Shown: piece by piece, positions 1-64,000 of the stretch | Layout: each line of letters begins with the position of its first letter | How positions within the stretch are numbered: the first letter of the stretch is position 1 | IMG/VR virus record: IMGVR_UViG_3300013137_002215 | Direction: 5' to 3' (one strand) | Source: an uncultured virus (IMG/VR IMGVR_UViG_3300013137_002215) | Taxonomy: Duplodnaviria > Heunggongvirae > Uroviricota > Caudoviricetes | DNA: 64,000 nt | The notes under the pieces: model-generated | Told to the model about the DNA's origin: nothing | Database searches by the model: none | The model's input: the letters and a program-made list of their open reading frames with translations, nothing else | Made by a program: the position numbers and the translations under genes

Positions 1-165
1 ATCTTTACATATTGGACAAGTAGGCTCGTGTAGTATATTTTGATTGTTTAGAGTAATTAATTGGGACATTATCCTTTCAATATCTGCTATATATATTTCT
101 GCAGGTTGTGGATCTTCTTTTTTAGGCAGAATAGGTTCCATCTTATTTGTATCTGGATTTTCCAT
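1..165 (-). CDS. hypothetical protein, 5' part only (runs off window edge)
   Basis: Manual translation MENPDTNKMEPILPKKEDPQ...HEPTCPICKD; ATG lies 6 nt after a TGTATAAT box. Confidence 0.55.
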   Translation of the reverse strand, partial: MENPDTNKMEPILPKKEDPQPAEIYIADIERIMSQLITLNNQNILHEPTCPICKD

Positions 166-172
166 GCTTCTA

Positions 173-496
173 TTATACAGATTGTTTCTTGTTTTTGGAA
201 TCAACAAGAATTATGTCTTCTGCTATATCTTTGATTATGGAAGCTAATGTATAGGGACGAGCATCTATTAAAACAGCTAGGAAATTCTGTACTTTATCTT
301 TGGGTATTGGGAAGCTCTTTTCTCGTGCGTATATTTCAAATGCTTTAATTACATCTTTAGCAGATTGACGATCATTAGATTTAATAATTAATTCGTTAAT
401 ATTATTCAAAATGGCAAGTAATTTCAATGCCGTTGGAGAAGTTTGTTTAGGCATGTTAGGAGATCTTTTTAACAGAAATAATACTTTCGGATTCAA
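173..496 (-). CDS. hypothetical protein
   Basis: ORF track; co-oriented with neighbours. Confidence 0.5.
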   Translation of the reverse strand: MNPKVLFLLKRSPNMPKQTSPTALKLLAILNNINELIIKSNDRQSAKDVIKAFEIYAREKSFPIPKDKVQNFLAVLIDARPYTLASIIKDIAEDIILVDSKNKKQSV

Positions 497-896
497 TATC
501 AGGAATATTTGAAACTAATTCTTCAGCTTTATCCCATGCTTCTTTTTCACTAAAGGCTCTAACAGTTCTACCTAAATCTAAAGAGCTTAGAATTTTACCC
601 GTAGTGTCTTCAAATTGAAAAGCGTATTCGTCACCAGTTTTATCGTCTAATTCGGTATTATTTGTAGCTTCAGATGTTATTCCTTCTGCGGCTTCACGAT
701 TTAATCCGTCAATCATTAATAATTCTATACACTCAGATTCAATTAGTCCATCTTTTAGATAAGAAACAGCTAATTTTAGAAATTTTTCGTTTTCTAATTC
801 GGCTTTTGCGGCTTGTTTTTTAAGACTGGTATAAAGACTTTCTACAAATGTTGCTCTTTGAAAATCTCTACCTGTTGCTTGTCTTATTGGACTCAT
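456..896 (-). CDS. hypothetical protein
   Basis: 146 aa ORF with AGGGA RBS. Confidence 0.6.
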   Translation of the reverse strand: MSPIRQATGRDFQRATFVESLYTSLKKQAAKAELENEKFLKLAVSYLKDGLIESECIELLMIDGLNREAAEGITSEATNNTELDDKTGDEYAFQFEDTTGKILSSLDLGRTVRAFSEKEAWDKAEELVSNIPDIESESIISVKKIS

Positions 897-954
897 ATAT
901 TCCCTAACTTTATTAATTTATTTCAATTTATCTATTATATTCCCTTTATTTATT

Positions 955-1272
955 TTATTCTTTTGCGTAATATTCCCAAGCCCCACCTGGAGTATTGGCG
1001 GTATGATGTCCACCAAATTCGCTCTCAAAATATTTCTTCATTTCTTCTTTATCATGTACATCTTCAATTTTATCAATTGCTCTACGGAACACCATTGCCA
1101 CTCTATAACTGGGATCGTCTGCGAGCGTCAAATATTCGTTCATTTTAAACCACAAATTTTTAGCAAAATCAGTAGTTAATTTAGGATCATATATCTCTTT
1201 CATTGAACTCTTCATCCATCCGGCCTTTTTACCTATAAATTGCCACTGACTTTTTGATAATGTTATTTTCAT
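955..1272 (-). CDS. hypothetical protein with N-terminal LSKSQW..GKKAGW motif
   Basis: Starts MKITLSKSQWQFIGKKAGW; motif recurs in the upstream gene. Confidence 0.65.
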   Translation of the reverse strand: MKITLSKSQWQFIGKKAGWMKSSMKEIYDPKLTTDFAKNLWFKMNEYLTLADDPSYRVAMVFRRAIDKIEDVHDKEEMKKYFESEFGGHHTANTPGGAWEYYAKE

Positions 1273-1274
1273 AA

Positions 1275-1824
1275 TTAAGCCTTTTTATCTTTTATATCGT
1301 TGCAATGTGGGCACGAAGCAACACCCATATTGTGTAAATAACGGATATTATCTTCTTTTGTGATATATCCTTTGCCATTACACATTGAGCAATTTTCTAT
1401 AGCATCTCTATATTCTGATGTGCCTAAATCTTTTATTCTATTATGAACAAGTTTTTCACCATGACATGCGGGACATTCTTTAGGATATATTTCTTCAGAA
1501 GCGACATTCTTTATCCAACCAGCTTTCTTGCCCATTTCTTCCCACTGACTTTTTGATAGCTTAAATTGCATATTATCTATCTTCGGTTTTCTGCTTCTAA
1601 CATATCCATAAACTTTTTTAAGATCTAATTGGGCTTTTCTTAAAATCCCTGTTTTTTTCTCTAGTTCTTTAATGTAGTAAATCTCGTGATACTCTAACCA
1701 CTTAATTGTTGATTGTATTTGACCTAAGACATCTTCAACAACAAAATCATTAGCATTTTGACCCTGTATAATCTTATTTTTTACCCATTTCTTCCCACTG
1801 TTTTTTAGACAATTTAATATGCAT
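1275..1824 (-). CDS. LSKSQW-motif protein with C-terminal DnaJ-type zinc finger; 5' end apparently frameshifted
   Basis: CPACHGEK...CSMCNGKG; internal MQFKLSKSQWEEMGKKAGW. The RBS-led start at 1824 gives MHIKLSKKQWEEMGKK* in another frame. Confidence 0.55.
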
Positions 1825-1899
1825 ATAATAAACTCCTTTAACACCCATTATTTCCAATTAAAATAATTAATTTCCTTCAAGGCAATTACTATTAAAATA

Positions 1900-2457
1900 T
1901 TGAATAATATGTATGTGAAAAAAAAGAAATTAGAATCTCCTGCTAAAATACGTAGAAGGCTATTTAAATTATGGAGCGAAAAAGTACGAGAAAGAGATAA
2001 TAATTCTTGTATTTTCTGTGGCATCAAAGTTGGAACAATAAATGAAAATGATAAGAAAATACGTATTGAAGCACATCACCTATTAAGCCGTTCAATACAT
2101 AATTCTCCATTAAAATTTGATATTAGAAATGGCATATCATTAGACAGCTTGCATCATAAATTTTCTCCAGAAGAAAGTTTTCATAAAGCCCCTATAATCA
2201 TGTTGGACTGGTATAAAAACAAATATCCCGAAAATCACAAGTTTATTATTGATAATTACAAAATTCGTATAGATATAGATAATCGTGTAGTTTTATATGA
2301 AATAGAAAGATGTTTAAACAATAATGAACTACTAGATTTTAATAAACTCAAAGAAATAGAAAGTAATAATCCACGAAAAATTATAAAAGAAAATATAGTT
2401 AACACAATGATTGATGCAAAAATTGAAACAAAAAAAGAAGATAACGGTCTATTCTAA
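1900..2457 (+). CDS. HNH/NinG-like endonuclease
   Basis: WSEKVRERD..CIFCG, EAHHLLSR, DIRNGISL..HH. Confidence 0.7.
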   Translation: MNNMYVKKKKLESPAKIRRRLFKLWSEKVRERDNNSCIFCGIKVGTINENDKKIRIEAHHLLSRSIHNSPLKFDIRNGISLDSLHHKFSPEESFHKAPIIMLDWYKNKYPENHKFIIDNYKIRIDIDNRVVLYEIERCLNNNELLDFNKLKEIESNNPRKIIKENIVNTMIDAKIETKKEDNGLF

Positions 2458-3654
2458 TTTCAGGTTCGTCATTGCCACAATCATTTTATTTAATGGTTGC
2501 AAGTGTGTCGTTCCATATCTTACTTCTGCTTGGCACTTCAATATAAAATCATATAATATTAAATATTTATTCAACATCTTTTCTTTAATATTTTCTACGT
2601 TTTTATTCACAAATAGAACTTTATCATGTATAAAGTCTACCATTTGAGAAGCAATAAATTTCATAGGAATTCTCTCTGTTTTATTTTTATCACCTATTTT
2701 AAAGAAATTAAGTCCATATTCGTTTTTTATATATTGCTTAAAATCTTGTTCATTTTCCATCTTTTCAACAGTACTACTTTTGACAGAAAAAGATATGTCT
2801 TTTTGTGTCAAAACTCTTGATGGGAAACCCCCCATTTGCATTAGTTTATCAGGTATTTCGTTCCAATTTGCTCCATGATACCACATAGATACAACGGTTA
2901 ATAACCAACGCGCTTTTCTAACAATTATTTCAGCAATAACATTAGGATGTATACCAGAATCAATAAAATTCTGCATTACCAGTACAGACTTACTATATGA
3001 GGCACTATCTAAAACATTTGATAATTCATATAAAACTGTAGATTTTGAAGTTTTCAGTATATTGCTATGTATAAACTCCATATCAATAACTTTGCATTTA
3101 TGATAAGTTAATAGTTCAATAGTAGATGCCAATAATCCATAATCAAAACCCACGACGTTCAATAAGGTTAACGCAACTTCTTTATCAATGTTTACTTCTT
3201 TTTGCTTACACCTGTCTAATATAAAATCTATAGCAACACGAGTATTTTTTTCCGTTAATGACTCGCCCGTATATATTGTTTTAGAGCCATGTATTAAATT
3301 AATTTCTTCTAAAAACGAACCCCATGTTTTAGATATATTCTTTGTTTTATTATCTATCTTTATATGTTGCAAAGAGTCCCAAATAATAAAATGGACATCG
3401 CAATCATGATATCTACAGAAATCCAACAGTTCTTTTCTATCTTTTTTAGTATCTGATATATCTTTAATCAATAATATCTCATTGCTATTTTCTTGAAATA
3501 AATTAGAACCCAAAATAATTTCATCTATATTTATATCGTCCAAAGAATATGTTTTCCATGAATAATCTTTATATTTTTCTTTGGCTGAATTTATGCGTTC
3601 TTTACATAAAAAGTGATCACCGTAAATAAACGTCAGAGAAGGTAAGTCGTTCAT
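2449..3654 (-). CDS. holA: DNA polymerase III delta-like clamp loader subunit
   Basis: Begins LTFIYGD; ...VALTLLNVVGFDYGLLASTIELL; adjacent to the beta clamp. Confidence 0.6.
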   Translation of the reverse strand: MNDLPSLTFIYGDHFLCKERINSAKEKYKDYSWKTYSLDDINIDEIILGSNLFQENSNEILLIKDISDTKKDRKELLDFCRYHDCDVHFIIWDSLQHIKIDNKTKNISKTWGSFLEEINLIHGSKTIYTGESLTEKNTRVAIDFILDRCKQKEVNIDKEVALTLLNVVGFDYGLLASTIELLTYHKCKVIDMEFIHSNILKTSKSTVLYELSNVLDSASYSKSVLVMQNFIDSGIHPNVIAEIIVRKARWLLTVVSMWYHGANWNEIPDKLMQMGGFPSRVLTQKDISFSVKSSTVEKMENEQDFKQYIKNEYGLNFFKIGDKNKTERIPMKFIASQMVDFIHDKVLFVNKNVENIKEKMLNKYLILYDFILKCQAEVRYGTTHLQPLNKMIVAMTNLKLE

Positions 3655-3655
3655 A

Positions 3656-4918
3656 CTATTCTTCTAAATATTTCTTGTTTTTAATAGTCAGTGTAAAATA
3701 CATAAAATCCTTATCATTATCACCAGTTATTTTCACGCTTTTATCATTTGAAGGCACCGAAATATTAATAGTGTCTGATTGCAATACTTTTAATACATCG
3801 GAAAAATGAGTAACGCCCCAAACAGCCTTATAGTCTTTAATTAATTCCAACACATCTACTTTGGTTAATATTGGTTTATATTTACCATCCATTGCTACGG
3901 TTTTTAATAATAAACTGGAGTCTTCCTTCTTAAAAGTAAATAAAGCTGCTATTTTATTAACCATACTTGCAACCGATAGAGCCTTCTTTAAGCCTGATTT
4001 ACTTATACTTACTAATTTGACATATTCGTATTTGTTTAATTCTAATACTTTAGGAAATTTATTTACTATTTCATCTTCAAAGTTATTAATACGAATAGTT
4101 AGACTAGCCTGATTAATGAATATCTTTTTAGCCTCTTTATTTATATAGAAAGATATTTTTTCCTTACTGTCCAAAATAGGAAGTATGTCCTTAATTATCT
4201 TACAAGGAATCAATAATTGAGATTCTATATTGGCGTCAGTTATCATGTCCATTTTATAAATAACACAACGATTACTATCGGTTGTTGAAAAATAGACATT
4301 ATTCTCATAAGACTGTATGGAAATATTATCAAGTATGTGTTTTACATCAACGGGTAATGCCGCAAAGCTTATTTTATCATAGCCTAACTGAAGAGCGTTT
4401 GGTATTATATCAAATATTTTAGTTCCTAATTTATCATAAGGAATATGGGGAAATTGTTCAAAATCAAAACTGTCCAAATCCCACTTACTACCTGTTTTTG
4501 CAGAATCTTTTGCAACAAATTTAGCCAAAGCAATCTTCTTAACAGTTATTTTTTGAACTCTTTCTTCCACATCTGAAACGGGATCAATAAATTCAGGATG
4601 CTCTAACAGTTTTATTTCTATTGTAATGGTTGCATCCGTTCCCTGCGTTCTAAGCCATTGGAAAAATTCTTTAGCAGGTAATACACACGAACCCTTTTCC
4701 ATTACATTAACAGAATTCTCAGGCGTTGCGGGTATAGAACAAATTGCCGACATCATAACAGAACTAGATTCAACAGAAATATCTTTATCAACACTTATTT
4801 TAATACAACTGGCAAGTAATCCAACATTATTATCAGAAAAATCAACTTCAGATAAAGCAGCTATACCGCCTTTTGATATTAAATCATGCAATACTTTTTG
4901 TTTAATAGAAAATTTCAC
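3656..4918 (-). CDS. dnaN: DNA polymerase III beta sliding clamp
   Basis: MKFSIKQKVL, GSCVLPAKEF, FSTTDSNR, KFPKV; three-domain length. Confidence 0.85.
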   Translation of the reverse strand: MKFSIKQKVLHDLISKGGIAALSEVDFSDNNVGLLASCIKISVDKDISVESSSVMMSAICSIPATPENSVNVMEKGSCVLPAKEFFQWLRTQGTDATITIEIKLLEHPEFIDPVSDVEERVQKITVKKIALAKFVAKDSAKTGSKWDLDSFDFEQFPHIPYDKLGTKIFDIIPNALQLGYDKISFAALPVDVKHILDNISIQSYENNVYFSTTDSNRCVIYKMDMITDANIESQLLIPCKIIKDILPILDSKEKISFYINKEAKKIFINQASLTIRINNFEDEIVNKFPKVLELNKYEYVKLVSISKSGLKKALSVASMVNKIAALFTFKKEDSSLLLKTVAMDGKYKPILTKVDVLELIKDYKAVWGVTHFSDVLKVLQSDTINISVPSNDKSVKITGDNDKDFMYFTLTIKNKKYLEE

Positions 4919-4925
4919 GATTATA

Positions 4926-6728
4926 TTATACAGCGAAATCGATCAGGTCATATTTCCTAACTAGAAACGATAATAATTCCTCTTTGTTTGCACTAATTAT
5001 AAACCGTTTTTCTGTTTCATTAAAAATCGGCACAGAGAAAGAAGCTATATAATTTTTATGATAGCAATAATAGCCACAACCATTCTTAGCACTTGTTTTT
5101 TTCATATAATATTCCATAATTTCAGAATTTAATATTCTATTCAAGATTGATATATCTTCTTTTAAAAACACAGCATATCCATTATAAAACAAAGAATCGT
5201 CATCGTTATCTAATACAAAATTTGGTTTGGCGTTCAATGTTTTAATTAACAATTTCTTACCGGTAACATTTAATCCTTGTTCTCGCCCATAAGCATACCA
5301 CACCTTGATTTTTTTACCCTTATCACGTAAACCTAGTTCGTTTTTAATAGCCAACAAATAATCATAAGCTCTAGGATATAGTGTTTTAAGTTCTTCTTCG
5401 TTTATTATCTTATTTTTTCCATTTTGATTATTATATGGGAATATTATTCTTTGTGTATTTTTTATAAGATCTTGTTCGTTATTAATATCCGCCACTTTAA
5501 CTATTTTTTTAGTTATATCTTTCTCTATATAATACTGTTTTTTGTTATACTCTTTAATATAATAGCCATTTATCTCGTTACCATTCAAAATATATAAAGA
5601 GTCTTTCAATGTCATAATTCCAACACGTATCTTCGCCATCTTACTTAATGGTATGCCTATGTTTTCTATTTTCCTTATGTTGTATAAGTCATTATCACAC
5701 AACATCTTCCACTTGCCATTATTAATATCCGTATTCTTTATTTTTTTAAAACTCATATTGCCATTTTTAAAGGAAAAAATATTGTCAATCAGTGCATAAT
5801 CTATTTCTGGCTTATTACTTTTAGTCAACAATGTAATAGCAGTATAATTGGCGGTATCTTTAAACATCCTTATATGCTTAAAATCTATAATTTTATCAAT
5901 ATACCCATTATCATTTAGAAGTTTTCTCAATTGTTGACCAGATAATGAGGTGAAGTAATTATTTGGTGTAATATATCCCATTTTGCCTTTTGGATTTAAC
6001 AAACTTAATCCCAATTCAAAAAAGGCATAATATAAGTTACAATTACCCTTTTCTAACGTCTTATATTTTTGTATCAGAACAGGTTTTAAATCTTTATCAA
6101 AATTCTGAATTTTAACATAAGGGGGATTGCCAATTATTCCATCAAAGCCATTATTATCAAACACATTTTTGAATTCATTTCTCCAGTCAAAAATCAAACT
6201 ATTACAACATTTCAAATTAAACCCTATATTCTCGCTATCTTCATTGTTTTGTAACGCTAATAATGACAAAACAATCTTGGTATTTTCTATATTGTCATTT
6301 AGAATGTCTGCACCATAAATATTGTTTTCTATTGTATGTATTATGGACTTGTTGGCTATTTTTCTACATGCCGATATTAAAAAAGAACCCGAACCACATG
6401 AACAATCACAAATAGTAAAATTATTATTTTTCTCTATTACATAATCATTAATATAATCTATAATGAAATCAGGCGTATAAAAAACACCATTTACCTTTTT
6501 ATTTTCCAATAACAATTCAAAGATATCAATAATGTTATTTAGATTTAAATGGTTATTGGACAACAATTCACTAATTTTTGCTTCGCATTCGGGATAATTA
6601 TTAATATACCGTATTAAGATTTTATTTTTAGTAACAAATTTATTACTATTGATAAAAAAAGAAATAATTGAACTTTTTATTATGTCGTCAGAGTACAATA
6701 GTTTCAACAAAGATACAAGTTTCTTCAT
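4926..6728 (-). CDS. N6-adenine DNA methyltransferase (Eco57I/TaqI-like, with target recognition domain)
   Basis: GVFYTP, DCSCGSGSF (motif I), IIGNPPY (motif IV). Confidence 0.9.
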   Translation of the reverse strand: MKKLVSLLKLLYSDDIIKSSIISFFINSNKFVTKNKILIRYINNYPECEAKISELLSNNHLNLNNIIDIFELLLENKKVNGVFYTPDFIIDYINDYVIEKNNNFTICDCSCGSGSFLISACRKIANKSIIHTIENNIYGADILNDNIENTKIVLSLLALQNNEDSENIGFNLKCCNSLIFDWRNEFKNVFDNNGFDGIIGNPPYVKIQNFDKDLKPVLIQKYKTLEKGNCNLYYAFFELGLSLLNPKGKMGYITPNNYFTSLSGQQLRKLLNDNGYIDKIIDFKHIRMFKDTANYTAITLLTKSNKPEIDYALIDNIFSFKNGNMSFKKIKNTDINNGKWKMLCDNDLYNIRKIENIGIPLSKMAKIRVGIMTLKDSLYILNGNEINGYYIKEYNKKQYYIEKDITKKIVKVADINNEQDLIKNTQRIIFPYNNQNGKNKIINEEELKTLYPRAYDYLLAIKNELGLRDKGKKIKVWYAYGREQGLNVTGKKLLIKTLNAKPNFVLDNDDDSLFYNGYAVFLKEDISILNRILNSEIMEYYMKKTSAKNGCGYYCYHKNYIASFSVPIFNETEKRFIISANKEELLSFLVRKYDLIDFAV

Positions 6729-7693
6729 CGTAATATAAATAATGGTACGTCTTCCAGTTTATTAGTAATCTTAACTAAACAATAAGCCTTTTTACGTATT
6801 CTTAACAATGCATTATCTATACTCTTAGTTCCACAACGCTTTCTTACAGCCGCAGAAACATTTTTAGCTATTTCTTTATAAGATGAACTATTTAAATATT
6901 CTTTTAAGACTATTCTTTCAAAAGAAGATAATGCGTTATACAATGTGTTTTTAGTTACATTCATCGCCTCATCTCTTTCCATTATCTCATCAGCTACGGG
7001 GTTCGGATCTCCTATTATATTTGAATAAGTATTTCTATTCTCGTCGTTTTCATTATCTATGTCCATAGGTGTACTATCTAAAGAAACTGCCTGATTCATT
7101 GACTGATCCTTTTTTCTGGTACGAGAAGTATTTAAAAGAGTTATTAAATGTCTTCTTATGCACATCTTGGCAAAATTTAAAAAACTCATACCTTTATGTT
7201 TCTTAAAATTAGGTATAGCTTTAAATCTTAAAGAAATTAACGATTCCTGATAGATATCAGATGATTGATACCCTTTAATATACGGAAATTTCTTTAAAAC
7301 AACACTAATCAGATATCCATGCATATAAAGATGAATTTTGTTAAATATATCCATGTTTCCAGGGTTTTTCTGCATTTTTTTAACTAAAGAATCAAGTTGT
7401 TTTTGAACTTGTTTTGGAGTTCCAATAATAGGATCTTTAACAACAGGAACCTTAAACAATATTTGCTCCATGTTACTTTTATTTTCTTTAGAATCTTTAT
7501 TTTCTATTCTTGTTACAACGTCTTCGTCTGCCGTATCAAGTATTTCTGCCTCTATCTTTTTAACATAGTTTCTTTTAAGTTTTTGAACATCTGATTTATT
7601 TTCTTTTTTTGTTTTCTTAAATATCTTTTTTATTATTTTATTTTTATGTAAATATTTTCTTTTTTTATGTTTTATAATATGCTTCTTGCGCAT
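6725..7693 (-). CDS. SigH-like RNA polymerase sigma factor with basic N-terminal extension
   Basis: SFLNFAKMCIRRHLIT, AVSLD, LSSFERIVL..SYKEIA, KSIDNALLRIRKK (sigma-H-like C-terminus). Confidence 0.8.
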   Translation of the reverse strand: MRKKHIIKHKKRKYLHKNKIIKKIFKKTKKENKSDVQKLKRNYVKKIEAEILDTADEDVVTRIENKDSKENKSNMEQILFKVPVVKDPIIGTPKQVQKQLDSLVKKMQKNPGNMDIFNKIHLYMHGYLISVVLKKFPYIKGYQSSDIYQESLISLRFKAIPNFKKHKGMSFLNFAKMCIRRHLITLLNTSRTRKKDQSMNQAVSLDSTPMDIDNENDENRNTYSNIIGDPNPVADEIMERDEAMNVTKNTLYNALSSFERIVLKEYLNSSSYKEIAKNVSAAVRKRCGTKSIDNALLRIRKKAYCLVKITNKLEDVPLFILR

Positions 7694-7748
7694 CCACTTC
7701 TCCTTCGGGAAAAGGGCAACTTAAAATAATATAATTGTATCGCATATA

Positions 7749-8843
7749 TTATGGTTCTCTTAGGGTCAATATACAATTAATTAAAGCTGCCTCCATAACC
7801 CATCTAATATTTAAATGATACTCTAATTTCTTTTCTATCTCCGAAAATATATCGCACATCTTCAAAAGTTGACTGCACTTCAAGTTTTCGCCAGCCTCTT
7901 TTAGAAGTTTAATTTCAAAATCAGGAAGATCAACAATATTGCCAAAAGAATTTTTCTTGGCTTTAATTATCATAATAGCCCTAAGCAATTCTGATATTTC
8001 ATATAGTATTTCTTTAGGATCAACAGAAGATATAACCAAATCATTAATTCTATCTAAAACAACAGCAACATCTTGTTTAATTATAGCGCTTACAATTTCA
8101 AATAATATTGAACGATCTGCAAATCCAAAATATTTACTTATAAAACCAACATCAATGAGTTCATTGCCCTTTAACGTATACACCTGTTCTAATAAGGTTA
8201 TCGCATTCCTTAAACTGCCCCTCGCAATTTTAGCTAATATATGAAGTGCAGTGTCTTCAATCCTTATCTTTTCTTTTTGTGCTATTATTTTAATACGACC
8301 AAAAATATCTATAGATTGTATCTTTTTAAAATTAAATCGTTGACATCTATCAGATATCGTAGGAAGCATTTTGTTTATGTTCGTAGTACAAAGTATAAAA
8401 ACAACATGTTCTGGAGGCTCTTCTAAATCTTTTAATAATGCAGAAAAGGCTTCGGAACTTAGTTGGTGACATTCATCTATCAAATAAACCTTCTTTTTTA
8501 ATTCTTGAGGTGTCCATTTTGAAGCACTCAATATTTCCTTAATGTTATCTATGCCTCTTTCGGTAGCGGCATTTAATTCTAAAAAATCAACCGAAGAATC
8601 AGACATAATTGATATACACGCACGACATTTCCCACATATTTTTCCATCTTTGGGATTTTCACAATTAATAAGAGCGGCGATAATTCTACCTATTGTGGTC
8701 TTTCCAGAACCATGCATCCCACTTAATAAATAAGCATTAGAAAAACGATTATTAATAGATGCTTGTTTAAATGTATCGGTAATAAATGGCTGTCCTACAA
8801 CATCTTCTAATTGAACAGGTCTATATTTGGTTGCAAAAGACAT
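7749..8843 (-). CDS. dnaX: DNA polymerase III gamma/tau subunit
   Basis: KYRP..EDVVGQ, GMHGSGKTT, CGKCRAC, IDECHQLS, LEEPP. Confidence 0.95.
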   Translation of the reverse strand: MSFATKYRPVQLEDVVGQPFITDTFKQASINNRFSNAYLLSGMHGSGKTTIGRIIAALINCENPKDGKICGKCRACISIMSDSSVDFLELNAATERGIDNIKEILSASKWTPQELKKKVYLIDECHQLSSEAFSALLKDLEEPPEHVVFILCTTNINKMLPTISDRCQRFNFKKIQSIDIFGRIKIIAQKEKIRIEDTALHILAKIARGSLRNAITLLEQVYTLKGNELIDVGFISKYFGFADRSILFEIVSAIIKQDVAVVLDRINDLVISSVDPKEILYEISELLRAIMIIKAKKNSFGNIVDLPDFEIKLLKEAGENLKCSQLLKMCDIFSEIEKKLEYHLNIRWVMEAALINCILTLREP

Positions 8844-8894
8844 GCAAAATACTTCTATTTGAATAATACATTATTAATTATACAGTGTTAATTA

Positions 8895-9353
8895 TTATTT
8901 TTTACGTTTTATAAGTATTTTTTTAATTATTTCTTCAAAATCAGATAAATTACCACTATTTAATATCAGATTTTTACCTTGTTCCTGTTCATTTTTGGTT
9001 ATTTTGAACACATTTATGGCGGTATTTTTAAGTTCCTCTTCTGTTGCATTATCTATTACTACATTTTCTTTATCATCGGGCACAGTAATTAAAGTTAAAT
9101 TAAGCCAATATGTTTTACAAAATTTATTACCTTTTTGCCTTATTATTTCTATACTCTCTTTAATATTATTTTCATTTAGACTGTTAGGTGATAGTTTTTT
9201 AGCAAATTCAATTATCTTTTCATGCAAATCAACTTTATAAAAACCATGTTTAACCAGTATGTTACAGGCAGTTGTTTTTCCACAACCGGACTCACCAACA
9301 AAAGCAATAACATTTTTTACTGTTTTCTTTTTATTTGTCTTTTTCATTGACAT
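8895..9353 (-). CDS. P-loop nucleotide kinase-like protein
   Basis: VIAFVGESGCGKTT. Confidence 0.65.
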   Translation of the reverse strand: MSMKKTNKKKTVKNVIAFVGESGCGKTTACNILVKHGFYKVDLHEKIIEFAKKLSPNSLNENNIKESIEIIRQKGNKFCKTYWLNLTLITVPDDKENVVIDNATEEELKNTAINVFKITKNEQEQGKNLILNSGNLSDFEEIIKKILIKRKK

Positions 9354-10195
9354 TAGCTTCCAAATGCCTTGTCAACTCCAACAAAAGGAATAGTGGTTTT
9401 AATAATACCAACTGCAGCAGGTAATGATAAAGGCTTAGTCATACAATAAATCGTTGTAGAAAAAACATAAGCGTTTAAGTCAATAGTGGAAAGGTCATCA
9501 GATGCACTTATAAACTCCTTACCTTCTTTATTATATACAACAATATTGCCAGTAACTTCTTGCATTCCCAATCTTAAATCAGATGGTAAAAAGGGCGAAT
9601 ATTCACTTTCATTATTCGCAGTATAAATTGATGTTACATTATTATTAGCAGAAAATTCAAACGAAAACACATCTCCGCTTCCAAAAATACTAGAACTAAC
9701 AGATATTTTGTCCCACGTTATAAGTTTATGAGCCGTTTCATAACCAGGACTTCCTTCATTTGTATCTTCTTCTCCTAATGCATAAAATGAAGTTTGTATA
9801 TGTGCAATATCTCCTGCGGTTACATTGAAAGAATAATTATCCAATCTACAATCATAAAAAGTTCTAGTTATATTCTCACAGTCATAATGAACAACAATTT
9901 TATCAATATACTCTCCCGTTTTAATATAGCTAAATAGAGATTCTGTTTCTTCTTGCAAAGGAAAAGACAGACTTCCTCCAATTTTTGCAACAGACGGTCT
10001 ACCTATTCTTTTTTGCGTTTGAATTACACCGACATTTTCACCCTTTGTTGAAGAATCACTAGGAACAGTATCGTTTAAACCAATTACATGATCATAGAAA
10101 ACATAGTCTTGCTCAACGTTAATATTAATATCGCTACATCTGATAATATTACCGTCTACTTCAGCTACACCAATATATCCAGGAACAATCGCCAT
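9353..10195 (-). CDS. putative phage tail-tube-like structural protein
   Basis: Acidic and beta-rich with two tube-like halves (GGSLSF; FEFSANNNV..LPSDLRLGMQEVTGNI); pattern recognition only. Confidence 0.45.
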   Translation of the reverse strand: MAIVPGYIGVAEVDGNIIRCSDININVEQDYVFYDHVIGLNDTVPSDSSTKGENVGVIQTQKRIGRPSVAKIGGSLSFPLQEETESLFSYIKTGEYIDKIVVHYDCENITRTFYDCRLDNYSFNVTAGDIAHIQTSFYALGEEDTNEGSPGYETAHKLITWDKISVSSSIFGSGDVFSFEFSANNNVTSIYTANNESEYSPFLPSDLRLGMQEVTGNIVVYNKEGKEFISASDDLSTIDLNAYVFSTTIYCMTKPLSLPAAVGIIKTTIPFVGVDKAFGS

Positions 10196-10198
10196 GTT

Positions 10199-12181
10199 TT
10201 ACTTTTCTTCGCATGATTCGGTGAATTTACATCTTGGATAATTTGAACAACCTAAGAATTTATTACCGTCTTTACTTATTCTTTCCAACAATTCACCTTT
10301 TTTACCTGCTTTTTCACAATTTGGACATGACTTTCCTGTTTTTTTTGCCTTTACTTTCTGAAATACTTCAAAACTGCCATCTTCATTCTGTTTATAAATA
10401 GTTTTACATTCAGGATATTTATTACAGGTATAAAAAGAGCCAAATCTGCCAACTTTTTTAATAATATCGCCCTCTTTACAAACTATGCATTTTTCACCCG
10501 TTTTATCCTCTTTTTTACCATCTTTGTTTGAATCAATTTTCTTAATTTCTTCCATCATTTTGTTATAGGTAGCTTCTACAACCTGCAAATATTTCTTTTC
10601 ACCTTTAGCTATTAAGTCTAAATCATCTTCCAAAGCAGATGTAAACTTAATATCCATAAAAAAGTCTTTAAAATGAGGTTCTAGATAATCGTATACCTTC
10701 ATACCCAATTCAGTAGCTTGCAAGGCTCCTTTAGATTTCTTTACAATTTCCACATATGCTTTAGCTTGAATGTTGGACATAATACCAGCATAAGTAGAGG
10801 GTCTTCCAACACCTTCAGCTTCCATTTTTTTAATAAGACTACCTTCATTATATCTTGAAGGTGGCTGTGTGGTGTGTTTTGTTTTCTTAATTTCTTTTAA
10901 TGTCAAATTTTCTTTTTCTTTTGCTACCGGTAATATTTCTTCTTTAGTCTTAGAATAATCATAGACTTTATACCACCCATCAAATCTAACCGTCTGTCCC
11001 TTGGCTATCAAGGCATGATCGGTGTTTGTTTTGATATTATATGTAACAGTATCAACGATCATTGGGTTCATCTGACATGCAATAAAACGGTCTCTAATTA
11101 AATTATATAGCTTTTTATCGTCTGTTCCAGCTACAGATTCTCCATCATCGGCCACATGTGTTGGACGAATACATTCATGTGCTTCTTGTGCTGCCGCCTT
11201 AGATGAACGAGTATAAATATTTGCGACTTTAGGCAAATAATCGTCTCCACAAGATTTTTTAATAAACCCCCTAACTTCATCTAATGCCTCTTTAGCGATT
11301 GCAAACGAATCAGAACGAATATACGTAACAACTCCTTGCTCATACAAACCCTGAGCAATCTTAGATGTTTTAGCAGCACTCCACCCAAATAAAGAAGAAC
11401 AAGTCGTTTGTAATGAGGAGGTAATAAATGGTGGATTTGCCTCTACTTTGCGTTCTTTCTTTTCAATAGAATCTAAAACATATTTAGCACTCTTAAGTCT
11501 TTCCAAATCATTATCGGCTATTTTTTCTTCCAGATACTTGTTTTCTTTATCTTTGGTTATTACTTTTGCCCAGAACTCTCCATTTTCTGCATTCAAAAGA
11601 GCTTCTACAAACCAATAATCTTGTGGTTTGAATGCTTGAATTTCTTTTTCTTTCATACATACTAATTTAAGAGCAATAGACTGAACTCTTCCGGCAGACG
11701 TTCCTTTACTAACACCAAACCATAATACCGGAGAAACCTTATAGCCTATTAATCTGTCTAATACCTGTCTTGCTTTTTGAGCACTTACCAAATCACCATC
11801 TATATCTCTAGTTTTTTTCAATGCTTCTAAAACTGCATTTTTTGTTATTTCGTTAAACGTTACTCTCTTACATTTTTGTTGAGATGACTTATCTAAAACA
11901 TTAAAAATATGATAAGATATAGCTTCGCCTTCTCTATCCATATCTGTAGCTAAGAATATTTTTTCTGCTTCTTGCGCCACCTTCTTTATCTTTGCCACGT
12001 TTTCTTTTTTATCTTCAATAATCTCGTATTTTGGTTCAAACTGATTTTTTATGTCAATATTTATCCCCTTTTTAGGAATTTCATTTATGTGCCCAACAGA
12101 TGCCATAACATTAAAATCAGATCCTAAAAACGATTTCAGTTTCCCACACTTATTAGGTGACTCTACTATAAATAGATTCAT
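10199..12181 (-). CDS. topA: DNA topoisomerase I (type IA) with C-terminal zinc ribbons
   Basis: IVESPNK, ATDMDREGE, SAGRVQS, TYIRSDS, GVGRPSTY; start moved to the RBS-led ATG. Confidence 0.95.
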   Translation of the reverse strand: MNLFIVESPNKCGKLKSFLGSDFNVMASVGHINEIPKKGINIDIKNQFEPKYEIIEDKKENVAKIKKVAQEAEKIFLATDMDREGEAISYHIFNVLDKSSQQKCKRVTFNEITKNAVLEALKKTRDIDGDLVSAQKARQVLDRLIGYKVSPVLWFGVSKGTSAGRVQSIALKLVCMKEKEIQAFKPQDYWFVEALLNAENGEFWAKVITKDKENKYLEEKIADNDLERLKSAKYVLDSIEKKERKVEANPPFITSSLQTTCSSLFGWSAAKTSKIAQGLYEQGVVTYIRSDSFAIAKEALDEVRGFIKKSCGDDYLPKVANIYTRSSKAAAQEAHECIRPTHVADDGESVAGTDDKKLYNLIRDRFIACQMNPMIVDTVTYNIKTNTDHALIAKGQTVRFDGWYKVYDYSKTKEEILPVAKEKENLTLKEIKKTKHTTQPPSRYNEGSLIKKMEAEGVGRPSTYAGIMSNIQAKAYVEIVKKSKGALQATELGMKVYDYLEPHFKDFFMDIKFTSALEDDLDLIAKGEKKYLQVVEATYNKMMEEIKKIDSNKDGKKEDKTGEKCIVCKEGDIIKKVGRFGSFYTCNKYPECKTIYKQNEDGSFEVFQKVKAKKTGKSCPNCEKAGKKGELLERISKDGNKFLGCSNYPRCKFTESCEEK

Positions 12182-12246
12182 ATTGTCCTTTTTCTTATAA
12201 AACACTTCTAACAATAATATTATACAAGGAATTACAAATAAATATT

Positions 12247-13167
12247 TTGAAAAATAACAATGGTTCTATTTATATGAGGCGGTTTATGGAAAACACACAA
12301 GTTCTGTTGATAGACAATAGTAAGGATAATATACAACTATTTCAAAACATAATATGCAAAAACATAGGTATTTCGGCTCTAAATGCAAGTGAATTTAATC
12401 AAACAAAAGACATTATTAATTCCAACGATATATGCCTTATTATATCCAATATTAATTGTCTTTCTATTGATGATAGTAAGAGTTTAGCGCGTTTATTAAA
12501 AATAAATGACGATCTACTTCCTTTAATAATGATAATTAACGATATGCAAATTATAAAGGAATATTGTTGTAAAGAAAAAATAATAGATTTTGTTACTTTC
12601 CCTTCAACCGAAAATGAACAATTAATATTCTCTCATAGGTTATCAATTTATATCGAATCATATAACACCAAAAAACTATTACAAAAAGAAATGAATAGAA
12701 GAGAAAAATTGGAAGCCAAATACAAAAATTTAATAGAATTTACCAACACCGGATATATGATATTAGATAAAAACTTTAAAATATTAGAAATAAATGAAAA
12801 TATAGAAAAGATACTTGGATTTAATAGAGATGATATTATCGGTTCAAATCCACGTTCTTTTATATCCTCTAAATATATCACAGATTTCGATAATAGTATG
12901 GACCTGTTATTATCTGGCACTATTATAAATGATTTAGAGTTAAGTATTAATTCTCCTAATAAAACATCTCATATATCTTTAAACGCTTCTCTAATGATTA
13001 ATGGAGAAAACAGGATTTTGTGTTTGGTTCGTGATATCGCAAATAGGAAAATAAATGAAGAAAACAGATATATTGCCAAACAGAAACAAAAAGATGAATT
13101 TTTACAGAATATTAAGGAAATAAGAGAGTCGTTAAAGAAAGATTTATTTAAAATAGCGGCGTTGTGA
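12247..13167 (+). CDS. pseudo-receiver + coiled coil + PAS domain protein
   Basis: VLLIDNS..NIQLFQNII receiver-like start; KYKNLIEF..GYMILD..ILEIN..ILGF..DIIG..RDI PAS pattern. Confidence 0.7.
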   Translation: MKNNNGSIYMRRFMENTQVLLIDNSKDNIQLFQNIICKNIGISALNASEFNQTKDIINSNDICLIISNINCLSIDDSKSLARLLKINDDLLPLIMIINDMQIIKEYCCKEKIIDFVTFPSTENEQLIFSHRLSIYIESYNTKKLLQKEMNRREKLEAKYKNLIEFTNTGYMILDKNFKILEINENIEKILGFNRDDIIGSNPRSFISSKYITDFDNSMDLLLSGTIINDLELSINSPNKTSHISLNASLMINGENRILCLVRDIANRKINEENRYIAKQKQKDEFLQNIKEIRESLKKDLFKIAAL

Positions 13168-13174
13168 GGTATTT

Positions 13175-13567
13175 ATGGCCATACCTGAAATTCAAATTAA
13201 TACCCCTGTATATCAAATAAATCTTACTCTATTATTATCTATTATAACTGTTTCTTTAGCGGCTATGGGAACATTAGTAAAAATATTTGGTGGTAAAAAA
13301 GACGATGAAGATGAGAAAAAAGCTGCAGTTGCTGACCAGAAACAATCAATACAAAGAATAGAAGATGATAGTAAAGAATCTAAAAAGAAATTTGAAGAAC
13401 TAAAGGATCTTACAAGCAAAATCAAACAAGAAGTGGCAGTATTAAATAATGACACAACGCACCTTAATAAAACTGTAGAGGAAATGAAAGAAACAAATAA
13501 GGCAATGGCAGAAAAAATGGAGAAACTATTACAAAAATTAATGGATTGGATGTCTAATTGGAATTAG
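13175..13567 (+). CDS. single-TM coiled-coil protein
   Basis: Hydrophobic segment LTLLLSIITVSLAAMGTLV followed by a charged heptad-like region. Confidence 0.6.
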   Translation: MAIPEIQINTPVYQINLTLLLSIITVSLAAMGTLVKIFGGKKDDEDEKKAAVADQKQSIQRIEDDSKESKKKFEELKDLTSKIKQEVAVLNNDTTHLNKTVEEMKETNKAMAEKMEKLLQKLMDWMSNWN

Positions 13568-13592
13568 TTAAAATATAAAAGGAGATAATAAA

Positions 13593-14402
13593 ATGGCTAA
13601 ATCTTTACCAAAATACTTATGTGGAGGAGTTTCTGCTGGTGAATGGCCAAAAATGAGTCCTAAATCATTTGCAAGAGCATTATATTTATCACGTTGTAAT
13701 AATATCGTTCTTGAAGCAATGGCACCAGCTTATGATCCTAATGGGTATAATAATAAAACAGTACCCGAAGTGTATGCCGCATTTAAAAAATTTGTCAATC
13801 CCATTTTAGATTTAGATTTATGGGTTACTATACATCTTGCCAATGGTGGAGATGAAATGATTACCCATTTTGGCGCAGAAAACATTGCTAATAATTTTGT
13901 AGCACCACTAATAAAAGATTATGGTGTAAATAGTCGTATTATTATATGCCCTATAGCAGAAAGTCACGGCGAACCTAATGAAAACTTTTTAGTTCAATAT
14001 TGTATGAATAATTGGGGTGCTAAAGGTGGATATCTAATATATAATGGAGATGGTCGTCCTCATAATTTGCCTCCTGGTTATACCTTATTAGATTATCATA
14101 CCCAAGATGCTAACGATCATGGTCCACAAATAGGGAAAATGTCGTTAGTTGATACAGATAATGGACCAATAATAGGATATTTAAGATATGGCGCTCCTGC
14201 TGGTAAATATTGGAATCCGGATAGAGTGGCAAGTTTTAGCACTGAAAATAAAATAGTTGGTAATGGAACAAGTTTGTATGCCTTCCAAACAACTTCAAAT
14301 AATGGTTATGCCATGGATATAATAGGTAATATTTATAATGTGCGTAAAAAGCCTAATTTCTTTGATAAATTAATAATGGAAATAAAATTGATGAAATATT
14401 AG
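13593..14402 (+). CDS. hypothetical protein, possibly TIM-barrel glycoside-hydrolase-like
   Basis: Strong AAGGAG RBS; alternating alpha/beta pattern, PIAE and DYH motifs. Confidence 0.5.
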   Translation: MAKSLPKYLCGGVSAGEWPKMSPKSFARALYLSRCNNIVLEAMAPAYDPNGYNNKTVPEVYAAFKKFVNPILDLDLWVTIHLANGGDEMITHFGAENIANNFVAPLIKDYGVNSRIIICPIAESHGEPNENFLVQYCMNNWGAKGGYLIYNGDGRPHNLPPGYTLLDYHTQDANDHGPQIGKMSLVDTDNGPIIGYLRYGAPAGKYWNPDRVASFSTENKIVGNGTSLYAFQTTSNNGYAMDIIGNIYNVRKKPNFFDKLIMEIKLMKY

Positions 14403-14404
14403 AA

Positions 14405-14980
14405 CTATTTTCCACAGCAGTTTTTATATTTAACTGGTTTACCATCAGATTTCTTTTTACCACAAGGACAAGGTTCATTTCTGCCTATTTTTTTATTTTT
14501 TATAACAGGCTTTTCTTTAACAACCACGTCATATAACGTTAATCCCTTTTGATGTTCTATTTCGTGTTGTACCGCTATTGCTAATATGGCGTCATGATTC
14601 TCTTCACGATTAAATGAAAAGTAATAGTACTGTTCTTCTTCCCTAAATTGACCATTATCTATAATATTATTTTTAATAATATACGAGGCATAGCGTTTTG
14701 TATAAAACGATAAATATGGCAAACTCAAACAACCTTCATTGGGAAATACAAACTCATCAAGTTTTTCTACTTCAACAGGATTAATAAGATAAGTAAAACT
14801 ATTATTAACCTTGATTATAGATACTTGCTTGGGTATGCCTATTTGAATTGCCGACAGTCCGATACCATGAGGATGTTTGATTAGTTCTTCGGTTAACTTA
14901 GTAATTATTTCTTGTGCCTCTTCTACACTGATTACTGGAGTAGATACTTCTTTCAGTTTTGCAATATCAGTTATAATCAT
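14405..14980 (-). CDS. def: peptide deformylase with C-terminal SEC-C motif
   Basis: GIGLSAIQIG, EGCLS, QHEIEH; IGRNEPCPCG...KYKNCCGK. Confidence 0.92.
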   Translation of the reverse strand: MIITDIAKLKEVSTPVISVEEAQEIITKLTEELIKHPHGIGLSAIQIGIPKQVSIIKVNNSFTYLINPVEVEKLDEFVFPNEGCLSLPYLSFYTKRYASYIIKNNIIDNGQFREEEQYYYFSFNREENHDAILAIAVQHEIEHQKGLTLYDVVVKEKPVIKNKKIGRNEPCPCGKKKSDGKPVKYKNCCGK

Positions 14981-15064
14981 AATAGTCCTCTCATGTGCAT
15001 AATACGATTATAGCTACAAACAAAAAAAGAGTATAATAATCAATACAAAAAATAATTATAGAAA

Positions 15065-15631
15065 TTAATCTTCTGGATCTGGATCAAATTTACGTTTTGG
15101 AGTCTTTGGCTTGTCCTTTTCGTCATCTTCTTCGTCCTTTTCTTCTTCTTTATCATCTTCTTTTTCGTCTAATCCTGGTCTTAATTTCAAATCAAAGTCA
15201 ACCTTGTCATTAATTAAATCAGGTAGTTTTTCAGAATTAAACCAATTAACACCTAAAGAAGAAATCAAAATACAGAAATCTTCTAGATCATGATTAAGAA
15301 CCTTGTCGTTTTCATGATATACGTGTAGAAGTTCATGGAATATAACTGCTTGTTTTTGTTTATTATTCCACGCATTCCAATCAGACCAATATAAAGAAAT
15401 AACATAACGAGTATTGATGTTATTCTCTTTTAATAGCGCCTTTTCACATCCATGTATAGGCTTTATTCTGGCTAATGCATGGTCTTTCTTACCACGCTTC
15501 TTATTTTCAACACCCAATACCGCTACAATTTTAGGATCTACTTGCCACATAACCTCTTTATATTTTTCACAAAGCTTCTTAACAATATCTTCTGCTTCTG
15601 TAACGTGACTATATACTTTTTCTGTTGCCAT
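15065..15631 (-). CDS. putative phage metallopeptidase
   Basis: W..W...QKQAVIFHELLH...HDLEDF; acidic tail. Confidence 0.75.
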   Translation of the reverse strand: MATEKVYSHVTEAEDIVKKLCEKYKEVMWQVDPKIVAVLGVENKKRGKKDHALARIKPIHGCEKALLKENNINTRYVISLYWSDWNAWNNKQKQAVIFHELLHVYHENDKVLNHDLEDFCILISSLGVNWFNSEKLPDLINDKVDFDLKLRPGLDEKEDDKEEEKDEEDDEKDKPKTPKRKFDPDPED

Positions 15632-15653
15632 TTAATTTCTCCTTTTGTTCTAA

Positions 15654-16349
15654 TTATACACAACGCAAAACAACATTATCAATAAAAGTTTGAGCTTCGT
15701 AAACAATATCTCTAACCATTTCGTCATCATAAGGTTCAACATAATGGCATTTTTTATTCAGCATATTTTTTACATGCCTGAACTGCTGCAAAACCCATTT
15801 ATCTTCTTTGCGCAATATATTTTTAAACGAACTAACATGACGAAAAAATGGAGGATAAAGCGTGGTTCTTATTTCATATAAAAGATTTAATTTTCGTATT
15901 AAGGATATTGACTCCAATACTTTTGATAGTCCATCTTTGCCAGCACCAATACTCTCATAATCTTCAACATGAGTAGATTTCAAATCAATACACACATATT
16001 GTATTTCTTCAAGTAATTTTCGCAACATATCTGGCTTTGTACCATTTGTTGATATATAAACCTTGTACTTTCTTTGTTTTAATTGCCTTATAAAATCTAT
16101 AAGCTTATTTATATCAGAACAGGTAGGTTCTCCGCCACTTATACCAAACCATTCTTCATCAACAGAAAAACGAATTTTATCCAATATTTGTTTTTCGCTA
16201 ATTTCAATATTGTCTTTTTTATTTACTAGTTCAGCATTCATACAATAGGGACAATGCAAGTTACAATTTTCCAAAAAAACAACAGGGGCAAAATTATCAG
16301 GTCCGCCATCACTTGAATGATTAAAAGAAACTATTTTGAAACCACTCAT
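15654..16349 (-). CDS. radical SAM glycyl-radical activating enzyme (NrdG-type)
   Basis: CNLHCPYC, SGGEPT, STNG, EIRTT. Confidence 0.85.
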   Translation of the reverse strand: MSGFKIVSFNHSSDGGPDNFAPVVFLENCNLHCPYCMNAELVNKKDNIEISEKQILDKIRFSVDEEWFGISGGEPTCSDINKLIDFIRQLKQRKYKVYISTNGTKPDMLRKLLEEIQYVCIDLKSTHVEDYESIGAGKDGLSKVLESISLIRKLNLLYEIRTTLYPPFFRHVSSFKNILRKEDKWVLQQFRHVKNMLNKKCHYVEPYDDEMVRDIVYEAQTFIDNVVLRCV

Positions 16350-16645
16350 TTAACCGACTTAATAGCTTTTAATACGTCTTCTTCGGTAAAATTCAATCCC
16401 TTAAAAACATTATTTTTATTATCAATCATAAAACCAGGAACGTCGTCTATATCATTATTGGTAGCAATCATTATAGCAGCTTTATTTTCTTCTTCATTTT
16501 TATTACCATCAAACATAAAGAAATTAATATTGCATTTTCTGTTAGATTTTGCTATTGCTTTATTTAGAATAGTTAAAGCCTCTGCACAAATAGGACAATC
16601 AGGAGACTTAATAAAGTATATCTCAACTGGTTTATTTTGTTTCAT
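16346..16645 (-). CDS. thioredoxin/glutaredoxin-like protein
   Basis: CPIC and DVP cis-Pro motif. Confidence 0.75.
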   Translation of the reverse strand: MKQNKPVEIYFIKSPDCPICAEALTILNKAIAKSNRKCNINFFMFDGNKNEEENKAAIMIATNNDIDDVPGFMIDNKNNVFKGLNFTEEDVLKAIKSVK

Positions 16646-16931
16646 ATTTTAATGGGTATTTATCTTTAATTTTACCATCTAATTCAGGATCAAATGCAAT
16701 GTTAATAAATTTATTTTTTCCCACATAAACAAATTTTAATATATCAACATATTTTTCCATTTCCTTTTCTATATCTTCTTCTTTTCTATCGCCAAATGAA
16801 CCTATTGCATCTCTATGCACCTGGCTTTTAAATCTACCCTTTTCACATTCTAATAACATCAGAACACATTTGGCTTCTTTAACGTAAAATGCATTAATAA
16901 GTTTAGCTTTAATCTTATTGACTTCGGACAT
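16632..16931 (-). CDS. hypothetical protein
   Basis: ORF track; overlaps next gene. Confidence 0.55.
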   Translation of the reverse strand: MSEVNKIKAKLINAFYVKEAKCVLMLLECEKGRFKSQVHRDAIGSFGDRKEEDIEKEMEKYVDILKFVYVGKNKFINIAFDPELDGKIKDKYPLKYETK

Positions 16932-16942
16932 TATTAAACCTT

Positions 16943-17944
16943 TTATGTGATTATATTTTTAAAAACGAAATCCATCTCTGACTTTGATAATGTTCGCTGT
17001 ATATATTTAAATTTGGATTTTAAAATCTTAGTAACATATTCGCTTTTAAAAATAATATTAATAAAATAATCTATTCGTTCCTTACGACTAGTGACAAAAC
17101 TACTAACCTCAATATACTCGTCCGTTTTAGGAAAATAAAAATCATACCTTCTTTTACCAATCACATGTAAATATTCTGGATGAACGGACGCATATTCCCT
17201 GTTGTACAAAAAATCCAATCCGTTCTTATATCCTTCCGATATAAACTTCAAATAATAATATGCCTCAATTAAAGAGCCACATTTTGTTCCATCGTTTAAA
17301 ACAATTCCATTACAAACATAACAACGCGGATTTTTACTAGTTCGGTCAACGATAGCACATTGCCACTCATGACCACTTCTACATCTCCACCATACTTTTC
17401 TTTTATCGCTTGGAAAAACATCTTGGGGTCTAAAATTATTTTTTTCAAAATCCCATTCCTGAGAAATAGCGGGATACTTGGTAGCCAAACAATTATCATT
17501 GCAATTTTTTTTTGGTATTCTTGAGCAATAAGGACAACCGTTACCGCTTGATCTACTACCTATAACCGCCTTCCATTCATGCCCCTTTTTACACACCCAC
17601 CAAGCGATCTTATTACTATGCAATGTTACATTGTATGGGGTTGTGCCTTCATTCTTTGTAGGATGCCATTCTTTTGCCAAAACAGGATTTAATGTCGCCA
17701 AACAATTACCACTATAAACTTTTTGATTAGCACAAAATGGACAATTACTACCACCTATAGACCTATTAAGAGGAGCGGACTCCCATTCATGTTTGTTTTT
17801 ACATAACCACCATACCTTTTTTCCACTTCCATAGGAAACATCAGATGGTAAAAGGTCTCCATTTTTATCATAGTTCCATTCCTTAACCAAATTGGGAAAA
17901 CTAAAAGATAAACAGTTTTCGGCAGTTAGTTTATGAGATCCCAT
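16943..17944 (-). CDS. zinc-ribbon repeat protein with C-terminal PD-(D/E)xK-like nuclease (putative homing endonuclease)
   Basis: Three repeats of L..P.L.KEW...KN...WW.C..HEW...C..C; RRYDFY...YIEV. Confidence 0.75.
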   Translation of the reverse strand: MGSHKLTAENCLSFSFPNLVKEWNYDKNGDLLPSDVSYGSGKKVWWLCKNKHEWESAPLNRSIGGSNCPFCANQKVYSGNCLATLNPVLAKEWHPTKNEGTTPYNVTLHSNKIAWWVCKKGHEWKAVIGSRSSGNGCPYCSRIPKKNCNDNCLATKYPAISQEWDFEKNNFRPQDVFPSDKRKVWWRCRSGHEWQCAIVDRTSKNPRCYVCNGIVLNDGTKCGSLIEAYYYLKFISEGYKNGLDFLYNREYASVHPEYLHVIGKRRYDFYFPKTDEYIEVSSFVTSRKERIDYFINIIFKSEYVTKILKSKFKYIQRTLSKSEMDFVFKNIIT

Positions 17945-17985
17945 TTATGCTCCTATTTATGCTCCTATTTATGCTCCTATTTATG
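17943..17985. repeat. 12-bp tandem repeat ATTTATGCTCCT x3.6
   Basis: Read directly; the minus strand reads AGGAGCATAAAT (an RBS) three times. Confidence 0.95.
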
Positions 17986-17995
17986 TCAATTATTT

Positions 17996-18763
17996 TTATC
18001 TCTTATCAACATCCAGTCTAAATTCTGCTATTTTTTTATCCAAATCACCTATATTGATCTGTTTAACAAATACCTCTTTACATGTCTTCAATAATGCCTC
18101 AATAGCTTCTGAATTAGATGCCAATATTATAGTTGTTAATTTAGTAAGCCAAGATTCACCCAATACTTTAAATAAAATCCAGTCATGTAGCGTTCTATAA
18201 TTTTCTCTGTTTTTAATTTGAATCTTGGTAAACTCGTCAGTACTTTCATCTATTTTATCTAGTTTATCAAAAACCACATTGATTTCTGATTCAGTGAGTG
18301 CTTTTCCATTATTGCGCTTAACATTAGGACATTGAGCACATAATGGAATATCTTCGCGCTTAATTAATCCCTTATAAATCTTTTCAAATTTATCTACACG
18401 AGCATTATAAACATCTGATGGCCATAATCCATATAAGCGACAATTTAAACAGCGCGATTCGTAGTACTGGCAAGCTTTTTTATTTTCATCTAACAACATA
18501 CAGGGCTTAACTAACGCTTTAAACTTAAACTTCTCAAAATCATAATAAAAGAAATATTCTAAGCTCTTCAAAATCAAATCTAATTTTTGCTGGTGGGTAG
18601 AATTATCCCATATATCTATAAGAACATTCAAAAACTCACAATAATTCATTTGAGGACAGCCAACTTTACAACAAGTTAAAGTATGCCCACAAGTAGTATC
18701 TAATTCTGCTTCGCCATATATTTGATTTAATTTATCTTTTAAAGATATTGTTTTAGTTTTCAT
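17996..18763 (-). CDS. YkgJ-like cysteine cluster (Fe-S/Zn) protein
   Basis: CGHTLTCC, CMLLD..CQYYESRC..CRLYG. Confidence 0.7.
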   Translation of the reverse strand: MKTKTISLKDKLNQIYGEAELDTTCGHTLTCCKVGCPQMNYCEFLNVLIDIWDNSTHQQKLDLILKSLEYFFYYDFEKFKFKALVKPCMLLDENKKACQYYESRCLNCRLYGLWPSDVYNARVDKFEKIYKGLIKREDIPLCAQCPNVKRNNGKALTESEINVVFDKLDKIDESTDEFTKIQIKNRENYRTLHDWILFKVLGESWLTKLTTIILASNSEAIEALLKTCKEVFVKQINIGDLDKKIAEFRLDVDKR

Positions 18764-18771
18764 ATTAATGA

Positions 18772-21246
18772 TTATACAAAAGATTTAACCTTACTTAATC
18801 CAAATATTCCACCACTTTTTTCTATTGTTATTATATGCGGTAATAACTCATTAATTATATCCCTATGAGAAATAACAACCACCCTGCTAAATTTATCTTG
18901 TAATTTTGTTAATAATCTAAATACTCCATTAGTACGCGAAGGGTCCAAAGAAGCGAAGAGTTCGTCCATACAGATCATCTCAGGCTTTATAGCACAACGA
19001 GAAAATGATAATAGTGCTAGTCCTATATTCGTAGCAAGACGCACAATTGTTTGTTCACCGCCACTTAACATCTCATAACTATCTGCTGTACCGCCACTTA
19101 TAGATATGTCGATTTTAGACTTGTCATTTATACTACAACTCAAATTCATTTCTCCATCACTAAGAACATTTAAAAACTCTTTAATATAGCCGTTCAATAA
19201 AGGAAGGTATTTATTTACAATTCGTGTCTGTATGCCATCTAACCCCAATATCTCTTCTATTTTTATTAGACGATTAAACCTACCAATCTTTTCTTCAGAT
19301 TCTTTTTGTATTGTTTTTAGTTGTTCATTCAATTTCTTCATGTTTTCAATTTCATTAATAATAGAACCAATATCAGAATTACATTGACTAATTTCATACT
19401 CGTTAGATTCTATTGCCCTACGTTTTTCATTTAATACCGCATTGAGTTTTTCAGTATTAGATTTCAACAAATTATATCTGTTTCTCAACTCTTCAAATCT
19501 CTTTTCAGCCTCTTTCGTAGACTCCTTAAACTTACCATCTATTTCTTTTATATTCAGGTTTGCTTCGTTTATTTTTGCACAAAGAGTTTCAACTTCTTTA
19601 TTTAACACAACACAATCACTCTCTAATTCAACAACTGCTTTTTTCTTCAGATCAATTAGCTCTTTATCCTTTTCAAAAACAGTGGTGGCATTTTTAGCAT
19701 TACCTGATTTTAGAACCCATTCTTCTATCTTTTTTAATTTGCTCCTCAAATCCTCAATAGACTTATCATAATTTTTATTTTCGACATCTAAAGAGTTGAA
19801 TTTTAATTGAGATTCTTCTTTTTGTTTTGTATAGGATTGTATTTCGTTTTCTATGTGTTGCTTAGTTACCTTGCTTTTACACTTATCGCATTTAAATTCA
19901 TTACTATCACTATTTAATTGTATTTGTGACTCTAATGACTCTATTTCTTTTTTACACCTGTTAATATTGCCAGTTTCTGACCCGATATTTTCAGAGTTTT
20001 TATTCTTTTTTTGAATTATATCATTTAACTCAGTCTCAAATTGCTCTTTATAGCCCATTGCCCTTGTAGCTTTAGAAATAATATCTTTATTTTCCTCTAT
20101 ATTGAACGAACCTACACTCTTCTCCTTTTCAATTATAAAAGCCTTTTGAGAGGTAATATTATTATTTAAGCTGTTCAACTTATTTCTTTTCTCAAATTGA
20201 CTATTATTGCTCTCTTTTAATATGTTTTCCCATACTACAGCCTGATTCTTTTTAACGCTCTCTTTTTCCGTCATTTCTGCTTTTAATTTTCGTCCTTCTT
20301 CTTCTATCAACTTCAATTCTTTAATATCGTCGTTATTCTCTAATTTAGATATTTCTTGTCTTATTGCATTTAAATCAGAATTAAGTTTAGATATTTTTGT
20401 TTTATTCTGAGAAATTGTATTATTAAGTTCTTCAACAGTTTTCTTTTTTGACAACTCGTTCTGTAAAAGTTCTATGTTGTTGTTCGTTTTAGTTACTTCT
20501 TTTTCCAAATCGTTTTTTATATCTCTCGTTTTTTGTAAACAACCAGAAATGACCTCTTCCATTCTAAGTAGGTTTACGATCATTTCTTTGCGTACTTTAT
20601 CGGTTCCAGTTAAAAATCTGCCAGCATCATTTTGTCCAAACATGATAGAATTGACAAATATCTCATAATCATTAAATAATATGTCCGAAATAGATTTTTT
20701 AGTATCCTTGGTTCTATGTCCCGAAAGACTTTCCTTATCACTCAGGCACTCAAATTCTAAAAATGGTTCACTGGTTTTATGATTTTTAGAAAAGTGACGA
20801 CCTCTTTTAACCCGATATAATTTTTCTCTTTCTTCAAAAAACAATTCCACATACGATTCACGAACATGGTCGGGTATTTTTCCATTAAACCTAGTAACTA
20901 CAGACAGTCCAGCAATATTTGTTTTTTCCATTAAATTTCTACGTATTATTTGATCATATAATGCATAACATATAGCCTCAAAAATAGTACTTTTACCAGA
21001 ACCATTAGATCTATTCAAATCACCATTCTGCATTCCACAAATACCAATTATTTCATTAATATTTCTAGCTTTTATTTCTTTTATTTTGGCAACCGGATCT
21101 TTTATTAATCCATCATAAACTTGATCCATTGTTGTTTTATTTTCAGATAATGCAGACATTTCTTCTGGAGAACAATCAAAGACTATGGTGTTGTTTTCTT
21201 CTCCAAAACGAAGAAAATTATAAAGCTTTATTGCGTAAGCTTGCAT
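18772..21246 (-). CDS. sbcC: SbcC/Rad50 SMC-like ATPase
   Basis: NGSGKST, FGQ, coiled coil with CDKC hook, LSGGE, MDE..SLD, ISH. Confidence 0.92.
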   Translation of the reverse strand: MQAYAIKLYNFLRFGEENNTIVFDCSPEEMSALSENKTTMDQVYDGLIKDPVAKIKEIKARNINEIIGICGMQNGDLNRSNGSGKSTIFEAICYALYDQIIRRNLMEKTNIAGLSVVTRFNGKIPDHVRESYVELFFEEREKLYRVKRGRHFSKNHKTSEPFLEFECLSDKESLSGHRTKDTKKSISDILFNDYEIFVNSIMFGQNDAGRFLTGTDKVRKEMIVNLLRMEEVISGCLQKTRDIKNDLEKEVTKTNNNIELLQNELSKKKTVEELNNTISQNKTKISKLNSDLNAIRQEISKLENNDDIKELKLIEEEGRKLKAEMTEKESVKKNQAVVWENILKESNNSQFEKRNKLNSLNNNITSQKAFIIEKEKSVGSFNIEENKDIISKATRAMGYKEQFETELNDIIQKKNKNSENIGSETGNINRCKKEIESLESQIQLNSDSNEFKCDKCKSKVTKQHIENEIQSYTKQKEESQLKFNSLDVENKNYDKSIEDLRSKLKKIEEWVLKSGNAKNATTVFEKDKELIDLKKKAVVELESDCVVLNKEVETLCAKINEANLNIKEIDGKFKESTKEAEKRFEELRNRYNLLKSNTEKLNAVLNEKRRAIESNEYEISQCNSDIGSIINEIENMKKLNEQLKTIQKESEEKIGRFNRLIKIEEILGLDGIQTRIVNKYLPLLNGYIKEFLNVLSDGEMNLSCSINDKSKIDISISGGTADSYEMLSGGEQTIVRLATNIGLALLSFSRCAIKPEMICMDELFASLDPSRTNGVFRLLTKLQDKFSRVVVISHRDIINELLPHIITIEKSGGIFGLSKVKSFV

Positions 21247-21551
21247 TATATTTGTGCGCCCAAATCTATATATTCTTTAACATCTCCGTTAGAGGCAATT
21301 TTAGTATCTTCGTAATCACCGACTAGTCTTCTATAAAGTTCTAATTGTACACATTGCAAAGCACCTATAATGTCATTTATTTTTGAATATCTAATATCGT
21401 TTTTCATAGATGCCAAAACAATACGAGTTATAATATAATTTAATAATCCGCCTCTTTGTGTTTCCAAAGTATCTATATTGATTAATTTGGAAATAACTTG
21501 ATTTATCGCATCGTCTAATATTTCTCTCTCTCTTTCGGCTATATAGGGCAT
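21246..21551 (-). CDS. conserved phage hypothetical protein
   Basis: MPYI..R, G.LNY.IT, LELYRR..YED.KI..NGDV. Confidence 0.7.
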   Translation of the reverse strand: MPYIAEREREILDDAINQVISKLINIDTLETQRGGLLNYIITRIVLASMKNDIRYSKINDIIGALQCVQLELYRRLVGDYEDTKIASNGDVKEYIDLGAQI

Positions 21552-21552
21552 G

Positions 21553-22797
21553 TTAACCTTCCATTTCTATTTTAACGCTATCCCAAATCTCATCTACAAT
21601 TTTACCCATCTTTTCAGACTCTTCTGGAGTTTCTTTTTCTTTAATTACCTCTTTAACAATACTGATTACATCTATATCTTCAAAATGCCCCTTGCTTAAA
21701 ATCTCTTTTTCAAGTTCTGTTGCTTTTTGTTCCAGTTCGTCGTCTGTTACTTTTTTTACATCATACAGATAAATAGGATGCAACTTGGACGTTATATCTT
21801 TTACTAATTCATCATAACCAGATACGTATTCCAATTTCTCATTATTATTTCCAACGAAGTATATTTTAACAATCGCATCTTTATATTTGTTGGCATCCAC
21901 TTCAGATAACTGTTGTTTTATTTTCTCCATTGTGCCTTTAACTTCAAGCATAGGACGACAGTTTGTATATTTAATAAAGGTACACTTACCCATTTCCTTA
22001 TTAACTTGTGCATCGGAGTCATAAACTATAAAACCCTTATCATGATCTTTTTCTGTTATGTCGGTTCTTTCAATACTGCCCGAATACATAGAAATACATT
22101 TTTTTGTCGGTAACACTTGAAACTTATGATAGTCTCCAAGAAAAACATATTCTGCACCAATAGAATCTAAATCATCCATGGTTATTGTGTTTTCGCCTCT
22201 ACCCAGTATGTCTTTTTGAGTAGAAATATCCAAATTACTTAGTTCTTCATTATCTTCAGTATAAGTGTTTATTTTTGCACCCTGAACTCCAAAATGCCCA
22301 AAGAATATTTTAGGTAAATCGTTTTCTTTTTTAGATTGCTCTACGAAACTATGAAACTCGTCTCTTATTTTAACTTTTTGTCTTTCTACGTCCAAAGAAT
22401 AAGGAAATAATAATAAACGAAAACCCTTAAATTTATGGGTGCAAGGTGTATCAACCACTTTAACATACTTTAAATCTAATGCTTTTAATGGCTGTAAAGG
22501 GAAGTGATTTTTACAAATATCATGATTGCCTACGAGTATAATAACGGGAATATTGGCTCTATTTAATGATTCTAACCATGAATTCAAAAACGCTCTAATA
22601 GTATTACTTGGATTATCGGTATCATATGTGTCGCCATTTAGAACCATTAAATCAGGTTTTATAGTATTAATACATTCGTTACACATAAAACTGAAACTGT
22701 TCATAAAGTCTAAATTTCTAAAAGGAACGCCATTTACCATAGCGGATTTATAATTAGACTTGTTTAAATGACAATCAGCTATAACGGCAACCTTCAT
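21553..22797 (-). CDS. sbcD: SbcD/Mre11 nuclease
   Basis: ADCHL, GDTYD, GNHD, LGDYH, YSGS. Confidence 0.9.
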   Translation of the reverse strand: MKVAVIADCHLNKSNYKSAMVNGVPFRNLDFMNSFSFMCNECINTIKPDLMVLNGDTYDTDNPSNTIRAFLNSWLESLNRANIPVIILVGNHDICKNHFPLQPLKALDLKYVKVVDTPCTHKFKGFRLLLFPYSLDVERQKVKIRDEFHSFVEQSKKENDLPKIFFGHFGVQGAKINTYTEDNEELSNLDISTQKDILGRGENTITMDDLDSIGAEYVFLGDYHKFQVLPTKKCISMYSGSIERTDITEKDHDKGFIVYDSDAQVNKEMGKCTFIKYTNCRPMLEVKGTMEKIKQQLSEVDANKYKDAIVKIYFVGNNNEKLEYVSGYDELVKDITSKLHPIYLYDVKKVTDDELEQKATELEKEILSKGHFEDIDVISIVKEVIKEKETPEESEKMGKIVDEIWDSVKIEMEG

Positions 22798-22990
22798 TGT
22801 GCTTGTCCAATTTGTTTTGATATTCTATTAAGAGACCATCTATTGTTTTATAAGCTTTTTGTATGAGCGCACGAACTACTCCTTGAGGATCTTTAAATTC
22901 CACATTAACTCTTGGGTCTATCGCTGCGGTAACAATATTCAATTGCGCCAAAGCATCACATAGTTTTGAATATTCCTCTTTTTTCATCAT
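22775..22990 (-). CDS. hypothetical protein
   Basis: ORF overlapping both neighbours. Confidence 0.5.
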   Translation of the reverse strand: MMKKEEYSKLCDALAQLNIVTAAIDPRVNVEFKDPQGVVRALIQKAYKTIDGLLIEYQNKLDKHNEGCRYS

Positions 22991-23334
22991 GCGCCTTCAT
23001 TTTGCCATTCTGCAATCATTCTGGCAAAAGATTTACCCTGAACATATTCTACATTCTCTATGACTTTAATGGGTTTTCTAAATGCAAATGCTATTCCTAA
23101 ATCAAAATGAGATCCTTGACTTTCAGGATTATAAAATATATGAATTTCATCTGCCCATTCTATTGCTGCCCTATTTTGCTTACAAATTTCTATTCCCCTG
23201 CCATCTTGTTTAGTATCTCTATGTGGTAAATGAACTTCGTGCCCATCATTTTCTAATTTTGCAACATATTCTTCAAGGTTTTTTTTATAATCTTCTGTTG
23301 CTTTTCTAACCGTACATGTTATATATATTTTCAT
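22987..23334 (-). CDS. nucleoside 2-deoxyribosyltransferase-like protein
   Basis: MKIYI, VHLPHRD, AIEWAD, GSHFDLGIAFA.KP; leaderless start. Confidence 0.7.
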   Translation of the reverse strand: MKIYITCTVRKATEDYKKNLEEYVAKLENDGHEVHLPHRDTKQDGRGIEICKQNRAAIEWADEIHIFYNPESQGSHFDLGIAFAFRKPIKVIENVEYVQGKSFARMIAEWQNEGA

Positions 23335-23341
23335 AGTCATA

Positions 23342-23938
23342 TTATACAGATTGCAAAACAAATCCCGCTTTGATTGCAACAGCCCTAATATCATCCTTAA
23401 ATTGTTGTTTTATTAATTTGCCTTCTTCCATATATTCTTTTCTAAGCACATAAGATGGGTGCAATGTGGGCATACAATCAATGCCATTAAATTTAAACCA
23501 CTGCCCTCTTAGTTTTGTAATACCTGTTAGATTAAGAAGATATTTGGTTGGAGTGGCACCAATTAACAAAATATATTTTGGTTTTAACAGTTCTATTTCC
23601 GTATATAGCCATTTTTCACAACACGATCTAACTAATTGTTCGTCTGTTGGAAATTTATTATCTAATGGACGACAAGGAATGGTGTTGGTAATAATTGAGT
23701 TATTTTTTCTGAAACCAAATTCGTTCAAAGTAGCTCTAAGTAATTTACCTGCTTTACCTACGAACGGTTTACCAATATCGACTTCTGAACTTCCAGCCGC
23801 CTCGCCTACTACCATAACCGTTGGATTTGTCGTATTGCCATCACTTAAAACAACCTTATTATAACATTTTCCTATTTCACAACCTCTACATTGAGATTTT
23901 GCATTATTAAAATCATTATAATTAGTGAATTTTAACAT
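23342..23938 (-). CDS. uracil-DNA glycosylase family 4
   Basis: CRGC, VGEA.G..E, GKPFVGKAG, CRP..N, LHPSY. Confidence 0.92.
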   Translation of the reverse strand: MLKFTNYNDFNNAKSQCRGCEIGKCYNKVVLSDGNTTNPTVMVVGEAAGSSEVDIGKPFVGKAGKLLRATLNEFGFRKNNSIITNTIPCRPLDNKFPTDEQLVRSCCEKWLYTEIELLKPKYILLIGATPTKYLLNLTGITKLRGQWFKFNGIDCMPTLHPSYVLRKEYMEEGKLIKQQFKDDIRAVAIKAGFVLQSV

Positions 23939-23946
23939 ATTAAATA

Positions 23947-23983
23947 TAAAAGGCGTTCTAATTTATCATTAGAACGCCTTTTA
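23947..23983. terminator. intrinsic terminator (bidirectional)
   Basis: TAAAAGGCGTTCTAAT / ATTAGAACGCCTTTTA perfect inverted repeat after the SpoVS gene. Confidence 0.85.
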
Positions 23984-23994
23984 TTAAGAATTAA

Positions 23995-24897
23995 TTATAA
24001 TTCGTTAGTATAGGCATAGAACCCAATTCCAGTTCTTTCCTGCCCACCTATATTAGCTGTAATGAATGTAGGGAAACAATATAGATCTGGTCCACGAGTA
24101 GCAGTAATACCACGAGCAATTGCAAGAGCCTTAGAAGCCTTACCAATTGTCGCATGTCCAAAACAGCGCACAAACACCTCTTTATTTTCTTCCAATGAGT
24201 GTGCAATTGCTCCAGCTAATTTCCTAACCTTATTACGCCTTTCTTCTGGATCAATATCTTTCTTGTCAGCAACCACTTTTAATATACTCTTACACTTATT
24301 AGGATCTACGTCCATAATCTTTTCAGATACAAACGTAATAAAACGAATACCAGTTAGCTCGTTATCGTTAATTTTTGTAGTAATAAAAGCTGGAGAACAA
24401 GACAGTTGAAGTTTCTGTACCTCAACATACTTTTTAGCAATAGCAATAGCCTTAGCACCCTTAGAAATTGCAGGATTGCCAAAACAACGAATACTTACTT
24501 CGCCATTAGACCTTAAAGAATGGCTGATTGCACCCGCTAACTTTTTAACCCTTCTTTTCTTTTCTTCGGGATCAATATCGGGTTCGTCTGCTTTAACCTT
24601 TAAATTAGCAGCACCGCCCTCTTGAGTAGCTGGCAGCTGACCACTTTCTTTAACGGGAGACTTGGGCGCATCAACAACCTTCGTATCTTCACCCTCATCT
24701 TCTTTTAAATTACCAATATTATCATTTTCTTCTTCCGTTACTTCTACTTTTTCTACAGGTTTAATTTCTGTTTTAACTTCGGGCTTAACTTCTACCTTAG
24801 CTTCAGTTTTAACCTCTGTTTTTACTTCTGCTACTACTTCCGTTTTAACTACATTTTCCTTAGTTTCATTTGTACTCTGATCATTTGATTCGCTCAT
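23995..24897 (-). CDS. tandem SpoVS-domain protein with low-complexity acidic N-terminus
   Basis: Two copies of LKV...KLAGAI.HSL..EV..RCFG..I.K..KA.AIA...P.FIT..I...E.TGI; (E)VKT/PE repeats. Confidence 0.85.
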   Translation of the reverse strand: MSESNDQSTNETKENVVKTEVVAEVKTEVKTEAKVEVKPEVKTEIKPVEKVEVTEEENDNIGNLKEDEGEDTKVVDAPKSPVKESGQLPATQEGGAANLKVKADEPDIDPEEKKRRVKKLAGAISHSLRSNGEVSIRCFGNPAISKGAKAIAIAKKYVEVQKLQLSCSPAFITTKINDNELTGIRFITFVSEKIMDVDPNKCKSILKVVADKKDIDPEERRNKVRKLAGAIAHSLEENKEVFVRCFGHATIGKASKALAIARGITATRGPDLYCFPTFITANIGGQERTGIGFYAYTNEL

Positions 24898-24967
24898 TTT
24901 ATACTCCCTTTATTTGTTTGTATTTATTAACCTATTAACATTGGTTTATATATTATACACTACAAAA

Positions 24968-25891
24968 TTAAACATTAATCTCATTTATATTATCTTCTAT
25001 GCCTAAACAATATAAATACCTTAATTTTTCATTCCTTATTTTTCTAATATTCTTTAAAATATAATCCGTTTCCGATGTTTTTAAAAGCTCTATAACATAG
25101 GTGAGTTTATTATTAGAAATATTACAGTCTATTAAATCAAATTCATTACCCTCTATATTTGCAATAATACTCATGATACTTGGTATATTGTGTTTAATAC
25201 TTTCTATCTCTTTATCACTCAAACCAACACTACCACGTCTTGTCTTTAAATCCCTAATTATACTTGATACACTATGCCCTTCGCTGATTTTAGTAAAGAA
25301 ACTTTTCATAATAGTGTCATCATCAGATAATACATTCACAGTTTCCTCTAACAGCATTTTATCAACAGGATTAAAGTGTCCAATCATACAATCGTCGGCA
25401 ACTATCTTCTTCAAATCGGCATTATCTTCGTTTTTACTATAATACTCATAATCCAAAGATAATGTCTGATTATTCTGAATCACTTCGCCCTCATTATCAA
25501 TTTGTGCAATAGGAGTTCTTTTCTGTGCGTTTTTACTGGTTATAATATTGACTATCCTGTTCAAAACTGAAGTATAAAAATACGTGTTAAATTGCGTTTT
25601 TAATAATTTGGTTTTACCGTTAACAACTTTCGTTCTTTCTTTTTGGTATCCGTTAACACAATTAACAAATATAACATTTAAAAACCCATACATGTCTTCT
25701 TTACCATCATATAAATGAGCATATTTTTTTGATAAATATTTAAGTGTTGGAATACGATTGACATATATCTTTTCAAAGATCTTAGTATCTTTTGTTTTTT
25801 GAAATGTTATCACATCACTATCTTCTTCATCACGATTTATAAAAAACTTAACGTGTTTATCTATCTTGCTTAATTTATCAATACTTAACAT
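24968..25891 (-). CDS. divergent sigma70-family-like factor
   Basis: EDMY..FVNCVNGY...FNTYFYTSVLNRI..KR..SLD region-2/3-like pattern. Confidence 0.55.
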   Translation of the reverse strand: MLSIDKLSKIDKHVKFFINRDEEDSDVITFQKTKDTKIFEKIYVNRIPTLKYLSKKYAHLYDGKEDMYGFLNVIFVNCVNGYQKERTKVVNGKTKLLKTQFNTYFYTSVLNRIVNIITSKNAQKRTPIAQIDNEGEVIQNNQTLSLDYEYYSKNEDNADLKKIVADDCMIGHFNPVDKMLLEETVNVLSDDDTIMKSFFTKISEGHSVSSIIRDLKTRRGSVGLSDKEIESIKHNIPSIMSIIANIEGNEFDLIDCNISNNKLTYVIELLKTSETDYILKNIRKIRNEKLRYLYCLGIEDNINEINV

Positions 25892-26566
25892 TTATAACCT
25901 CCAGCATTCTTTCTTATAATCACACATTTCACACTCTTTAGAAATTTTCGCATATGGCTTTTCTGGTATTTTTCCTAATAATTTGTGGTCACTTAAAAAT
26001 TGACACTTGGACTTAATAGCATTTATTATCTCATTATTAGGAAGAACATGTAATATATATGTCTGATTAAATCCATCATATATTAAAATGCCATTTTCAA
26101 TTTCTGAAAGCCACATATTTGAAACGAGTTCTACTATGTCGTTTCTAAAACCTTTCTTTTGCCTTACATCTGTTACATCGCTTTCTTTCTTCAGTTGTTT
26201 TATCATCACGCAATAAGGCTGATCATCAAATTTTACAATAAAATCGACTATTCCCTTTAATGAATAATTCCAGTCAGAAACCTCCTTATTAACAGTTATT
26301 AATTCCAAATTAGAATCGCTCAATTTAAAACATTCTTCCCACTTAAAACTATAAGGATATTCATATGCTACACTATTTACTACATGTGTATTATTTGAAT
26401 CTTTTATTAATCTTCGTGGACATTTAGTTATTTTAGAAGTCCAGAATGAAGAGCTAACCTGTGATTTATTTTTGTTTATAATAAGACGCTCTACCAGAGA
26501 CAAGATTACACCACTAATCTTATTATCTTCAATTACAAAAACAGGATCTGTTTTTTCATTATCCAT
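25892..26566 (-). CDS. Cas4-like/PD-(D/E)xK nuclease family protein
   Basis: KCPRR, GIVDFIV, C-terminal CEMCDYKKEC. Confidence 0.6.
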   Translation of the reverse strand: MDNEKTDPVFVIEDNKISGVILSLVERLIINKNKSQVSSSFWTSKITKCPRRLIKDSNNTHVVNSVAYEYPYSFKWEECFKLSDSNLELITVNKEVSDWNYSLKGIVDFIVKFDDQPYCVMIKQLKKESDVTDVRQKKGFRNDIVELVSNMWLSEIENGILIYDGFNQTYILHVLPNNEIINAIKSKCQFLSDHKLLGKIPEKPYAKISKECEMCDYKKECWRL

Positions 26567-27350
26567 TGATTTCTTTTTGAATATTTTTAATCTCGTTATG
26601 TGTTAATTTTCGTTCTAAAGACAAAAATTTATTTAATCCATTTTGAGCCATATAAACATCGGGATCTTGACCTATTGGAATGCCCTCTATACATGAAATA
26701 TTCTTTACAAAATTAAATTTACTGATCGTGGCAACAGACTTTTTAAATGCCTTTTCTCCCGCTTTATTTTCATCAGAATCAAAACAAAAACAAATATTTT
26801 CACAATATCTTGCCAAAAGTCCTATTTTCCTCAAAGTTAAAGCTATACCCATTATTCCACAAGTATTAACTAATCCATATTGATTTAGAATAATGCCATC
26901 AACATATCCCTCTACTAAATATGCCTTGTTGTACTTAAATATACTTTTTCTAGCCTTATCTAGCAAGTAAAAATGATTTCTTTTTTCAAATGGATATGGT
27001 AAATTCCACCAAAAATTACCTTTTTCAGTTGATGGTGTTCTAGTAGCAAAAGCAATCATTTCATTAAATTCCGAAAATATAGGAACAATTAACTTACCTT
27101 TTATATATTTTAAATTATCAAATCTGTTTTTTGAATCACTTCCATAGTAACGCATATCTTTTGGAATATATAAATTATGAGGACAATAACCAATCATGTG
27201 TGTTCTTATAGAATCTTCATTAATAAAACGATTTTTGACGTATTCTTTAACGTTTTTTACTTCGTCTATATTTGAAGAAAGCAATACTTTATTACAGTCT
27301 TCAACGAATTCAACCATGCTCTTCATAGATTTTATGACTATTAAAAACAA
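26559..27350 (-). CDS. dnaG: DNA primase catalytic/TOPRIM core
   Basis: IGYCP, LIVPI..FATR, LVEGYVD, FDSDENKAG, QDPD; no N-terminal CHC2 finger. Confidence 0.85.
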   Translation of the reverse strand: MFLIVIKSMKSMVEFVEDCNKVLLSSNIDEVKNVKEYVKNRFINEDSIRTHMIGYCPHNLYIPKDMRYYGSDSKNRFDNLKYIKGKLIVPIFSEFNEMIAFATRTPSTEKGNFWWNLPYPFEKRNHFYLLDKARKSIFKYNKAYLVEGYVDGIILNQYGLVNTCGIMGIALTLRKIGLLARYCENICFCFDSDENKAGEKAFKKSVATISKFNFVKNISCIEGIPIGQDPDVYMAQNGLNKFLSLERKLTHNEIKNIQKEING

Positions 27351-27360
27351 ATTTATTGAT

Positions 27361-27564
27361 TTATTTCAATATACATGTTTCGCAGAACAATGGTCCTGTT
27401 GGATCATTTGGTTTGGTATAAAAGTCACACAACGGTTCACATCTGGCTATCAATCCACAAACAGAACACTTACATATTTTATATCTTAGATCGGTTCCCC
27501 CATGAGTAATAGGAGAATTATATACATTATCAAAAACCTTATTCTGAACAGTCTTAGATTTCAC
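27361..27564 (-). CDS. small cysteine-rich hypothetical protein
   Basis: CSVC...CETC. Confidence 0.45.
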   Translation of the reverse strand: MKSKTVQNKVFDNVYNSPITHGGTDLRYKICKCSVCGLIARCEPLCDFYTKPNDPTGPLFCETCILK

Positions 27565-27620
27565 AATATTTTTTCTTGACTATCTAAAGACAATATTATT
27601 TGAAAGACAAAAACTTGTAG

Positions 27621-28856
27621 TTATTTGTCTTCAACGTCTTCTTGTTCGTTAACATGGGCATCATCATCACTAGTAGGTTCTCCATCTTCAATTTTCTTAA
27701 TTTGAATTGGATTATCTTTGTTTGCCAGTTCAGGAGCAACAATCTTAGTTTTATCTTCAAGCATTTCCAATATTTTTTCATCTAATGGCTCCGCAGTAGG
27801 ATCTTCTTTAAGTTCTTCAGCCAGTGCATTAATTAATTCTACAACCTTATTATTGTTAACCATCCAGTTAGCTAGTTCCAACATAGTAGCAGAACCAGTT
27901 TCAATTGGTTTAGCATTATCTAATACATCTTTGGCTATCCTTAAAAGTCCACCATATACAGTAACAAGTTTATTACTTTTCAATTCATTTGCTAACATAA
28001 CAACTGGATTTAGGGCATTAGAATCAAAGATTATAGTAAACTCACATTGTCCATAAGGTCTTCCGGTCTTATTTTTAACAAATTTAACCACACTGTTTTG
28101 TCCAACAACAACTTCCCGTCCATTTTCTTTAACAGTAATAGTTCCCTTAGTTCCCTTTTTAGCTATTCTAATTCTCTGATGTGAATAGAACTTTAATGCT
28201 TTACCACCAGGAGTGGTTTCAGGGTTCCCATACATGACACCTATTTTATCACGAACTTGATTAATGAATACGCATGTTGTATCTGTTAATCCACACGCAG
28301 TACATATTTTTCTGCAACCACGAGATAACAATAATGCTTGCGCACCAACTCGTGCGTTATCTTCAAGCGTTCCTTCTAATTCAGATTTTGGAGTCAACGC
28401 CGCCGTACTATCGATAACTACCAATCCAAAAGTACCACTTTCTATAACCCTATAAATATACTCTAGTGCCTGTTCACCGCATGAAAAAGCATTTCCAACC
28501 CATAATTTTTTAACATCTACGCCATGTTTTGTTGCCCACACAGGATCAAATGACTGTTCTACATCTGCCAAAAGACATTCCAATCCCATTTTTTGAGCCT
28601 GTGCTATTAAAAACAAGGAAATAAGACTTTTTCCACTTGATTCCGGACCAAATATTTCAATAATTTTACCCCTTGGAACTCCCCCACAATAACTTGCGTC
28701 ATCTAAATCCTTAATGCCAAAAGGTACTACATCTACTTTAACATCTAAAACATTCCCATAACGAGAAATTAATGGGGTTGGCGCTTTTTCCAGTCCCATT
28801 GATTTTTCAATATTCTTTACAACCGCTTCCATTGAGTCTAAACTTTTCTTAGGCAT
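27621..28856 (-). CDS. recA: RecA recombinase
   Basis: GGVPRGKIIEIFGPESSGKS, VIDS, FINQVRDKIGVMYGNPETTPGGKALKFY. Confidence 0.97.
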   Translation of the reverse strand: MPKKSLDSMEAVVKNIEKSMGLEKAPTPLISRYGNVLDVKVDVVPFGIKDLDDASYCGGVPRGKIIEIFGPESSGKSLISLFLIAQAQKMGLECLLADVEQSFDPVWATKHGVDVKKLWVGNAFSCGEQALEYIYRVIESGTFGLVVIDSTAALTPKSELEGTLEDNARVGAQALLLSRGCRKICTACGLTDTTCVFINQVRDKIGVMYGNPETTPGGKALKFYSHQRIRIAKKGTKGTITVKENGREVVVGQNSVVKFVKNKTGRPYGQCEFTIIFDSNALNPVVMLANELKSNKLVTVYGGLLRIAKDVLDNAKPIETGSATMLELANWMVNNNKVVELINALAEELKEDPTAEPLDEKILEMLEDKTKIVAPELANKDNPIQIKKIEDGEPTSDDDAHVNEQEDVEDK

Positions 28857-28873
28857 TTTTATTTCCTTATTTT

Positions 28874-29068
28874 TTAATAAACGGACCCCACACGATTCCA
28901 ACACGACTCATGAATATAGATGTTTTGTGCGTTATCTAACCGCGAAGACACTACGTTAATCATTAATTCTGGCTCATGATTAGGGTCACTGGCGTAAAAC
29001 ATAGCCCTCTTACACACTGGACAAATAACGGGCCTGATCAATTTTCTATCAATGCCTGATTTTTTCAT
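28874..29068 (-). CDS. small zinc-binding hypothetical protein
   Basis: CPVC...HESC. Confidence 0.5.
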   Translation of the reverse strand: MKKSGIDRKLIRPVICPVCKRAMFYASDPNHEPELMINVVSSRLDNAQNIYIHESCWNRVGSVY

Positions 29069-29092
29069 TAGAAACCCTAAATCAGATCATAA

Positions 29093-29128
29093 TTAGAACA
29101 ACTCTTAGAACAACTTTTAGAACAACTC
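29093..29128. repeat. 12-bp tandem repeat TTAGAACAACTY x3
   Basis: Read directly; repeats the last three codons and stop of the SSB-like gene. Confidence 0.9.
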
Positions 29129-29899
29129 TCCACTTTCTGAAGTTTCTGCGGATTTATCGGAATCTTTCTTTTCAAATAAATCATCGTTATCGCCCTGTGT
29201 TTTATCTTCAACTTTCTTTTCTTCTTTCTTTGGGGCTTCTTTATTTGATTGTTTATTATCATTTCTCTTTGGTGGAATACGTTTGCTTTCAGGCGTCTTA
29301 TTCCAAATTTCAACAATCTTCTCTAATGGATCTGGCTTGTAAATATCTTCCAACGATATTGTTTGAATATCTCGTTTAATCATTTCTTTTTCTGCATCTG
29401 TAAACGGAGCTTTGTCAGCATGAGTAACTGTATATTCGGTACTTAGTTTATCTGGTGTGCCATCAGCCTTTTTCGGAATCTTAACCTCTATGATAAAATC
29501 TGGTCCGTCCTTACCTGCCGGATCTATACCAAATAGTCTCTTATAGGTAGCAAAGTGTTCAAACACACCGCTACCCTTATCAAGAATTTTTAATTGCAGG
29601 TCTTTTTCATTACGATCTATCATCCTAATAGCAAATCGTGGAGGGGTTGGAAATTTAGCAACCCAAAAAGGATCTTTATCTTTATAATCAATGTGCGTAG
29701 TATGCGTTTCTGTAACAGCAGGTGCCCAACGTCTATAATAAACAATATATTTGCCAACCAGTCTTACTTTGTAAACACCTTCTTTTGACAAATCCATATA
29801 TGCAGCTCGTTTCCCTTTTGTATCGGATTTGTTTTCAGTTTTTTTCTGTCCAGAAAAGTTCTTATCCCAATCACCATTTTGCGCTTTAACGTTTTCCAT
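29117..29899 (-). CDS. putative single-stranded DNA-binding protein (gp32-like)
   Basis: YKVRLVG, DPAG..GPDF.I..TEY.V; acidic tail ending ELF; near recA. Confidence 0.65.
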   Translation of the reverse strand: MENVKAQNGDWDKNFSGQKKTENKSDTKGKRAAYMDLSKEGVYKVRLVGKYIVYYRRWAPAVTETHTTHIDYKDKDPFWVAKFPTPPRFAIRMIDRNEKDLQLKILDKGSGVFEHFATYKRLFGIDPAGKDGPDFIIEVKIPKKADGTPDKLSTEYTVTHADKAPFTDAEKEMIKRDIQTISLEDIYKPDPLEKIVEIWNKTPESKRIPPKRNDNKQSNKEAPKKEEKKVEDKTQGDNDDLFEKKDSDKSAETSESGELF

Positions 29900-29953
29900 T
29901 TTTAACTCCCTTTATTTGTTTGTTACATAACTATTATACACAACTAAATTGAT

Positions 29954-30694
29954 TTAGAAAGTTCTTTCTTCAGCTTTTAGATTTTTAGTATTTTTTTCTT
30001 CTGTGTCCTTATCACTAAACAAACTCTTTTCATCTATAACGTTGTTTGTAGAAGAAAAATCATTATCCGGCAAAGCACTTCTACCAAAATCATGAAGCTT
30101 TAACTGCATTTGGGTGACAGTTATCCTGCGATATAATGATTCATGCAAACTATCTAGCGTTTTTAAGACATGAAAACAGGCTTTCAATAGTGCTTCAACT
30201 TCAGCAAAATCTTCTTCAAATTCGTTTAATCTAAATAGTGCATCTGCCTTCCTTTTGTCGGCACTATTCTCAGTTGAAAATACTCCCCATGCATCTTTCA
30301 ATAAATCAGTTATTCTAGATTTAATAGTATGGTGTCTAAGTGTTATTACAAATATTTCCGATAGTCTTTCTTTAGCAGCCTGTACCCGTTGTATCTCGTC
30401 GTTAAAATCTTGTAAAGTAGGAGTTGGTTTAGATTTAATAGATAAATCAGACAATTCGGCATAGATCTTAATATAATTAACATTAGGAAGTTGTTTGTAT
30501 TGTTTTAACAGTCTTTTTACCATTATCGTATATTGTTCAGGAAAATCAGTTCCACTCAAACAAGGGGAACTATCTAATGGTTTATCAATAATTTTTACTT
30601 CTTCTTTTATAGGCGTTTCTTTTTTTATCTCCGTTTTAGGCGGATCAAATACGCTATTATTATCAACACCTAGGATTTTATCAAAATCATCCAT
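29954..30694 (-). CDS. hypothetical coiled-coil protein
   Basis: 246 aa helical ORF. Confidence 0.6.
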   Translation of the reverse strand: MDDFDKILGVDNNSVFDPPKTEIKKETPIKEEVKIIDKPLDSSPCLSGTDFPEQYTIMVKRLLKQYKQLPNVNYIKIYAELSDLSIKSKPTPTLQDFNDEIQRVQAAKERLSEIFVITLRHHTIKSRITDLLKDAWGVFSTENSADKRKADALFRLNEFEEDFAEVEALLKACFHVLKTLDSLHESLYRRITVTQMQLKLHDFGRSALPDNDFSSTNNVIDEKSLFSDKDTEEKNTKNLKAEERTF

Positions 30695-30736
30695 TGTTAT
30701 TATCCAATTATTAAACTATGCCAAGGCCAAAACCAA

Positions 30737-31114
30737 TTATTCGTTACGGTATACAATCATGTAATCATTGCTATTCAAAGAAACAGTACCCTTGCTATCT
30801 AATACAAACGATGCGACCTTGTTTCTCTCATTTTCAACCACAATGCGTTCAGCGTCCTTAACCTTATTATTTTTGAACGAATCGACAGTAGGAGAACCAG
30901 CCATACCAACGATAGTTACTTCTATTTCAACGTCTGATTTATTGGCTTGTCGCACACAATTACATTCAAACTCAGTAATTTCATTAAACCGTGCAACATT
31001 CTTTTCAAATGACTCACTAAATAACCTGATAATTTCATCGTCGCCAATCTTATTCAGATTTAATGCCTCTTTTTTCACTTCAACCTTGCTTTTTTGAGTA
31101 TTTTTTTTATTCAT
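30737..31114 (-). CDS. hypothetical protein
   Basis: AAGGAG RBS. Confidence 0.6.
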   Translation of the reverse strand: MNKKNTQKSKVEVKKEALNLNKIGDDEIIRLFSESFEKNVARFNEITEFECNCVRQANKSDVEIEVTIVGMAGSPTVDSFKNNKVKDAERIVVENERNKVASFVLDSKGTVSLNSNDYMIVYRNE

Positions 31115-31150
31115 CTTACTACTCCTTTTTTATTATTATACACGAAACTA

Positions 31151-31552
31151 TTAATTGTCTCCAAAAAGTTCTTTTATTTCTTTTTGGTTATTTTCTGCAC
31201 TTACTTTTTTATTTTCTATACTGTCCATTTGTGTAGCAGTTACAGCATCATGATTTTCTTTAGCCATATTGGGAATTTCATTGTTTTGCAACCACTCAGG
31301 AACTACTTTTACCATCTTATCTTCTACGTCTTGTACTGCATTTGTCTTTTTACCCAACATATCAGGTATTTTCCGCATATTTCTGATCAAATTCTGAACA
31401 GCTTCTTGTGTTAATTCATCTTCTTTAGATATCATTTCTTCTTTGGTACTATATTCTATATTTTTTTCGGCATACACGGTTTTATCTATATACTGATAAT
31501 CACCCAAATTTATTCTTACATTAATATTTACTGCTATTTTTTTATTTTCCAT
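31151..31552 (-). CDS. hypothetical protein
   Basis: INLGDYQ motif; RBS present. Confidence 0.6.
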   Translation of the reverse strand: MENKKIAVNINVRINLGDYQYIDKTVYAEKNIEYSTKEEMISKEDELTQEAVQNLIRNMRKIPDMLGKKTNAVQDVEDKMVKVVPEWLQNNEIPNMAKENHDAVTATQMDSIENKKVSAENNQKEIKELFGDN

Positions 31553-31563
31553 ATTAGTCCCTT

Positions 31564-34500
31564 CTAGAACTTAATTTTGTCATAATCTTTACTAACATCA
31601 AATAATGACTGCCCCTCAAATTGATTCATTTTTGCCATTTGTTTTTCTTTTGCTTTCTTTTCTTTATCTAACGCCTCTTTTATTTCTTCATACTTGGCAA
31701 TTATTTCTAATTCTTGCATTTTCCAATCGCTCATACAGCCAGCAGTAACCAGTGTCTTGAACACTTTAGAATTAACTTTGCGCAAATCGGAACGCCTAAT
31801 AAAGTCTTCCAGATTTTTAAAAGGCTGATTTTTCATAATATCTTCAACGGCTTTAGATCCTACGCCCTTCAAAATTGTCAAAGGAGTACGCAAAACATCT
31901 TTTCCTTTTTCATTTCTATCTATAATATACACATCTTTACTGGTATTTATATTCGGTTGCCAACATTTTATATCCATTTCCGCAGCAGCCTCTATATACG
32001 AATTAAGTTTAAGATTTTTATCATTATTATCTATTTCGCTGGTTAATAAATTACACATAAACTCTAAAGGATAGTAAATTTTCAAATAACAGCATTGATA
32101 AGCTATAAAACTATAAGCGGCAGAATGGCTATTAGATGTTATGAAAGATCCTTTTAAATCGGTACTAAAAACCCTATAATTGTGTTGATCGCTCAACATA
32201 GTTAAATTATATGTTTTTTGTTTCCCTAACGACTTAATAGATTTTATTTTGCACTTTAACAGATTTTTATTTTCTCTTGAAAGTTCTTCTGTTTGATATA
32301 GAACACAAAGATCTTCGCTAACTATGTCTTTAACAGCGTAAAATCTATTATCTTCACACATAAACTTGTGTTCTAAGGTACATTTAATTTTTAGTCCATT
32401 ATCAAATTCTGTTTCAAAAATTTCTTGTTCGCCCGTTTCAAAAACCTCAACAACTTTATCAGAAACCATTTTTCCATCAATATAACTGTCTAATATTATA
32501 TCTGTATTATATTTAGAACCATCCTTATTATATTTAGAACTAAATATATAATTACATAATTCAGATAGTTTAAAATAAGAATTATCGGTCTTGTTCAAAA
32601 CAAATGTGTCACCGGAAAGACACCTATTAAATCCGTAGCCTCCAAAGAATTTTATCTGTTCAAATATCTTTTCTGCTAAATCCTTACTTACTCCATTTTT
32701 TATACAACCATTAATAAACAACTCATCTAATTTCTCTTTTTTTATCAATTCTGGCTTCTTTTTACCAATAACCTTTCTTAGAGTGTCTGCTTGACCACCC
32801 GTAAATCCTGCCAACACTCTAGAAACATTCATTACACATTCTTGGAAACAAATAATTCCATAAGTTTTTTTCAATACTTTTTCCAATAAAGGATGCAAAT
32901 ATTCAATCTTTCTTCTTCCATGTTTAAAATCAGCATACATATCCAAAACACCAGCCTCTAATGGACCAGGACGGAAAAGCGCATTGGCAACTATCATATC
33001 TTCAAAGTCGTCCACCTTAATATTAGCCAATAACCTACACATTCCATCTGATTCAAACTGGAAAATACCATGATTACTTCTGTGATTCAAACTGTCTAGA
33101 ACTTTAGGATCTGTAGGCTCTAATTTATCTATATCAATATCTTTGCCATGTCTTTCTTTAATCATTTTACGTGTTTTATCAAGTACAGAAAGTGTTTTTA
33201 GAGCTAATATGTCATATTTCACCAATCCAATTTCTTCTACTTCAGGTCCCACATATTGAGAGCAAACAACGTCTTTAGAGACCTTTAATGGAACAACATC
33301 TATACATTTTTCTTTACTTATTAAAACTCCTGCAGGATGAACACCAGAAGAGGCTAATTTACCCTCTACCTTTATTGCATTATCTATCAATCCCTCATAT
33401 CTTTCTGAAGCCATACGCAATTCACTTGACTTTTTTAAAGCATCTTCAACGTCCTCTGCATCTTCTGGAACCATTTTTGACAACGCATCAGCTACATCTA
33501 ACGTGTTTTTAGGTTCTTCTATTTTTTTATTTTCTAATTGAGCTTTTCTAATTACTTCCCAATCATCACCCAAATCCATTGCCTTAGCTACACGCCTGAT
33601 AGATGCTTTTGCCTGAAATGTCTGATATACTCCAATTTGAGAGCAATATTCTGTACCATATGTTCTTACAATATAATTATAAACTTCGTCACGCCTATAA
33701 TAGTCAAAATCCATATCTACATCTGGTGGACTAATTCTTTCAGGATTCAAAAACCTTTCAAAAATAAGATTATACTTTATTGGGTCTAATCTGGTTACAT
33801 CCAATACATATAGACACAAAGAGCTAACTGCCGAACCTCTCCCGACCCCGATGGCCACTTTATTACTTCTTGCAAACTGTATAATGTCCCATAAAATCAA
33901 AAAATACATCGTATAGTTACATTTAGTTATAACAGACATTTCATACTTAATTCTGTCTCTGTATTCTGGAATATTAATAAAACCTTTTTTCTTCATTCCA
34001 TCTACAACAAGTGCTTTCAAATATTCTTCACCTGTTTTAAATCCTTGTGGCAATTTAAAATCAGGGAATAAATTCTTACCAGTTTTTATTAATTTTGTTT
34101 CTATTTTATCAGCAATTTCTTTTGTATTTACCAATAATTCGGGTGCTTTTTCATACAAAGATAACATTTCTTCATAAGACTTTAAATAGAAATCATCACT
34201 ACCAAATGTTAATCTGTCGGGATCTTTAATACAATCCAATGTTTGAATAGATAATAAAACATCATGAGCCTTATAATCACTTTTAAAGGCATAATGGGTA
34301 TCTTGAGTACAAATAGCCCTTACACCATTGTTTTTAGCTATTTTATAAAGCATAGAAGCCAATTTTCTTTCACGATCTTCTTGAATTTTATCAGTAAAAT
34401 AAGTATGCATCATTACTTCAATATAGAAATCATCTTTGAATAATTCTTTATAAATATTAACTACTTTGTTTGCTTCAACATCTTCATGTCGCCATAATAA

Positions 34501-34950
34501 AGTTGATATTTCTCCAGCAACACAAGCAGTACTGACAATTAATCCTTCATGATGTTGTTGTAATAAATTAAAATCTATTCTTGGTTTATAATAAAAACCT
34601 TGCAAATATCCCAAAGAACTTAATTTAATGAGGTTTTTATATCCTTTTTCGTTTTTTGCCAATAATATTAAGTGGTAAGGTTTTGGAGCGCTTTTATCTT
34701 GGCACTTCATATTTGGAACGATATAGGTTTCCATTCCCAAGATAGGCTTTATAGATTTTTCTATACATTTTTTCTGAAATTCCAATAATCCTGAACAAGT
34801 ACCGTGATCTGTTAATGCCAAAGATTTAAAACCTAATCCCGATGCACAATCTATAAGTTCGTCAATAGAAGATAAACCATCCAACAAACTATGACATGAA
34901 TGATTGTGCAATTGGCAGAAATCGTTTTTTATATCGGACATAATTAACAC
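31564..34950 (-). CDS. dnaE: DNA polymerase III alpha subunit, intein-containing
   Basis: PHP LHNHS..SLLDG, ALTDHG, GRGSA, FERFLNPERISPPDVDMDF, HPAG, KYDILAL, GFN|SHSAAY. Confidence 0.97.
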   Translation of the reverse strand: MLIMSDIKNDFCQLHNHSCHSLLDGLSSIDELIDCASGLGFKSLALTDHGTCSGLLEFQKKCIEKSIKPILGMETYIVPNMKCQDKSAPKPYHLILLAKNEKGYKNLIKLSSLGYLQGFYYKPRIDFNLLQQHHEGLIVSTACVAGEISTLLWRHEDVEANKVVNIYKELFKDDFYIEVMMHTYFTDKIQEDRERKLASMLYKIAKNNGVRAICTQDTHYAFKSDYKAHDVLLSIQTLDCIKDPDRLTFGSDDFYLKSYEEMLSLYEKAPELLVNTKEIADKIETKLIKTGKNLFPDFKLPQGFKTGEEYLKALVVDGMKKKGFINIPEYRDRIKYEMSVITKCNYTMYFLILWDIIQFARSNKVAIGVGRGSAVSSLCLYVLDVTRLDPIKYNLIFERFLNPERISPPDVDMDFDYYRRDEVYNYIVRTYGTEYCSQIGVYQTFQAKASIRRVAKAMDLGDDWEVIRKAQLENKKIEEPKNTLDVADALSKMVPEDAEDVEDALKKSSELRMASERYEGLIDNAIKVEGKLASSGVHPAGVLISKEKCIDVVPLKVSKDVVCSQYVGPEVEEIGLVKYDILALKTLSVLDKTRKMIKERHGKDIDIDKLEPTDPKVLDSLNHRSNHGIFQFESDGMCRLLANIKVDDFEDMIVANALFRPGPLEAGVLDMYADFKHGRRKIEYLHPLLEKVLKKTYGIICFQECVMNVSRVLAGFTGGQADTLRKVIGKKKPELIKKEKLDELFINGCIKNGVSKDLAEKIFEQIKFFGGYGFNRCLSGDTFVLNKTDNSYFKLSELCNYIFSSKYNKDGSKYNTDIILDSYIDGKMVSDKVVEVFETGEQEIFETEFDNGLKIKCTLEHKFMCEDNRFYAVKDIVSEDLCVLYQTEELSRENKNLLKCKIKSIKSLGKQKTYNLTMLSDQHNYRVFSTDLKGSFITSNSHSAAYSFIAYQCCYLKIYYPLEFMCNLLTSEIDNNDKNLKLNSYIEAAAEMDIKCWQPNINTSKDVYIIDRNEKGKDVLRTPLTILKGVGSKAVEDIMKNQPFKNLEDFIRRSDLRKVNSKVFKTLVTAGCMSDWKMQELEIIAKYEEIKEALDKEKKAKEKQMAKMNQFEGQSLFDVSKDYDKIKF
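32131..32622 (-). mobile_element. mini-intein (164 aa) in DnaE
   Basis: YGFNR|CLSGDT...KCTLEHKF...TYNLTM...FITSN|SHSAAY; no endonuclease domain. Confidence 0.9.
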
Positions 34951-34953
34951 GGT

Positions 34954-35445
34954 CTATCTTAATATCATTTTAACTTTAACTTCAGCAGCCTTAGATCTTT
35001 CATAAAAATTTGCATGTATAAAATCAAGCAAGTGAATAGCAAAATTTTCCCAATCAAAATCACTACTTAAAGCATTATTAAACCTAAGTGTGTCAACAAG
35101 ATTATTATTTTGTGGAATACCTTCAAAGTTTAAAACAATATTATCGCCATCTGTTAAAATATCTATAGCAAATCTCTTATATTTTTGCAACCTTGTTCCT
35201 ACTAATGCATTTTTTTCTATTCTTTCTAAATTATCAATGGCTTTAATACGTTTTAAACCTGTTCCTATTTGAAATATTCTGGCATTAATTGTTTCAGCAA
35301 TTAAAAAGTGATCATTTATCGTTTTATCAGAAAAAGATCCTAAAGACTTAATAAATTCATCGTGTTTAGTTTTTAATTTGTTTTCAATTTCTACATAATC
35401 AATTTGTTGTTTTATATTCTTATCTAAATCTTTTGAATTTTTCAT
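34954..35445 (-). CDS. hypothetical protein
   Basis: AGGAG RBS. Confidence 0.6.
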   Translation of the reverse strand: MKNSKDLDKNIKQQIDYVEIENKLKTKHDEFIKSLGSFSDKTINDHFLIAETINARIFQIGTGLKRIKAIDNLERIEKNALVGTRLQKYKRFAIDILTDGDNIVLNFEGIPQNNNLVDTLRFNNALSSDFDWENFAIHLLDFIHANFYERSKAAEVKVKMILR

Positions 35446-35462
35446 ATTAACTCCTATAGATA

Positions 35463-36092
35463 TTATACAGTTTTATTATCATTTGGAACAATATAGTTTG
35501 CTGAAATATTATTAGAATTAACATTAGATAGCGGCATAACAACTTGTGTTTTTACTTCATTTGAGACATTAGACACAGTAACAATCTCTTTCTTATCATC
35601 AATTGATTTCCAGTCCTTGCAGTTTTTCGGATCACTATCTTCTGGTTGTCGATCACAGGTCTGCTTTCCACAAGTCAGACAGGTACGAGAAGCCAAACTA
35701 GTATCATTATTCACCAACTTATTATCATTATTCTTAGTACCTTCAAAATGCCCATTCTTAATAAAACGTCTTTTTAACATCACATTATTAAATTCATGTT
35801 TGTTTCTTTCATTATTACCATTATTGTTTTGATTATTTGAATTATTCTGTGGGGCATTTTCATAACATGCTATCTCAACAATTCTATGAGAGGGTATAAT
35901 AGATTGTCCTACAGCAAACGCAAAATCTTCAGCCAAAATTCTAGTAGCTATATTAGAAATGTTTTCTTTATAACTTAGAGAAGACTCATAATTATCGTCT
36001 TCTATCGGCATTATTGTATCTATAATCTTATCATTCCTGTCTTTGTAATAAATTTTTACATAGTGTGTTTTTTTATTCCCGTTATTGCTCAT
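35463..36092 (-). CDS. hypothetical protein; N-terminus resembles MJ1316/DUF504 RNA-repair domain
   Basis: IYYKDR...IIPSHRIVEI; Asn-rich linker; Cys cluster. Confidence 0.45.
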   Translation of the reverse strand: MSNNGNKKTHYVKIYYKDRNDKIIDTIMPIEDDNYESSLSYKENISNIATRILAEDFAFAVGQSIIPSHRIVEIACYENAPQNNSNNQNNNGNNERNKHEFNNVMLKRRFIKNGHFEGTKNNDNKLVNNDTSLASRTCLTCGKQTCDRQPEDSDPKNCKDWKSIDDKKEIVTVSNVSNEVKTQVVMPLSNVNSNNISANYIVPNDNKTV

Positions 36093-36104
36093 ATTTTATT
36101 CCAA

Positions 36105-36653
36105 TCACAATATTGTTTTTATATACTCGTCCACTTTTTTATATAACTCTTCTTTTGTTCCATTATTTTGTATTTCAATATTACCTTTTAAATCATACGC
36201 CTCACTTGCATGATTTAACAATCCAACTTTGCCATCACAACCATCTCTTATAACCTTAATACAAAAAAACTTATTACCATTTTTACTTTGCTCTACAAAA
36301 AAATTATATTCGTTTGGAAATCTAATGTCGGCAGTTACATAATTAGAAGATTTGTCATTTTGTATTTTATACCATAACGATTTAACCCAAACTTCATCAT
36401 CTATTTGTTCTCTAAACAGCTCTGTACCAATGAATTGTAAAAGTTTTCTTACTGTCCAATTACTCCAGTTTTTTAAAGGTTTTTCTCTTTCTACTCTATC
36501 ATATACCGTAAGATCATCCAGTACAAAAACATCTTTAACCAATCTTTTAATAGGATCTGCTAAAGATATTTTCTTAAATCCATACTTTGCAACTAAATAA
36601 TCAGCAATAGTATCTTTACCACTACCAGCCTTGCCACAAAGTCCTATTAACAT
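36105..36653 (-). CDS. deoxynucleoside monophosphate kinase
   Basis: IGLCGKAGSGKDT, SLADPIK, RKLLQFIGTE, DIRFPNE, HASE. Confidence 0.92.
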   Translation of the reverse strand: MLIGLCGKAGSGKDTIADYLVAKYGFKKISLADPIKRLVKDVFVLDDLTVYDRVEREKPLKNWSNWTVRKLLQFIGTELFREQIDDEVWVKSLWYKIQNDKSSNYVTADIRFPNEYNFFVEQSKNGNKFFCIKVIRDGCDGKVGLLNHASEAYDLKGNIEIQNNGTKEELYKKVDEYIKTIL

Positions 36654-36671
36654 AAGTTCACCCGCAAAGTA

Positions 36672-37412
36672 TTATACATAAAACATTTTTCTAGGCATAA
36701 GATTATACGGTGAAGCAAAAAATATTGATTTGTTGGGTTTCAAATCACCTTTTACCAAATAACATGTTTGAGATACAGGATTGCGTGGACCTTTCAAATA
36801 ATACATATTGTCACCAAAAACACTTATCATGTTTTTTATATGTTGTTTGTAAGTATCATGTTCTGAGGTTATATTCCAAGTAGCAACGCCCTCATTTTTA
36901 AGCATTTGTTTTATAGCACTTATAAATTCTTTTTTCTGAACACCTTTGGGCATATAATCAGAATCAAAAACATCTACAAATATAATGTCATACGATTTTT
37001 CATTTTTTATTTTATTTACAACACCAAAAGCATCACCCATAATTATATTGGTATTAGAATTTGGTTTAAAATTAAAATACTCACTTGCAATTTTGGGTAT
37101 TTCAGGATCTATCTCAATAATATCAACATTAACAGAAGGTAAAAATCTATAAACATGATTGATTATAATCGCTCCACCCATTCCAACCATTAAAATATTA
37201 GAAGGATTACTTACAAACGCAAAAGCACACATGGCTAACAAACTATAATCAAAAACATGGAAATAAGGATAATTAACATGTGTTCCAGATTGATCTCTAC
37301 ACATACCACTACCAAAATTAAATTGCAATAAGCGAATATTATTTTCTTCTACAACACTAATGTCACTATATTGCGATTTAATATGATAAAGAATTTTGGG
37401 GGAGGAAATCAT
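36672..37412 (-). CDS. spermidine-synthase-like SAM-dependent transferase
   Basis: ILMVGMGGA, IEIDP, GDAF, YDIIFVDVF. Confidence 0.8.
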   Translation of the reverse strand: MISSPKILYHIKSQYSDISVVEENNIRLLQFNFGSGMCRDQSGTHVNYPYFHVFDYSLLAMCAFAFVSNPSNILMVGMGGAIIINHVYRFLPSVNVDIIEIDPEIPKIASEYFNFKPNSNTNIIMGDAFGVVNKIKNEKSYDIIFVDVFDSDYMPKGVQKKEFISAIKQMLKNEGVATWNITSEHDTYKQHIKNMISVFGDNMYYLKGPRNPVSQTCYLVKGDLKPNKSIFFASPYNLMPRKMFYV

Positions 37413-37418
37413 AAAAAA

Positions 37419-37850
37419 TTAAAATTTGTTTCTTTTGTTTCTATTATCGTCTCTTCTATCATTATTATGTTTAACTATTTTATCCCAATATTCATCTGAA
37501 ATTAAATCTGGTTTATCTTCAACACTTCTATTATCATAAAAAATTGACCCACCAAGTCCATATTCTTTATTACATTTAAAAACCTTAATATTAACACTTT
37601 CTAAATAAGGAATTATTTCATTTATAAGATCGTGTCCATCAATATAACTATCATTTGTGTCGCATAATTTGTCTATTGCTTTATTTAAGGCGATTTTATA
37701 CTGTTCTTCAAATTTTTCTTGGGGCAAATCACACTTAAACCAAACAGGATAATATTCTTCCCAACCAGATACAAATATAACATAATAATAGTCCATATTA
37801 ATCTCCAATATTTCACTTAGTATTCGTATTTTATTCCCATTACATCGCAA
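37419..37850 (-). CDS. hypothetical protein (start probably internal, MDYYY)
   Basis: ORF track. Confidence 0.5.
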   Translation of the reverse strand: MRCNGNKIRILSEILEINMDYYYVIFVSGWEEYYPVWFKCDLPQEKFEEQYKIALNKAIDKLCDTNDSYIDGHDLINEIIPYLESVNIKVFKCNKEYGLGGSIFYDNRSVEDKPDLISDEYWDKIVKHNNDRRDDNRNKRNKF

Positions 37851-38083
37851 GCTCTCTTAACCATAGACTTAGTAAGATTCACTGCACCTCTCTCTGTTAC
37901 TTCTTCTATGAGGATTCTTAGGGCCTCTCTTACATATAAAACCTGTTCTGAATTAAGCGTTATAGATCTACTGATACACTTTTCAGGGTTATGAAACAAT
38001 CTAAATTTGCAACAATGTATACAGAATTTTCCAATACCAAGTTTCTTCATAATATCTTCTATCTTATAATATATTTTATGCAT
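37817..38083 (-). CDS. hypothetical protein
   Basis: ORF track. Confidence 0.45.
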   Translation of the reverse strand: MHKIYYKIEDIMKKLGIGKFCIHCCKFRLFHNPEKCISRSITLNSEQVLYVREALRILIEEVTERGAVNLTKSMVKRACDVMGIKYEY

Positions 38084-38116
38084 TTTGTTAATTTTCCATC
38101 TGTTTTAATAATATAT

Positions 38117-38474
38117 TGGAGGTGGGCGGAATTGAACCGCCGTCCCAAAAATAAGTTTTTATATCATCTACATGTTTAGTCTATATTTTCTTTTGCCTAG
38201 ACAAGCCGCACTAAAAGTTTTTACAAGAGCACACTTAGTATTTTAGTCACTCTATAGCAACTAATCATGAGCAGTTGCCAACTCAGTTCCCATTATATTA
38301 GTCGTACTCACGGATATTAATGGTAATTTCTCCGTTTTCCTATGCCGCTTTATTAAGCAGCCATTTTAAGTGGTTCGGCACTTATAACCGTTTTGTCGGC
38401 TTTTATGCTGGCCAACCGACAAACCAGCACATGCAGGTATATTATTTATTTCTGGTCGAAACCTGTACACCCCC
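38117..38474 (-). ncRNA. ssrA: tmRNA; tag reading frame AEPLKMAA (38353-38379)
   Basis: 5' GGGGGTGTACAGGTTTCGAC; 3' GACGGCGGTTCAATTCCGCCCACCTCCA with G3:U pair; pk1; ATAAGT-GCC resume codon; tag ends AA-TAA-TAA. Confidence 0.95.
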
Positions 38475-38834
38475 ATTTTTAACATTTTTCGTTATTCTTT
38501 TCCACGCTCTAAAAGCCTTCTTACAATCTTTCTCCTCTATTTTCTTAAAAGTTTTCATATCTAGAAATCCACACTTAATACATGTTTTATAAATAAACTT
38601 AAATGGTATTCCGCCCAAAGAATATTTATATTTTTGGTGTGGACAGACATCGTACCCGTTTTCATATGCAGTTACATGTTCTATAGATATATCATTCTGT
38701 TTGGCAAATTCTCTAAGACCTATACGATTATCTCTTCTTAATTCTCTCATAGATTTTCTATAACGTAGTTCGTCCGTAAGAGTCTTGCCACTCAATTTAT
38801 GCTTTGATAATGGATAAACCTTATTAATACTCAT
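38442..38834 (-). CDS. HTH (XRE-like) + zinc-binding protein
   Basis: RELRRDNRIGLREFAKQNDISIEHVTAYENG; CPH...CIKC. Confidence 0.6.
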   Translation of the reverse strand: MSINKVYPLSKHKLSGKTLTDELRYRKSMRELRRDNRIGLREFAKQNDISIEHVTAYENGYDVCPHQKYKYSLGGIPFKFIYKTCIKCGFLDMKTFKKIEEKDCKKAFRAWKRITKNVKNGGVQVSTRNK

Positions 38835-38996
38835 TTTTCTTTCCTATCTAAAAAGCTTATCATTTTATCTTCAAAATCGATCGTTTCTTTTACTAGTGCT
38901 TTAAACTCAGCCCAAGAAATATCATGATCTAAACTTTCTTCGCAAATGGTTAGTATTTTCTGAATACTAGTTCGACTAAATTCATGTTTCTTCATC

Positions 38997-39491
38997 TTAC
39001 ACCTTAACCGCTATAAAACAACCTTTACTATATTTAATCTTATCCCATCCCAAATGTCTAAAAATATAACTTTGCAAAGCCAACATTTCTTTCTCATTTT
39101 TAGCCCAACTATCTTTAGCAGGATATAATTCCAACATAATAACACAAGATGTTTTAGCTACCCTATCTATTTCCCTAATAAGTTGCATTCTTTCCACCGG
39201 ATTTAAAAACATCATTAAATAATTGCACAATATAATGTCTATAGATTTATTTTTTAATGGTAATTTTTCATGTCCTAATATACACTCTATACCATAATCA
39301 TTCGCCATGTCTAACGAAATAACCTTGCAGCCTTTTTCTTTTGCAAACTCAGAATTTCTTCCATTTCCACAACCAATATCCAAAACTACCTTGTTTTTAT
39401 CAAGAATATCGCAATTATTTCTCAAATATGGACAGGGTGTATTTCTTCCACAACGCACACAGTATTTATCATTCAAATATTTTCTGCTCAT
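38997..39491 (-). CDS. class I SAM methyltransferase
   Basis: VLDIGCGNGRN. Confidence 0.85.
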   Translation of the reverse strand: MSRKYLNDKYCVRCGRNTPCPYLRNNCDILDKNKVVLDIGCGNGRNSEFAKEKGCKVISLDMANDYGIECILGHEKLPLKNKSIDIILCNYLMMFLNPVERMQLIREIDRVAKTSCVIMLELYPAKDSWAKNEKEMLALQSYIFRHLGWDKIKYSKGCFIAVKV

Positions 39492-39538
39492 ATCACTCCC
39501 TATAAACCAGATAACTTTAGACGTGCAAAATCACCTCA

Positions 39539-39955
39539 TCACTCTTCAGAACCACAGAACAAATTAATAATTTTTTCGTCTCTTATCAATTTTTCTTCTT
39601 GGTCTTTCAGTTCATTAATTTTATCACGAAATTCCATGTTAACAAAATATCCATTTCTATCAAGTTGTCCTTCCATTTCATCGGGGTCATAAAGTCCTTT
39701 TGCTTGAAGTCTATGAAGAACATATCCTAGATTTCTCCTAGATAATACTTCGGAAACAAAATATGTAGAAGCTTCTTCATAAGTAGAAAACTCTTTATGA
39801 ATTTTTTCACCGTAAATAAGATAATGACAGCCAATACGTAAAAATTCAACCTTAGAATACCAATCCTTCCAAGATTTTTTATAAGGAAATGAGATAGTTC
39901 CACCTAGTTCAAGAAATTTTTTGATATCCATGATTATTCCCCACGATAATGACAA
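39539..39955 (-). CDS. hypothetical protein
   Basis: ORF track. Confidence 0.5.
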   Translation of the reverse strand: MSLSWGIIMDIKKFLELGGTISFPYKKSWKDWYSKVEFLRIGCHYLIYGEKIHKEFSTYEEASTYFVSEVLSRRNLGYVLHRLQAKGLYDPDEMEGQLDRNGYFVNMEFRDKINELKDQEEKLIRDEKIINLFCGSEE

Positions 39956-40002
39956 CCTACTGCTCCTATTTTTTTCATCCCCTATCTCTGCTCATGTGAT
40001 TA

Positions 40003-40377
40003 TTATATCCTAAATTTCAAAGGAGGCAATCTTTTTCTACCAGCCTCCATATTTTCTTCCATTATTTCTGGCTTAGTAGTATGAGTTGTAGTTTGTATTG
40101 GTATATCTGTCTTTCGTTTTTCTTGAACATTATATTTTATCTGTCTAACTGCAATTTCACTACATCGTTTTGTTTCTGGCTGTTCACTTGGAGCATAAGG
40201 AATGGCATTTTTCCAATTATCGGGCAATTCATTTATATTGGTAATTAATATTATATCTGCCCTTCCAAACTCTTTAATTTCCTGCTCCGAATTAGCCAAT
40301 GCAATATCTTCGGCTTCTTTTTCATTATTTGCCATTACACATATTTCTGTCCATATCTTTGCTTTATAGAGTTGCAT
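40003..40377 (-). CDS. hypothetical protein
   Basis: ORF track. Confidence 0.55.
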   Translation of the reverse strand: MQLYKAKIWTEICVMANNEKEAEDIALANSEQEIKEFGRADIILITNINELPDNWKNAIPYAPSEQPETKRCSEIAVRQIKYNVQEKRKTDIPIQTTTHTTKPEIMEENMEAGRKRLPPLKFRI

Positions 40378-40648
40378 TTTTGGCTATATCAATCAATTTG
40401 GTATGTTCGCTTACTTCAAATTTTGCAAATTTAGACAAATATTTTAACATAACTTCTTTTCTTGATTTAGATAAAAAAGCGGTAAAGTCCCAAACAATAG
40501 ATTCATCAGTAACTAATGCTTCAGGATGCCCCAATAACTTTAGAATCATGTTTATTTGTTTTTTATAACTACTTATATCGTTAGTTTCTGCCAATTCAAA
40601 TTTTAGATTTTTGTTTTTTAATAATTTTTGAGCTTTTATCATTCTCAT
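40364..40648 (-). CDS. hypothetical protein
   Basis: HPEALVTDES..DF. Confidence 0.55.
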   Translation of the reverse strand: MRMIKAQKLLKNKNLKFELAETNDISSYKKQINMILKLLGHPEALVTDESIVWDFTAFLSKSRKEVMLKYLSKFAKFEVSEHTKLIDIAKNATL

Positions 40649-40767
40649 TTATTAATCCTAAATATTTAGATCTTTGTATCTCTATTTCTAGTGGTGATGT
40701 GCCTTGAATTTCTAATAGTTGTTCTTTATAGCGCCATAGTATAAATTTATCTTTGTTCGTCACATAG

Positions 40768-41416
40768 TTATTCTACAGTTTCTACGTCCTTTTCTTTAAA
40801 TTCAACACTAACACTGTCCATAAATCTTTTAATATCCCAAAAAGAAAAAGGATAAAAATTGTTATTATCTACACCAACATCAACAGATCTATAAAAGGGT
40901 TTTAAATTACTATGACTATGAGCAAAACAATGCCAACTTAATCTAAAAGCATTAGGCCAACTTCTTAATGAATAATGACTTAATATCATCATTTGCCCAT
41001 TAATTGTAACAGTTTTTATAGTAGCTTCTGTTTTATCGGTTATATTGCCTATTATTGTTAATTTACCAGTCTTTAATAGGTTATTCAATAAGCCTTTTTG
41101 ATATGCTTGTCTTATAGGCTTATCATGATTTCCAAGTAATAATATTTGTTTGCCATTTAACTGTTCTATTTGACTTACTACATACTCTGCGGAACATCTA
41201 TATCCAATATCGCCTAAATTATAAACAATATCATTTTCTTTAACCATTTCATTATGGTTTTTAATTAATATTCTATCCATCTCTTTATGATTAGCAAAAG
41301 GACGATTACAAAATCTAATTATATTTTCATGTCCTAAATAACTAATGAAAATCGGCGGTGAAAAAGACATTATTAGTGTCTCGCCCCCGATTTTCTAATT
41401 TTTCTCCTGTATTCAT
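40768..41416 (-). pseudogene. calcineurin-like metallophosphoesterase interrupted by a 7-nt insertion in motif I
   Basis: FFTADFH | TAGTTAT | LGHENII..RPF, LGD, GNHD, HSH, DVGVD. Confidence 0.75.
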
Positions 41417-41418
41417 TT

Positions 41419-41937
41419 CTATTTACCTTTCGCATTTTTTAACAGTTCCATAGCCGCAATTACAGTTTTCTCTAAAGTATTATATATAGAATAATCACCA
41501 TTATAACGCAACTTACCATCCTCAACCCACATTATATCGCAATAAGTTATTCTATAGGCATCATCGGGTCTTCCATATATAACCTTATGCCTGTTTGAAC
41601 CAATCCAATATCCTAATTCAAAATTTGTTGTAAGACCTATTAATTCTCTTGTTCTAGGCAACCAAAACATAATAACCTGAGACTTTCTTAGCCCTTCAAA
41701 TTCCCACACAGGTATATCGTATCTATATTTATCAGAAACAGTTGGAATATCAAATTCTGGAACAATAATATTACCTTCAAAATTACGTATTTTAAAAATC
41801 TCTATAGCATCAGGTCGCCAAGATTTTAAATGGGTTTGATTTCCGCGCACCGTACATCCTGCCAGAAAAATCGTGGGCAGTTTAAAATCTATTGCCGACA
41901 TTGGAGTTTCATATTTTATAACATTCATCAGTAGCAA
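41419..41937 (-). CDS. nucleoside 2-deoxyribosyltransferase-like protein
   Basis: IFLAG, SWR, WE..L, VIMFW.PR, TTNFELG. Confidence 0.75.
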   Translation of the reverse strand: MLLMNVIKYETPMSAIDFKLPTIFLAGCTVRGNQTHLKSWRPDAIEIFKIRNFEGNIIVPEFDIPTVSDKYRYDIPVWEFEGLRKSQVIMFWLPRTRELIGLTTNFELGYWIGSNRHKVIYGRPDDAYRITYCDIMWVEDGKLRYNGDYSIYNTLEKTVIAAMELLKNAKGK

Positions 41938-42215
41938 TCCGGAGGTAGTAGTGGACCATAAAATAATTCGCCATTACTTGCAATTTCATTTACTGGTCCA
42001 ATTCCTTCACCACCTATATACAATATCTCATCTTTATTAGAAGCATTTATTTCTATTATTATTGGAATGTCATTATTTTTAATTTTCCACCAATAGAATC
42101 CACTTTCTGTTGGTTTTTTATTTTGCCATACTAAGTAGATTTCTTTATCTTTCAATTCGCCGCATAGCCCTTCAGCTTTTAAATTATCGCAAGTTCTAGT
42201 GAAATAATTATCCAT
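41928..42215 (-). CDS. hypothetical protein
   Basis: W...KPTESGFYWW...GPL.PP. Confidence 0.55.
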   Translation of the reverse strand: MDNYFTRTCDNLKAEGLCGELKDKEIYLVWQNKKPTESGFYWWKIKNNDIPIIIEINASNKDEILYIGGEGIGPVNEIASNGELFYGPLLPPDCY

Positions 42216-42411
42216 TTTTAATCCATTCTTCTAATTTTTCATAACAATCTTTACATAAATGATATTTCTCAACCACACATGAATTTTTCTTTATAGAACA
42301 GTTAGAGAAACAAAATTAATTATCTGAACAATTAATAGGTGGCGACAATATTATTCCACCAAAATCATTTAATTCTTTAGAACATTTGTCACACTTAGGA
42401 TTTATAGGCAT
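42208..42411 (-). pseudogene. small CxxC...CxxC protein with an in-frame TAA
   Basis: MPINPKCDKC...SPPINCSDN*FCF...KYHLCKDCY...KNG*. Confidence 0.55.
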
Positions 42412-42413
42412 TT

Positions 42414-42596
42414 TCAAGCATACCATTTATCTACTTCATTATATACATCTATAACTTTTTTATAACCTAATTCTACTAACAAATTACACAGTAAATCATC
42501 TGCATTACCATGTGCTACTTCGGTATCGCCATTATCGATACATTCTTTCATAGCTCTAATGGCATTTTCTTCAAATGGCAAATATTTATCTTTCAT
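42414..42596 (-). CDS. conserved small phage protein
   Basis: DTEVAHGNADDLLC..L..LGY...KWYA. Confidence 0.7.
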   Translation of the reverse strand: MKDKYLPFEENAIRAMKECIDNGDTEVAHGNADDLLCNLLVELGYKKVIDVYNEVDKWYA

Positions 42597-42808
42597 ATTA
42601 TTACTCCGCTAGTTTAAACCTGAAAGACATATTATTTTCTTTCAAAAGTGCTAAAAACGAATTTACTTTCTCACCTGTTATTTCCAGTATATCAGAATTA
42701 CAGAACTTTTTAACAATATCTTGTGCCTTGCCTGAAATAACAGTTATAATTGCTTTATTTTCTTGTGGTTTTGCTAATACTAATACGTCACGATCTGCAT
42801 TTATCATT

Positions 42809-43081
42809 TTATTTCTCCTCTATTATTTTAGACGGCGGTAATGTTATAAATACTTTAACTATGTCATAAAAAACATATGTCAATCCAGCACCCAAAATAA
42901 GAAACGTACTAAATGATATATCCTTAGAAATTACACTGGCCAACAACAATGTAAATAAAAACAAAGGAACTATTAATGTACAACCCAATATTGTCCATAA
43001 TGTCCTTATAAAACTAAATTTTGCAAGTTTCATATGTTTACCATGTTCTATGTTTTTCCGAAACCCACTCTTGACCATCAT
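42809..43081 (-). CDS. two-TM membrane protein
   Basis: Two hydrophobic stretches. Confidence 0.5.
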   Translation of the reverse strand: MMVKSGFRKNIEHGKHMKLAKFSFIRTLWTILGCTLIVPLFLFTLLLASVISKDISFSTFLILGAGLTYVFYDIVKVFITLPPSKIIEEK

Positions 43082-43457
43082 ATTCTTCTATTTCCCATTG
43101 TACACCATCTGGAATTTCTGTTATTTCTAATTTGGCACATCGTCCATTAGCCTTATCACCTAATTTTTCTACTGTTTTAATCAGTTCGGGATCGTCTCTC
43201 TCTATAGCACTATCACTAAAATAAGATTTATCATCATATTTACCATTTTTTAAAGGCTTAGTAGAATAATGAATAATAAGAGGAAGTCCGTCTTTTTCAG
43301 GATTATAGGGAATGAACTTATTAACATTTATATTTCCTTTATCATCTCTTTCTTCAATAAAAGCATATAGTTTTATACCCTTATTATTGGCATATTCCAT
43401 TACTCCAGCATAACTTAAACTAAATCCACCATAACATTTATTTACTGCTATTTTCAT
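43038..43457 (-). CDS. conserved phage hypothetical protein
   Basis: NKCYGGFSLS, RDDPEL..VEKLG..ANG, IEEYDG.E. Confidence 0.75.
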   Translation of the reverse strand: MKIAVNKCYGGFSLSYAGVMEYANNKGIKLYAFIEERDDKGNINVNKFIPYNPEKDGLPLIIHYSTKPLKNGKYDDKSYFSDSAIERDDPELIKTVEKLGDKANGRCAKLEITEIPDGVQWEIEEYDGQEWVSEKHRTW

Positions 43458-43680
43458 AATATCTCCTTATTCTAACTTTTTTGCCGTTTTGAAAATTATA
43501 ACCGCCCACTACTCCTGCTTCATATGACCAAATCATTAACTGAATATAATTATACCAAGGATGCAATCTTTTCATTTCCTTACACCATTTAACTAAACTA
43601 TCTATATCACAACCATGTTTTATTGAGTTGAAGTAATATTTTTTCATTTTATTTATCGTTTTATATTCGGTGCTGGTATT

Positions 43681-43707
43681 ATTATACATAGATTTTGGAT
43701 GTGTCAA
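43681..43707 (-). promoter_or_regulatory. promoter TTGACA-N15-TATAAT
   Basis: TTGACA CATCCAAAATCTATG TATAAT, just downstream of the last tRNA. Confidence 0.7.
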
Positions 43708-43713
43708 GTAAAA

Positions 43714-43786
43714 AGCCGATGATAGGATTTGAACCTACAACCTTCTCTATACCAAAGAGGAGCTATACCAATTTAGCTACATCGGC
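43714..43786 (-). tRNA. tRNA-Thr(GGT)
   Basis: GCCGATG acceptor; loop TT-GGT-AT; GGTTCAAATCC. Confidence 0.9.
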
Positions 43787-43789
43787 AAA

Positions 43790-44458
43790 TTATTTTCTAT
43801 AAGCGAATATTCTATAACATGACAAATTTCTTCTTCGTATCCTACCAACAGTACGACATATACTATTTACACTTGTTACTATTTGGCTCATATCTACTGT
43901 TTCGTGTTCTAATTCAAAATTATTTAATAACAATTTATTTGTATATAGTTCTACAATACTTTTATAATCAAAATTTCTTATATCAAACGTCAAAACAATG
44001 CATCCTTGTGGTTTAACAAAATCAATTATGTTTTTTATAGCTGGTTCGTGCCATTTTACAGGAAAATGCTCTAATACACTTATACAACACACGGCATCAA
44101 ATTTTTCTTTAATTGATGGACGCACAATATTGTCTTTAATATATTGCATATTAAGATTTAAAAGTTCATTATATTTATATGAATTAATACTAAAAATATC
44201 AGTACCAATCACCTTGTTAAATCCAGTATCTTTTAATATAAAAATTCCTGGTTGTGTATTACCAGTACCAACATCTAAAACAGATTTATTATTTGTGTTT
44301 TTAAAATAAGAAATTAACACGTCTCTAAGCCATTTATATTCGTAAACTCTTGACCACCAGCCATTACTAAAAAAGTCCCATTTTATTTTATTATATGTAA
44401 ATTCCTTCATAATAGAATCTGTGTTTATAAAATATCTACTTCTAAATATGTTGTTCAT
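43790..44458 (-). CDS. class I SAM methyltransferase located inside the tRNA array
   Basis: WSRVYEY.W, VLDVGTG, FDAVCCISVLEH; start moved to the ATG downstream of the tRNA. Confidence 0.8.
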   Translation of the reverse strand: MNNIFRSRYFINTDSIMKEFTYNKIKWDFFSNGWWSRVYEYKWLRDVLISYFKNTNNKSVLDVGTGNTQPGIFILKDTGFNKVIGTDIFSINSYKYNELLNLNMQYIKDNIVRPSIKEKFDAVCCISVLEHFPVKWHEPAIKNIIDFVKPQGCIVLTFDIRNFDYKSIVELYTNKLLLNNFELEHETVDMSQIVTSVNSICRTVGRIRRRNLSCYRIFAYRK

Positions 44459-44561
44459 GATATATAATTCTAAAAATTTAAAATGGTCCCTGTATTGTTT
44501 TCTATAGTAGATGTTTAAAATAACTATCACTAAGGAGGCATTATAAAGAAAAATAGAAAAA

Positions 44562-44647
44562 TGGTGCTGGTGGTGGGACTCGAACCCACATAGTCTTTCG
44601 ACCCGCATTAAGAGTGCGGCATTCCAAACCAATTGAATCACACCAGC
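44562..44647 (-). tRNA. tRNA-Lys(CTT), long variable arm, CCA encoded
   Basis: CCGCA CT-CTT-AA TGCGG; V-arm GTC-GAAA-GAC. Confidence 0.9.
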
Positions 44648-44656
44648 CAAAAGTAA

Positions 44657-44748
44657 TGGGGCTGGTAGGATTTGAACCTACGACGGAGGCTTACGCCATC
44701 TTCGCATTAAAAGTGCGATGTTTTCGACCAATCTTAACTTACAACCCC
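44657..44748 (-). tRNA. tRNA-Lys(TTT), long variable arm
   Basis: TCGCA CT-TTT-AA TGCGA; ~20-nt V region containing GGC-GTAA-GCC. Confidence 0.88.
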
Positions 44749-44757
44749 GCAAAAAAT

Positions 44758-44834
44758 TGGTGATCGGGAGAGGACTCGAACCTCTGATAAAACAGGGTGT
44801 AGACCTGTCGCAGTTGCCGCTGTGCCACCCGACC
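44758..44834 (-). tRNA. tRNA-Val(TAC), C33, CCA encoded
   Basis: ACAGG TC-TAC-AC CCTGT; A73. Confidence 0.85.
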
Positions 44835-44842
44835 TAAAAATA

Positions 44843-44921
44843 TGGAGCGGGAGATGGGATTTAAACCCACGTAAAAATCTACACTGGCAATGTAGTGCCT
44901 GAATCACTAGGCTACTCCCGC
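44843..44921 (-). tRNA. tRNA-Gly(GCC), CCA encoded
   Basis: GCGGGAG acceptor, U73; CTACA TT-GCC-AG TGTAG. Confidence 0.88.
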
Positions 44922-44923
44922 AA

Positions 44924-45004
44924 AGCCGGAAGTGGGACTCGAACCCACGGTGTTTGTGTACCTGATTACGGATCAGGTGTAGTCGCCTCTGATACCATTC
45001 CGGC
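44924..45004 (-). tRNA. tRNA-Thr(CGT), C33, enlarged variable region
   Basis: GCCGGAA acceptor; CCTGA TC-CGT-AA TCAGG. Confidence 0.87.
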
Positions 45005-45014
45005 AAAAAAATAA

Positions 45015-45104
45015 AGCCGACAGTTGGATTCGGACCAACGCGGAAAGCTTTAAACTTTCGTCAGATTACAGATCTGATACTTTCAACCTCTCAGTCATGT
45101 CGGC
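45015..45104 (-). tRNA. tRNA-Thr(TGT), C33, long variable arm
   Basis: GCCGACA acceptor; TCAGA TC-TGT-AA TCTGA; V-arm GAAAG...CTTTC. Confidence 0.85.
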
Positions 45105-45109
45105 ATAAA

Positions 45110-45190
45110 TGCGGGTAGAGAGAATTGAACTCTCATCCTCTGCTTGGAGGGCAGTAATAATACGCTTTCGCTCCATTATACTATACCCGC
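45110..45190 (-). tRNA. tRNA-Gly(TCC), C33, hairpin inserted in D-loop
   Basis: GCGGGTA acceptor; CTGC CC-TCC-AA GCAG; D-loop insert GC-GAAA-GC. Confidence 0.85.
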
Positions 45191-45195
45191 AAAAT

Positions 45196-45272
45196 TGGTA
45201 GGCGTGAGTGGAGTTGAACCACCGTTAGAGCCTTATAAGGACCCCGTTCTAAAACCGTTGAACTACACGCCC
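45196..45272 (-). tRNA. tRNA-Ile(TAT), CCA encoded
   Basis: GGGTC CT-TAT-AA GGCTC; A73. Confidence 0.88.
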
Positions 45273-45274
45273 AT

Positions 45275-45303
45275 AAAAGGGTTTATTTTCATAACAAACC
45301 CTT
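45275..45303 (-). terminator. terminator-like hairpin inside the tRNA array
   Basis: AAGGGTTTGTT-loop-AATAAACCCTT, ending in a short T run. Confidence 0.5.
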
Positions 45304-45345
45304 ATTACCTCCCTAATATTCGATTTTAAAAGAACTCAAAAGATC

Positions 45346-45553
45346 CATAGTACTCAAGGATTTCACGCCGTTCTATATCAGATGCCTCCGATATAATCTA
45401 TCTTTTTCCTATGCGGTACTTAAGGATTTCACCAATGTTCTTGCTTAGAATGCCTTCTTAGCAATCTCTCTTTTTCCCATATTATTTATCTACTCATAAT
45501 AGATCAGGTTTTGCTGCCGTTTCCTTTCCCACCTGAAGTCTCTGTTTAACGGC
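45346..45553 (-). ncRNA. unclassified structured RNA: pseudoknot element plus two tandem ~68-nt homologous units
   Basis: Units share GGAAAAAGA.AGAT-[hairpin, GGCA loop]-GAAC..GTGAAATCCTTRAGTAC; stems differ in sequence but keep pairing. Confidence 0.65.
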
Positions 45554-45566
45554 TTGTAATAAATTT

Positions 45567-45658
45567 TGGTGGAGCAGGTGACGCTTGAAGTCACATTAAA
45601 ATGTCCAAAGACATGCCAGAGTGCAAATCTGGTGGACTGCCTCTTGTCCTACTGCCCC
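45567..45658 (-). tRNA. tRNA-Ala(TGC), long variable arm, CCA encoded
   Basis: G3:U70; CCAGA TT-TGC-AC TCTGG; V-arm ATGTC-TTTG-GACAT. Confidence 0.9.
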
Positions 45659-45670
45659 ACATTAATCAAA

Positions 45671-45683
45671 TTTTTAAAGAACA
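45671..45683 (-). promoter_or_regulatory. boxA-like antitermination element
   Basis: TGTTCTTTAAAAA in the first inter-tRNA spacer. Confidence 0.6.
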
Positions 45684-45693
45684 AACCAAATTC

Positions 45694-45769
45694 TGGTGGA
45701 GGAGAGCGGTAATGATCCGCTATTTTCGGTTTTTCAGACCGACACATACACCATGTTTGTTACTCCTCC
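45694..45769 (-). tRNA. tRNA-Phe(GAA), atypical T-loop, CCA encoded
   Basis: TCGGT CT-GAA-AA ACCGA; T-loop ATCATTA. Confidence 0.88.
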
Positions 45770-45770
45770 T

Positions 45771-45807
45771 AAAAAACAAAAAAGCCCGATTTAAAAATCG
45801 GGCTTTT
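45771..45807 (-). terminator. attenuator terminator (3:4 helix + U tract) directly before the first tRNA
   Basis: AAAAGCCCGATTT-TT-AAATCGGGCTTTT then TTGTTTTTT. Confidence 0.9.
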
Positions 45808-45829
45808 CCTATTCAATTTTCCTATAAAT

Positions 45830-45913
45830 TTAGCTTTTTACAGGAAAAGCCCGTTTACAACCGGCGAATTTTCCGGTTATAACCTTTACTGCTTTTCCTG
45901 TCGTCGCTAACAT
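45830..45913 (-). CDS. attenuator leader peptide MLATTGKAVKVITGKFAGCKRAFPVKS
   Basis: AGGA RBS 8 nt upstream; codons cognate to the downstream tRNAs; overlaps attenuator segments 1 and 2. Confidence 0.85.
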   Translation of the reverse strand: MLATTGKAVKVITGKFAGCKRAFPVKS

Positions 45914-45942
45914 AATCATTTTCCTATACTTGTTATTCTAAG

Positions 45943-45969
45943 ATTATATAACTTTTCCTGCTTTGTCAA
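45943..45969 (-). promoter_or_regulatory. promoter of the tRNA operon (TTGACA-N15-TATAAT)
   Basis: TTGACA AAGCAGGAAAAGTTA TATAAT. Confidence 0.75.
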
Positions 45970-45985
45970 CCACTAAAATAAAAAA

Positions 45986-46420
45986 TTATTCTTTCTTATG
46001 TTCTTCAATATTATCCGTATCAATTAATTTTAAATCTGGTTGATCTGCTGATATTTTCTTAATAAATGGAGTTGCATTAGCTTCCACATTATTTCCGTTA
46101 TTATCCGTAGTAGCCAATGTGTCCTTATCTATTTCTACAATTTGTGGACCATTATTTAACTCTGGTTCTACTAATTTTGGTCTAAAATCTGCCTTTACTT
46201 TATTTTTTGACTTACCTGTTTTACTTTCTTCTTCGCCCTGTATCTTATTCAAAAAATAAAACAAATTACCGATTAGAAATTTATATCCGCCTCTCCAATC
46301 GTGAAAATCTTCTGTTCCATCTTCGGTTTCTTTAAATCCACATAAAAAGAAATCCTTAACGCCATGATGTTCGACTTCACTTACATTATCGCCCTCTTCT
46401 GGAATTATTTTAACTATCAT
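45986..46420 (-). CDS. hypothetical protein
   Basis: AAGGAG RBS. Confidence 0.6.
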   Translation of the reverse strand: MIVKIIPEEGDNVSEVEHHGVKDFFLCGFKETEDGTEDFHDWRGGYKFLIGNLFYFLNKIQGEEESKTGKSKNKVKADFRPKLVEPELNNGPQIVEIDKDTLATTDNNGNNVEANATPFIKKISADQPDLKLIDTDNIEEHKKE

Positions 46421-46440
46421 TTTATTTCTCCTTTTTATTT

Positions 46441-47355
46441 TTAACAGAATCCTTTATCTTTCATTATTTGTACAAAAACTTTTACTACCCCTTCAGGAGA
46501 AGCATTATTTTCGTACCATTCACTTGCCGCATTAACAATTTCATTCATATTATACTTACTTTCTAAATCTTGTAAAGAAGTGTTTTCATCAAAATATATA
46601 AAATGTTTTCCTGGTATTAATGGATTATAATAAAATGGCTTATAATTCATCAATAAGGGTTTTTTAAGTATCATATAATCTATTTCCCTGCGATTTTTGC
46701 CTTCTGTTAAATGACTGCTTCTGCCCTTAATGATTATACCATATTTACTTTTAATCATTTCTGCGGCATACTCTTCATCATTAATTATTCTGCCACATTT
46801 TAGTTCATTATTGCTTTCTATTACTTTAAATTTTTCTTTAATTAATTTGTTTGTCCATTTCTTTCTACAACGCCACATTTTACCACAAAAGAACCCTAAC
46901 TGTTCAACAGGCAATATAGGAAAAGGAATATTTTTTTTCAAATATTTATATATTGGTCTACTACAGAAAAATGTCCACGGAACAATTTTTTTAGAAAACG
47001 CTATTTTTTCTTCATCTGTCCTTTTGGTTAATATATTTCTTTTATGACATGTTTTTAAAAATCTTGCATCGTCCATTTGTTTGTGTTGCAATTTAATAAT
47101 CAAATCAAAATTATAATCATAAACCTCTTCAGAATAAGTAGGCGTATTATATTCCCAAAAATCCAAATATATTTTTTTACCATTAAATAAAACAATAGCG
47201 GCACGTTCACATCTCATTGCCTTAATTGATAAGTTATGATATTTTACATCAAATAACTGACTGCCTTCCAAGTAACGCAGAAACTCAGTCATACCTAGCG
47301 TCATTAATGGATTAGCTATGTCGTTTTTGTTAATTTCTAATACTGGTTTGTTCAT
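46441..47355 (-). CDS. putative glycosyltransferase (GT-B-like C-terminus)
   Basis: KSKYG..KG..NRREIDYM..P..LIPGKHFI. Confidence 0.55.
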   Translation of the reverse strand: MNKPVLEINKNDIANPLMTLGMTEFLRYLEGSQLFDVKYHNLSIKAMRCERAAIVLFNGKKIYLDFWEYNTPTYSEEVYDYNFDLIIKLQHKQMDDARFLKTCHKRNILTKRTDEEKIAFSKKIVPWTFFCSRPIYKYLKKNIPFPILPVEQLGFFCGKMWRCRKKWTNKLIKEKFKVIESNNELKCGRIINDEEYAAEMIKSKYGIIIKGRSSHLTEGKNRREIDYMILKKPLLMNYKPFYYNPLIPGKHFIYFDENTSLQDLESKYNMNEIVNAASEWYENNASPEGVVKVFVQIMKDKGFC

Positions 47356-48641
47356 TTTGGGTGATTATTTGGCATTACAACAGTACCATCTGGATTAACT
47401 ACCGCCATACAACATAATTTGGTTTGATTATTTTGTTTAGTTGGAGGTGGCATAGGTGTAGTAGTTGAAGTGGTAACAATATCTATTCTTGTTAAATCTG
47501 GTTGTATAACTGTTTGGGGCATAATGGGTTGTGGCGGAATTACGTTTTTATGAACAGGCGGAATAATTGAAGGAGAGATTGAAGGAGAAACAGATACTGG
47601 TTGTTCCATTTTTTCTTTCTTCTCTCTTTCTAATCTTTCTAATTTTTCTCGTTTTTCTTTTTCTTTCTTTTGTATATTTATCTCTGTTTGTATTGCCATC
47701 TTTTTCTTTTCTTCTTCGTTAGGTTCTATTTTCCATTTTGCCCTGTCTTCTAATTTCGTATATAGCCCCCATGTTCTTTCATGTTCTATATCTCCAAGTC
47801 CTTTTGTAGCATTAGTAATAGCTTCGTCAAAAGATATAAACGGAAATACTTTTAAAGAACTCTCTCTATTGCAATTATATACTTTAAATCCAGCAGCATC
47901 GAAATGTGGCTTTAACTGGGGAAAATATTCTTCAATTAATCGCTTATAAGTACTTAAATTACCATTTACTGCCCCTTTATCTCGTTGTTCATCAAAGTGG
48001 TAAGTGTTTTCTGCGGTCATATTTAAATCACAACCAAGTAAATAAACGGTTCTAAATCCAAGCAAGTAAAGTATTCTAAGTGAAGGTAACATAACGCTTC
48101 TACTGCCACCATAGTCTTTATGATTACCCCAATTTATAGTTGTTTCTTTTAAAAATCTATCCGCTATAAAGTGCTCATTGCGTCTGAAACCAACAACATT
48201 CGGACAGGAACCAACTTTCTTATTCATCAATTCCCATTTTTCATTATCAAAAATAGGTTTTTCAAAATGTGCTTGAGGAACAAATTTCATTATTTTAGGA
48301 TCTAGCCATATAGACTTCATAAATCTTGGAGGATCATCAACACATGTCCAAAAATCAGGTCTGAAAGTTTTAGGACCATTATTTACACCTAATGTCATAA
48401 TACCTGGTTTTTTCAATAATGCATGATTTAACTGGCTAAAACTAGGTCCGTTACAAATCATAAATGCAGATGAGCCTTTATATTGACCTATTAAATCTAT
48501 AGGCGCACCATCTCTTGTGAAGAAAAAAGGAATACTCTGTCCAAATTCTTTAGTCACGTCTACCCCCGAATGTCTTTCTCTTGGATGTCTGAAGAACAGA
48601 TCGTCATTCCTATCTATCCTATCATTTTCCAAGTCACTCAT
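47352..48641 (-). CDS. Maf/DUF115-like glycosyltransferase family protein with Pro-rich tail
   Basis: FMICNGPSF, TLGVN, LYLLGFRTVYLLGCDL. Confidence 0.7.
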   Translation of the reverse strand: MSDLENDRIDRNDDLFFRHPRERHSGVDVTKEFGQSIPFFFTRDGAPIDLIGQYKGSSAFMICNGPSFSQLNHALLKKPGIMTLGVNNGPKTFRPDFWTCVDDPPRFMKSIWLDPKIMKFVPQAHFEKPIFDNEKWELMNKKVGSCPNVVGFRRNEHFIADRFLKETTINWGNHKDYGGSRSVMLPSLRILYLLGFRTVYLLGCDLNMTAENTYHFDEQRDKGAVNGNLSTYKRLIEEYFPQLKPHFDAAGFKVYNCNRESSLKVFPFISFDEAITNATKGLGDIEHERTWGLYTKLEDRAKWKIEPNEEEKKKMAIQTEINIQKKEKEKREKLERLEREKKEKMEQPVSVSPSISPSIIPPVHKNVIPPQPIMPQTVIQPDLTRIDIVTTSTTTPMPPPTKQNNQTKLCCMAVVNPDGTVVMPNNHPK

Positions 48642-48956
48642 TTATACAATTTCTTTTGAAGTTATAATTTTAAACCCAGCAATAGTATATGCCGTTTTTT
48701 TAGTTACCGGAATACGAGTTGAAATAGTAGAACTAGATTCGTTGGTCATAATAGTTTTGCCATCTGAATCAGTAACATATTCTTCTATTACTAAAACAGC
48801 AGGATCGCCAGCCTCTATCGTCATATTGATTTTTTTTACCAAATTTTGAATAGGATTACCGTTTTCATCACTAATAGCAATATTTGTCCAATTTACACTA
48901 TCTTCATTATTAGGAAGTACATTATTCACCACGTTTCTAATAACCAGTTTAGACAT
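48642..48956 (-). CDS. hypothetical protein
   Basis: ORF track. Confidence 0.55.
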   Translation of the reverse strand: MSKLVIRNVVNNVLPNNEDSVNWTNIAISDENGNPIQNLVKKINMTIEAGDPAVLVIEEYVTDSDGKTIMTNESSSTISTRIPVTKKTAYTIAGFKIITSKEIV

Positions 48957-48957
48957 A

Positions 48958-49236
48958 TTATCTTTCCTTTAGATTAATAATAGCACTACTAATCCAACTA
49001 TCTGTTTCGTTATTTTTGTCTAAAATTATAAAACTTCCTTGAGTATCTTCGTGCGAAATACTTACATTATACTTATTACACACGGCTAATATTTCATCAA
49101 TAAAACGATTTATTTCTTCATTTTCAACATATTGTTTTAGATTTTTATCCCAGCGTTTCATATATCCTCCATTTATTCGTCTTATAGTATTATACAAAAC
49201 ATTTTCATCTTTGAATATCTGGTCCGCCGCGATCAT
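48958..49236 (-). CDS. hypothetical protein
   Basis: SISHED.QG.F motif. Confidence 0.55.
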   Translation of the reverse strand: MIAADQIFKDENVLYNTIRRINGGYMKRWDKNLKQYVENEEINRFIDEILAVCNKYNVSISHEDTQGSFIILDKNNETDSWISSAIINLKER

Positions 49237-50530
49237 GATTTAAATGGTAGAAAGATTTTACTTCCATAGGACATCTACCGCCCATATGACATCTAAATGC
49301 TCTATCAGACTTAGTACCGCGCCATATATCGCCTTCTCGCTTACTATAAAAACCACCCCTCATATTTATAGCAGCAACATTAGCTAATTGAAAATTCCCT
49401 GGAGCAGTATTTTTTCCAGTGACACGTTTAATTGGCCATTTTGCAGGAATATCAGCAACATTCTCAACAACACATGGATATTGCCTGTTGTCTTCTTCAA
49501 AATATTTAATACAAAAAGGTATATCTAAAGAAATTCTATCCGCACCTATACAACGTGTTTCAAATGCAAATTTACCTCTAATTTGATTATGTATATCTTC
49601 AAAGAAATAAGCGTCATATACCAAATCTGAATCGGCAAAAAGCATCCAATCAGCAGTAGTATTTTTGACCTGTATGTTTCTCGCAACAGCCCTATTACTT
49701 GCCTGTTTTTCTGTCACTATTGTTTGCTTTATATTCAATCCTTGTTTAATAAAAAACTCACAAACTTCTTTAGTAGTTGGAGTGCCATCATTTTCACAAA
49801 AAGAGATATTAACAATTATATTTGGAATATCGCCTTTTTGCTGCAATATAGAACTTAACATCCAACACAATCTATGCTGATACCTGTGACAATGAATACA
49901 TACTTCCAATGTCTGTTTATTACTTACTTTTTCAATATAATCAACAGGTTTTTCAATCATCCATAAATTATCTTGTGAAGTTAACTTTAAACCCTTAATT
50001 TTAGCAAAAAAATCAAGTACTCTTTTAGTATTGCTTTTAATATTCTTTCTATAACGTCTTTTTTTGCTATTATTAAACATACCACTATCTACATCTTCTC
50101 CATATTTAAATCCGAACAATACTCCGCCGTTTTTAAGTTTATCAAAAGCGACCTTAATATCTTCTATTAGTCCATTATCCGTCATATTACCATCTAAACA
50201 GCAAAAATCAACTTTTTCTTTTATTTTACTAATTTCGTCCTTACTATCGCCACGAATTATTATTACGTTATTATTTTGTATTTTTGTTTTAAAATCATTA
50301 AGTGCTTTTTCACCTTCATTATTCTCAAAATATACTTTCCCATCATTAATATTTTTATCCCAATTTTTCCATAAATCTATACAATAAAGCTTTTTAATAG
50401 GCTTGTTTTTTAATATAAAATCAGTAAAATGCCCTTCGCCAGCACCAACCTCTATTCCCACATCAAGTATCCTATTATCAAGTAATTTTAATATATCTTC
50501 TTTATTTGTCATATACTCCACCCCATCCAT
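49205..50530 (-). CDS. methyltransferase-glycosyltransferase (GT-A) fusion
   Basis: GIEVGAGEG..IDLW..GDS..LDG; then ARN..WMLFADSD. Confidence 0.75.
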   Translation of the reverse strand: MDGVEYMTNKEDILKLLDNRILDVGIEVGAGEGHFTDFILKNKPIKKLYCIDLWKNWDKNINDGKVYFENNEGEKALNDFKTKIQNNNVIIIRGDSKDEISKIKEKVDFCCLDGNMTDNGLIEDIKVAFDKLKNGGVLFGFKYGEDVDSGMFNNSKKRRYRKNIKSNTKRVLDFFAKIKGLKLTSQDNLWMIEKPVDYIEKVSNKQTLEVCIHCHRYQHRLCWMLSSILQQKGDIPNIIVNISFCENDGTPTTKEVCEFFIKQGLNIKQTIVTEKQASNRAVARNIQVKNTTADWMLFADSDLVYDAYFFEDIHNQIRGKFAFETRCIGADRISLDIPFCIKYFEEDNRQYPCVVENVADIPAKWPIKRVTGKNTAPGNFQLANVAAINMRGGFYSKREGDIWRGTKSDRAFRCHMGGRCPMEVKSFYHLNHDRGGPDIQR

Positions 50531-51272
50531 TTATATTTACAGCATGTTTTCCAGCCACTGCCAATCTTTTCTTATTTTCTTCCTGATATTCCAAATCTTT
50601 TTTATTATCGGGTTTAAAATGCGACTGATGAAACAACATTATATCCTCATGTGACTCTCCTATCCAAACTACATTCATACCCGACTTTTCTACTCGTGTT
50701 AATAAGTCATAATCTTCACTTCCCCAACCATAATAACTTTCATCAAACTGTATTTTATCCCAATCTGTACGCTTCATACATTGACACCCGCCAGCAGTTG
50801 TTCTTTTCTTTATTCTACCTCTTTTAATACTATCTAAATTATTATATGGATCTAATTCGCCACTATAAATTTTAGAAGTAACACAAGACTTTAAATACAT
50901 TGTGCGCGACTCTACAAAAGTTCCTTGTTGACATTTACTTACTAAGGTTTCTACGAATTTAGGCGCAAATAACATGTCTACATCTGTTGTCATTGCATAT
51001 TCACCATTTGCATTTCTAACACCGACATTATTTAATAGAGATCTCAAAAAAACATCACCTATTTTATATTGAACAAATCGTACTGGTATTTTAAATGTAT
51101 TTTTTGCAAAATAATCTTTTAATTCTTCGTAATTATCACTTCCACCATCGGCTATAAGCAATTCAAAATCAGTAAATGTCTGCCACTGAACTGATTTGAT
51201 AAAATAATCGCTTATATCGTGGTTCAGTTTAAGTCTATTTTTATTAGACGCCGCAATAGTCAGTTTCATCAC
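50502..51272 (-). CDS. GT2/GT7-like glycosyltransferase
   Basis: QTFTDFELLIADGGSD, NVGVRNA, TDVD, FDESYYGWGSEDYD. Confidence 0.88.
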   Translation of the reverse strand: MMKLTIAASNKNRLKLNHDISDYFIKSVQWQTFTDFELLIADGGSDNYEELKDYFAKNTFKIPVRFVQYKIGDVFLRSLLNNVGVRNANGEYAMTTDVDMLFAPKFVETLVSKCQQGTFVESRTMYLKSCVTSKIYSGELDPYNNLDSIKRGRIKKRTTAGGCQCMKRTDWDKIQFDESYYGWGSEDYDLLTRVEKSGMNVVWIGESHEDIMLFHQSHFKPDNKKDLEYQEENKKRLAVAGKHAVNINGWGGVYDK

Positions 51273-51277
51273 ACAGA

Positions 51278-51982
51278 TTAGCTTCCCTGATAATGGATAA
51301 AATAAATATCTTTTTTCCCCATTCTTTCAGTTTTACCATAAACAGAACACCTATGCAAATTAACAACTTCGGGTTCAAATAAATCCCAATAAGTATCTAG
51401 TCCCTTCCACCCATCAGTTACAACATCAACATATTTTGCCATAGCTGGTTCTGCAGATGGACCTTTCATTGTTTCCCATATTTCTATAAGTTTTTGAGGA
51501 ATGGTTTTATCACTTATATATAAAAATCCACCATTAGGAATTTTTCTTGTATCTTTATCTCCTCTCCAAGGTGCCTTAACTCTATGATATTGCAATAAAT
51601 TAGCTTGGAAACTTGCTTTTTTTTCTAATAACTTCCAAAAATTTTCATCAATGTTTTTTTGAGGTTTACAATCCCAATCTATGTGTACCAGCTCGTCACA
51701 TTTTTCTACTTCCATAGCATATTTTAAAGTTTCCAGTTTGTGACGATATTGACATTTTAAGGGATCAAACATGTGTGGTTCAGGATGAATTAACACACAA
51801 TCAAAGCCAAAAGATTTCAAAAACTCAAAATTATCCTTACCAAAAACATAAGTAACAAAAGGGTGTTTATATTGACATTTCAAAATACCTTCAATGTTTT
51901 TATCAACACGTTTTTTTCTTTTGGTAATACGATTAGAATCATCATAAATACCCCAATAAGCTCTCATAAACAATCTAGACAT
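51278..51982 (-). CDS. putative glycosyltransferase, DWD paralog family
   Basis: RAYWG, FGKDN, HKL, IDWD, NGGFLY. Confidence 0.6.
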   Translation of the reverse strand: MSRLFMRAYWGIYDDSNRITKRKKRVDKNIEGILKCQYKHPFVTYVFGKDNFEFLKSFGFDCVLIHPEPHMFDPLKCQYRHKLETLKYAMEVEKCDELVHIDWDCKPQKNIDENFWKLLEKKASFQANLLQYHRVKAPWRGDKDTRKIPNGGFLYISDKTIPQKLIEIWETMKGPSAEPAMAKYVDVVTDGWKGLDTYWDLFEPEVVNLHRCSVYGKTERMGKKDIYFIHYQGS

Positions 51983-52008
51983 AAAACAAGTCCTTATTTA
52001 ATAATATT

Positions 52009-52833
52009 CTACAACGATTTAATATAATTTTCAAGCCCATGACACTTATCTAACAAAAGTTGTGCCACCTTATTTTTTTTCTCATTAACATTGGGAATAC
52101 CTGCAACCCTTCCCAAAACCCCCCTTACAAAATGTTTATTGCAATGAACATAATATGTTGTTTTGGTTTTTATTAATTCGGGTGGATAGTTGTTTGCCTG
52201 TGTATAGTGAAATTTGGGTTCATACAACTCCCAATACTTTAGTCGTCCTTGCCAGCCACCCACAAATTCATCGGTATAAATAGCCATAATCTGTTCTTCT
52301 GAAAGCAACTTGTTTTCTGGACTTCTTTTCCATATATTAATAAGTTTCATGGGTATGGTTTTGTCTCTAATATAAACAAAAGTTGCTCCTGGTCGCTTTG
52401 TCCTGTCTGTTTTACGCCATGGGCATTTGACTTTTCTATAAGAGTGTAAAGTAGCTTGTATGGGTTCTTTTTTAGCCAACTCTTCCCAAAAATTTTCTGG
52501 TTTGGGACGTGTTTCAATACAATCCCAATCAGTAAAGACTATTTCATCAAAGTCTTTCATTGCCTCTTTCCAAACAAACAACTTATGAGAATAATAATGA
52601 GATCCTATCGCTTTTTGATATAAAACCGGTTGTTTGCTTACTAGAAAACACTTAAACCCCATATCGGTTAAATATTTATAATTATCTTCTCCAAAAACAT
52701 AAACATAAAAAGGATTGGTAAACTTATTTAACAAACATAGTTTAATATCGTCATCAACCTTAAATCGTCTTCCTAAAATACGATCTTCTCTGGTATATTT
52801 ACCCCACAAAGCTCTAACAAAAACCTTATTCAT
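52009..52833 (-). CDS. putative glycosyltransferase, DWD paralog family
   Basis: RALWG, FGEDN, HKL, DEIVFTDWD. Confidence 0.6.
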   Translation of the reverse strand: MNKVFVRALWGKYTREDRILGRRFKVDDDIKLCLLNKFTNPFYVYVFGEDNYKYLTDMGFKCFLVSKQPVLYQKAIGSHYYSHKLFVWKEAMKDFDEIVFTDWDCIETRPKPENFWEELAKKEPIQATLHSYRKVKCPWRKTDRTKRPGATFVYIRDKTIPMKLINIWKRSPENKLLSEEQIMAIYTDEFVGGWQGRLKYWELYEPKFHYTQANNYPPELIKTKTTYYVHCNKHFVRGVLGRVAGIPNVNEKKNKVAQLLLDKCHGLENYIKSL

Positions 52834-52913
52834 ATATGCCCTTTCAAATTAACAATAATATTATACAAAAAAACAATCAAAAACAACCTTGCCATATTTT
52901 GTATAATAAATTC

Positions 52914-54035
52914 ATGGAAAAATACAAAATATCTATTGTTTTCGGAACAAGACCTGAAGTTATTAAACTCGCTCCGTTAATCAAAGAATTAAAATCATAT
53001 AAGAAAATAAATTGCAATGTGTGTACAACGGGTCAACATAAACAAATGCTAGAACAAACACTACGTATATTTGATATTACTCCCGATGTTAATTTAAACG
53101 TAATGAAAAAGAATCAGTCTTTAAGCATATTAACCTCTAATATCTTGACAAAAATAGAAAAATATATAAAAAAAGAAAAACCACAATTAATCATAGTTCA
53201 TGGAGACACAACAACCGCCTTGTCAGCAACCTTGGCAGCATTTTATCAACAAATTCCAGTTGCACATGTGGAAGCCGGATTAAGAACTCATAATTTATAT
53301 TCCCCTTGGCCAGAAGAAGCTAATAGAATCATAATAGATAAATTATGCTCTATTCATTTTGTTCCAACAGAAGAAAACAAAAACAACCTGCTAAAAGAAA
53401 ACATAGATCCACATTCTATTTTTATTACTGGCAATACAGTGGTTGATGCAATACTATGGGCAAAAAAAGAAATAAAAAACAAAAATAAATTAACTCTACC
53501 CAATCTTTATCCCGACATTTATTCCTGTTCTCAAGAAATTATATTAATAACTGGACACAGAAGAGAAAATTTTGGTAGTGGATTTGAAAAAATATGTAGG
53601 GCGATATCAAGGTTAGCGACAAAATACACAAATATTTTATTTGTTTATCCTGTTCATTTAAATCCAAATGTAAGCACCATAGTACACCGCATGTTAGGAA
53701 ACTATAAAAATATACGCCTAATTAGTCCATTACAATATCTTGACTTTGTTTATCTTATGAACAAGTCCAAAATAATATTGACAGATTCTGGCGGAATTCA
53801 AGAAGAAGCTCCCACATTACAAAAACCAGTTCTATTAATGCGAGAAAATACCGAACGACCAGAAAGCAACATTCTAAAAGTTGGAACCAGTAGTGAAAAA
53901 ATAATCAAAGAGGTAGACAAACTAATAAATAATAAAGAAAAAGAAATAAAACATAAAAATCCTTATGGCGACGGGAAGGCATCAGAAAGAATAGCCAAAA
54001 TTATAAACAACTATCTTAAAACTATGAATCGTTAG
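52914..54035 (+). CDS. wecB: UDP-N-acetylglucosamine 2-epimerase (non-hydrolysing)
   Basis: VFGTRPEVIK, TGQH, VHGDT, HVEAGLRT, PEEANR, HRREN, TDSGGIQEEA, NPYGDG. Confidence 0.97.
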   Translation: MEKYKISIVFGTRPEVIKLAPLIKELKSYKKINCNVCTTGQHKQMLEQTLRIFDITPDVNLNVMKKNQSLSILTSNILTKIEKYIKKEKPQLIIVHGDTTTALSATLAAFYQQIPVAHVEAGLRTHNLYSPWPEEANRIIIDKLCSIHFVPTEENKNNLLKENIDPHSIFITGNTVVDAILWAKKEIKNKNKLTLPNLYPDIYSCSQEIILITGHRRENFGSGFEKICRAISRLATKYTNILFVYPVHLNPNVSTIVHRMLGNYKNIRLISPLQYLDFVYLMNKSKIILTDSGGIQEEAPTLQKPVLLMRENTERPESNILKVGTSSEKIIKEVDKLINNKEKEIKHKNPYGDGKASERIAKIINNYLKTMNR

Positions 54036-54645
54036 TTTTTTCAAAAATAAACTGTACTTCTTTATGTTTTCCTCTATATAGTCTTGGTTTAATATCCTCT
54101 GTTTTTCTTAACTTAAACCCATATTTGCTGCATTCATCAATAATATCCTTATAATTTTCTATAAACATTACTTCATATCTACCAAACATTTGCTGTGAAG
54201 AAAAAAAATCCAATACAAATAACCCATTTAGTTTCAGGACTTTATTTACATTTTCAAAAAACATCTTATAATCCCATGTATGATCAAAAGAGTTAGAATA
54301 AACAATATCAAATTCTTTTATATATGGCAGATTATTAAAGTCACCTTTTATTACATGTGGTGGAAATGGAACCAAATCTATACCGATAGCATCAAAACCC
54401 AACTGAATTAATGCCACAACTTCTTCGCCCAATCTTGCCCCTAAACATAGTGCTCTTTTATTATTCAAACCAATGTTTTTTAAATTAGAAAATCTGGTTT
54501 TAAAAGCATCTATTTTTCTTATCATTTTTTTAGAAAGCTTTCCCCTGAGTTTATTGGATGATGTTTTTTCTGATTGGTGTTTTAGATAATCGCCGTATGA
54601 ATTATAGTCCCTTTTTTTAATTATTGACATGACGATTGCCCTCAT
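54022..54645 (-). CDS. class I SAM methyltransferase
   Basis: LCLGARLGEEV, GIDL, GDF, YSNSFDH. Confidence 0.8.
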   Translation of the reverse strand: MRAIVMSIIKKRDYNSYGDYLKHQSEKTSSNKLRGKLSKKMIRKIDAFKTRFSNLKNIGLNNKRALCLGARLGEEVVALIQLGFDAIGIDLVPFPPHVIKGDFNNLPYIKEFDIVYSNSFDHTWDYKMFFENVNKVLKLNGLFVLDFFSSQQMFGRYEVMFIENYKDIIDECSKYGFKLRKTEDIKPRLYRGKHKEVQFIFEKTNDS

Positions 54646-55267
54646 TTTCCACTATAAGATTAGAACAAAAACTCTCATATGGATAAAAATCATTTGCAAT
54701 TTGTTTTCTAACCGCTATACCCTCAAATTTTTCTGCAAATCCGTTTTTGTCATCCTTGTTTATAAATTTATCTATAATTATCTCGTATTTATTATCTTCT
54801 GATAGCTTTTTAATAAAATCTTCATGATAGACATATTTACAATGACGTTTTTCTACGATAATAGGAATAAGATGTGCCACTATGCCTCCTACTCTTAAAA
54901 ACCTATGAATATTCGCAAAAAAATTATACTGTCCCATTAAACTGTTATCATTAATGTGTTCAGCCACTTCATAATTAGTAACAATATCAAAATGTTCATT
55001 ATATTTTTCTATATATTGCAACTCAGACAAATCAACTTTTTCAGAACCACACTCACCATTAGTATCAAAAGAAACATGCTCTCCTATACCCATATCAAAA
55101 AAAAACCCTTTAGAAGTTACAAAATGTCTTTGTCTATAACTTCTAGGGAAAGAATGCCGTCGCATTTTTTGATTGCCTAATTCGCACATTTTAATCTGAT
55201 CTAATGGCATGTTAATATTTTTCAATGCAGCATCAATTACAAAATAACTATAAAGTGCTATCCCCAT
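54617..55267 (-). CDS. methyltransferase-like protein
   Basis: MCELGNQ, FDIVTN..AEH, LRVGG. Confidence 0.7.
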   Translation of the reverse strand: MGIALYSYFVIDAALKNINMPLDQIKMCELGNQKMRRHSFPRSYRQRHFVTSKGFFFDMGIGEHVSFDTNGECGSEKVDLSELQYIEKYNEHFDIVTNYEVAEHINDNSLMGQYNFFANIHRFLRVGGIVAHLIPIIVEKRHCKYVYHEDFIKKLSEDNKYEIIIDKFINKDDKNGFAEKFEGIAVRKQIANDFYPYESFCSNLIVENEGNRHVNN

Positions 55268-55274
55268 TTTATAT

Positions 55275-56192
55275 CTATCTTCTTATTAATTTGTCGCCAC
55301 TAAAACCATATTTTTTAAACAACTCCATTAGCTTGTTGTCAATAACGCTTACACCATGTCTATTTTGTCCTAAACAAAAACAATTATAACACGATTCATA
55401 CTCCAAATGAAAATGTGCAACTTTAATGGGTTTTTGAGCAACACGATATTTTCTGTCAAAATGAGCAACCCTGAATAAATCATATGTCCAGTCCAACCAA
55501 CTAAAATTACTTATAAAGGCACCAGCATATTGATCTATACAGTGTCGTTGTTTACTATAAATATCAATATAAAGCTTATATTTGTTTTTAGATTTTTCAT
55601 TATTAACAACAGCCATTTTTTGAGTACACACGGCTATCTTTTTATCATATTTTGCCAACAACTTTTTCTTACAGTCATTATAAAATAAAGGGAAAAACGA
55701 TTCTTCTTTTTCAGGTTTAAACAACATAATCATTTCAGCTATAACATCAATAAATTTAAATGCACTTTTTCTATAAAACGAACTACCTCCCTGCGGTTTA
55801 TTTCGTCCTGGTGCATGTCGTGTAAAGCCAATATCTTTACATTCAGAAGGAAATTCAAAAGGAACCAGTTGATAAGCATCCGCATCATGTAACCAGAAAT
55901 TATCATTAATAACACCGCTTTTTATCATTTGATTCACAACAACCAGCTTATTAACAAAAGAACTCCAACCACATATTTCAGATACTTTATATGCTTTAAC
56001 CCCCATATATTCAAAATCAAAATTTGTTATCAATATTATGTCTTTTTTATCCCAACCCATTCTTAAGGAATTCTCTACTTGAAGTTGAAGATATCGATCA
56101 ATAATAGACATGTCCTTTTTATATCTAAAATGACTACCAACATTATTCTTTATCCACACTATAACGTTTTGCATGTTAAATTTGTTACTCAT
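55275..56192 (-). CDS. putative glycosyltransferase (DxD)
   Basis: LITNF.FEYMG, WLHDADAYQ, HFH. Confidence 0.5.
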   Translation of the reverse strand: MSNKFNMQNVIVWIKNNVGSHFRYKKDMSIIDRYLQLQVENSLRMGWDKKDIILITNFDFEYMGVKAYKVSEICGWSSFVNKLVVVNQMIKSGVINDNFWLHDADAYQLVPFEFPSECKDIGFTRHAPGRNKPQGGSSFYRKSAFKFIDVIAEMIMLFKPEKEESFFPLFYNDCKKKLLAKYDKKIAVCTQKMAVVNNEKSKNKYKLYIDIYSKQRHCIDQYAGAFISNFSWLDWTYDLFRVAHFDRKYRVAQKPIKVAHFHLEYESCYNCFCLGQNRHGVSVIDNKLMELFKKYGFSGDKLIRR

Positions 56193-56770
56193 TTTAAGAA
56201 CACGTATTTCATTTCTGGTAACAGTTCTAAACTTTTAATATTAGTAAGTTTTTCAATCATCAGTTTATGATCTTTTTCTGTCATACGTATTTTATCCCAA
56301 TGAAACTCTATAAAAAGCTTTTTAATTAAATTTATACTCTTGTCTTCAATCATCTTATTCAAAACTGCATATTCCGCACCCTCTATGTCCATTTTTAAAA
56401 TAATAAAATCATCACTATTAAAATTATTTAACAACCACCTGCTAAAATCGATACACTTAGTAGATATTGGCTTATTTTTATTTAATCTGCCGGTTATTTT
56501 TTCTTTAATTAGGGTGCTACCAACATTATACTTGTCATTACGCCCATTTCTAACATAAAAATCCACAACTCCGTCATTAATCCAAACAGCGTCTCTAAAT
56601 GTAATAATATTTATTCCTTTATTTCGTTTTTTTACCAAATACTTATCTATGTTAATAATCGGTTCAAAAGTATATAATAAAAAATCAGACTTATATAAAG
56701 GAGATTTCAAAAAGAGCTTTATAGACTCCCCCATATGTCCACCACAATCTATAAAAATATTTCTAGACAT
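56189..56770 (-). CDS. FkbM-family methyltransferase
   Basis: FIDCGGHMG, FEP, ILKMDIEGAEY, IEFH. Confidence 0.9.
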   Translation of the reverse strand: MSRNIFIDCGGHMGESIKLFLKSPLYKSDFLLYTFEPIINIDKYLVKKRNKGINIITFRDAVWINDGVVDFYVRNGRNDKYNVGSTLIKEKITGRLNKNKPISTKCIDFSRWLLNNFNSDDFIILKMDIEGAEYAVLNKMIEDKSINLIKKLFIEFHWDKIRMTEKDHKLMIEKLTNIKSLELLPEMKYVFLK

Positions 56771-56771
56771 A

Positions 56772-58475
56772 TTATTCTATTGTGCTTTGTTCGCCATACT
56801 CGTCTTCATCTTCTAAATCTACCTCTACTGTCTTTGGTTCTGGCTGATTTGATTGCGCGAGCTTATTTTTATTTTTCTCTTCTACTTCTTGTATTTTTCT
56901 TTTAATGTGTTCTGCACCTAATCGTCCTCTTCCCTGCGTAAAACCACAGCTCTTTTTAAAATTACCAGTTCCTACATATTCAGGATCAAATCTATTCTGG
57001 ATATAAAATAAAACAGTATCTTGAGTAGGTGCGGGTAATTTTCTTTCTTTAAATAATGATACACAGAATTTAGTAAATCGTGTTTTGTGTAGTTGAATAA
57101 ATGATATGGTTCTACGAGTTTTATGATAAAAACGACGACCCTCTATTGTGCCTTCTTCAATCATCGGTTTGGCATTCTTTAACTTTTTCTTCCAGTGAGT
57201 TTTAGCCCACTCATCTAGTAACTTGATATGATCTGGACGGCTATAATACCACTTATGCCCAAAAAAGGCATATTTTTTCATCTCATCAGTTATAAAAGGT
57301 CTATCGTCGGTTGCATAACTATCTGCATCTAGTTTTAACCAATAATCAGTTGTAACATATTTGGCGGTTCCGAATACAAAAGCACTCAACATTAATTCTC
57401 TCTGATTGTCAACCTTATCTAAGTCTTCTTTATCCCATTTTATAAGCCTAACATTTGGCAATCTAAGGAAGTCTAAGCGTGGATCTTTTTCTATGTCTAT
57501 ACCGTTTACAAAAACAATAACGGGATACTTATCAATATTCTTATATTTTCTCCAGTTAGGAAAGGTTTCTTGCAAAATAGGAAGATAATAATTGTCACAT
57601 GCAGTTACTATGGTTGTATCGGGGATATTTTGATCTTTATTATGAAGGTATATTTTTAGTCTTTTATCGGCATATTGCAAGAAATTATTAATATTGGCTA
57701 TATTACCATCACACATCTCTTTAAAGGTACTTTTCCATACTTCACACGTTGTTACTCCAGGAAGCGTATGCTTGTCCCCATGAAAATGATACACCCTTCT
57801 ATCTTTTGATTGTTCTTTATCGTGTAGTACGCTTACATTAAAATCTGTTGGGGCAATAAAGTATTTAAGCCCCCATTCACTCATAAATGGATATAATAGT
57901 TGACAACTTACTTCGTCTGGGATGAAAATTTTAGCCTGTGCGCCTTTATGAGCCAAGTTCACCCAATAATCAACAAATTTGATCCAATTTTCTGATTTTT
58001 TAAAAGATAATACTCCGGTATTAACAGCAGGATAATGGTTTTTCAATACTCCATCAATAAACCTTTGTTCCGCAATACCATTAAATCTTTTTACCCTTTT
58101 AGAAATAGCGCCACCGGCATCGGACCACCAGCCAGCAAAATGAGGTATTACAAAATCTGCATTGTCCAGATAAGAAAACATTTCGTCTAATTTACCCGTT
58201 ACAACAACATCTGCGTCTAACCACAAAGTCCTATCATATGGTGAATTCTTAAACATTTCAGTTTTTCTAACCAATACGCGATAATTTTGATTTAAATCAT
58301 TATGTACGATGTCGCATTTAAAATATTTTAACACCTCGTCAAACTCTTTAGGATATTGCTCAACAAAGAAGGTAATAGGTCCATCATACCATTTTCTTAA
58401 AGAATAAAGTGCCACAATAGCCCTAACAACAATCTTATCGCCCTTATTAAACATTATTATGCCCTTAGACTCCAT
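56772..58475 (-). CDS. double GT-A domain glycosyltransferase
   Basis: SPYDRTLWLDAD..NTGV..DE..HFHG; second domain WLKLDAD; GGAGG RBS. Confidence 0.75.
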   Translation of the reverse strand: MESKGIIMFNKGDKIVVRAIVALYSLRKWYDGPITFFVEQYPKEFDEVLKYFKCDIVHNDLNQNYRVLVRKTEMFKNSPYDRTLWLDADVVVTGKLDEMFSYLDNADFVIPHFAGWWSDAGGAISKRVKRFNGIAEQRFIDGVLKNHYPAVNTGVLSFKKSENWIKFVDYWVNLAHKGAQAKIFIPDEVSCQLLYPFMSEWGLKYFIAPTDFNVSVLHDKEQSKDRRVYHFHGDKHTLPGVTTCEVWKSTFKEMCDGNIANINNFLQYADKRLKIYLHNKDQNIPDTTIVTACDNYYLPILQETFPNWRKYKNIDKYPVIVFVNGIDIEKDPRLDFLRLPNVRLIKWDKEDLDKVDNQRELMLSAFVFGTAKYVTTDYWLKLDADSYATDDRPFITDEMKKYAFFGHKWYYSRPDHIKLLDEWAKTHWKKKLKNAKPMIEEGTIEGRRFYHKTRRTISFIQLHKTRFTKFCVSLFKERKLPAPTQDTVLFYIQNRFDPEYVGTGNFKKSCGFTQGRGRLGAEHIKRKIQEVEEKNKNKLAQSNQPEPKTVEVDLEDEDEYGEQSTIE

Positions 58476-59370
58476 ACTTATGCCTCCAATTTGCATATTT
58501 GCGTTTTCTATACTCAAACAGATCAAAAAACCTATTATATTTTCTTTCTAATCTTAACTTTTTATTGTGTCCTTTATAATACATCATTTTACCTAATTTA
58601 ATAAGATTCTCCGTAGAAAAATACAATCTAAAGCAGGTATCGCTGTATATTCTTCGTCCAAATATATTATAATTTCTAATTAAAACAATTCTAAGCTTTT
58701 TTAAAAACTTACCACTGCCACTACAAATATAACAACTGGCACTACATTTATTGGCGTAAATAGAAATACAACCATCTCCATCAAATAAACCTCTAACAAA
58801 ATCAGGAATATATTTTTTAGGAATTTTCGGAAAACTTGTTATTAATGATTTTCTTTGTTGCCCACCAAGTTTAACTATATCTTTAAAAATAGTTTTAGAC
58901 GCAATCTCAAAATGACACATCTTAGGACGAGATTTGGGTTGCCATATTGGATTGTTGGCACCCATATAATTCATAATTCTTTGAAGTATATATTTATTCT
59001 CTTCGTTTTGACAAATTCCAAATCCATAAGAAAACCCATAACCACCCCTACCAATTCTTTTTCTTATACACCCATCTGCCCACCAAAAACCCAAAATATA
59101 AGCCATATTACAGGACCATTTTTTAAAAAAATTATGATTAATGCTATATTTTTTTAATTGTCCTTGAATATTTTTGGTTCCAAGCCAATGCGACCACGAT
59201 TTCCAACCATTATTTTTATATGTTAAATCTGGATTACGCGGAATATTGTTCGGCTTATTATACCTATATTTTTTATAATAAAGCCATTTTCTTTCAGTAT
59301 TTATTCCGAATTTTGGTGCCGTTTTTAAAACAATTTCCCTAGCCTCATTATATGGCAACCAATTTTTCAT
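58465..59370 (-). CDS. LAGLIDADG homing endonuclease with an N-terminal repeat module
   Basis: AYILGFWWADGCI and FVRGLFDGDGCI; IP.NP..Y..GW..W..WLGT. Confidence 0.88.
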   Translation of the reverse strand: MKNWLPYNEAREIVLKTAPKFGINTERKWLYYKKYRYNKPNNIPRNPDLTYKNNGWKSWSHWLGTKNIQGQLKKYSINHNFFKKWSCNMAYILGFWWADGCIRKRIGRGGYGFSYGFGICQNEENKYILQRIMNYMGANNPIWQPKSRPKMCHFEIASKTIFKDIVKLGGQQRKSLITSFPKIPKKYIPDFVRGLFDGDGCISIYANKCSASCYICSGSGKFLKKLRIVLIRNYNIFGRRIYSDTCFRLYFSTENLIKLGKMMYYKGHNKKLRLERKYNRFFDLFEYRKRKYANWRHKYGV

Positions 59371-59405
59371 TATTTCTTTAATTATACAATATTTGACATC
59401 AATAT

Positions 59406-59660
59406 TTATATCATATTACCTAAACCACTAATTCCCTGATAGTATCCAGGCCTCATCGGGTCAAATTTGTACTTTAGTTTTATTTCATCTTTTTCTTGAT
59501 CTGTTAAGTCATCCCAAGTTTTGCCTTCTGGAATAAATGCAGTAATATCACGATAAAATATATCCATTTCTTTGGGAATATCGCCAGCCTTAAATATTCC
59601 CTCATCTTGTTGTTCAGCGGGAGAAGGTGTGCCGCGAATAAAGCCCAACATTTTTTTCAT
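59406..59660 (-). CDS. hypothetical protein
   Basis: ORF with RBS. Confidence 0.55.
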   Translation of the reverse strand: MKKMLGFIRGTPSPAEQQDEGIFKAGDIPKEMDIFYRDITAFIPEGKTWDDLTDQEKDEIKLKYKFDPMRPGYYQGISGLGNMI

Positions 59661-59661
59661 A

Positions 59662-60198
59662 TTATTCCCCTATATTTTTACCTATTCTCATAATGTCTTT
59701 TTTAATTTCAACCCTTATATTGTTATTACTATTTTTAACTGCATCAATAAGCTGTTGTTGTGTGGGATATAGTTTTCTTCCAATATTAAAGTGTCTCATG
59801 TCGTCTATTAATATCAAATCATTATTAGATCTTTGTAATATAATATTAAGTTCTTGAAGTGCAGGGCTATAGGTCCAATTATGTGCGTCAAGCCAAAAAA
59901 ACGCATCTTTCTTTATGTTTTTAAGTATAACCGGTAGAATATCTTTACTATCTCCATTAAATAATTTTACATTATCATAATTCTTAAATCTTTTTACACA
60001 ATCTTTAAAACGATCTTCTCTAAATTCAACAGAATAAACTTCTTTACATATATCTTTCATTACCCAACAAGTATCTCCCAAACAGGTTCCAGTTTCAATA
60101 AATATAGTATAACCATATTTTTTGATATAGTTAATCATCAACTCTCTTTTTTGATCTTCTGATAGTGCTGGTTTTTTGCTCATTTCTCGCCTATACAA
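59662..60198 (-). CDS. methyltransferase-like protein
   Basis: FIETGT..G, GDS, FWLDAH, ILIDDMR. Confidence 0.75.
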   Translation of the reverse strand: MYRREMSKKPALSEDQKRELMINYIKKYGYTIFIETGTCLGDTCWVMKDICKEVYSVEFREDRFKDCVKRFKNYDNVKLFNGDSKDILPVILKNIKKDAFFWLDAHNWTYSPALQELNIILQRSNNDLILIDDMRHFNIGRKLYPTQQQLIDAVKNSNNNIRVEIKKDIMRIGKNIGE

Positions 60199-61168
60199 TT
60201 CCCATTCTTTTTTTCCATTCGTTCTTTCTTTTTTTTCTTTCGCGTTTTGGAGCTTTTATTACACTGTTTTCCCAATCCAGTTTAATAGAGTCATATAATT
60301 CGTGAGCCTTTTTATAATTTCCTAAGATTTCATCTGTTTTCTGTCTATAATATATAAAACGATCTTCATCTATAATAACATTTGCATCTGTTCCGATATT
60401 GGTTTCGCCCCACAAACTATGAAATGGCAAAGGAAAATATATTTCTTTTGCATTAGAAAGCCAAGCGCCCCACCATGCATACGAACTTCTTGACATGGCT
60501 ATTTTGTTAAATAATTTGAACATTTTAAAATCTTCTATATATGCATCTTTTCCAGTATTAAAAACACATATCGGATTATATTGTTGAAATTTCTTAATAT
60601 GATCGGATTCTGGTTCGCTTGTAATTATGAACAGTCTATTAAACTTAATATGCGGCAATAATTTTCCAAAATAATCATCAAACAATAAAGATCGAGTTCT
60701 TAATTGTTTTTTATTTTTAACGATATCTCCAAGTCTTACATGCACCAATAAATCATCGGGATTAATTTTGTCTATATTAATTTCTGAAAAAGAATCCTGT
60801 TTGAGTATTTTAAATTTTCCTTTTAATTGTTCCATTGACGGTTCTTTAATATATAACCATTTCTTAATTTCATTTACATGTTCTTTATAAATAGGATAAT
60901 AGGCGAATGTTCCTTTTAAACCAATACGTATGTTTTTACAAGAACCTATTTTTTTATCCAAATCTTCTAAAGAAACCTTATTAAAACGTAAAACAAATGA
61001 TTTTTCCGGTTTATCATTTCTAAGTCCATCTATTTTTTCTGAAGTATTATTGAAAAATTTTACTGGTCTTGCACATAAACACAAACCGTATCTTTCCGCC
61101 AATATTCTTCCAGTGCAATATTGACCTAAATTATTACCAAGTCGTCCATAGTACTTAATTTTGATCAT
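60191..61168 (-). CDS. GT11 alpha-1,2-fucosyltransferase-like protein
   Basis: GRLGNN..QY, VHVRLGD, SSYAWWGAWLS. Confidence 0.82.
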   Translation of the reverse strand: MIKIKYYGRLGNNLGQYCTGRILAERYGLCLCARPVKFFNNTSEKIDGLRNDKPEKSFVLRFNKVSLEDLDKKIGSCKNIRIGLKGTFAYYPIYKEHVNEIKKWLYIKEPSMEQLKGKFKILKQDSFSEINIDKINPDDLLVHVRLGDIVKNKKQLRTRSLLFDDYFGKLLPHIKFNRLFIITSEPESDHIKKFQQYNPICVFNTGKDAYIEDFKMFKLFNKIAMSRSSYAWWGAWLSNAKEIYFPLPFHSLWGETNIGTDANVIIDEDRFIYYRQKTDEILGNYKKAHELYDSIKLDWENSVIKAPKRERKKRKNEWKKRMGIV

Positions 61169-61203
61169 AACACCATATAATTCAATAATTTCCTAAAATT
61201 ATC

Positions 61204-61968
61204 CTATCTAACGTCGGGTATCTTTATATTATTTGTCATATATATTTTGTTAATATCTTTATGAAACTGCGAATGTTTACAGAGATATGTGTCTGGTTCA
61301 AAATTTTTACCATAGAACTCAACGCCCTTCCAACCACCCGATATATCGTCTATTATTTTAGTTAATGCGGGTTCAGCAGACCAAGTACATGGTAACGACC
61401 TTCTTACACCCCATATTTTACTTGCCAATGATTTATCTCTCATATAAATAAATCCAGCAAGTGAAGTATACTGATTTTCTTTCCCATTTCTATGTTTTAT
61501 TTTCTGTTGTTTCTTATAGCGATACAAATTAGCCTGAATTTCTCTTTTAGAATTTAAAATATTCCAAAAATCGTTATCAACTGGCTTTTTAATTCCAACA
61601 TCCCAATCAATAAATACAATTTCGTCAAAATCTTTCATTGCCAATGTTAAAATATATAACTTGTGCTCGTATTGATGATAAACATAGTCGTTTTTATTTA
61701 CCAAAATAGAATTAATGCCGACAGACTTCAAATATTTATGATTGTCTTCTCCAAAGGTATAGCAAACATCATCAACTTTATTTTCAGATCCGATATAATT
61801 TGAAATATTTAACTTCATTTTCGTCATTTTATGATTGGACATAAAAGAGATGCCTTTGCCCATCATTTGTTTATTACTCATATTTTCTTCTAATTGTTTC
61901 AAATAATCAGTATTATTTAACACTTCTTCTGAAGTTCCAAATAAACACCTGATAAATGCACGTTTCAT
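61204..61968 (-). CDS. putative glycosyltransferase, DWD paralog family
   Basis: FGEDN, HKL, AMKDFDEIVFIDWD, GFIYMRDK, SAEPA. Confidence 0.6.
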   Translation of the reverse strand: MKRAFIRCLFGTSEEVLNNTDYLKQLEENMSNKQMMGKGISFMSNHKMTKMKLNISNYIGSENKVDDVCYTFGEDNHKYLKSVGINSILVNKNDYVYHQYEHKLYILTLAMKDFDEIVFIDWDVGIKKPVDNDFWNILNSKREIQANLYRYKKQQKIKHRNGKENQYTSLAGFIYMRDKSLASKIWGVRRSLPCTWSAEPALTKIIDDISGGWKGVEFYGKNFEPDTYLCKHSQFHKDINKIYMTNNIKIPDVR

Positions 61969-62561
61969 TATAACATATCATCTTTTACGACATACTTAAT
62001 TTTATCTTCTAATGTTCTAAAAAACACCTCGTCATAATACTTAAATTTTTTATAATCATTCTTTTTATTCAAATCAAATTTGCCTATACTTTCTTTACCC
62101 TTATTTATATCCCAAATTCCACCTAAAAAAACAACTATCTTTTCCAAATGAATTAACGGACTATTCAAAAAAGGATCATAGTCTATGATTATTCTTTTTT
62201 CTATATCGCTTAATATCCATTTTTTATAGAAATTAACCCAATATCGCATTTTAACTTTAGCAAAATGTTTCCATGCCTCAATGGAGTCTTGTAATCCAGT
62301 TGTTTTAATTTCCAATAAATAATGTGACACAATACTAGACATAGGATCTCGTATTTGAACTAAATAATTTCTATTATTTAATATCGGTGTTTTTAAATCT
62401 AAATCATGGTTTTTCTGATAATTAAAATCATTTCTATTTGTCATTATTTGATCGTTATAAACATCGCAATTTTTTAATTCATCGCCAAAATATACTTTTA
62501 AAACTCTAAGCAACATTCTATGACCAGAACGCGGAAAGCATATGTTCTCTGTTTTTATCAT
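61968..62561 (-). CDS. sulfotransferase family protein
   Basis: FPRSG, K.HD, IRDP...VS. Confidence 0.7.
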   Translation of the reverse strand: MIKTENICFPRSGHRMLLRVLKVYFGDELKNCDVYNDQIMTNRNDFNYQKNHDLDLKTPILNNRNYLVQIRDPMSSIVSHYLLEIKTTGLQDSIEAWKHFAKVKMRYWVNFYKKWILSDIEKRIIIDYDPFLNSPLIHLEKIVVFLGGIWDINKGKESIGKFDLNKKNDYKKFKYYDEVFFRTLEDKIKYVVKDDML

Positions 62562-63139
62562 TAGACCTGTTTATGCCATTTTATTTCTACTTCGCCATTA
62601 CCAAGGTCTTCTTCTATTTTTATAATCGTAAGTCCGTATCCATAAGGCAAGGTAACATGTGAATTCTTAACCCACGACAAACTATCAACCGCCTTATATA
62701 AGTCGTATTCCTTGTGTGTAGTATCATGTAATAATAAGATTGAACCCTTTTTCATTCTTGGGATAATCATTTTAAAATCATTTATAACCGTAGCAGAATC
62801 ATGCGCCCCATCATGTAGAACAAAATCAAATGTTTCTTTTTCTATGTCGGTTTTAATCATATTAGATCGCTTACACAAATATTTAAAATTAGGATATTGT
62901 TTTAGTTCATTTAAATCAAAGAAAATAGCGGTTTGATTTAAGGGTCTATAATCGCAAGTAATCAATTTGCCATTTGTTTTTTCTAGTGCCATTAAAATCG
63001 TTTTAGTAGAAAAGCCCGATCCAAATTCAAAGGCAGATTTTGCTTCCATACCCAATACAATGGAATATAGTGTTAAATAATGGCGACAAAAACCGGCATT
63101 ATTAGCATGATGACGATCAAATAATTCTTGTAGGTTCAT
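62561..63139 (-). CDS. class I SAM methyltransferase
   Basis: EFGSGFST, FDFVLHDGAH, LLHDT. Confidence 0.82.
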   Translation of the reverse strand: MNLQELFDRHHANNAGFCRHYLTLYSIVLGMEAKSAFEFGSGFSTKTILMALEKTNGKLITCDYRPLNQTAIFFDLNELKQYPNFKYLCKRSNMIKTDIEKETFDFVLHDGAHDSATVINDFKMIIPRMKKGSILLLHDTTHKEYDLYKAVDSLSWVKNSHVTLPYGYGLTIIKIEEDLGNGEVEIKWHKQV

Positions 63140-63984
63140 AAATATCCTAGTTTTTTTAACAAGTTAACCGCATCATTATTTTTCATAAACTCATCTATTC
63201 TTTCTTTATATATTTCGTTTTTCCACCTATCAAGTTTATGATTACTGATCGGAGATGGACCGCCTACCCAACCTGGATCACTTATTACCGTTGTTTTTTC
63301 ATAATATTTTAATAACTGTTCGTCAAAATCTTCTTCTAAATATTCACATAGTTTTTTCAACTGCTCTTTTGGATAACTAACAAGGTCTTCATACCTTATT
63401 GCATACACTATATCACAACAACTCAATCCTGCACTTGTATCATTAACCCACCTTTCGACATCCACCCAATACTTCTTATATTTATGATTAGGATGAGATG
63501 ATGTTACAACGTTTCGTCCATCCCTTATAATATGTACCAACTTAACATGCCCGTCAAACAAATTATAAATATCCCTAAAAGCCGTTACATTTTTTGGAGT
63601 TTTTTCACACCAACGTCTTTTATTAAATTCAACCGAAATATTTTTTAAAGAATTTTTTATTATAGACAGTCTAAATGGTTTAGGAGTAAAAGAAAATGAC
63701 TCTCCAGGAATCGAATAAATTTGATTATGGGCACCTAAAATTGATAACAACAGTGTTGTTCCCGATCTTCCGCAACCACCCAATACTATAGGACATTTTT
63801 TATTATAGTTCTTTAAATAATACAATGATGGTAAAAAGAACTTATCTTGTGTTGGATTTTTTACCATATCATCAAATAAAACAACAAAATCTACCCTATT
63901 ATCTATTTCTATTGAATTTAAATCTTCTATGAACCCAATCTCTTGACTTTGAAAAATAATATTGCCCTTTACGTCTAAAAGCAA
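63136..63984 (-). CDS. sulfotransferase (5' end may extend beyond the window)
   Basis: GCGRSGTTLL, EKTP, IIRDGR.V..S, RYEDLV..P. Confidence 0.88.
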   Translation of the reverse strand: MLLDVKGNIIFQSQEIGFIEDLNSIEIDNRVDFVVLFDDMVKNPTQDKFFLPSLYYLKNYNKKCPIVLGGCGRSGTTLLLSILGAHNQIYSIPGESFSFTPKPFRLSIIKNSLKNISVEFNKRRWCEKTPKNVTAFRDIYNLFDGHVKLVHIIRDGRNVVTSSHPNHKYKKYWVDVERWVNDTSAGLSCCDIVYAIRYEDLVSYPKEQLKKLCEYLEEDFDEQLLKYYEKTTVISDPGWVGGPSPISNHKLDRWKNEIYKERIDEFMKNNDAVNLLKKLGYL

Positions 63985-64000
63985 AAAATATTTATTATTT

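Follow-up and report, generated by a model that had tools for sequence, protein, structure and literature searches.

Large phages carry tRNA arrays, and a few of them are known to make extra small RNAs from these arrays. Phage T4 produces two small non-tRNA RNAs, RNAC and RNAD, from its tRNA region along with the tRNAs, and their roles have stayed obscure for fifty years (PMC3014915, PMC9697503). Both are late RNAs that were detected by Northern blot (PMC9697503). The double-T-loop module is described in Lehmann 2013 (PMC3664808) by the pattern AGNNA ... UGNNA, with six residues and two stacked base triples. In the L1 stalk, RNase P and T-boxes this module stacks on the tRNA elbow, as outlined by Zhang and Ferré-D'Amaré (PMC4810234).

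A 294-nt spacer in a phage tRNA array

The locus analysed here belongs to a large uncultured phage, of which a stretch of 64 kb (hereafter the window) was studied. Its genes include those for a DnaE-type polymerase, UvsX, a clamp loader, an SbcC-like protein, glycosyl- and methyltransferases and a tmRNA, and nearly all of them are carried by the minus strand. The only sequencing runs that hold DNA of the window are labelled as lake water metagenome; no RNA run is among those listed. The two units described below are covered by one of the runs, which may be the source of this DNA, and the other three hold fragments from elsewhere in the window, so that no variants of the units were seen. The tmRNA (38114-38474, minus strand) scored 109.9 bits and encodes the tag AEPLKMAA. 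A tmRNA with the tag AEDSKLLAA was found at positions 724-1111 of contig L037, which also encodes a 45% identical homolog of the 139-aa protein considered below.

The array consists of eleven minus-strand tRNA genes between 43714 and 45769, on which ARAGORN and Rfam agree. The gaps between them measure 2-35 nt with two exceptions, one of 775 nt, which is occupied by a methyltransferase ORF, and one of 294 nt (45273-45566). The methyltransferase ORF (43790-44560, minus strand) is placed between tRNA-Thr and tRNA-Lys. It matched Pfam Methyltransf_23/25 and a PHROG with the annotation tRNA methyltransferase, in both cases weakly; no relative of it was found in IMG/VR. Seven of the 11 tRNAs (Lys CUU, Lys UUU, Gly GCC, Thr CGU, Thr UGU, the gene at 45109-45191 and Ala UGC; 44562-45191 and 45567-45658, minus strand) are 79-92 nt long by virtue of extended variable regions, some with stem-loops of their own, in tRNA families whose variable loops are normally short. 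The gene at 45109-45191 (minus strand) was called as tRNA-Asn(AUU) by ARAGORN. Its CUGC / CCUCCAA / GCAG arm would yield the anticodon UCC (Gly), and its D region holds a GCGAAAGC mini-hairpin.

The 294-nt spacer (45273-45566, minus strand) separates its 5' neighbour tRNA-Ala(UGC) (45567-45658, minus strand, 92 nt, CCA encoded) from its 3' neighbour tRNA-Ile(UAU) (45196-45272, minus strand). A coding role was rejected, as the spacer contains no ORF of at least 40 aa on either strand. Besides the two units, two further elements were seen on its minus strand. Upstream, at 45517-45552, a single-copy element recognised by eye consists of a 5-bp stem around a purine-rich loop with ACAGAGA and GGUGGGAAAGG words, which include AGAGA and UGGGA. 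With a second stem the element may form a pseudoknot. It has no comparative support and was not picked up by the models R1 or R2 used below. Downstream, an 11-bp hairpin at 45277-45303 (-11.7 kcal/mol) is followed by a short U run and ends 4 nt before tRNA-Ile. This hairpin may be terminator-like or may protect a 3' end; a terminator scan did not call it. Strong U-run hairpins at 45778-45809 and 45277-45303 (minus strand) end 4-8 nt 5' of tRNA-Phe and tRNA-Ile, respectively, and another is located in a 70-nt gap directly before tRNA-Gly of the related phage G010 (L085 minus-strand positions 7288-7357). Such hairpins before tRNAs may be leaky terminators, or may provide 3'-end protection for the RNA upstream of the RNase P cut.

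The tandem units and their fold

Two units of 68 nt each, U1 (45414-45481) and U2 (45346-45413), are arranged head to tail inside the spacer on the minus strand. The original prediction had claimed two tandem copies of a structured RNA on the minus strand within the tRNA array, and the sequences that it quoted are present exactly. U1 comprises a weak closing stem P1, a 13-nt purine-rich 5' linker, the hairpin P2 (45463-45442; 9-10 bp with one A.A mismatch and a GGCA loop at 45454-45451) and a 25-nt 3' linker. U2 comprises a 5-bp P1, a 13-nt 5' linker, P2 (45395-45374; 9-10 bp, GGCA loop at 45386-45383) and a 23-nt 3' linker. P1 of U1 has three pairs, or 4/5 if two bases of the U2 P1 are borrowed, and its 3' strand may extend to 45412. 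The two conserved linker words were found without mismatch nowhere in the window except in U1 and U2, and only one other GGCA-capped hairpin with 8 pairs, at 63551 and rich in G-U pairs, was detected. U1 and U2 appear to be two copies of one autonomous non-coding RNA fold, with a predicted architecture of a short P1, an asymmetric invariant junction of ~40 nt and a P2 of free sequence with a fixed GGCA loop.

A covariance model built from U2 alone (R1) was run with filters off on both strands of the 64-kb window. It found U1 at 35.8 bits (E 3.3e-7), whereas the best of the other 29 listed matches in the window reached 14.2 bits (E 0.47). In a structure- and model-guided alignment (A4), which holds the two sequences U1 and U2 only, 25 of 26 cells (96.2%) are standard pairs, compared with 30-48% when the 3' partners were slid by 1-3 columns. 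Both sides have changed in 6 of the 14 pairs (5/9 in P2 and 1/5 in P1), and the pairing and double-change values of A4 were attained by 2 of 500 column shuffles. Columns are identical at 35 of the 42 unpaired positions versus 10 of the 28 paired ones (Fisher p 9e-5; hand alignment of two sequences); within the unpaired positions, identity amounts to 12/13 in the 5' linker, 4/4 in the loop and 19/25 in the 3' linker. The stems have therefore drifted and yet still pair while the junction and the GGCA loop have stayed fixed, as expected of an RNA fold under selection in which the single strands are important in their sequence. These values bear out the earlier observation that the linkers are conserved and that the stems differ but can pair.

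Folding energies of the locus are ordinary, with z values of -0.27 for U1, -1.01 for U2 and -0.91 for the tandem; the complete spacer has -1.43. The junction can be closed in several ways (P1, an AGGA/UCCU pairing and an extended rod), and these closures, at -8.7 to -10.8 with an MFE of -11.6, differ from each other by less than 3 kcal/mol. We put the probability that U1 and U2 represent a real RNA fold under selection at roughly 0.8. The units are a real and probably functional orphan structured RNA module.

The original prediction had described this RNA as unrecognised, and the check with Rfam covariance models agreed. With permissive filters, none of the 4227 families of Rfam 15 matched at E<=10 in 45250-45600, and at the gathering score the whole window yielded the 11 tRNAs and the tmRNA only. 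An identity as RNase P, T-box, tRNA, riboswitch or small ribozyme was rejected, with no Rfam match at E<=10. A tRNA or tRNA remnant was rejected also because ARAGORN and RF00005 call nothing in the spacer and because the P2 loop has 4 nt, not 7. The 3' linker of the units is T-arm-like minus one base, and the matching 5' stem strand is absent. An 11-codon frame in U1 was discarded as well: U2 has no start at the equivalent place and a stop after four codons.

Homolog searches and the nearest relative

Relatives of the units were sought by pattern scans, three in IMG/VR, one in 241 million metagenome records and one in GTDB genome contigs. The scans use exact degenerate patterns, so that diverged homologs would be missed, and the window itself is absent from all of the collections scanned in this way. 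Among the viral contigs, the 3' 16-mer was found in 24 stretches, none of which (0/24) carries the rest of the unit, the pattern of both linkers gave 12 stretches (0/12 real), and the 5' linker plus loop gave six (0/6 at E<=1 with R1). One stretch found with the both-linker pattern (L026) has a correctly placed 7-bp hairpin but was rejected, since it lies within an open frame of more than 1800 aa. Both linkers together were found in 11 stretches of the metagenome contigs (0/11 at E<=1). The 3' half was found in 10 stretches of the genome contigs, four of which reached E<=1 solely via the query word. The best of the genome contigs (L060, 23.4 bits) was rejected, as the match lies in a 136-aa ORF on the opposite strand and has no P2-type hairpin.

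Megablast with 4 kb against the GenBank phages gave no match. Blastn with the spacer against 50,697 phage records gave 12 weak matches, all with E values of at least 1 and a coverage of at most 17%; T4-like phages are not among these 12, with the inclusion of T4 in the records unconfirmed. Eleven phage records reached via neighbouring or hallmark proteins were searched with the covariance models: R1 found nothing in five related records (0/5), and R2 found nothing in four (0/4) or, at E<=10, in two more (0/2). On six tRNA-array loci (72,886 bases) R2 with filters off gave a best score of 14.0 bits, which is the noise level, and when the spacer was compared by blastn with 455 kb of fetched loci, only the words by which the loci had been fetched came back. 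The search for homologs with a covariance model from the units, as suggested in the original prediction, therefore yielded none beyond U1 and U2 in the phage records searched. The 139-aa protein led to 8 loci at 38-45% (one of them merely a 14-residue match at 93%) with no tRNA arrays beside them, and the DnaE search led to 4 loci at 27-44%.

A 429-aa protein encoded upstream of the array has 65% amino-acid identity to its counterpart in G010 and 48% to that in G011. G010, with a record that is 82% complete (CheckV), is the nearest relative found. Its tRNA-Ala has the same unusual D and T loops as the tRNA-Ala of the window, and comparison of the two revealed a 16-nt insertion in the variable region of the latter. 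G010 also carries a 75-nt tRNA-Ile(UAU)-like gene (L085 12741-12815, minus strand) that ends in ACCA and has an acceptor stem of 7 bp and the loop CUUAUAA. This gene, in which the D and T arms are atypical, was not called by ARAGORN and was missed by RF00005 at E<=0.001. Moreover, a Gly(UCC)-like gene of G010 (L085 12569-12657) has CUUCCAA and the same GCGAAAGC insert as the window gene at 45109-45191.

In G010, tRNA-Ala and the Ile-like gene are only 10 nt apart, which means that the 294-nt spacer with both units is absent there. Either the spacer was inserted in the phage of the window or it was lost in G010. Since the spacer is missing from G010, the units are not conserved across the lineage as sampled. 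This lineage is very thinly sampled: a 31-base word of tRNA-Ala that is common to the window and G010 was found in G010 only in IMG/VR.

Candidate functions and known systems

In both units the 5' strand of P1 runs straight into GAA, and its 3' strand begins right after AGUA, in agreement with the original prediction, which had placed these words (as GAA and AGTA) beside the closing stem and read them as loop E. GAA opposite AGUA by a helix is the loop-E / sarcin-ricin (bulged-G) consensus. The residues concerned are invariant between U1 and U2 and thus leave no room for covariation. Further inside, unit positions 11-15 read AGAGA in U1 and AGAUA in U2, and UGAAA is present in both 3' linkers, with the A-type loop 5'. 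The six-residue core AGNNA...UGNNA is thus present in U1 and U2, where it flanks the hairpin P2.

Of the proposed double T-loop, the words, their order and the hairpin between them are present, but the words are frequent in shuffled sequence and their spacing is not that of RNase P. The pattern AGNNA...UGNNA arises in 26-37% of composition-matched shuffles of the linkers and the GUGAAA hexamer in 1.1-1.5% of shuffled 3' linkers; the minus strand of the window has 21 instances of AGNNA with GUGAAA 25-45 nt further on. The RF00010 consensus, shown on E. coli rnpB, has ACAGAAAacAgA before P12 and GUGAAAa after P12. The GUGAAA of the units corresponds to the J12/13 consensus of RF00010 and follows a hairpin as in RNase P. 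However, T-loop 1 is located 5 nt after P1 in the units versus 2 nt after P11 in RF00010, and T-loop 2 is located 7-8 nt after P2 versus 1 nt after P12, so the helix-adjacent placement of the T-loops in RNase P is not matched by U1 or U2. The spacing mismatch lowers the claim of a double T-loop and is not fatal to it, because known instances of the module differ in topology among themselves. The fourth position of T-loop 1, a purine in the RF00010 consensus and in E. coli, is a U in U2. The platform pair of the module joins the central residue of one loop with the penultimate residue before the other and is mostly R:R in RNase P (PMC3664808). One candidate platform of the units is A with A in both; in the other, A would pair with G in U1 but with C in U2. 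As the T-loop residues are identical in both copies, no covariation is possible.

The double-T-loop reading is allowed by the data, and its support amounts to a modest coincidence. At present the tRNA-elbow hypothesis is based on a word pattern that is common by chance, and docking of the units to the elbow by a double T-loop is unlikely. That each unit would be a free-standing tRNA-elbow clamp, built as a double T-loop braced by loop E and excised from the phage tRNA precursor, is distinctly unlikely. In the portions of the literature on double or interdigitated T-loops, the tRNA elbow and phage tRNA arrays that were covered, no free-standing double-T-loop RNA and no motif of the units was found.

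A mechanism can be outlined in which the units would be co-transcribed with the tRNAs on the minus strand, as suggested by their context. A spacer RNA of ~294 nt would be freed by 3' maturation of tRNA-Ala and by the RNase P cut before tRNA-Ile; the RNase P site of tRNA-Ile would set the 3' end of the released RNA, and the hairpin at 45303-45277 would shield this new end. The invariant junction would form a compact tertiary core, with the loop-E-type GAA/AGUA step by P1 and the T-loop-type pentamers deeper inside, and this core would act as a binding surface. Because the units are located in a tRNA array, the likeliest partner would be tRNA, its precursor, or a factor that processes or modifies either of them. 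To the proposal that the module binds tRNA or the factors that handle it we give somewhat less than an even chance, and elbow docking, its most specific version, is the unlikely one already mentioned.

Among the other explanations, a structural repeat without a specific partner is rather unlikely, although it agrees with several observations. The units would then be an inserted and duplicated hairpin module, like REP/BOX-type or intergenic stem-loop repeats, that serves at most as RNA punctuation (exonuclease block, processing spacer) or is neutral. The spacer is an insertion relative to the 10-nt gap of G010, conservation outside the phage of the window was seen in none of the searches, and the extra hairpins in the tRNA variable regions indicate that hairpin insertions are seemingly common in this phage. 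On the other hand, only two copies are present in 64 kb, and inspection by eye revealed neither terminal repeats nor target duplications. The junction is kept at 35/42 positions and the stems have changed at 18/28, which is more constraint than a hairpin block needs.

The units could also be part of a regulatory leader. As a tandem of aptamers that recognise a small molecule, tRNA or, as in put-type antitermination, RNA polymerase, they would decide whether transcription gets past the hairpin at 45303-45277 to reach the methyltransferase gene and the nine tRNA genes that lie downstream. A closing helix, an invariant junction and a free peripheral hairpin make up the architecture of an aptamer, and the units have all three. 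The 11-bp U-run hairpin lies ~40 nt downstream of U2, and the AAAUCCUU of each 3' linker pairs with its 5' arm at -7.8 kcal/mol. This pairing is marginal: it is equalled in 2.4% and 4.3% of shuffles, and the arm has a stronger partner (-10.0) elsewhere in the spacer. Besides the missing terminator call for this hairpin, U-run hairpins abut the 5' ends of tRNAs where units are absent (45809-45778 before tRNA-Phe, and the tRNA-Gly of G010), and they therefore look like a general feature of the lineage. Together with the lack of any riboswitch or T-box family at E<=10, these points make a regulatory leader unlikely. Known systems to which it would be compared are the tandem-aptamer riboswitches and the phage put-type antitermination RNAs. 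Like these, the units are two homologous folded modules upstream of one terminator-like hairpin in an operon; they differ in that the alternative pairing with the hairpin is marginal, no family matches, and a contact with a ligand or polymerase is putative.

Ribozymes adjoining phage tRNAs have been reported, and a new class of small self-cleaving ribozyme, present in two copies, that helps to excise the spacer from the tRNA precursor would agree with the size of 68 nt, the invariant core between stems of free sequence, the arrangement in tandem and the polycistronic nature of the precursor. This is nevertheless very unlikely, as no hammerhead, twister, twister-sister, pistol, hatchet, hairpin or HDV-like match was obtained at E<=10 and RNase P with tRNA 3' processing is already enough to free the spacer. 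A DNA-level site (promoter, protein-binding site or origin element) or a chance resemblance is most improbable: a plus-strand promoter-like match (9/12) at 45458-45485 overlaps U1, but it is not repeated in U2 and was rejected as a promoter pair, the region is not enriched in such sites (15 found versus 12.4 +/- 3.3 expected), the palindrome that should be the conserved part of such a site is here the variable part, and chance is excluded by the R1 scores and the column shuffles given above.

With its free stems set against a fixed junction, the compact 68-nt module lends itself to chemical probing and to binding and structural studies. If the units do dock to the elbow, the double-T-loop device would work as a portable, stand-alone part and would point to a way in which phages manage their tRNA pools. 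Natural uses of the motif are the L1 stalk, RNase P and T-boxes; an elbow clamp would be the fourth and the first that is not part of a large RNA. The tandem could hold or chaperone the unusually long tRNAs of the phage, or capture host tRNAs. If elbow docking is false, the units would add to the orphan structured RNAs, here from a lineage of lake phages that is under-sampled.

In possible mechanism, the tRNA-binding reading comes closest to the J11/12-P12-J12/13 module of RNase P. As in this module, the hairpin of the units is preceded by AGNNA and followed by GUGAAA; unlike RNase P, they have no P13/P14 and no catalytic domain, and no RNase P model matched at E<=10. The distal platform of T-box Stem I (AG box and GNUG box) is more remote. 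It has the six-residue core pattern in common with the units (PMC3664808), and the tRNA elbow would be the same proposed partner if the reading is right (PMC4810234). In T-boxes, however, the T-loops are found in a bulge and the terminal loop of one stem, whereas in the units they would lie on either side of a hairpin. Neither a specifier loop nor a T-box sequence is present in the units, RF00230 gave no match at E<=10, and the units are encoded in a tRNA operon and not, as T-boxes are, before an aminoacyl-tRNA synthetase gene. Membership of the units in the RNase P or T-box family is not supported. By kind, the closest known RNAs are RNAC and RNAD of phage T4, which like the units are encoded within a phage tRNA cluster on the strand of the tRNAs. 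The units, whose transcript is putative, differ from RNAC and RNAD in forming a tandem of two 68-nt modules, and are filed with them under a loosely defined kind, the small RNAs encoded in phage tRNA clusters.

Follow-up and report, generated by a model that had tools for sequence, protein, structure and literature searches.

We find that a short leader on the minus strand of a 64-kb phage sequence, the whole stretch of DNA analysed here and called the window below, is likely to be a trp/thr/ilv-type attenuator that controls, by way of the ribosome, transcription of the phage tRNA operon behind it. The phage probably makes its eleven tRNAs only when ribosomes decode the matching codons slowly. 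To our knowledge, the timing and dosing of phage tRNA gene expression are essentially undescribed, and our search of open-access papers and bioRxiv returned no description of leader-peptide attenuation of tRNA genes. If this reading is correct, the leader would be the first example of such control known for tRNA genes, representing a direct, isoacceptor-resolved feedback on tRNA supply. The reason phages carry tRNAs is debated, with codon compensation on the one hand and replacement of tRNAs cleaved by defence nucleases on the other, as set out in PMC10264068. The condition that opens the leader, be it amino-acid starvation, tRNA cleavage or tRNA decay late in infection, would reveal the purpose of these tRNAs. 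For comparison, a metagenome scan provided 56 related loci, with 16 homologous leaders and 11 complete leader-array pairs.

The leader runs from a promoter-like site through a short ORF to a terminator. A promoter-like site on the minus strand (45943..45969) consists of TTGACA (45969-45964), a conserved GCAGGA (45961-45956) and TATAAT (45948-45943). The promoter motif TTGACNNNGCAGGA occurs only once across the window, and a single copy is present in each of the related loci L026, L031, L039, L043 and L056, every time upstream of the leader. A promoter had been claimed at this position in the earlier note, and the site is indeed there, with the correction that the spacer between its -35 and -10 elements is 15 nt, which is why a generic sigma-70 promoter scan omits it. 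The site is followed by a Shine-Dalgarno-like AGGA (45922..45925, minus strand), located 8 nt upstream of the ATG at 45913, and by a leader ORF of 27 codons and a stop, MLATTGKAVKVITGKFAGCKRAFPVKS (45830..45913, minus strand, TAA at 45832-45830), all present in the sequence as first described; a second in-frame ATG at 45919, two codons upstream, is an alternative start. Reading of the upstream sequences by eye places an SD-like purine run 5-12 nt upstream of the ATG in 12 of the 16 homologous leaders. The unit ends with a strong intrinsic terminator (45771..45809, minus strand) composed of a 14-bp stem with 5 G-C pairs and a 4-nt loop (45809-45778), followed by a T-tract tail, TTTTTTGTTTTTT, reaching 45771. 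As had been noticed, this U-tailed terminator ends beside tRNA-Phe, which starts at 45769, so that 1-2 nt separate the two. In having a ribosome-binding site, a start codon and a short ORF just downstream of a promoter-like site, and an intrinsic terminator before the first structural gene, the arrangement is as expected of a leader-peptide attenuator.

The array under the leader consists of ten tRNA genes on the minus strand, spanning 44562..45769: tRNA-Phe(GAA) (45769-45694), tRNA-Ala(UGC) (45658-45567), tRNA-Ile(UAU) (45272-45196), tRNA-Gly(UCC) (45191-45109), tRNA-Thr(UGU) (45104-45015), tRNA-Thr(CGU) (45004-44924), tRNA-Gly(GCC) (44921-44843), tRNA-Val(UAC) (44834-44758), tRNA-Lys(UUU) (44748-44657) and tRNA-Lys(CUU) (44647-44562). 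The distal part of the same gene run (43714..44455, minus strand) carries a SAM-methyltransferase ORF (44455-43790) and the eleventh tRNA, tRNA-Thr(GGU) (43786-43714), and no terminator was found between the array and these two genes. ARAGORN predicts 11 tRNAs and labels the fourth as Asn(ATT). We rejected this label, as the gene can be aligned with Gly(UCC) tRNAs from seven arrays of related loci, bearing out the Gly(TCC) identity first assigned to it. The 294-nt spacer between tRNA-Ala and tRNA-Ile has no clear structure (z = -1.4).

Codons 4-16 of the leader ORF (45904-45866, minus strand), which we refer to as sensor codons, mirror the anticodons of this array. Twelve of these 13 codons are exact cognates and 10 of the 11 array anticodons are covered, confirming the count of ten made beforehand. 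No other 13-codon window equals this one among the 127,924 that the six frames of the whole 64-kb window contain; the best one that does not overlap it covers 8 anticodons. Likewise confirmed in the sequence is the restricted composition of codons 3-18, which encode Ala, Thr, Gly, Lys, Val, Ile and Phe exclusively. Four of the sensor codons (ACA, GGA, AAA and GCA) are dictated by segment 1 of the RNA structure itself. Unlike his or pheL, each sensor codon is present in 1-3 copies and never in runs, and the sensitivity of the leader to one limiting tRNA is therefore uncertain.

Leaders and arrays occur together in the related loci. A homologous leader is found in 13 of the 13 loci with a downstream tRNA array, and the 15 loci with 4 kb or more of downstream sequence divide into 10 where tRNAs and leader are both present and 5 where both are missing. 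These leaders, with 56% mean column identity in their alignment, are not assembly copies of one sequence. The earlier note had named beforehand, as a test that could refute it, whether leaders track the tRNA content of their arrays, and they do: the own leader has an exact codon for 0.918 of the anticodons versus 0.680 in shuffled pairings (11 pairs, permutation p ~1e-5), although the permutation and Fisher p-values overstate independence, as related leaders share ancestry. In the same 11 pairs the leader-array F1 is 0.734 for own and 0.533 for shuffled pairings, and the tracking persists once segment-1 codons are removed (0.885 versus 0.612). An exact codon is present in the leader in 65 of 73 cases when the tRNA is present, versus 33 of 92 when it is absent. 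Individual loci are telling. In L041, the leader KAIKAKAAKAAAKAA is Ala/Lys and precedes an array of Ala and Lys tRNAs only. L056 carries two leaders; the first, VGKTVKAVAAVAAVVAA (Val/Ala), precedes Val/Ala/Ala and the second, VITGKTIKKTTGGTV (Lys/Gly/Thr/Val), precedes Lys/Gly/Thr x4/Gly/Val/Lys. In L066, the leader GIAGGIGAAGAIA precedes Ala/Gly/Gly/Ile. The tracking is imperfect for Gly(GCC): of seven leaders that precede arrays with this tRNA, GGC is missing in six, and all six have GGT, which is readable by wobble. Across the 11 pairs leader codons match the product of the operon, as regulatory codons do, the exceptions being Ile and Phe codons.

These exceptions bear on whether the codons are tuned at all. 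A leader could act as a general gauge of translation speed or ribosome availability, opening the array whenever ribosomes slow down or become scarce, with codons that are untuned. Ile codons do not track (L030 has four ATT, L044 four ATA and the second L056 leader two ATA, each without an Ile tRNA), nor do Phe codons, TTC being present in three leaders without tRNA-Phe. A leader's own array can decode, on average, some 65% of its sensor codons and not the other 35% or so, which, together with the 1-3 copies of each codon, would fit a general gauge. Still, we regard it as unlikely, given that own-array matching exceeds shuffled pairings on every measure and that no other place in the six frames of the window equals the leader. 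Without tuning, it is also difficult to account for the Ala/Lys leader of L041 or for the way the leaders of L056 are split.

The RNA of the leader can adopt alternative structures. Segment 1, ACAGGAAAAGC (45891..45901, minus strand), is predicted to pair with segment 2, CGGGCTTTTCCTGT (45840..45853, minus strand), in the untranslated or terminated state, forming 11 bp in the MFE fold. The loop closed by this 1:2 helix contains a 9-bp hairpin, TATAACCGG/CCGGTTGTA (45856..45881, minus strand; arms 45881-45873 and 45864-45856), which may be a pause hairpin. Segment 2 has two further possible partners. One is segment 2', TTTATAGGAAAA (45817..45828, minus strand), an extra copy of the AGGAAAA element, which with TTTTCCTGTAAA (45848-45837) forms a 12-bp hairpin that has the stop codon in its loop; a stop-codon hairpin of at least 9 bp, comparable to 2:2', is found in 5 of the 16 leaders. 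The other is segment 3, ATAGGAAAAGCCCG (45799..45812, minus strand), a perfect complement to segment 2 over 14 nt, which would serve both as the 3' strand of the antiterminator and as the 5' arm of the terminator. The coordinates and mutually exclusive helices that had been proposed hold, except that segment 3 is two nt longer, beginning at 45812, and that the 2' partner had been missed. The predicted fold of the leader has an energy of -55 kcal/mol (z = -6.5), and none of 200 shuffles is equally stable. The geometry suits an attenuator: 12 nt separate the end of codon 16, the last of the sensors, from segment 2, and another 7 nt separate segment 2 from the stop codon.

Folding with and without a ribosome footprint, the check proposed in the earlier note, was carried out in two ways. 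In equilibrium folding of the full-length leader, a ribosome footprint was placed at 28 positions in turn, and the terminator was retained every time (P = 0.99), segment 2 having 2' as its fallback partner. This weighs against the model: because the terminator always forms at equilibrium, read-through must be kinetic and would require a kinetic trap. Given that attenuation is a kinetic process, equilibrium folding was set aside as a test of the model and growing transcripts were used instead. With a ribosome at codons 5-12, the predicted probability of the 2:3 helix is 0.97-0.99 from the emergence of segment 3 until the emergence of segment 4.

The alternative helices are conserved among the 16 leaders. 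All have a 2:3 complement of 10-17 nt, which in 12 of them none of 300 shuffles attains. In alignment A1, 84.6% of the 2:3 helix is paired and 11 of its 17 pairs are changed on both sides; for the 3:4 helix the figures are 95.5% and 9 of 14. For both helices, none of 500 shuffles matches the paired-cell percentage, the two double-change counts or the covariation score, while the count of further pair types is equalled by 6 of 500 shuffles for 2:3 and 2 of 500 for 3:4; slid controls drop to 23-63% pairing. The two mutually exclusive helices, 2:3 and 3:4, share segment 3, and both covary. The 1:2 complement reaches at least 10 nt in 9 of the 16 leaders and is weak or absent in 7, and 1-48 of 300 shuffles equal it in individual leaders. 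All 16 leaders have an ORF that starts with ATG, spans 25 codons or more and ends between segments 2 and 3, versus a chance expectation of about 0.10 per locus, and in 15 of the 16 the stop codon lies 4-24 nt downstream of segment 2. Segment 2 is read in frames 0, 1 and 2 in 5, 6 and 5 leaders, respectively, and is therefore conserved as RNA and not as peptide. The trp-type wiring first suggested for the leader is thus supported by covarying helices, by the end of the ORF and by the placement of the stop codon.

The same observations speak to another explanation, in which the leader is an independent small gene that has a promoter and terminator of its own and specifies a small RNA or a micropeptide, the tRNAs being made by leaky read-through. 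The full promoter-ORF-terminator architecture and a terminator that always forms at equilibrium would suit such a gene, as would the protein gene that separates the terminator from the first tRNA in L030, L041, L043, L044 and L045. Against it, the three frames of segment 2 leave the C-terminal peptide unconserved, the composition of the peptide shifts with the array, and covariation is seen in a second helix, one that would compete with the terminator. Moreover, no promoter-like site is present in the 1-2 nt between the terminator and tRNA-Phe, and leader and array are found together in every locus that has an array. We consider an independent gene distinctly improbable.

As an attenuator, the leader would act as follows. 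Transcription would begin at the conserved promoter-like site, and a ribosome would translate the 27-codon leader as RNA polymerase approaches the terminator. When decoding is smooth, the ribosome at the stop codon would cover segment 2, allowing 3:4 to form and transcription to stop 1-2 nt before tRNA-Phe; in the absence of translation, 1:2 would pair and termination would likewise follow. Slow decoding at any of codons 4-16 would leave segment 1 covered and segment 2 free to capture the emerging segment 3, so that the terminator would form too late and the tRNA genes would be transcribed. Translation of the leader, read-through upon stalling and the kinetic competition between structures are what we infer from sequence and folding. 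Since the output tRNAs read the sensor codons, the result would be a supply-and-demand feedback on tRNA availability with single-isoacceptor resolution, and the term multi-input OR gate, used in the earlier note, would be a fair description of this proposed logic.

Several conditions may make a tRNA limiting, including heavy demand from phage genes that are rich in A+T, decay of the host's tRNAs as infection proceeds and cleavage by anticodon nucleases of the host. After cleavage by PrrC, tRNA-Lys is repaired by T4 RNA ligase and Pnkp. In the related phages L041, L043 and L045 an RNA-ligase gene is located in the same operon, under the same leader, the one indirect hint that the trigger might be tRNA cleavage by the host defence. 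Phage tRNA arrays have been proposed as a counter-defence against anticodon nucleases (PMC10264068), and the arrays described in the part of that paper considered here resemble the present one in providing replacement tRNAs, including tRNA-Lys, with RNA ligase here co-operonic in related phages. The same part is silent on array regulation, whereas our finding concerns the control element. We lean towards the broader view that modular "test-translation" switches govern the tRNA genes of this phage family, and sometimes a tRNA-repair-type RNA ligase, with one cognate codon per isoacceptor, such that any single shortage opens the block, and with the leader rewritten upon gain or loss of tRNAs or splitting of a block. 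If so, the phage treats its tRNAs as an on-demand supply, plausibly making good the destruction of tRNAs by anticodon nucleases of the host or their loss in the course of infection, and classical attenuation extends from amino-acid synthesis to the tRNA pool. A codon-matched mini-ORF followed by a terminator would then serve as an annotation rule that marks a tRNA regulon, and such leaders could be used in synthetic biology as compact multi-input sensors of tRNA availability.

Among known systems, thrL, with Thr and Ile codons, and ilvL of ilvGMEDA, with Leu, Ile and Val codons, are multivalent enterobacterial leader-peptide attenuators. Like them, the phage leader has a short ORF carrying regulatory codons for several amino acids, overlapping 1:2, 2:3 and 3:4 helices, an intrinsic terminator, and a stop codon whose position lets a ribosome that terminates there cover segment 2. 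Unlike them, it has no codon runs, carrying instead one copy each of up to ten codons that are specific to isoacceptors and represent seven amino acids, and it has an extra 2:2' stop-codon hairpin; it is phage-borne, and whereas thrL and ilvL control biosynthetic enzymes, it would control tRNAs, plus RNA ligase in some relatives, so that what it produces would act straight back on the molecule that it senses. All Rfam matches over the leader are sub-threshold; the models Thr_leader (RF00506; 25.6 bits against a cut-off of 55) and Trp_leader (RF00513; 24.5 bits against 41) score it below their gathering thresholds. It would work like these families but is not a member by sequence. The three-helix logic and the coupling of translation to transcription are shared with trpL, hisL and pheL (for pheL, PMC3082878), which sense one amino acid through tandem codons.

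A ribosome-free switch is conceivable as well, in which an untranslated, T-box-like RNA binds tRNAs directly through codon-like triplets. T-boxes also sense tRNA status and switch a terminator and antiterminator upstream of translation-related genes, and direct pairing equally predicts triplets complementary to the array anticodons. Yet T-boxes bind one uncharged tRNA, by means of conserved stem I and T-box motifs, and their leaders, of about 200-300 nt, are far longer than this one. Searching 36000-48000 against Rfam gave 32 matches with E values of 10 or below, none of them to the T-box covariance model or to another riboswitch family. The triplets are contiguous and in a single frame, as in decoding, and the ATG and open frame with a fixed end are found in all 16 leaders, 12 of them with an SD-like run. 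These features make a T-box-like switch a slimmer prospect still than an independent gene. Finally, we give close to negligible weight to a chance origin of the codon-anticodon match within intergenic DNA that is structured and AT-rich: although the repeated AGGAAAAGC element fixes the matched AAA, GGA, ACA and GCA, the match is the best of all windows in six frames, and the tracking survives removal of segment-1 codons and recurs in diverged relatives.

Relatives of the attenuator candidate were sought in other collections too. A blastn search of GenBank phages with 43600-46100 revealed no relatives of the leader, only short tRNA-sized matches in 8 records, and IMG/VR scans with two flanking proteins likewise returned none. 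The exact terminator sequence gave 0 hits in IMG/VR; a pattern of segment 2 followed by segment 3 gave 3 hits, which lie in G+C-rich contigs without tRNAs and were taken as chance. Among sequencing runs, the stretch is listed for three of lake-water DNA, one of which may be its source, and for none of RNA. The contigs from these three runs are all identical pieces and show neither natural variants of the stretch nor transcript ends. Relatives of the phage DNA polymerase in IMG/VR, comprising four loci at 27-44% identity with many tRNA blocks, are too distant to inform the leader comparison. A scan of their 59 tRNA blocks, a point against the attenuator reading, gave only one suggestive leader, an Asn/Asp-rich ORF that precedes an Asn/Asp block in L018.

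The leader preceding the tRNA array is best read as a ribosome-mediated attenuator. On the minus strand, a 144-aa ORF with its stop codon at 45986 is followed by a promoter-like TTGACA (45969-45964) and, after 15 nt, TATAAT (45948-45943). AGGA (45925-45922) stands before the leader ORF of 27 codons (ATG at 45913, TAA at 45832-45830); next comes a terminator (14-bp stem, tail TTTTTTGTTTTTT) reaching to 45771, tRNA-Phe starts at 45769 and ten more tRNAs follow. The promoter-like motif TTGACNNNGCAGGA is present in a single copy in the window and in each of five relatives, on every occasion upstream of the leader. The window is AT-rich (30.7% G+C) and belongs to a large phage; the majority of the window's genes are on the minus strand, including those for a DNA polymerase, a UvsX-like recombinase and a dNMP kinase, and the public sequencing runs matching it are lake-water metagenomes only.

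We scored codons cognate to the array's 11 anticodons over all 13-codon windows in six frames (n=127,924). The sole best, with 12 hits and 10 distinct anticodons, is 45904-45866, the sensor codons 4-16, with the caveat that four matched codons, ACA GGA AAA GCA, are segment 1 itself and are also constrained by RNA structure; the runner-up without overlap to it reaches 8 anticodons. The earlier note's claim of ten anticodons with exact codons in the leader thus holds, as does its assignment of the eleventh tRNA, Gly(GCC), to GGT at codon 18, which serves it via wobble. That note had also listed the anticodon TCC. ARAGORN calls the fourth tRNA of the array Asn(ATT), with a poor D arm, yet it aligns with Gly(UCC) tRNAs from seven related arrays and is therefore Gly(UCC). 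Position 33 of the anticodon loop is near-universally U, but this tRNA (45109-45191, minus) has C33 in the loop CCUCCAA, which accounts for the miscall; a related tRNA-Gly(UCC) in L046 (3350-3427) has the identical loop.

Close relatives are absent from GenBank phages and IMG/VR. Querying metagenomes with the neighbouring protein of 429 aa (window 47352-48641) yielded 56 loci (L0xx handles) at 44-73% identity. In 13 of them a same-strand tRNA array lies downstream, and all 13 have a homologous leader upstream of the array. Among loci with at least 4 kb downstream (n=15), 10 have leader and tRNAs and 5 have neither; in L025 and L049 the sequence ends just past a leader-like ORF. The related arrays carry nearly the window's set (Ala UGC; Lys UUU, CUU; Ile UAU; Val UAC; Gly UCC, GCC; Thr UGU, GGU, CGU), with occasional additions (Met CAU, Val GAC, Ala GGC).

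At the level of sequence, leader codon content follows the array. The leader ...KAIKAKAAKAAAKAA... of L041 precedes Ala GGC, two Lys CUU, Lys UUU and Ala UGC, and ...GIAGGIGAAGAIA... of L066 precedes Ala, Gly, Gly and Ile. L056 has two leaders; MRLVGKTVKAVAAVAAVVAA... precedes Val UAC, Ala UGC and Ala GGC, and the other, MQQVITGKTIKKTTGGTV..., has no Ala codon and precedes Lys, Gly, four Thr, Gly, Val and Lys, with no Ala tRNA. In L030 the leader lacks a Gly codon and the array lacks a Gly tRNA. Tracking was quantified on 11 leader-array pairs with arrays intact at contig ends, leaving out L025 and L049, whose contigs end before any tRNA, and L039, L045, L047 and L070, whose arrays are or may be truncated. 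An exact codon in the own sensor exists for 0.918 of anticodons, versus 0.680 when pairings are shuffled; 0.647 of sensor codons can be read by their own array, versus 0.487, and F1 is 0.734 versus 0.533 (p ~1e-5 for all three, 100,000 permutations, p-values that ignore shared ancestry). With segment-1 codons removed the exact-codon share is 0.885 versus 0.612 shuffled. Once a Thr(CGU) gene of L043 missed by ARAGORN was added, an exact codon was found in 65 of 73 tRNA-present cases versus 33 of 92 tRNA-absent cases. The expectation that leader codons track the tRNA content is therefore borne out overall, with some results against it: Ile codons do not track, L030, L044 and L056b having 2-4 of them without an Ile tRNA; three leaders contain TTC although their arrays lack tRNA-Phe, so that the Phe match in the window may be chance; and GGC is missing in six of the seven leaders whose array carries Gly(GCC).

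A complement of 10-17 nt between segments 2 and 3 is found in all 16 leaders; of 300 shuffles, none matches it in 12 leaders, no more than 3 match it in 15, and for L070 the number is 26. The sequences themselves vary: segments 2/3 are CGGGCTTTTCC/GGAAAAGCCCG in most leaders, GGGCTTCTTT/AAAGAAGCCC in L066, AACAGGCTTGTTC/GAACAAGCCTGTT in L045 and GATTGGGTTT/AAACCCAATC in L070. In A1, the alignment of the 16 leaders, the 2:3 helix (antiterminator) is 84.6% paired with both sides changed in 11 of 17 pairs, and the 3:4 helix (terminator) is 95.5% paired with both sides changed in 9 of 14. Each helix exceeds all 500 shuffles in percentage of paired cells, in both double-change counts and in covariation score; for further pair types, 6 (2:3) and 2 (3:4) of the 500 reach a count as high, and sliding the partner brings pairing down to 23-63%. 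Two mutually exclusive covarying helices with one common strand are the signature of a switch, and the 2:3 and 3:4 pairings that the earlier note had drawn from the window alone recur in the aligned leaders. A clear 1:2 helix, of at least 10 nt, is confined to 9 of the 16 leaders.

All 16 leaders have an ORF that starts with ATG, spans at least 25 codons and stops between segments 2 and 3; in shuffled sequence such an ORF occurs at ~0.10 per locus. The leader stop codon lies 4-24 nt past segment 2 in 15 of 16, and most leaders have an SD-like site. Segment 2 is in reading frame 0, 1 or 2 in 5, 6 and 5 leaders, giving RAF(P/S), GLFL or SGFS; the 3' part of the leader is therefore conserved as RNA, not as peptide.

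The predicted fold of the free leader (-55 kcal/mol, z = -6.5) contains the 1:2 helix, an inner 9-bp hairpin and the terminator. Segments 2 (45853-45840) and 3 (45812-45799) are perfectly complementary over 14 nt, and segment 3 doubles as the terminator's 5' arm. Because 2' (45828-45817), a further copy of the AGGAAAA element, can pair with segment 2, placing the stop codon in the hairpin loop, the complete leader at equilibrium keeps its terminator at 28 of 28 modelled ribosome positions. In modelled growing transcripts with the ribosome at codons 5-12, the 2:3 helix has a probability of 0.97-0.99 from the emergence of segment 3 until the terminator's 3' arm has emerged completely; with the ribosome stalled at codon 14 or 16, the helix is lost ~5 nt earlier. 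Folding with ribosome footprints thus supports 2:3 formation during transcription and not in the full leader at equilibrium, and any read-through would therefore need to arise kinetically. Classical attenuators are likewise understood as kinetic. The geometry fits attenuation: 12 nt, about the reach of a ribosome, separate the end of codon 16 from segment 2, and the stop codon lies 7 nt beyond segment 2.

The proposed steps are translation, stalling and read-through; with sensor codons cognate to the released tRNAs, these would exert feedback on tRNA supply. Extra tRNA is no remedy for amino-acid starvation, which makes tRNA shortage the sensible input, whether from the demand of AT-rich phage genes, from host tRNA decay during infection or from cleavage by anticodon nucleases. 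Cleavage as the trigger has only indirect support, from an RNA ligase gene under relatives' leaders, from two tRNA-Lys genes and from the published proposal that phages use their tRNAs to replace host tRNAs that have been cleaved (PMC10264068). In L030, L041, L043, L044 and L045 the terminator and the first tRNA are separated by a protein gene. In three related phages an RNA-ligase-like gene (~205 aa, KxDG motif) has this position: that of L043 (14056-14670) matches Pfam RNA_ligase with 33.8 bits (cut-off 27), that of L045 (9841-10473) is similar with 23.6 bits, below the cut-off, and that of L041 (8727-9350) is similar by eye, with no Pfam hit. Such a gene together with tRNAs suggests a repair-and-replace tRNA operon; the 64-kb window has no homologue of it (best tblastn E = 0.37).

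The element would operate like the multivalent thr and ilv leaders, in agreement with the trp/his/thr-type logic ascribed to it at the outset. It is no sequence member of any Rfam leader family and no T-box. We found no description of leader-peptide attenuation of tRNA genes, in phages or elsewhere, in the open full-text literature, which accords with the earlier note's statement for phage tRNA operons.

Several features of the array and its surroundings deserve mention. Class I (short-arm) tRNAs are normal for Ala, Thr, Lys, Gly and Ile; many of these tRNAs at 44562-45658 (minus) are 81-95 nt, their variable region or D loop bearing a small additional hairpin whose loop is often of the GAAA type, and the same is seen in L026, L041, L043, L056 and L066. 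The 294-nt tRNA-Ala/tRNA-Ile spacer (45273-45566, minus) has two direct copies, ~60 nt each, of a hairpin-containing unit, its first 57 nt being 79% identical to a stretch after tRNA-Ala in L039; at its end are a weak hairpin GGGTTT...AAACCC TTTT and a 9-codon ORF (ATG AAA ATA ...) running into tRNA-Ile. The spacer has no Rfam match and a fold z of -1.4. The phage also encodes a tmRNA (38114-38474, minus; Rfam 109.9 bits; tag peptide AEPLKMAA by ARAGORN) 5 kb downstream of the array, and such a ribosome-rescue function near a putative stall-sensing leader may be more than coincidence. SAM-dependent methyltransferase ORFs lie within the array between Lys(CUU) and Thr(GGU) (43790-44455, minus) and near the tmRNA (38997-39491, minus), both weakly matching (E ~1e-6) a PHROG annotated as tRNA methyltransferase. 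L066 has a tRNA-like gene (10380-10474; Rfam tRNA 49.1 bits) with an 8-nt anticodon loop, given the four-base anticodon ACGC by ARAGORN. tRNAs with a CUA anticodon, labelled 'Pyl' by ARAGORN, in L031 (12349-12421) and L018 (18373-18447) are possible amber suppressors and hint that stop codons may be recoded in this phage group. L018, a distant relative reached via its DNA polymerase (44% identity), also carries on its minus strand a 24-codon ORF, MSFKNDNNWRDADDNTSSRLVVRS, that contains 8 Asn/Asp codons and lies upstream of the pair tRNA-Asn(GUU)/Asp(GUC) (3101-2940); this may be an unrelated instance of codon-matched leader logic.
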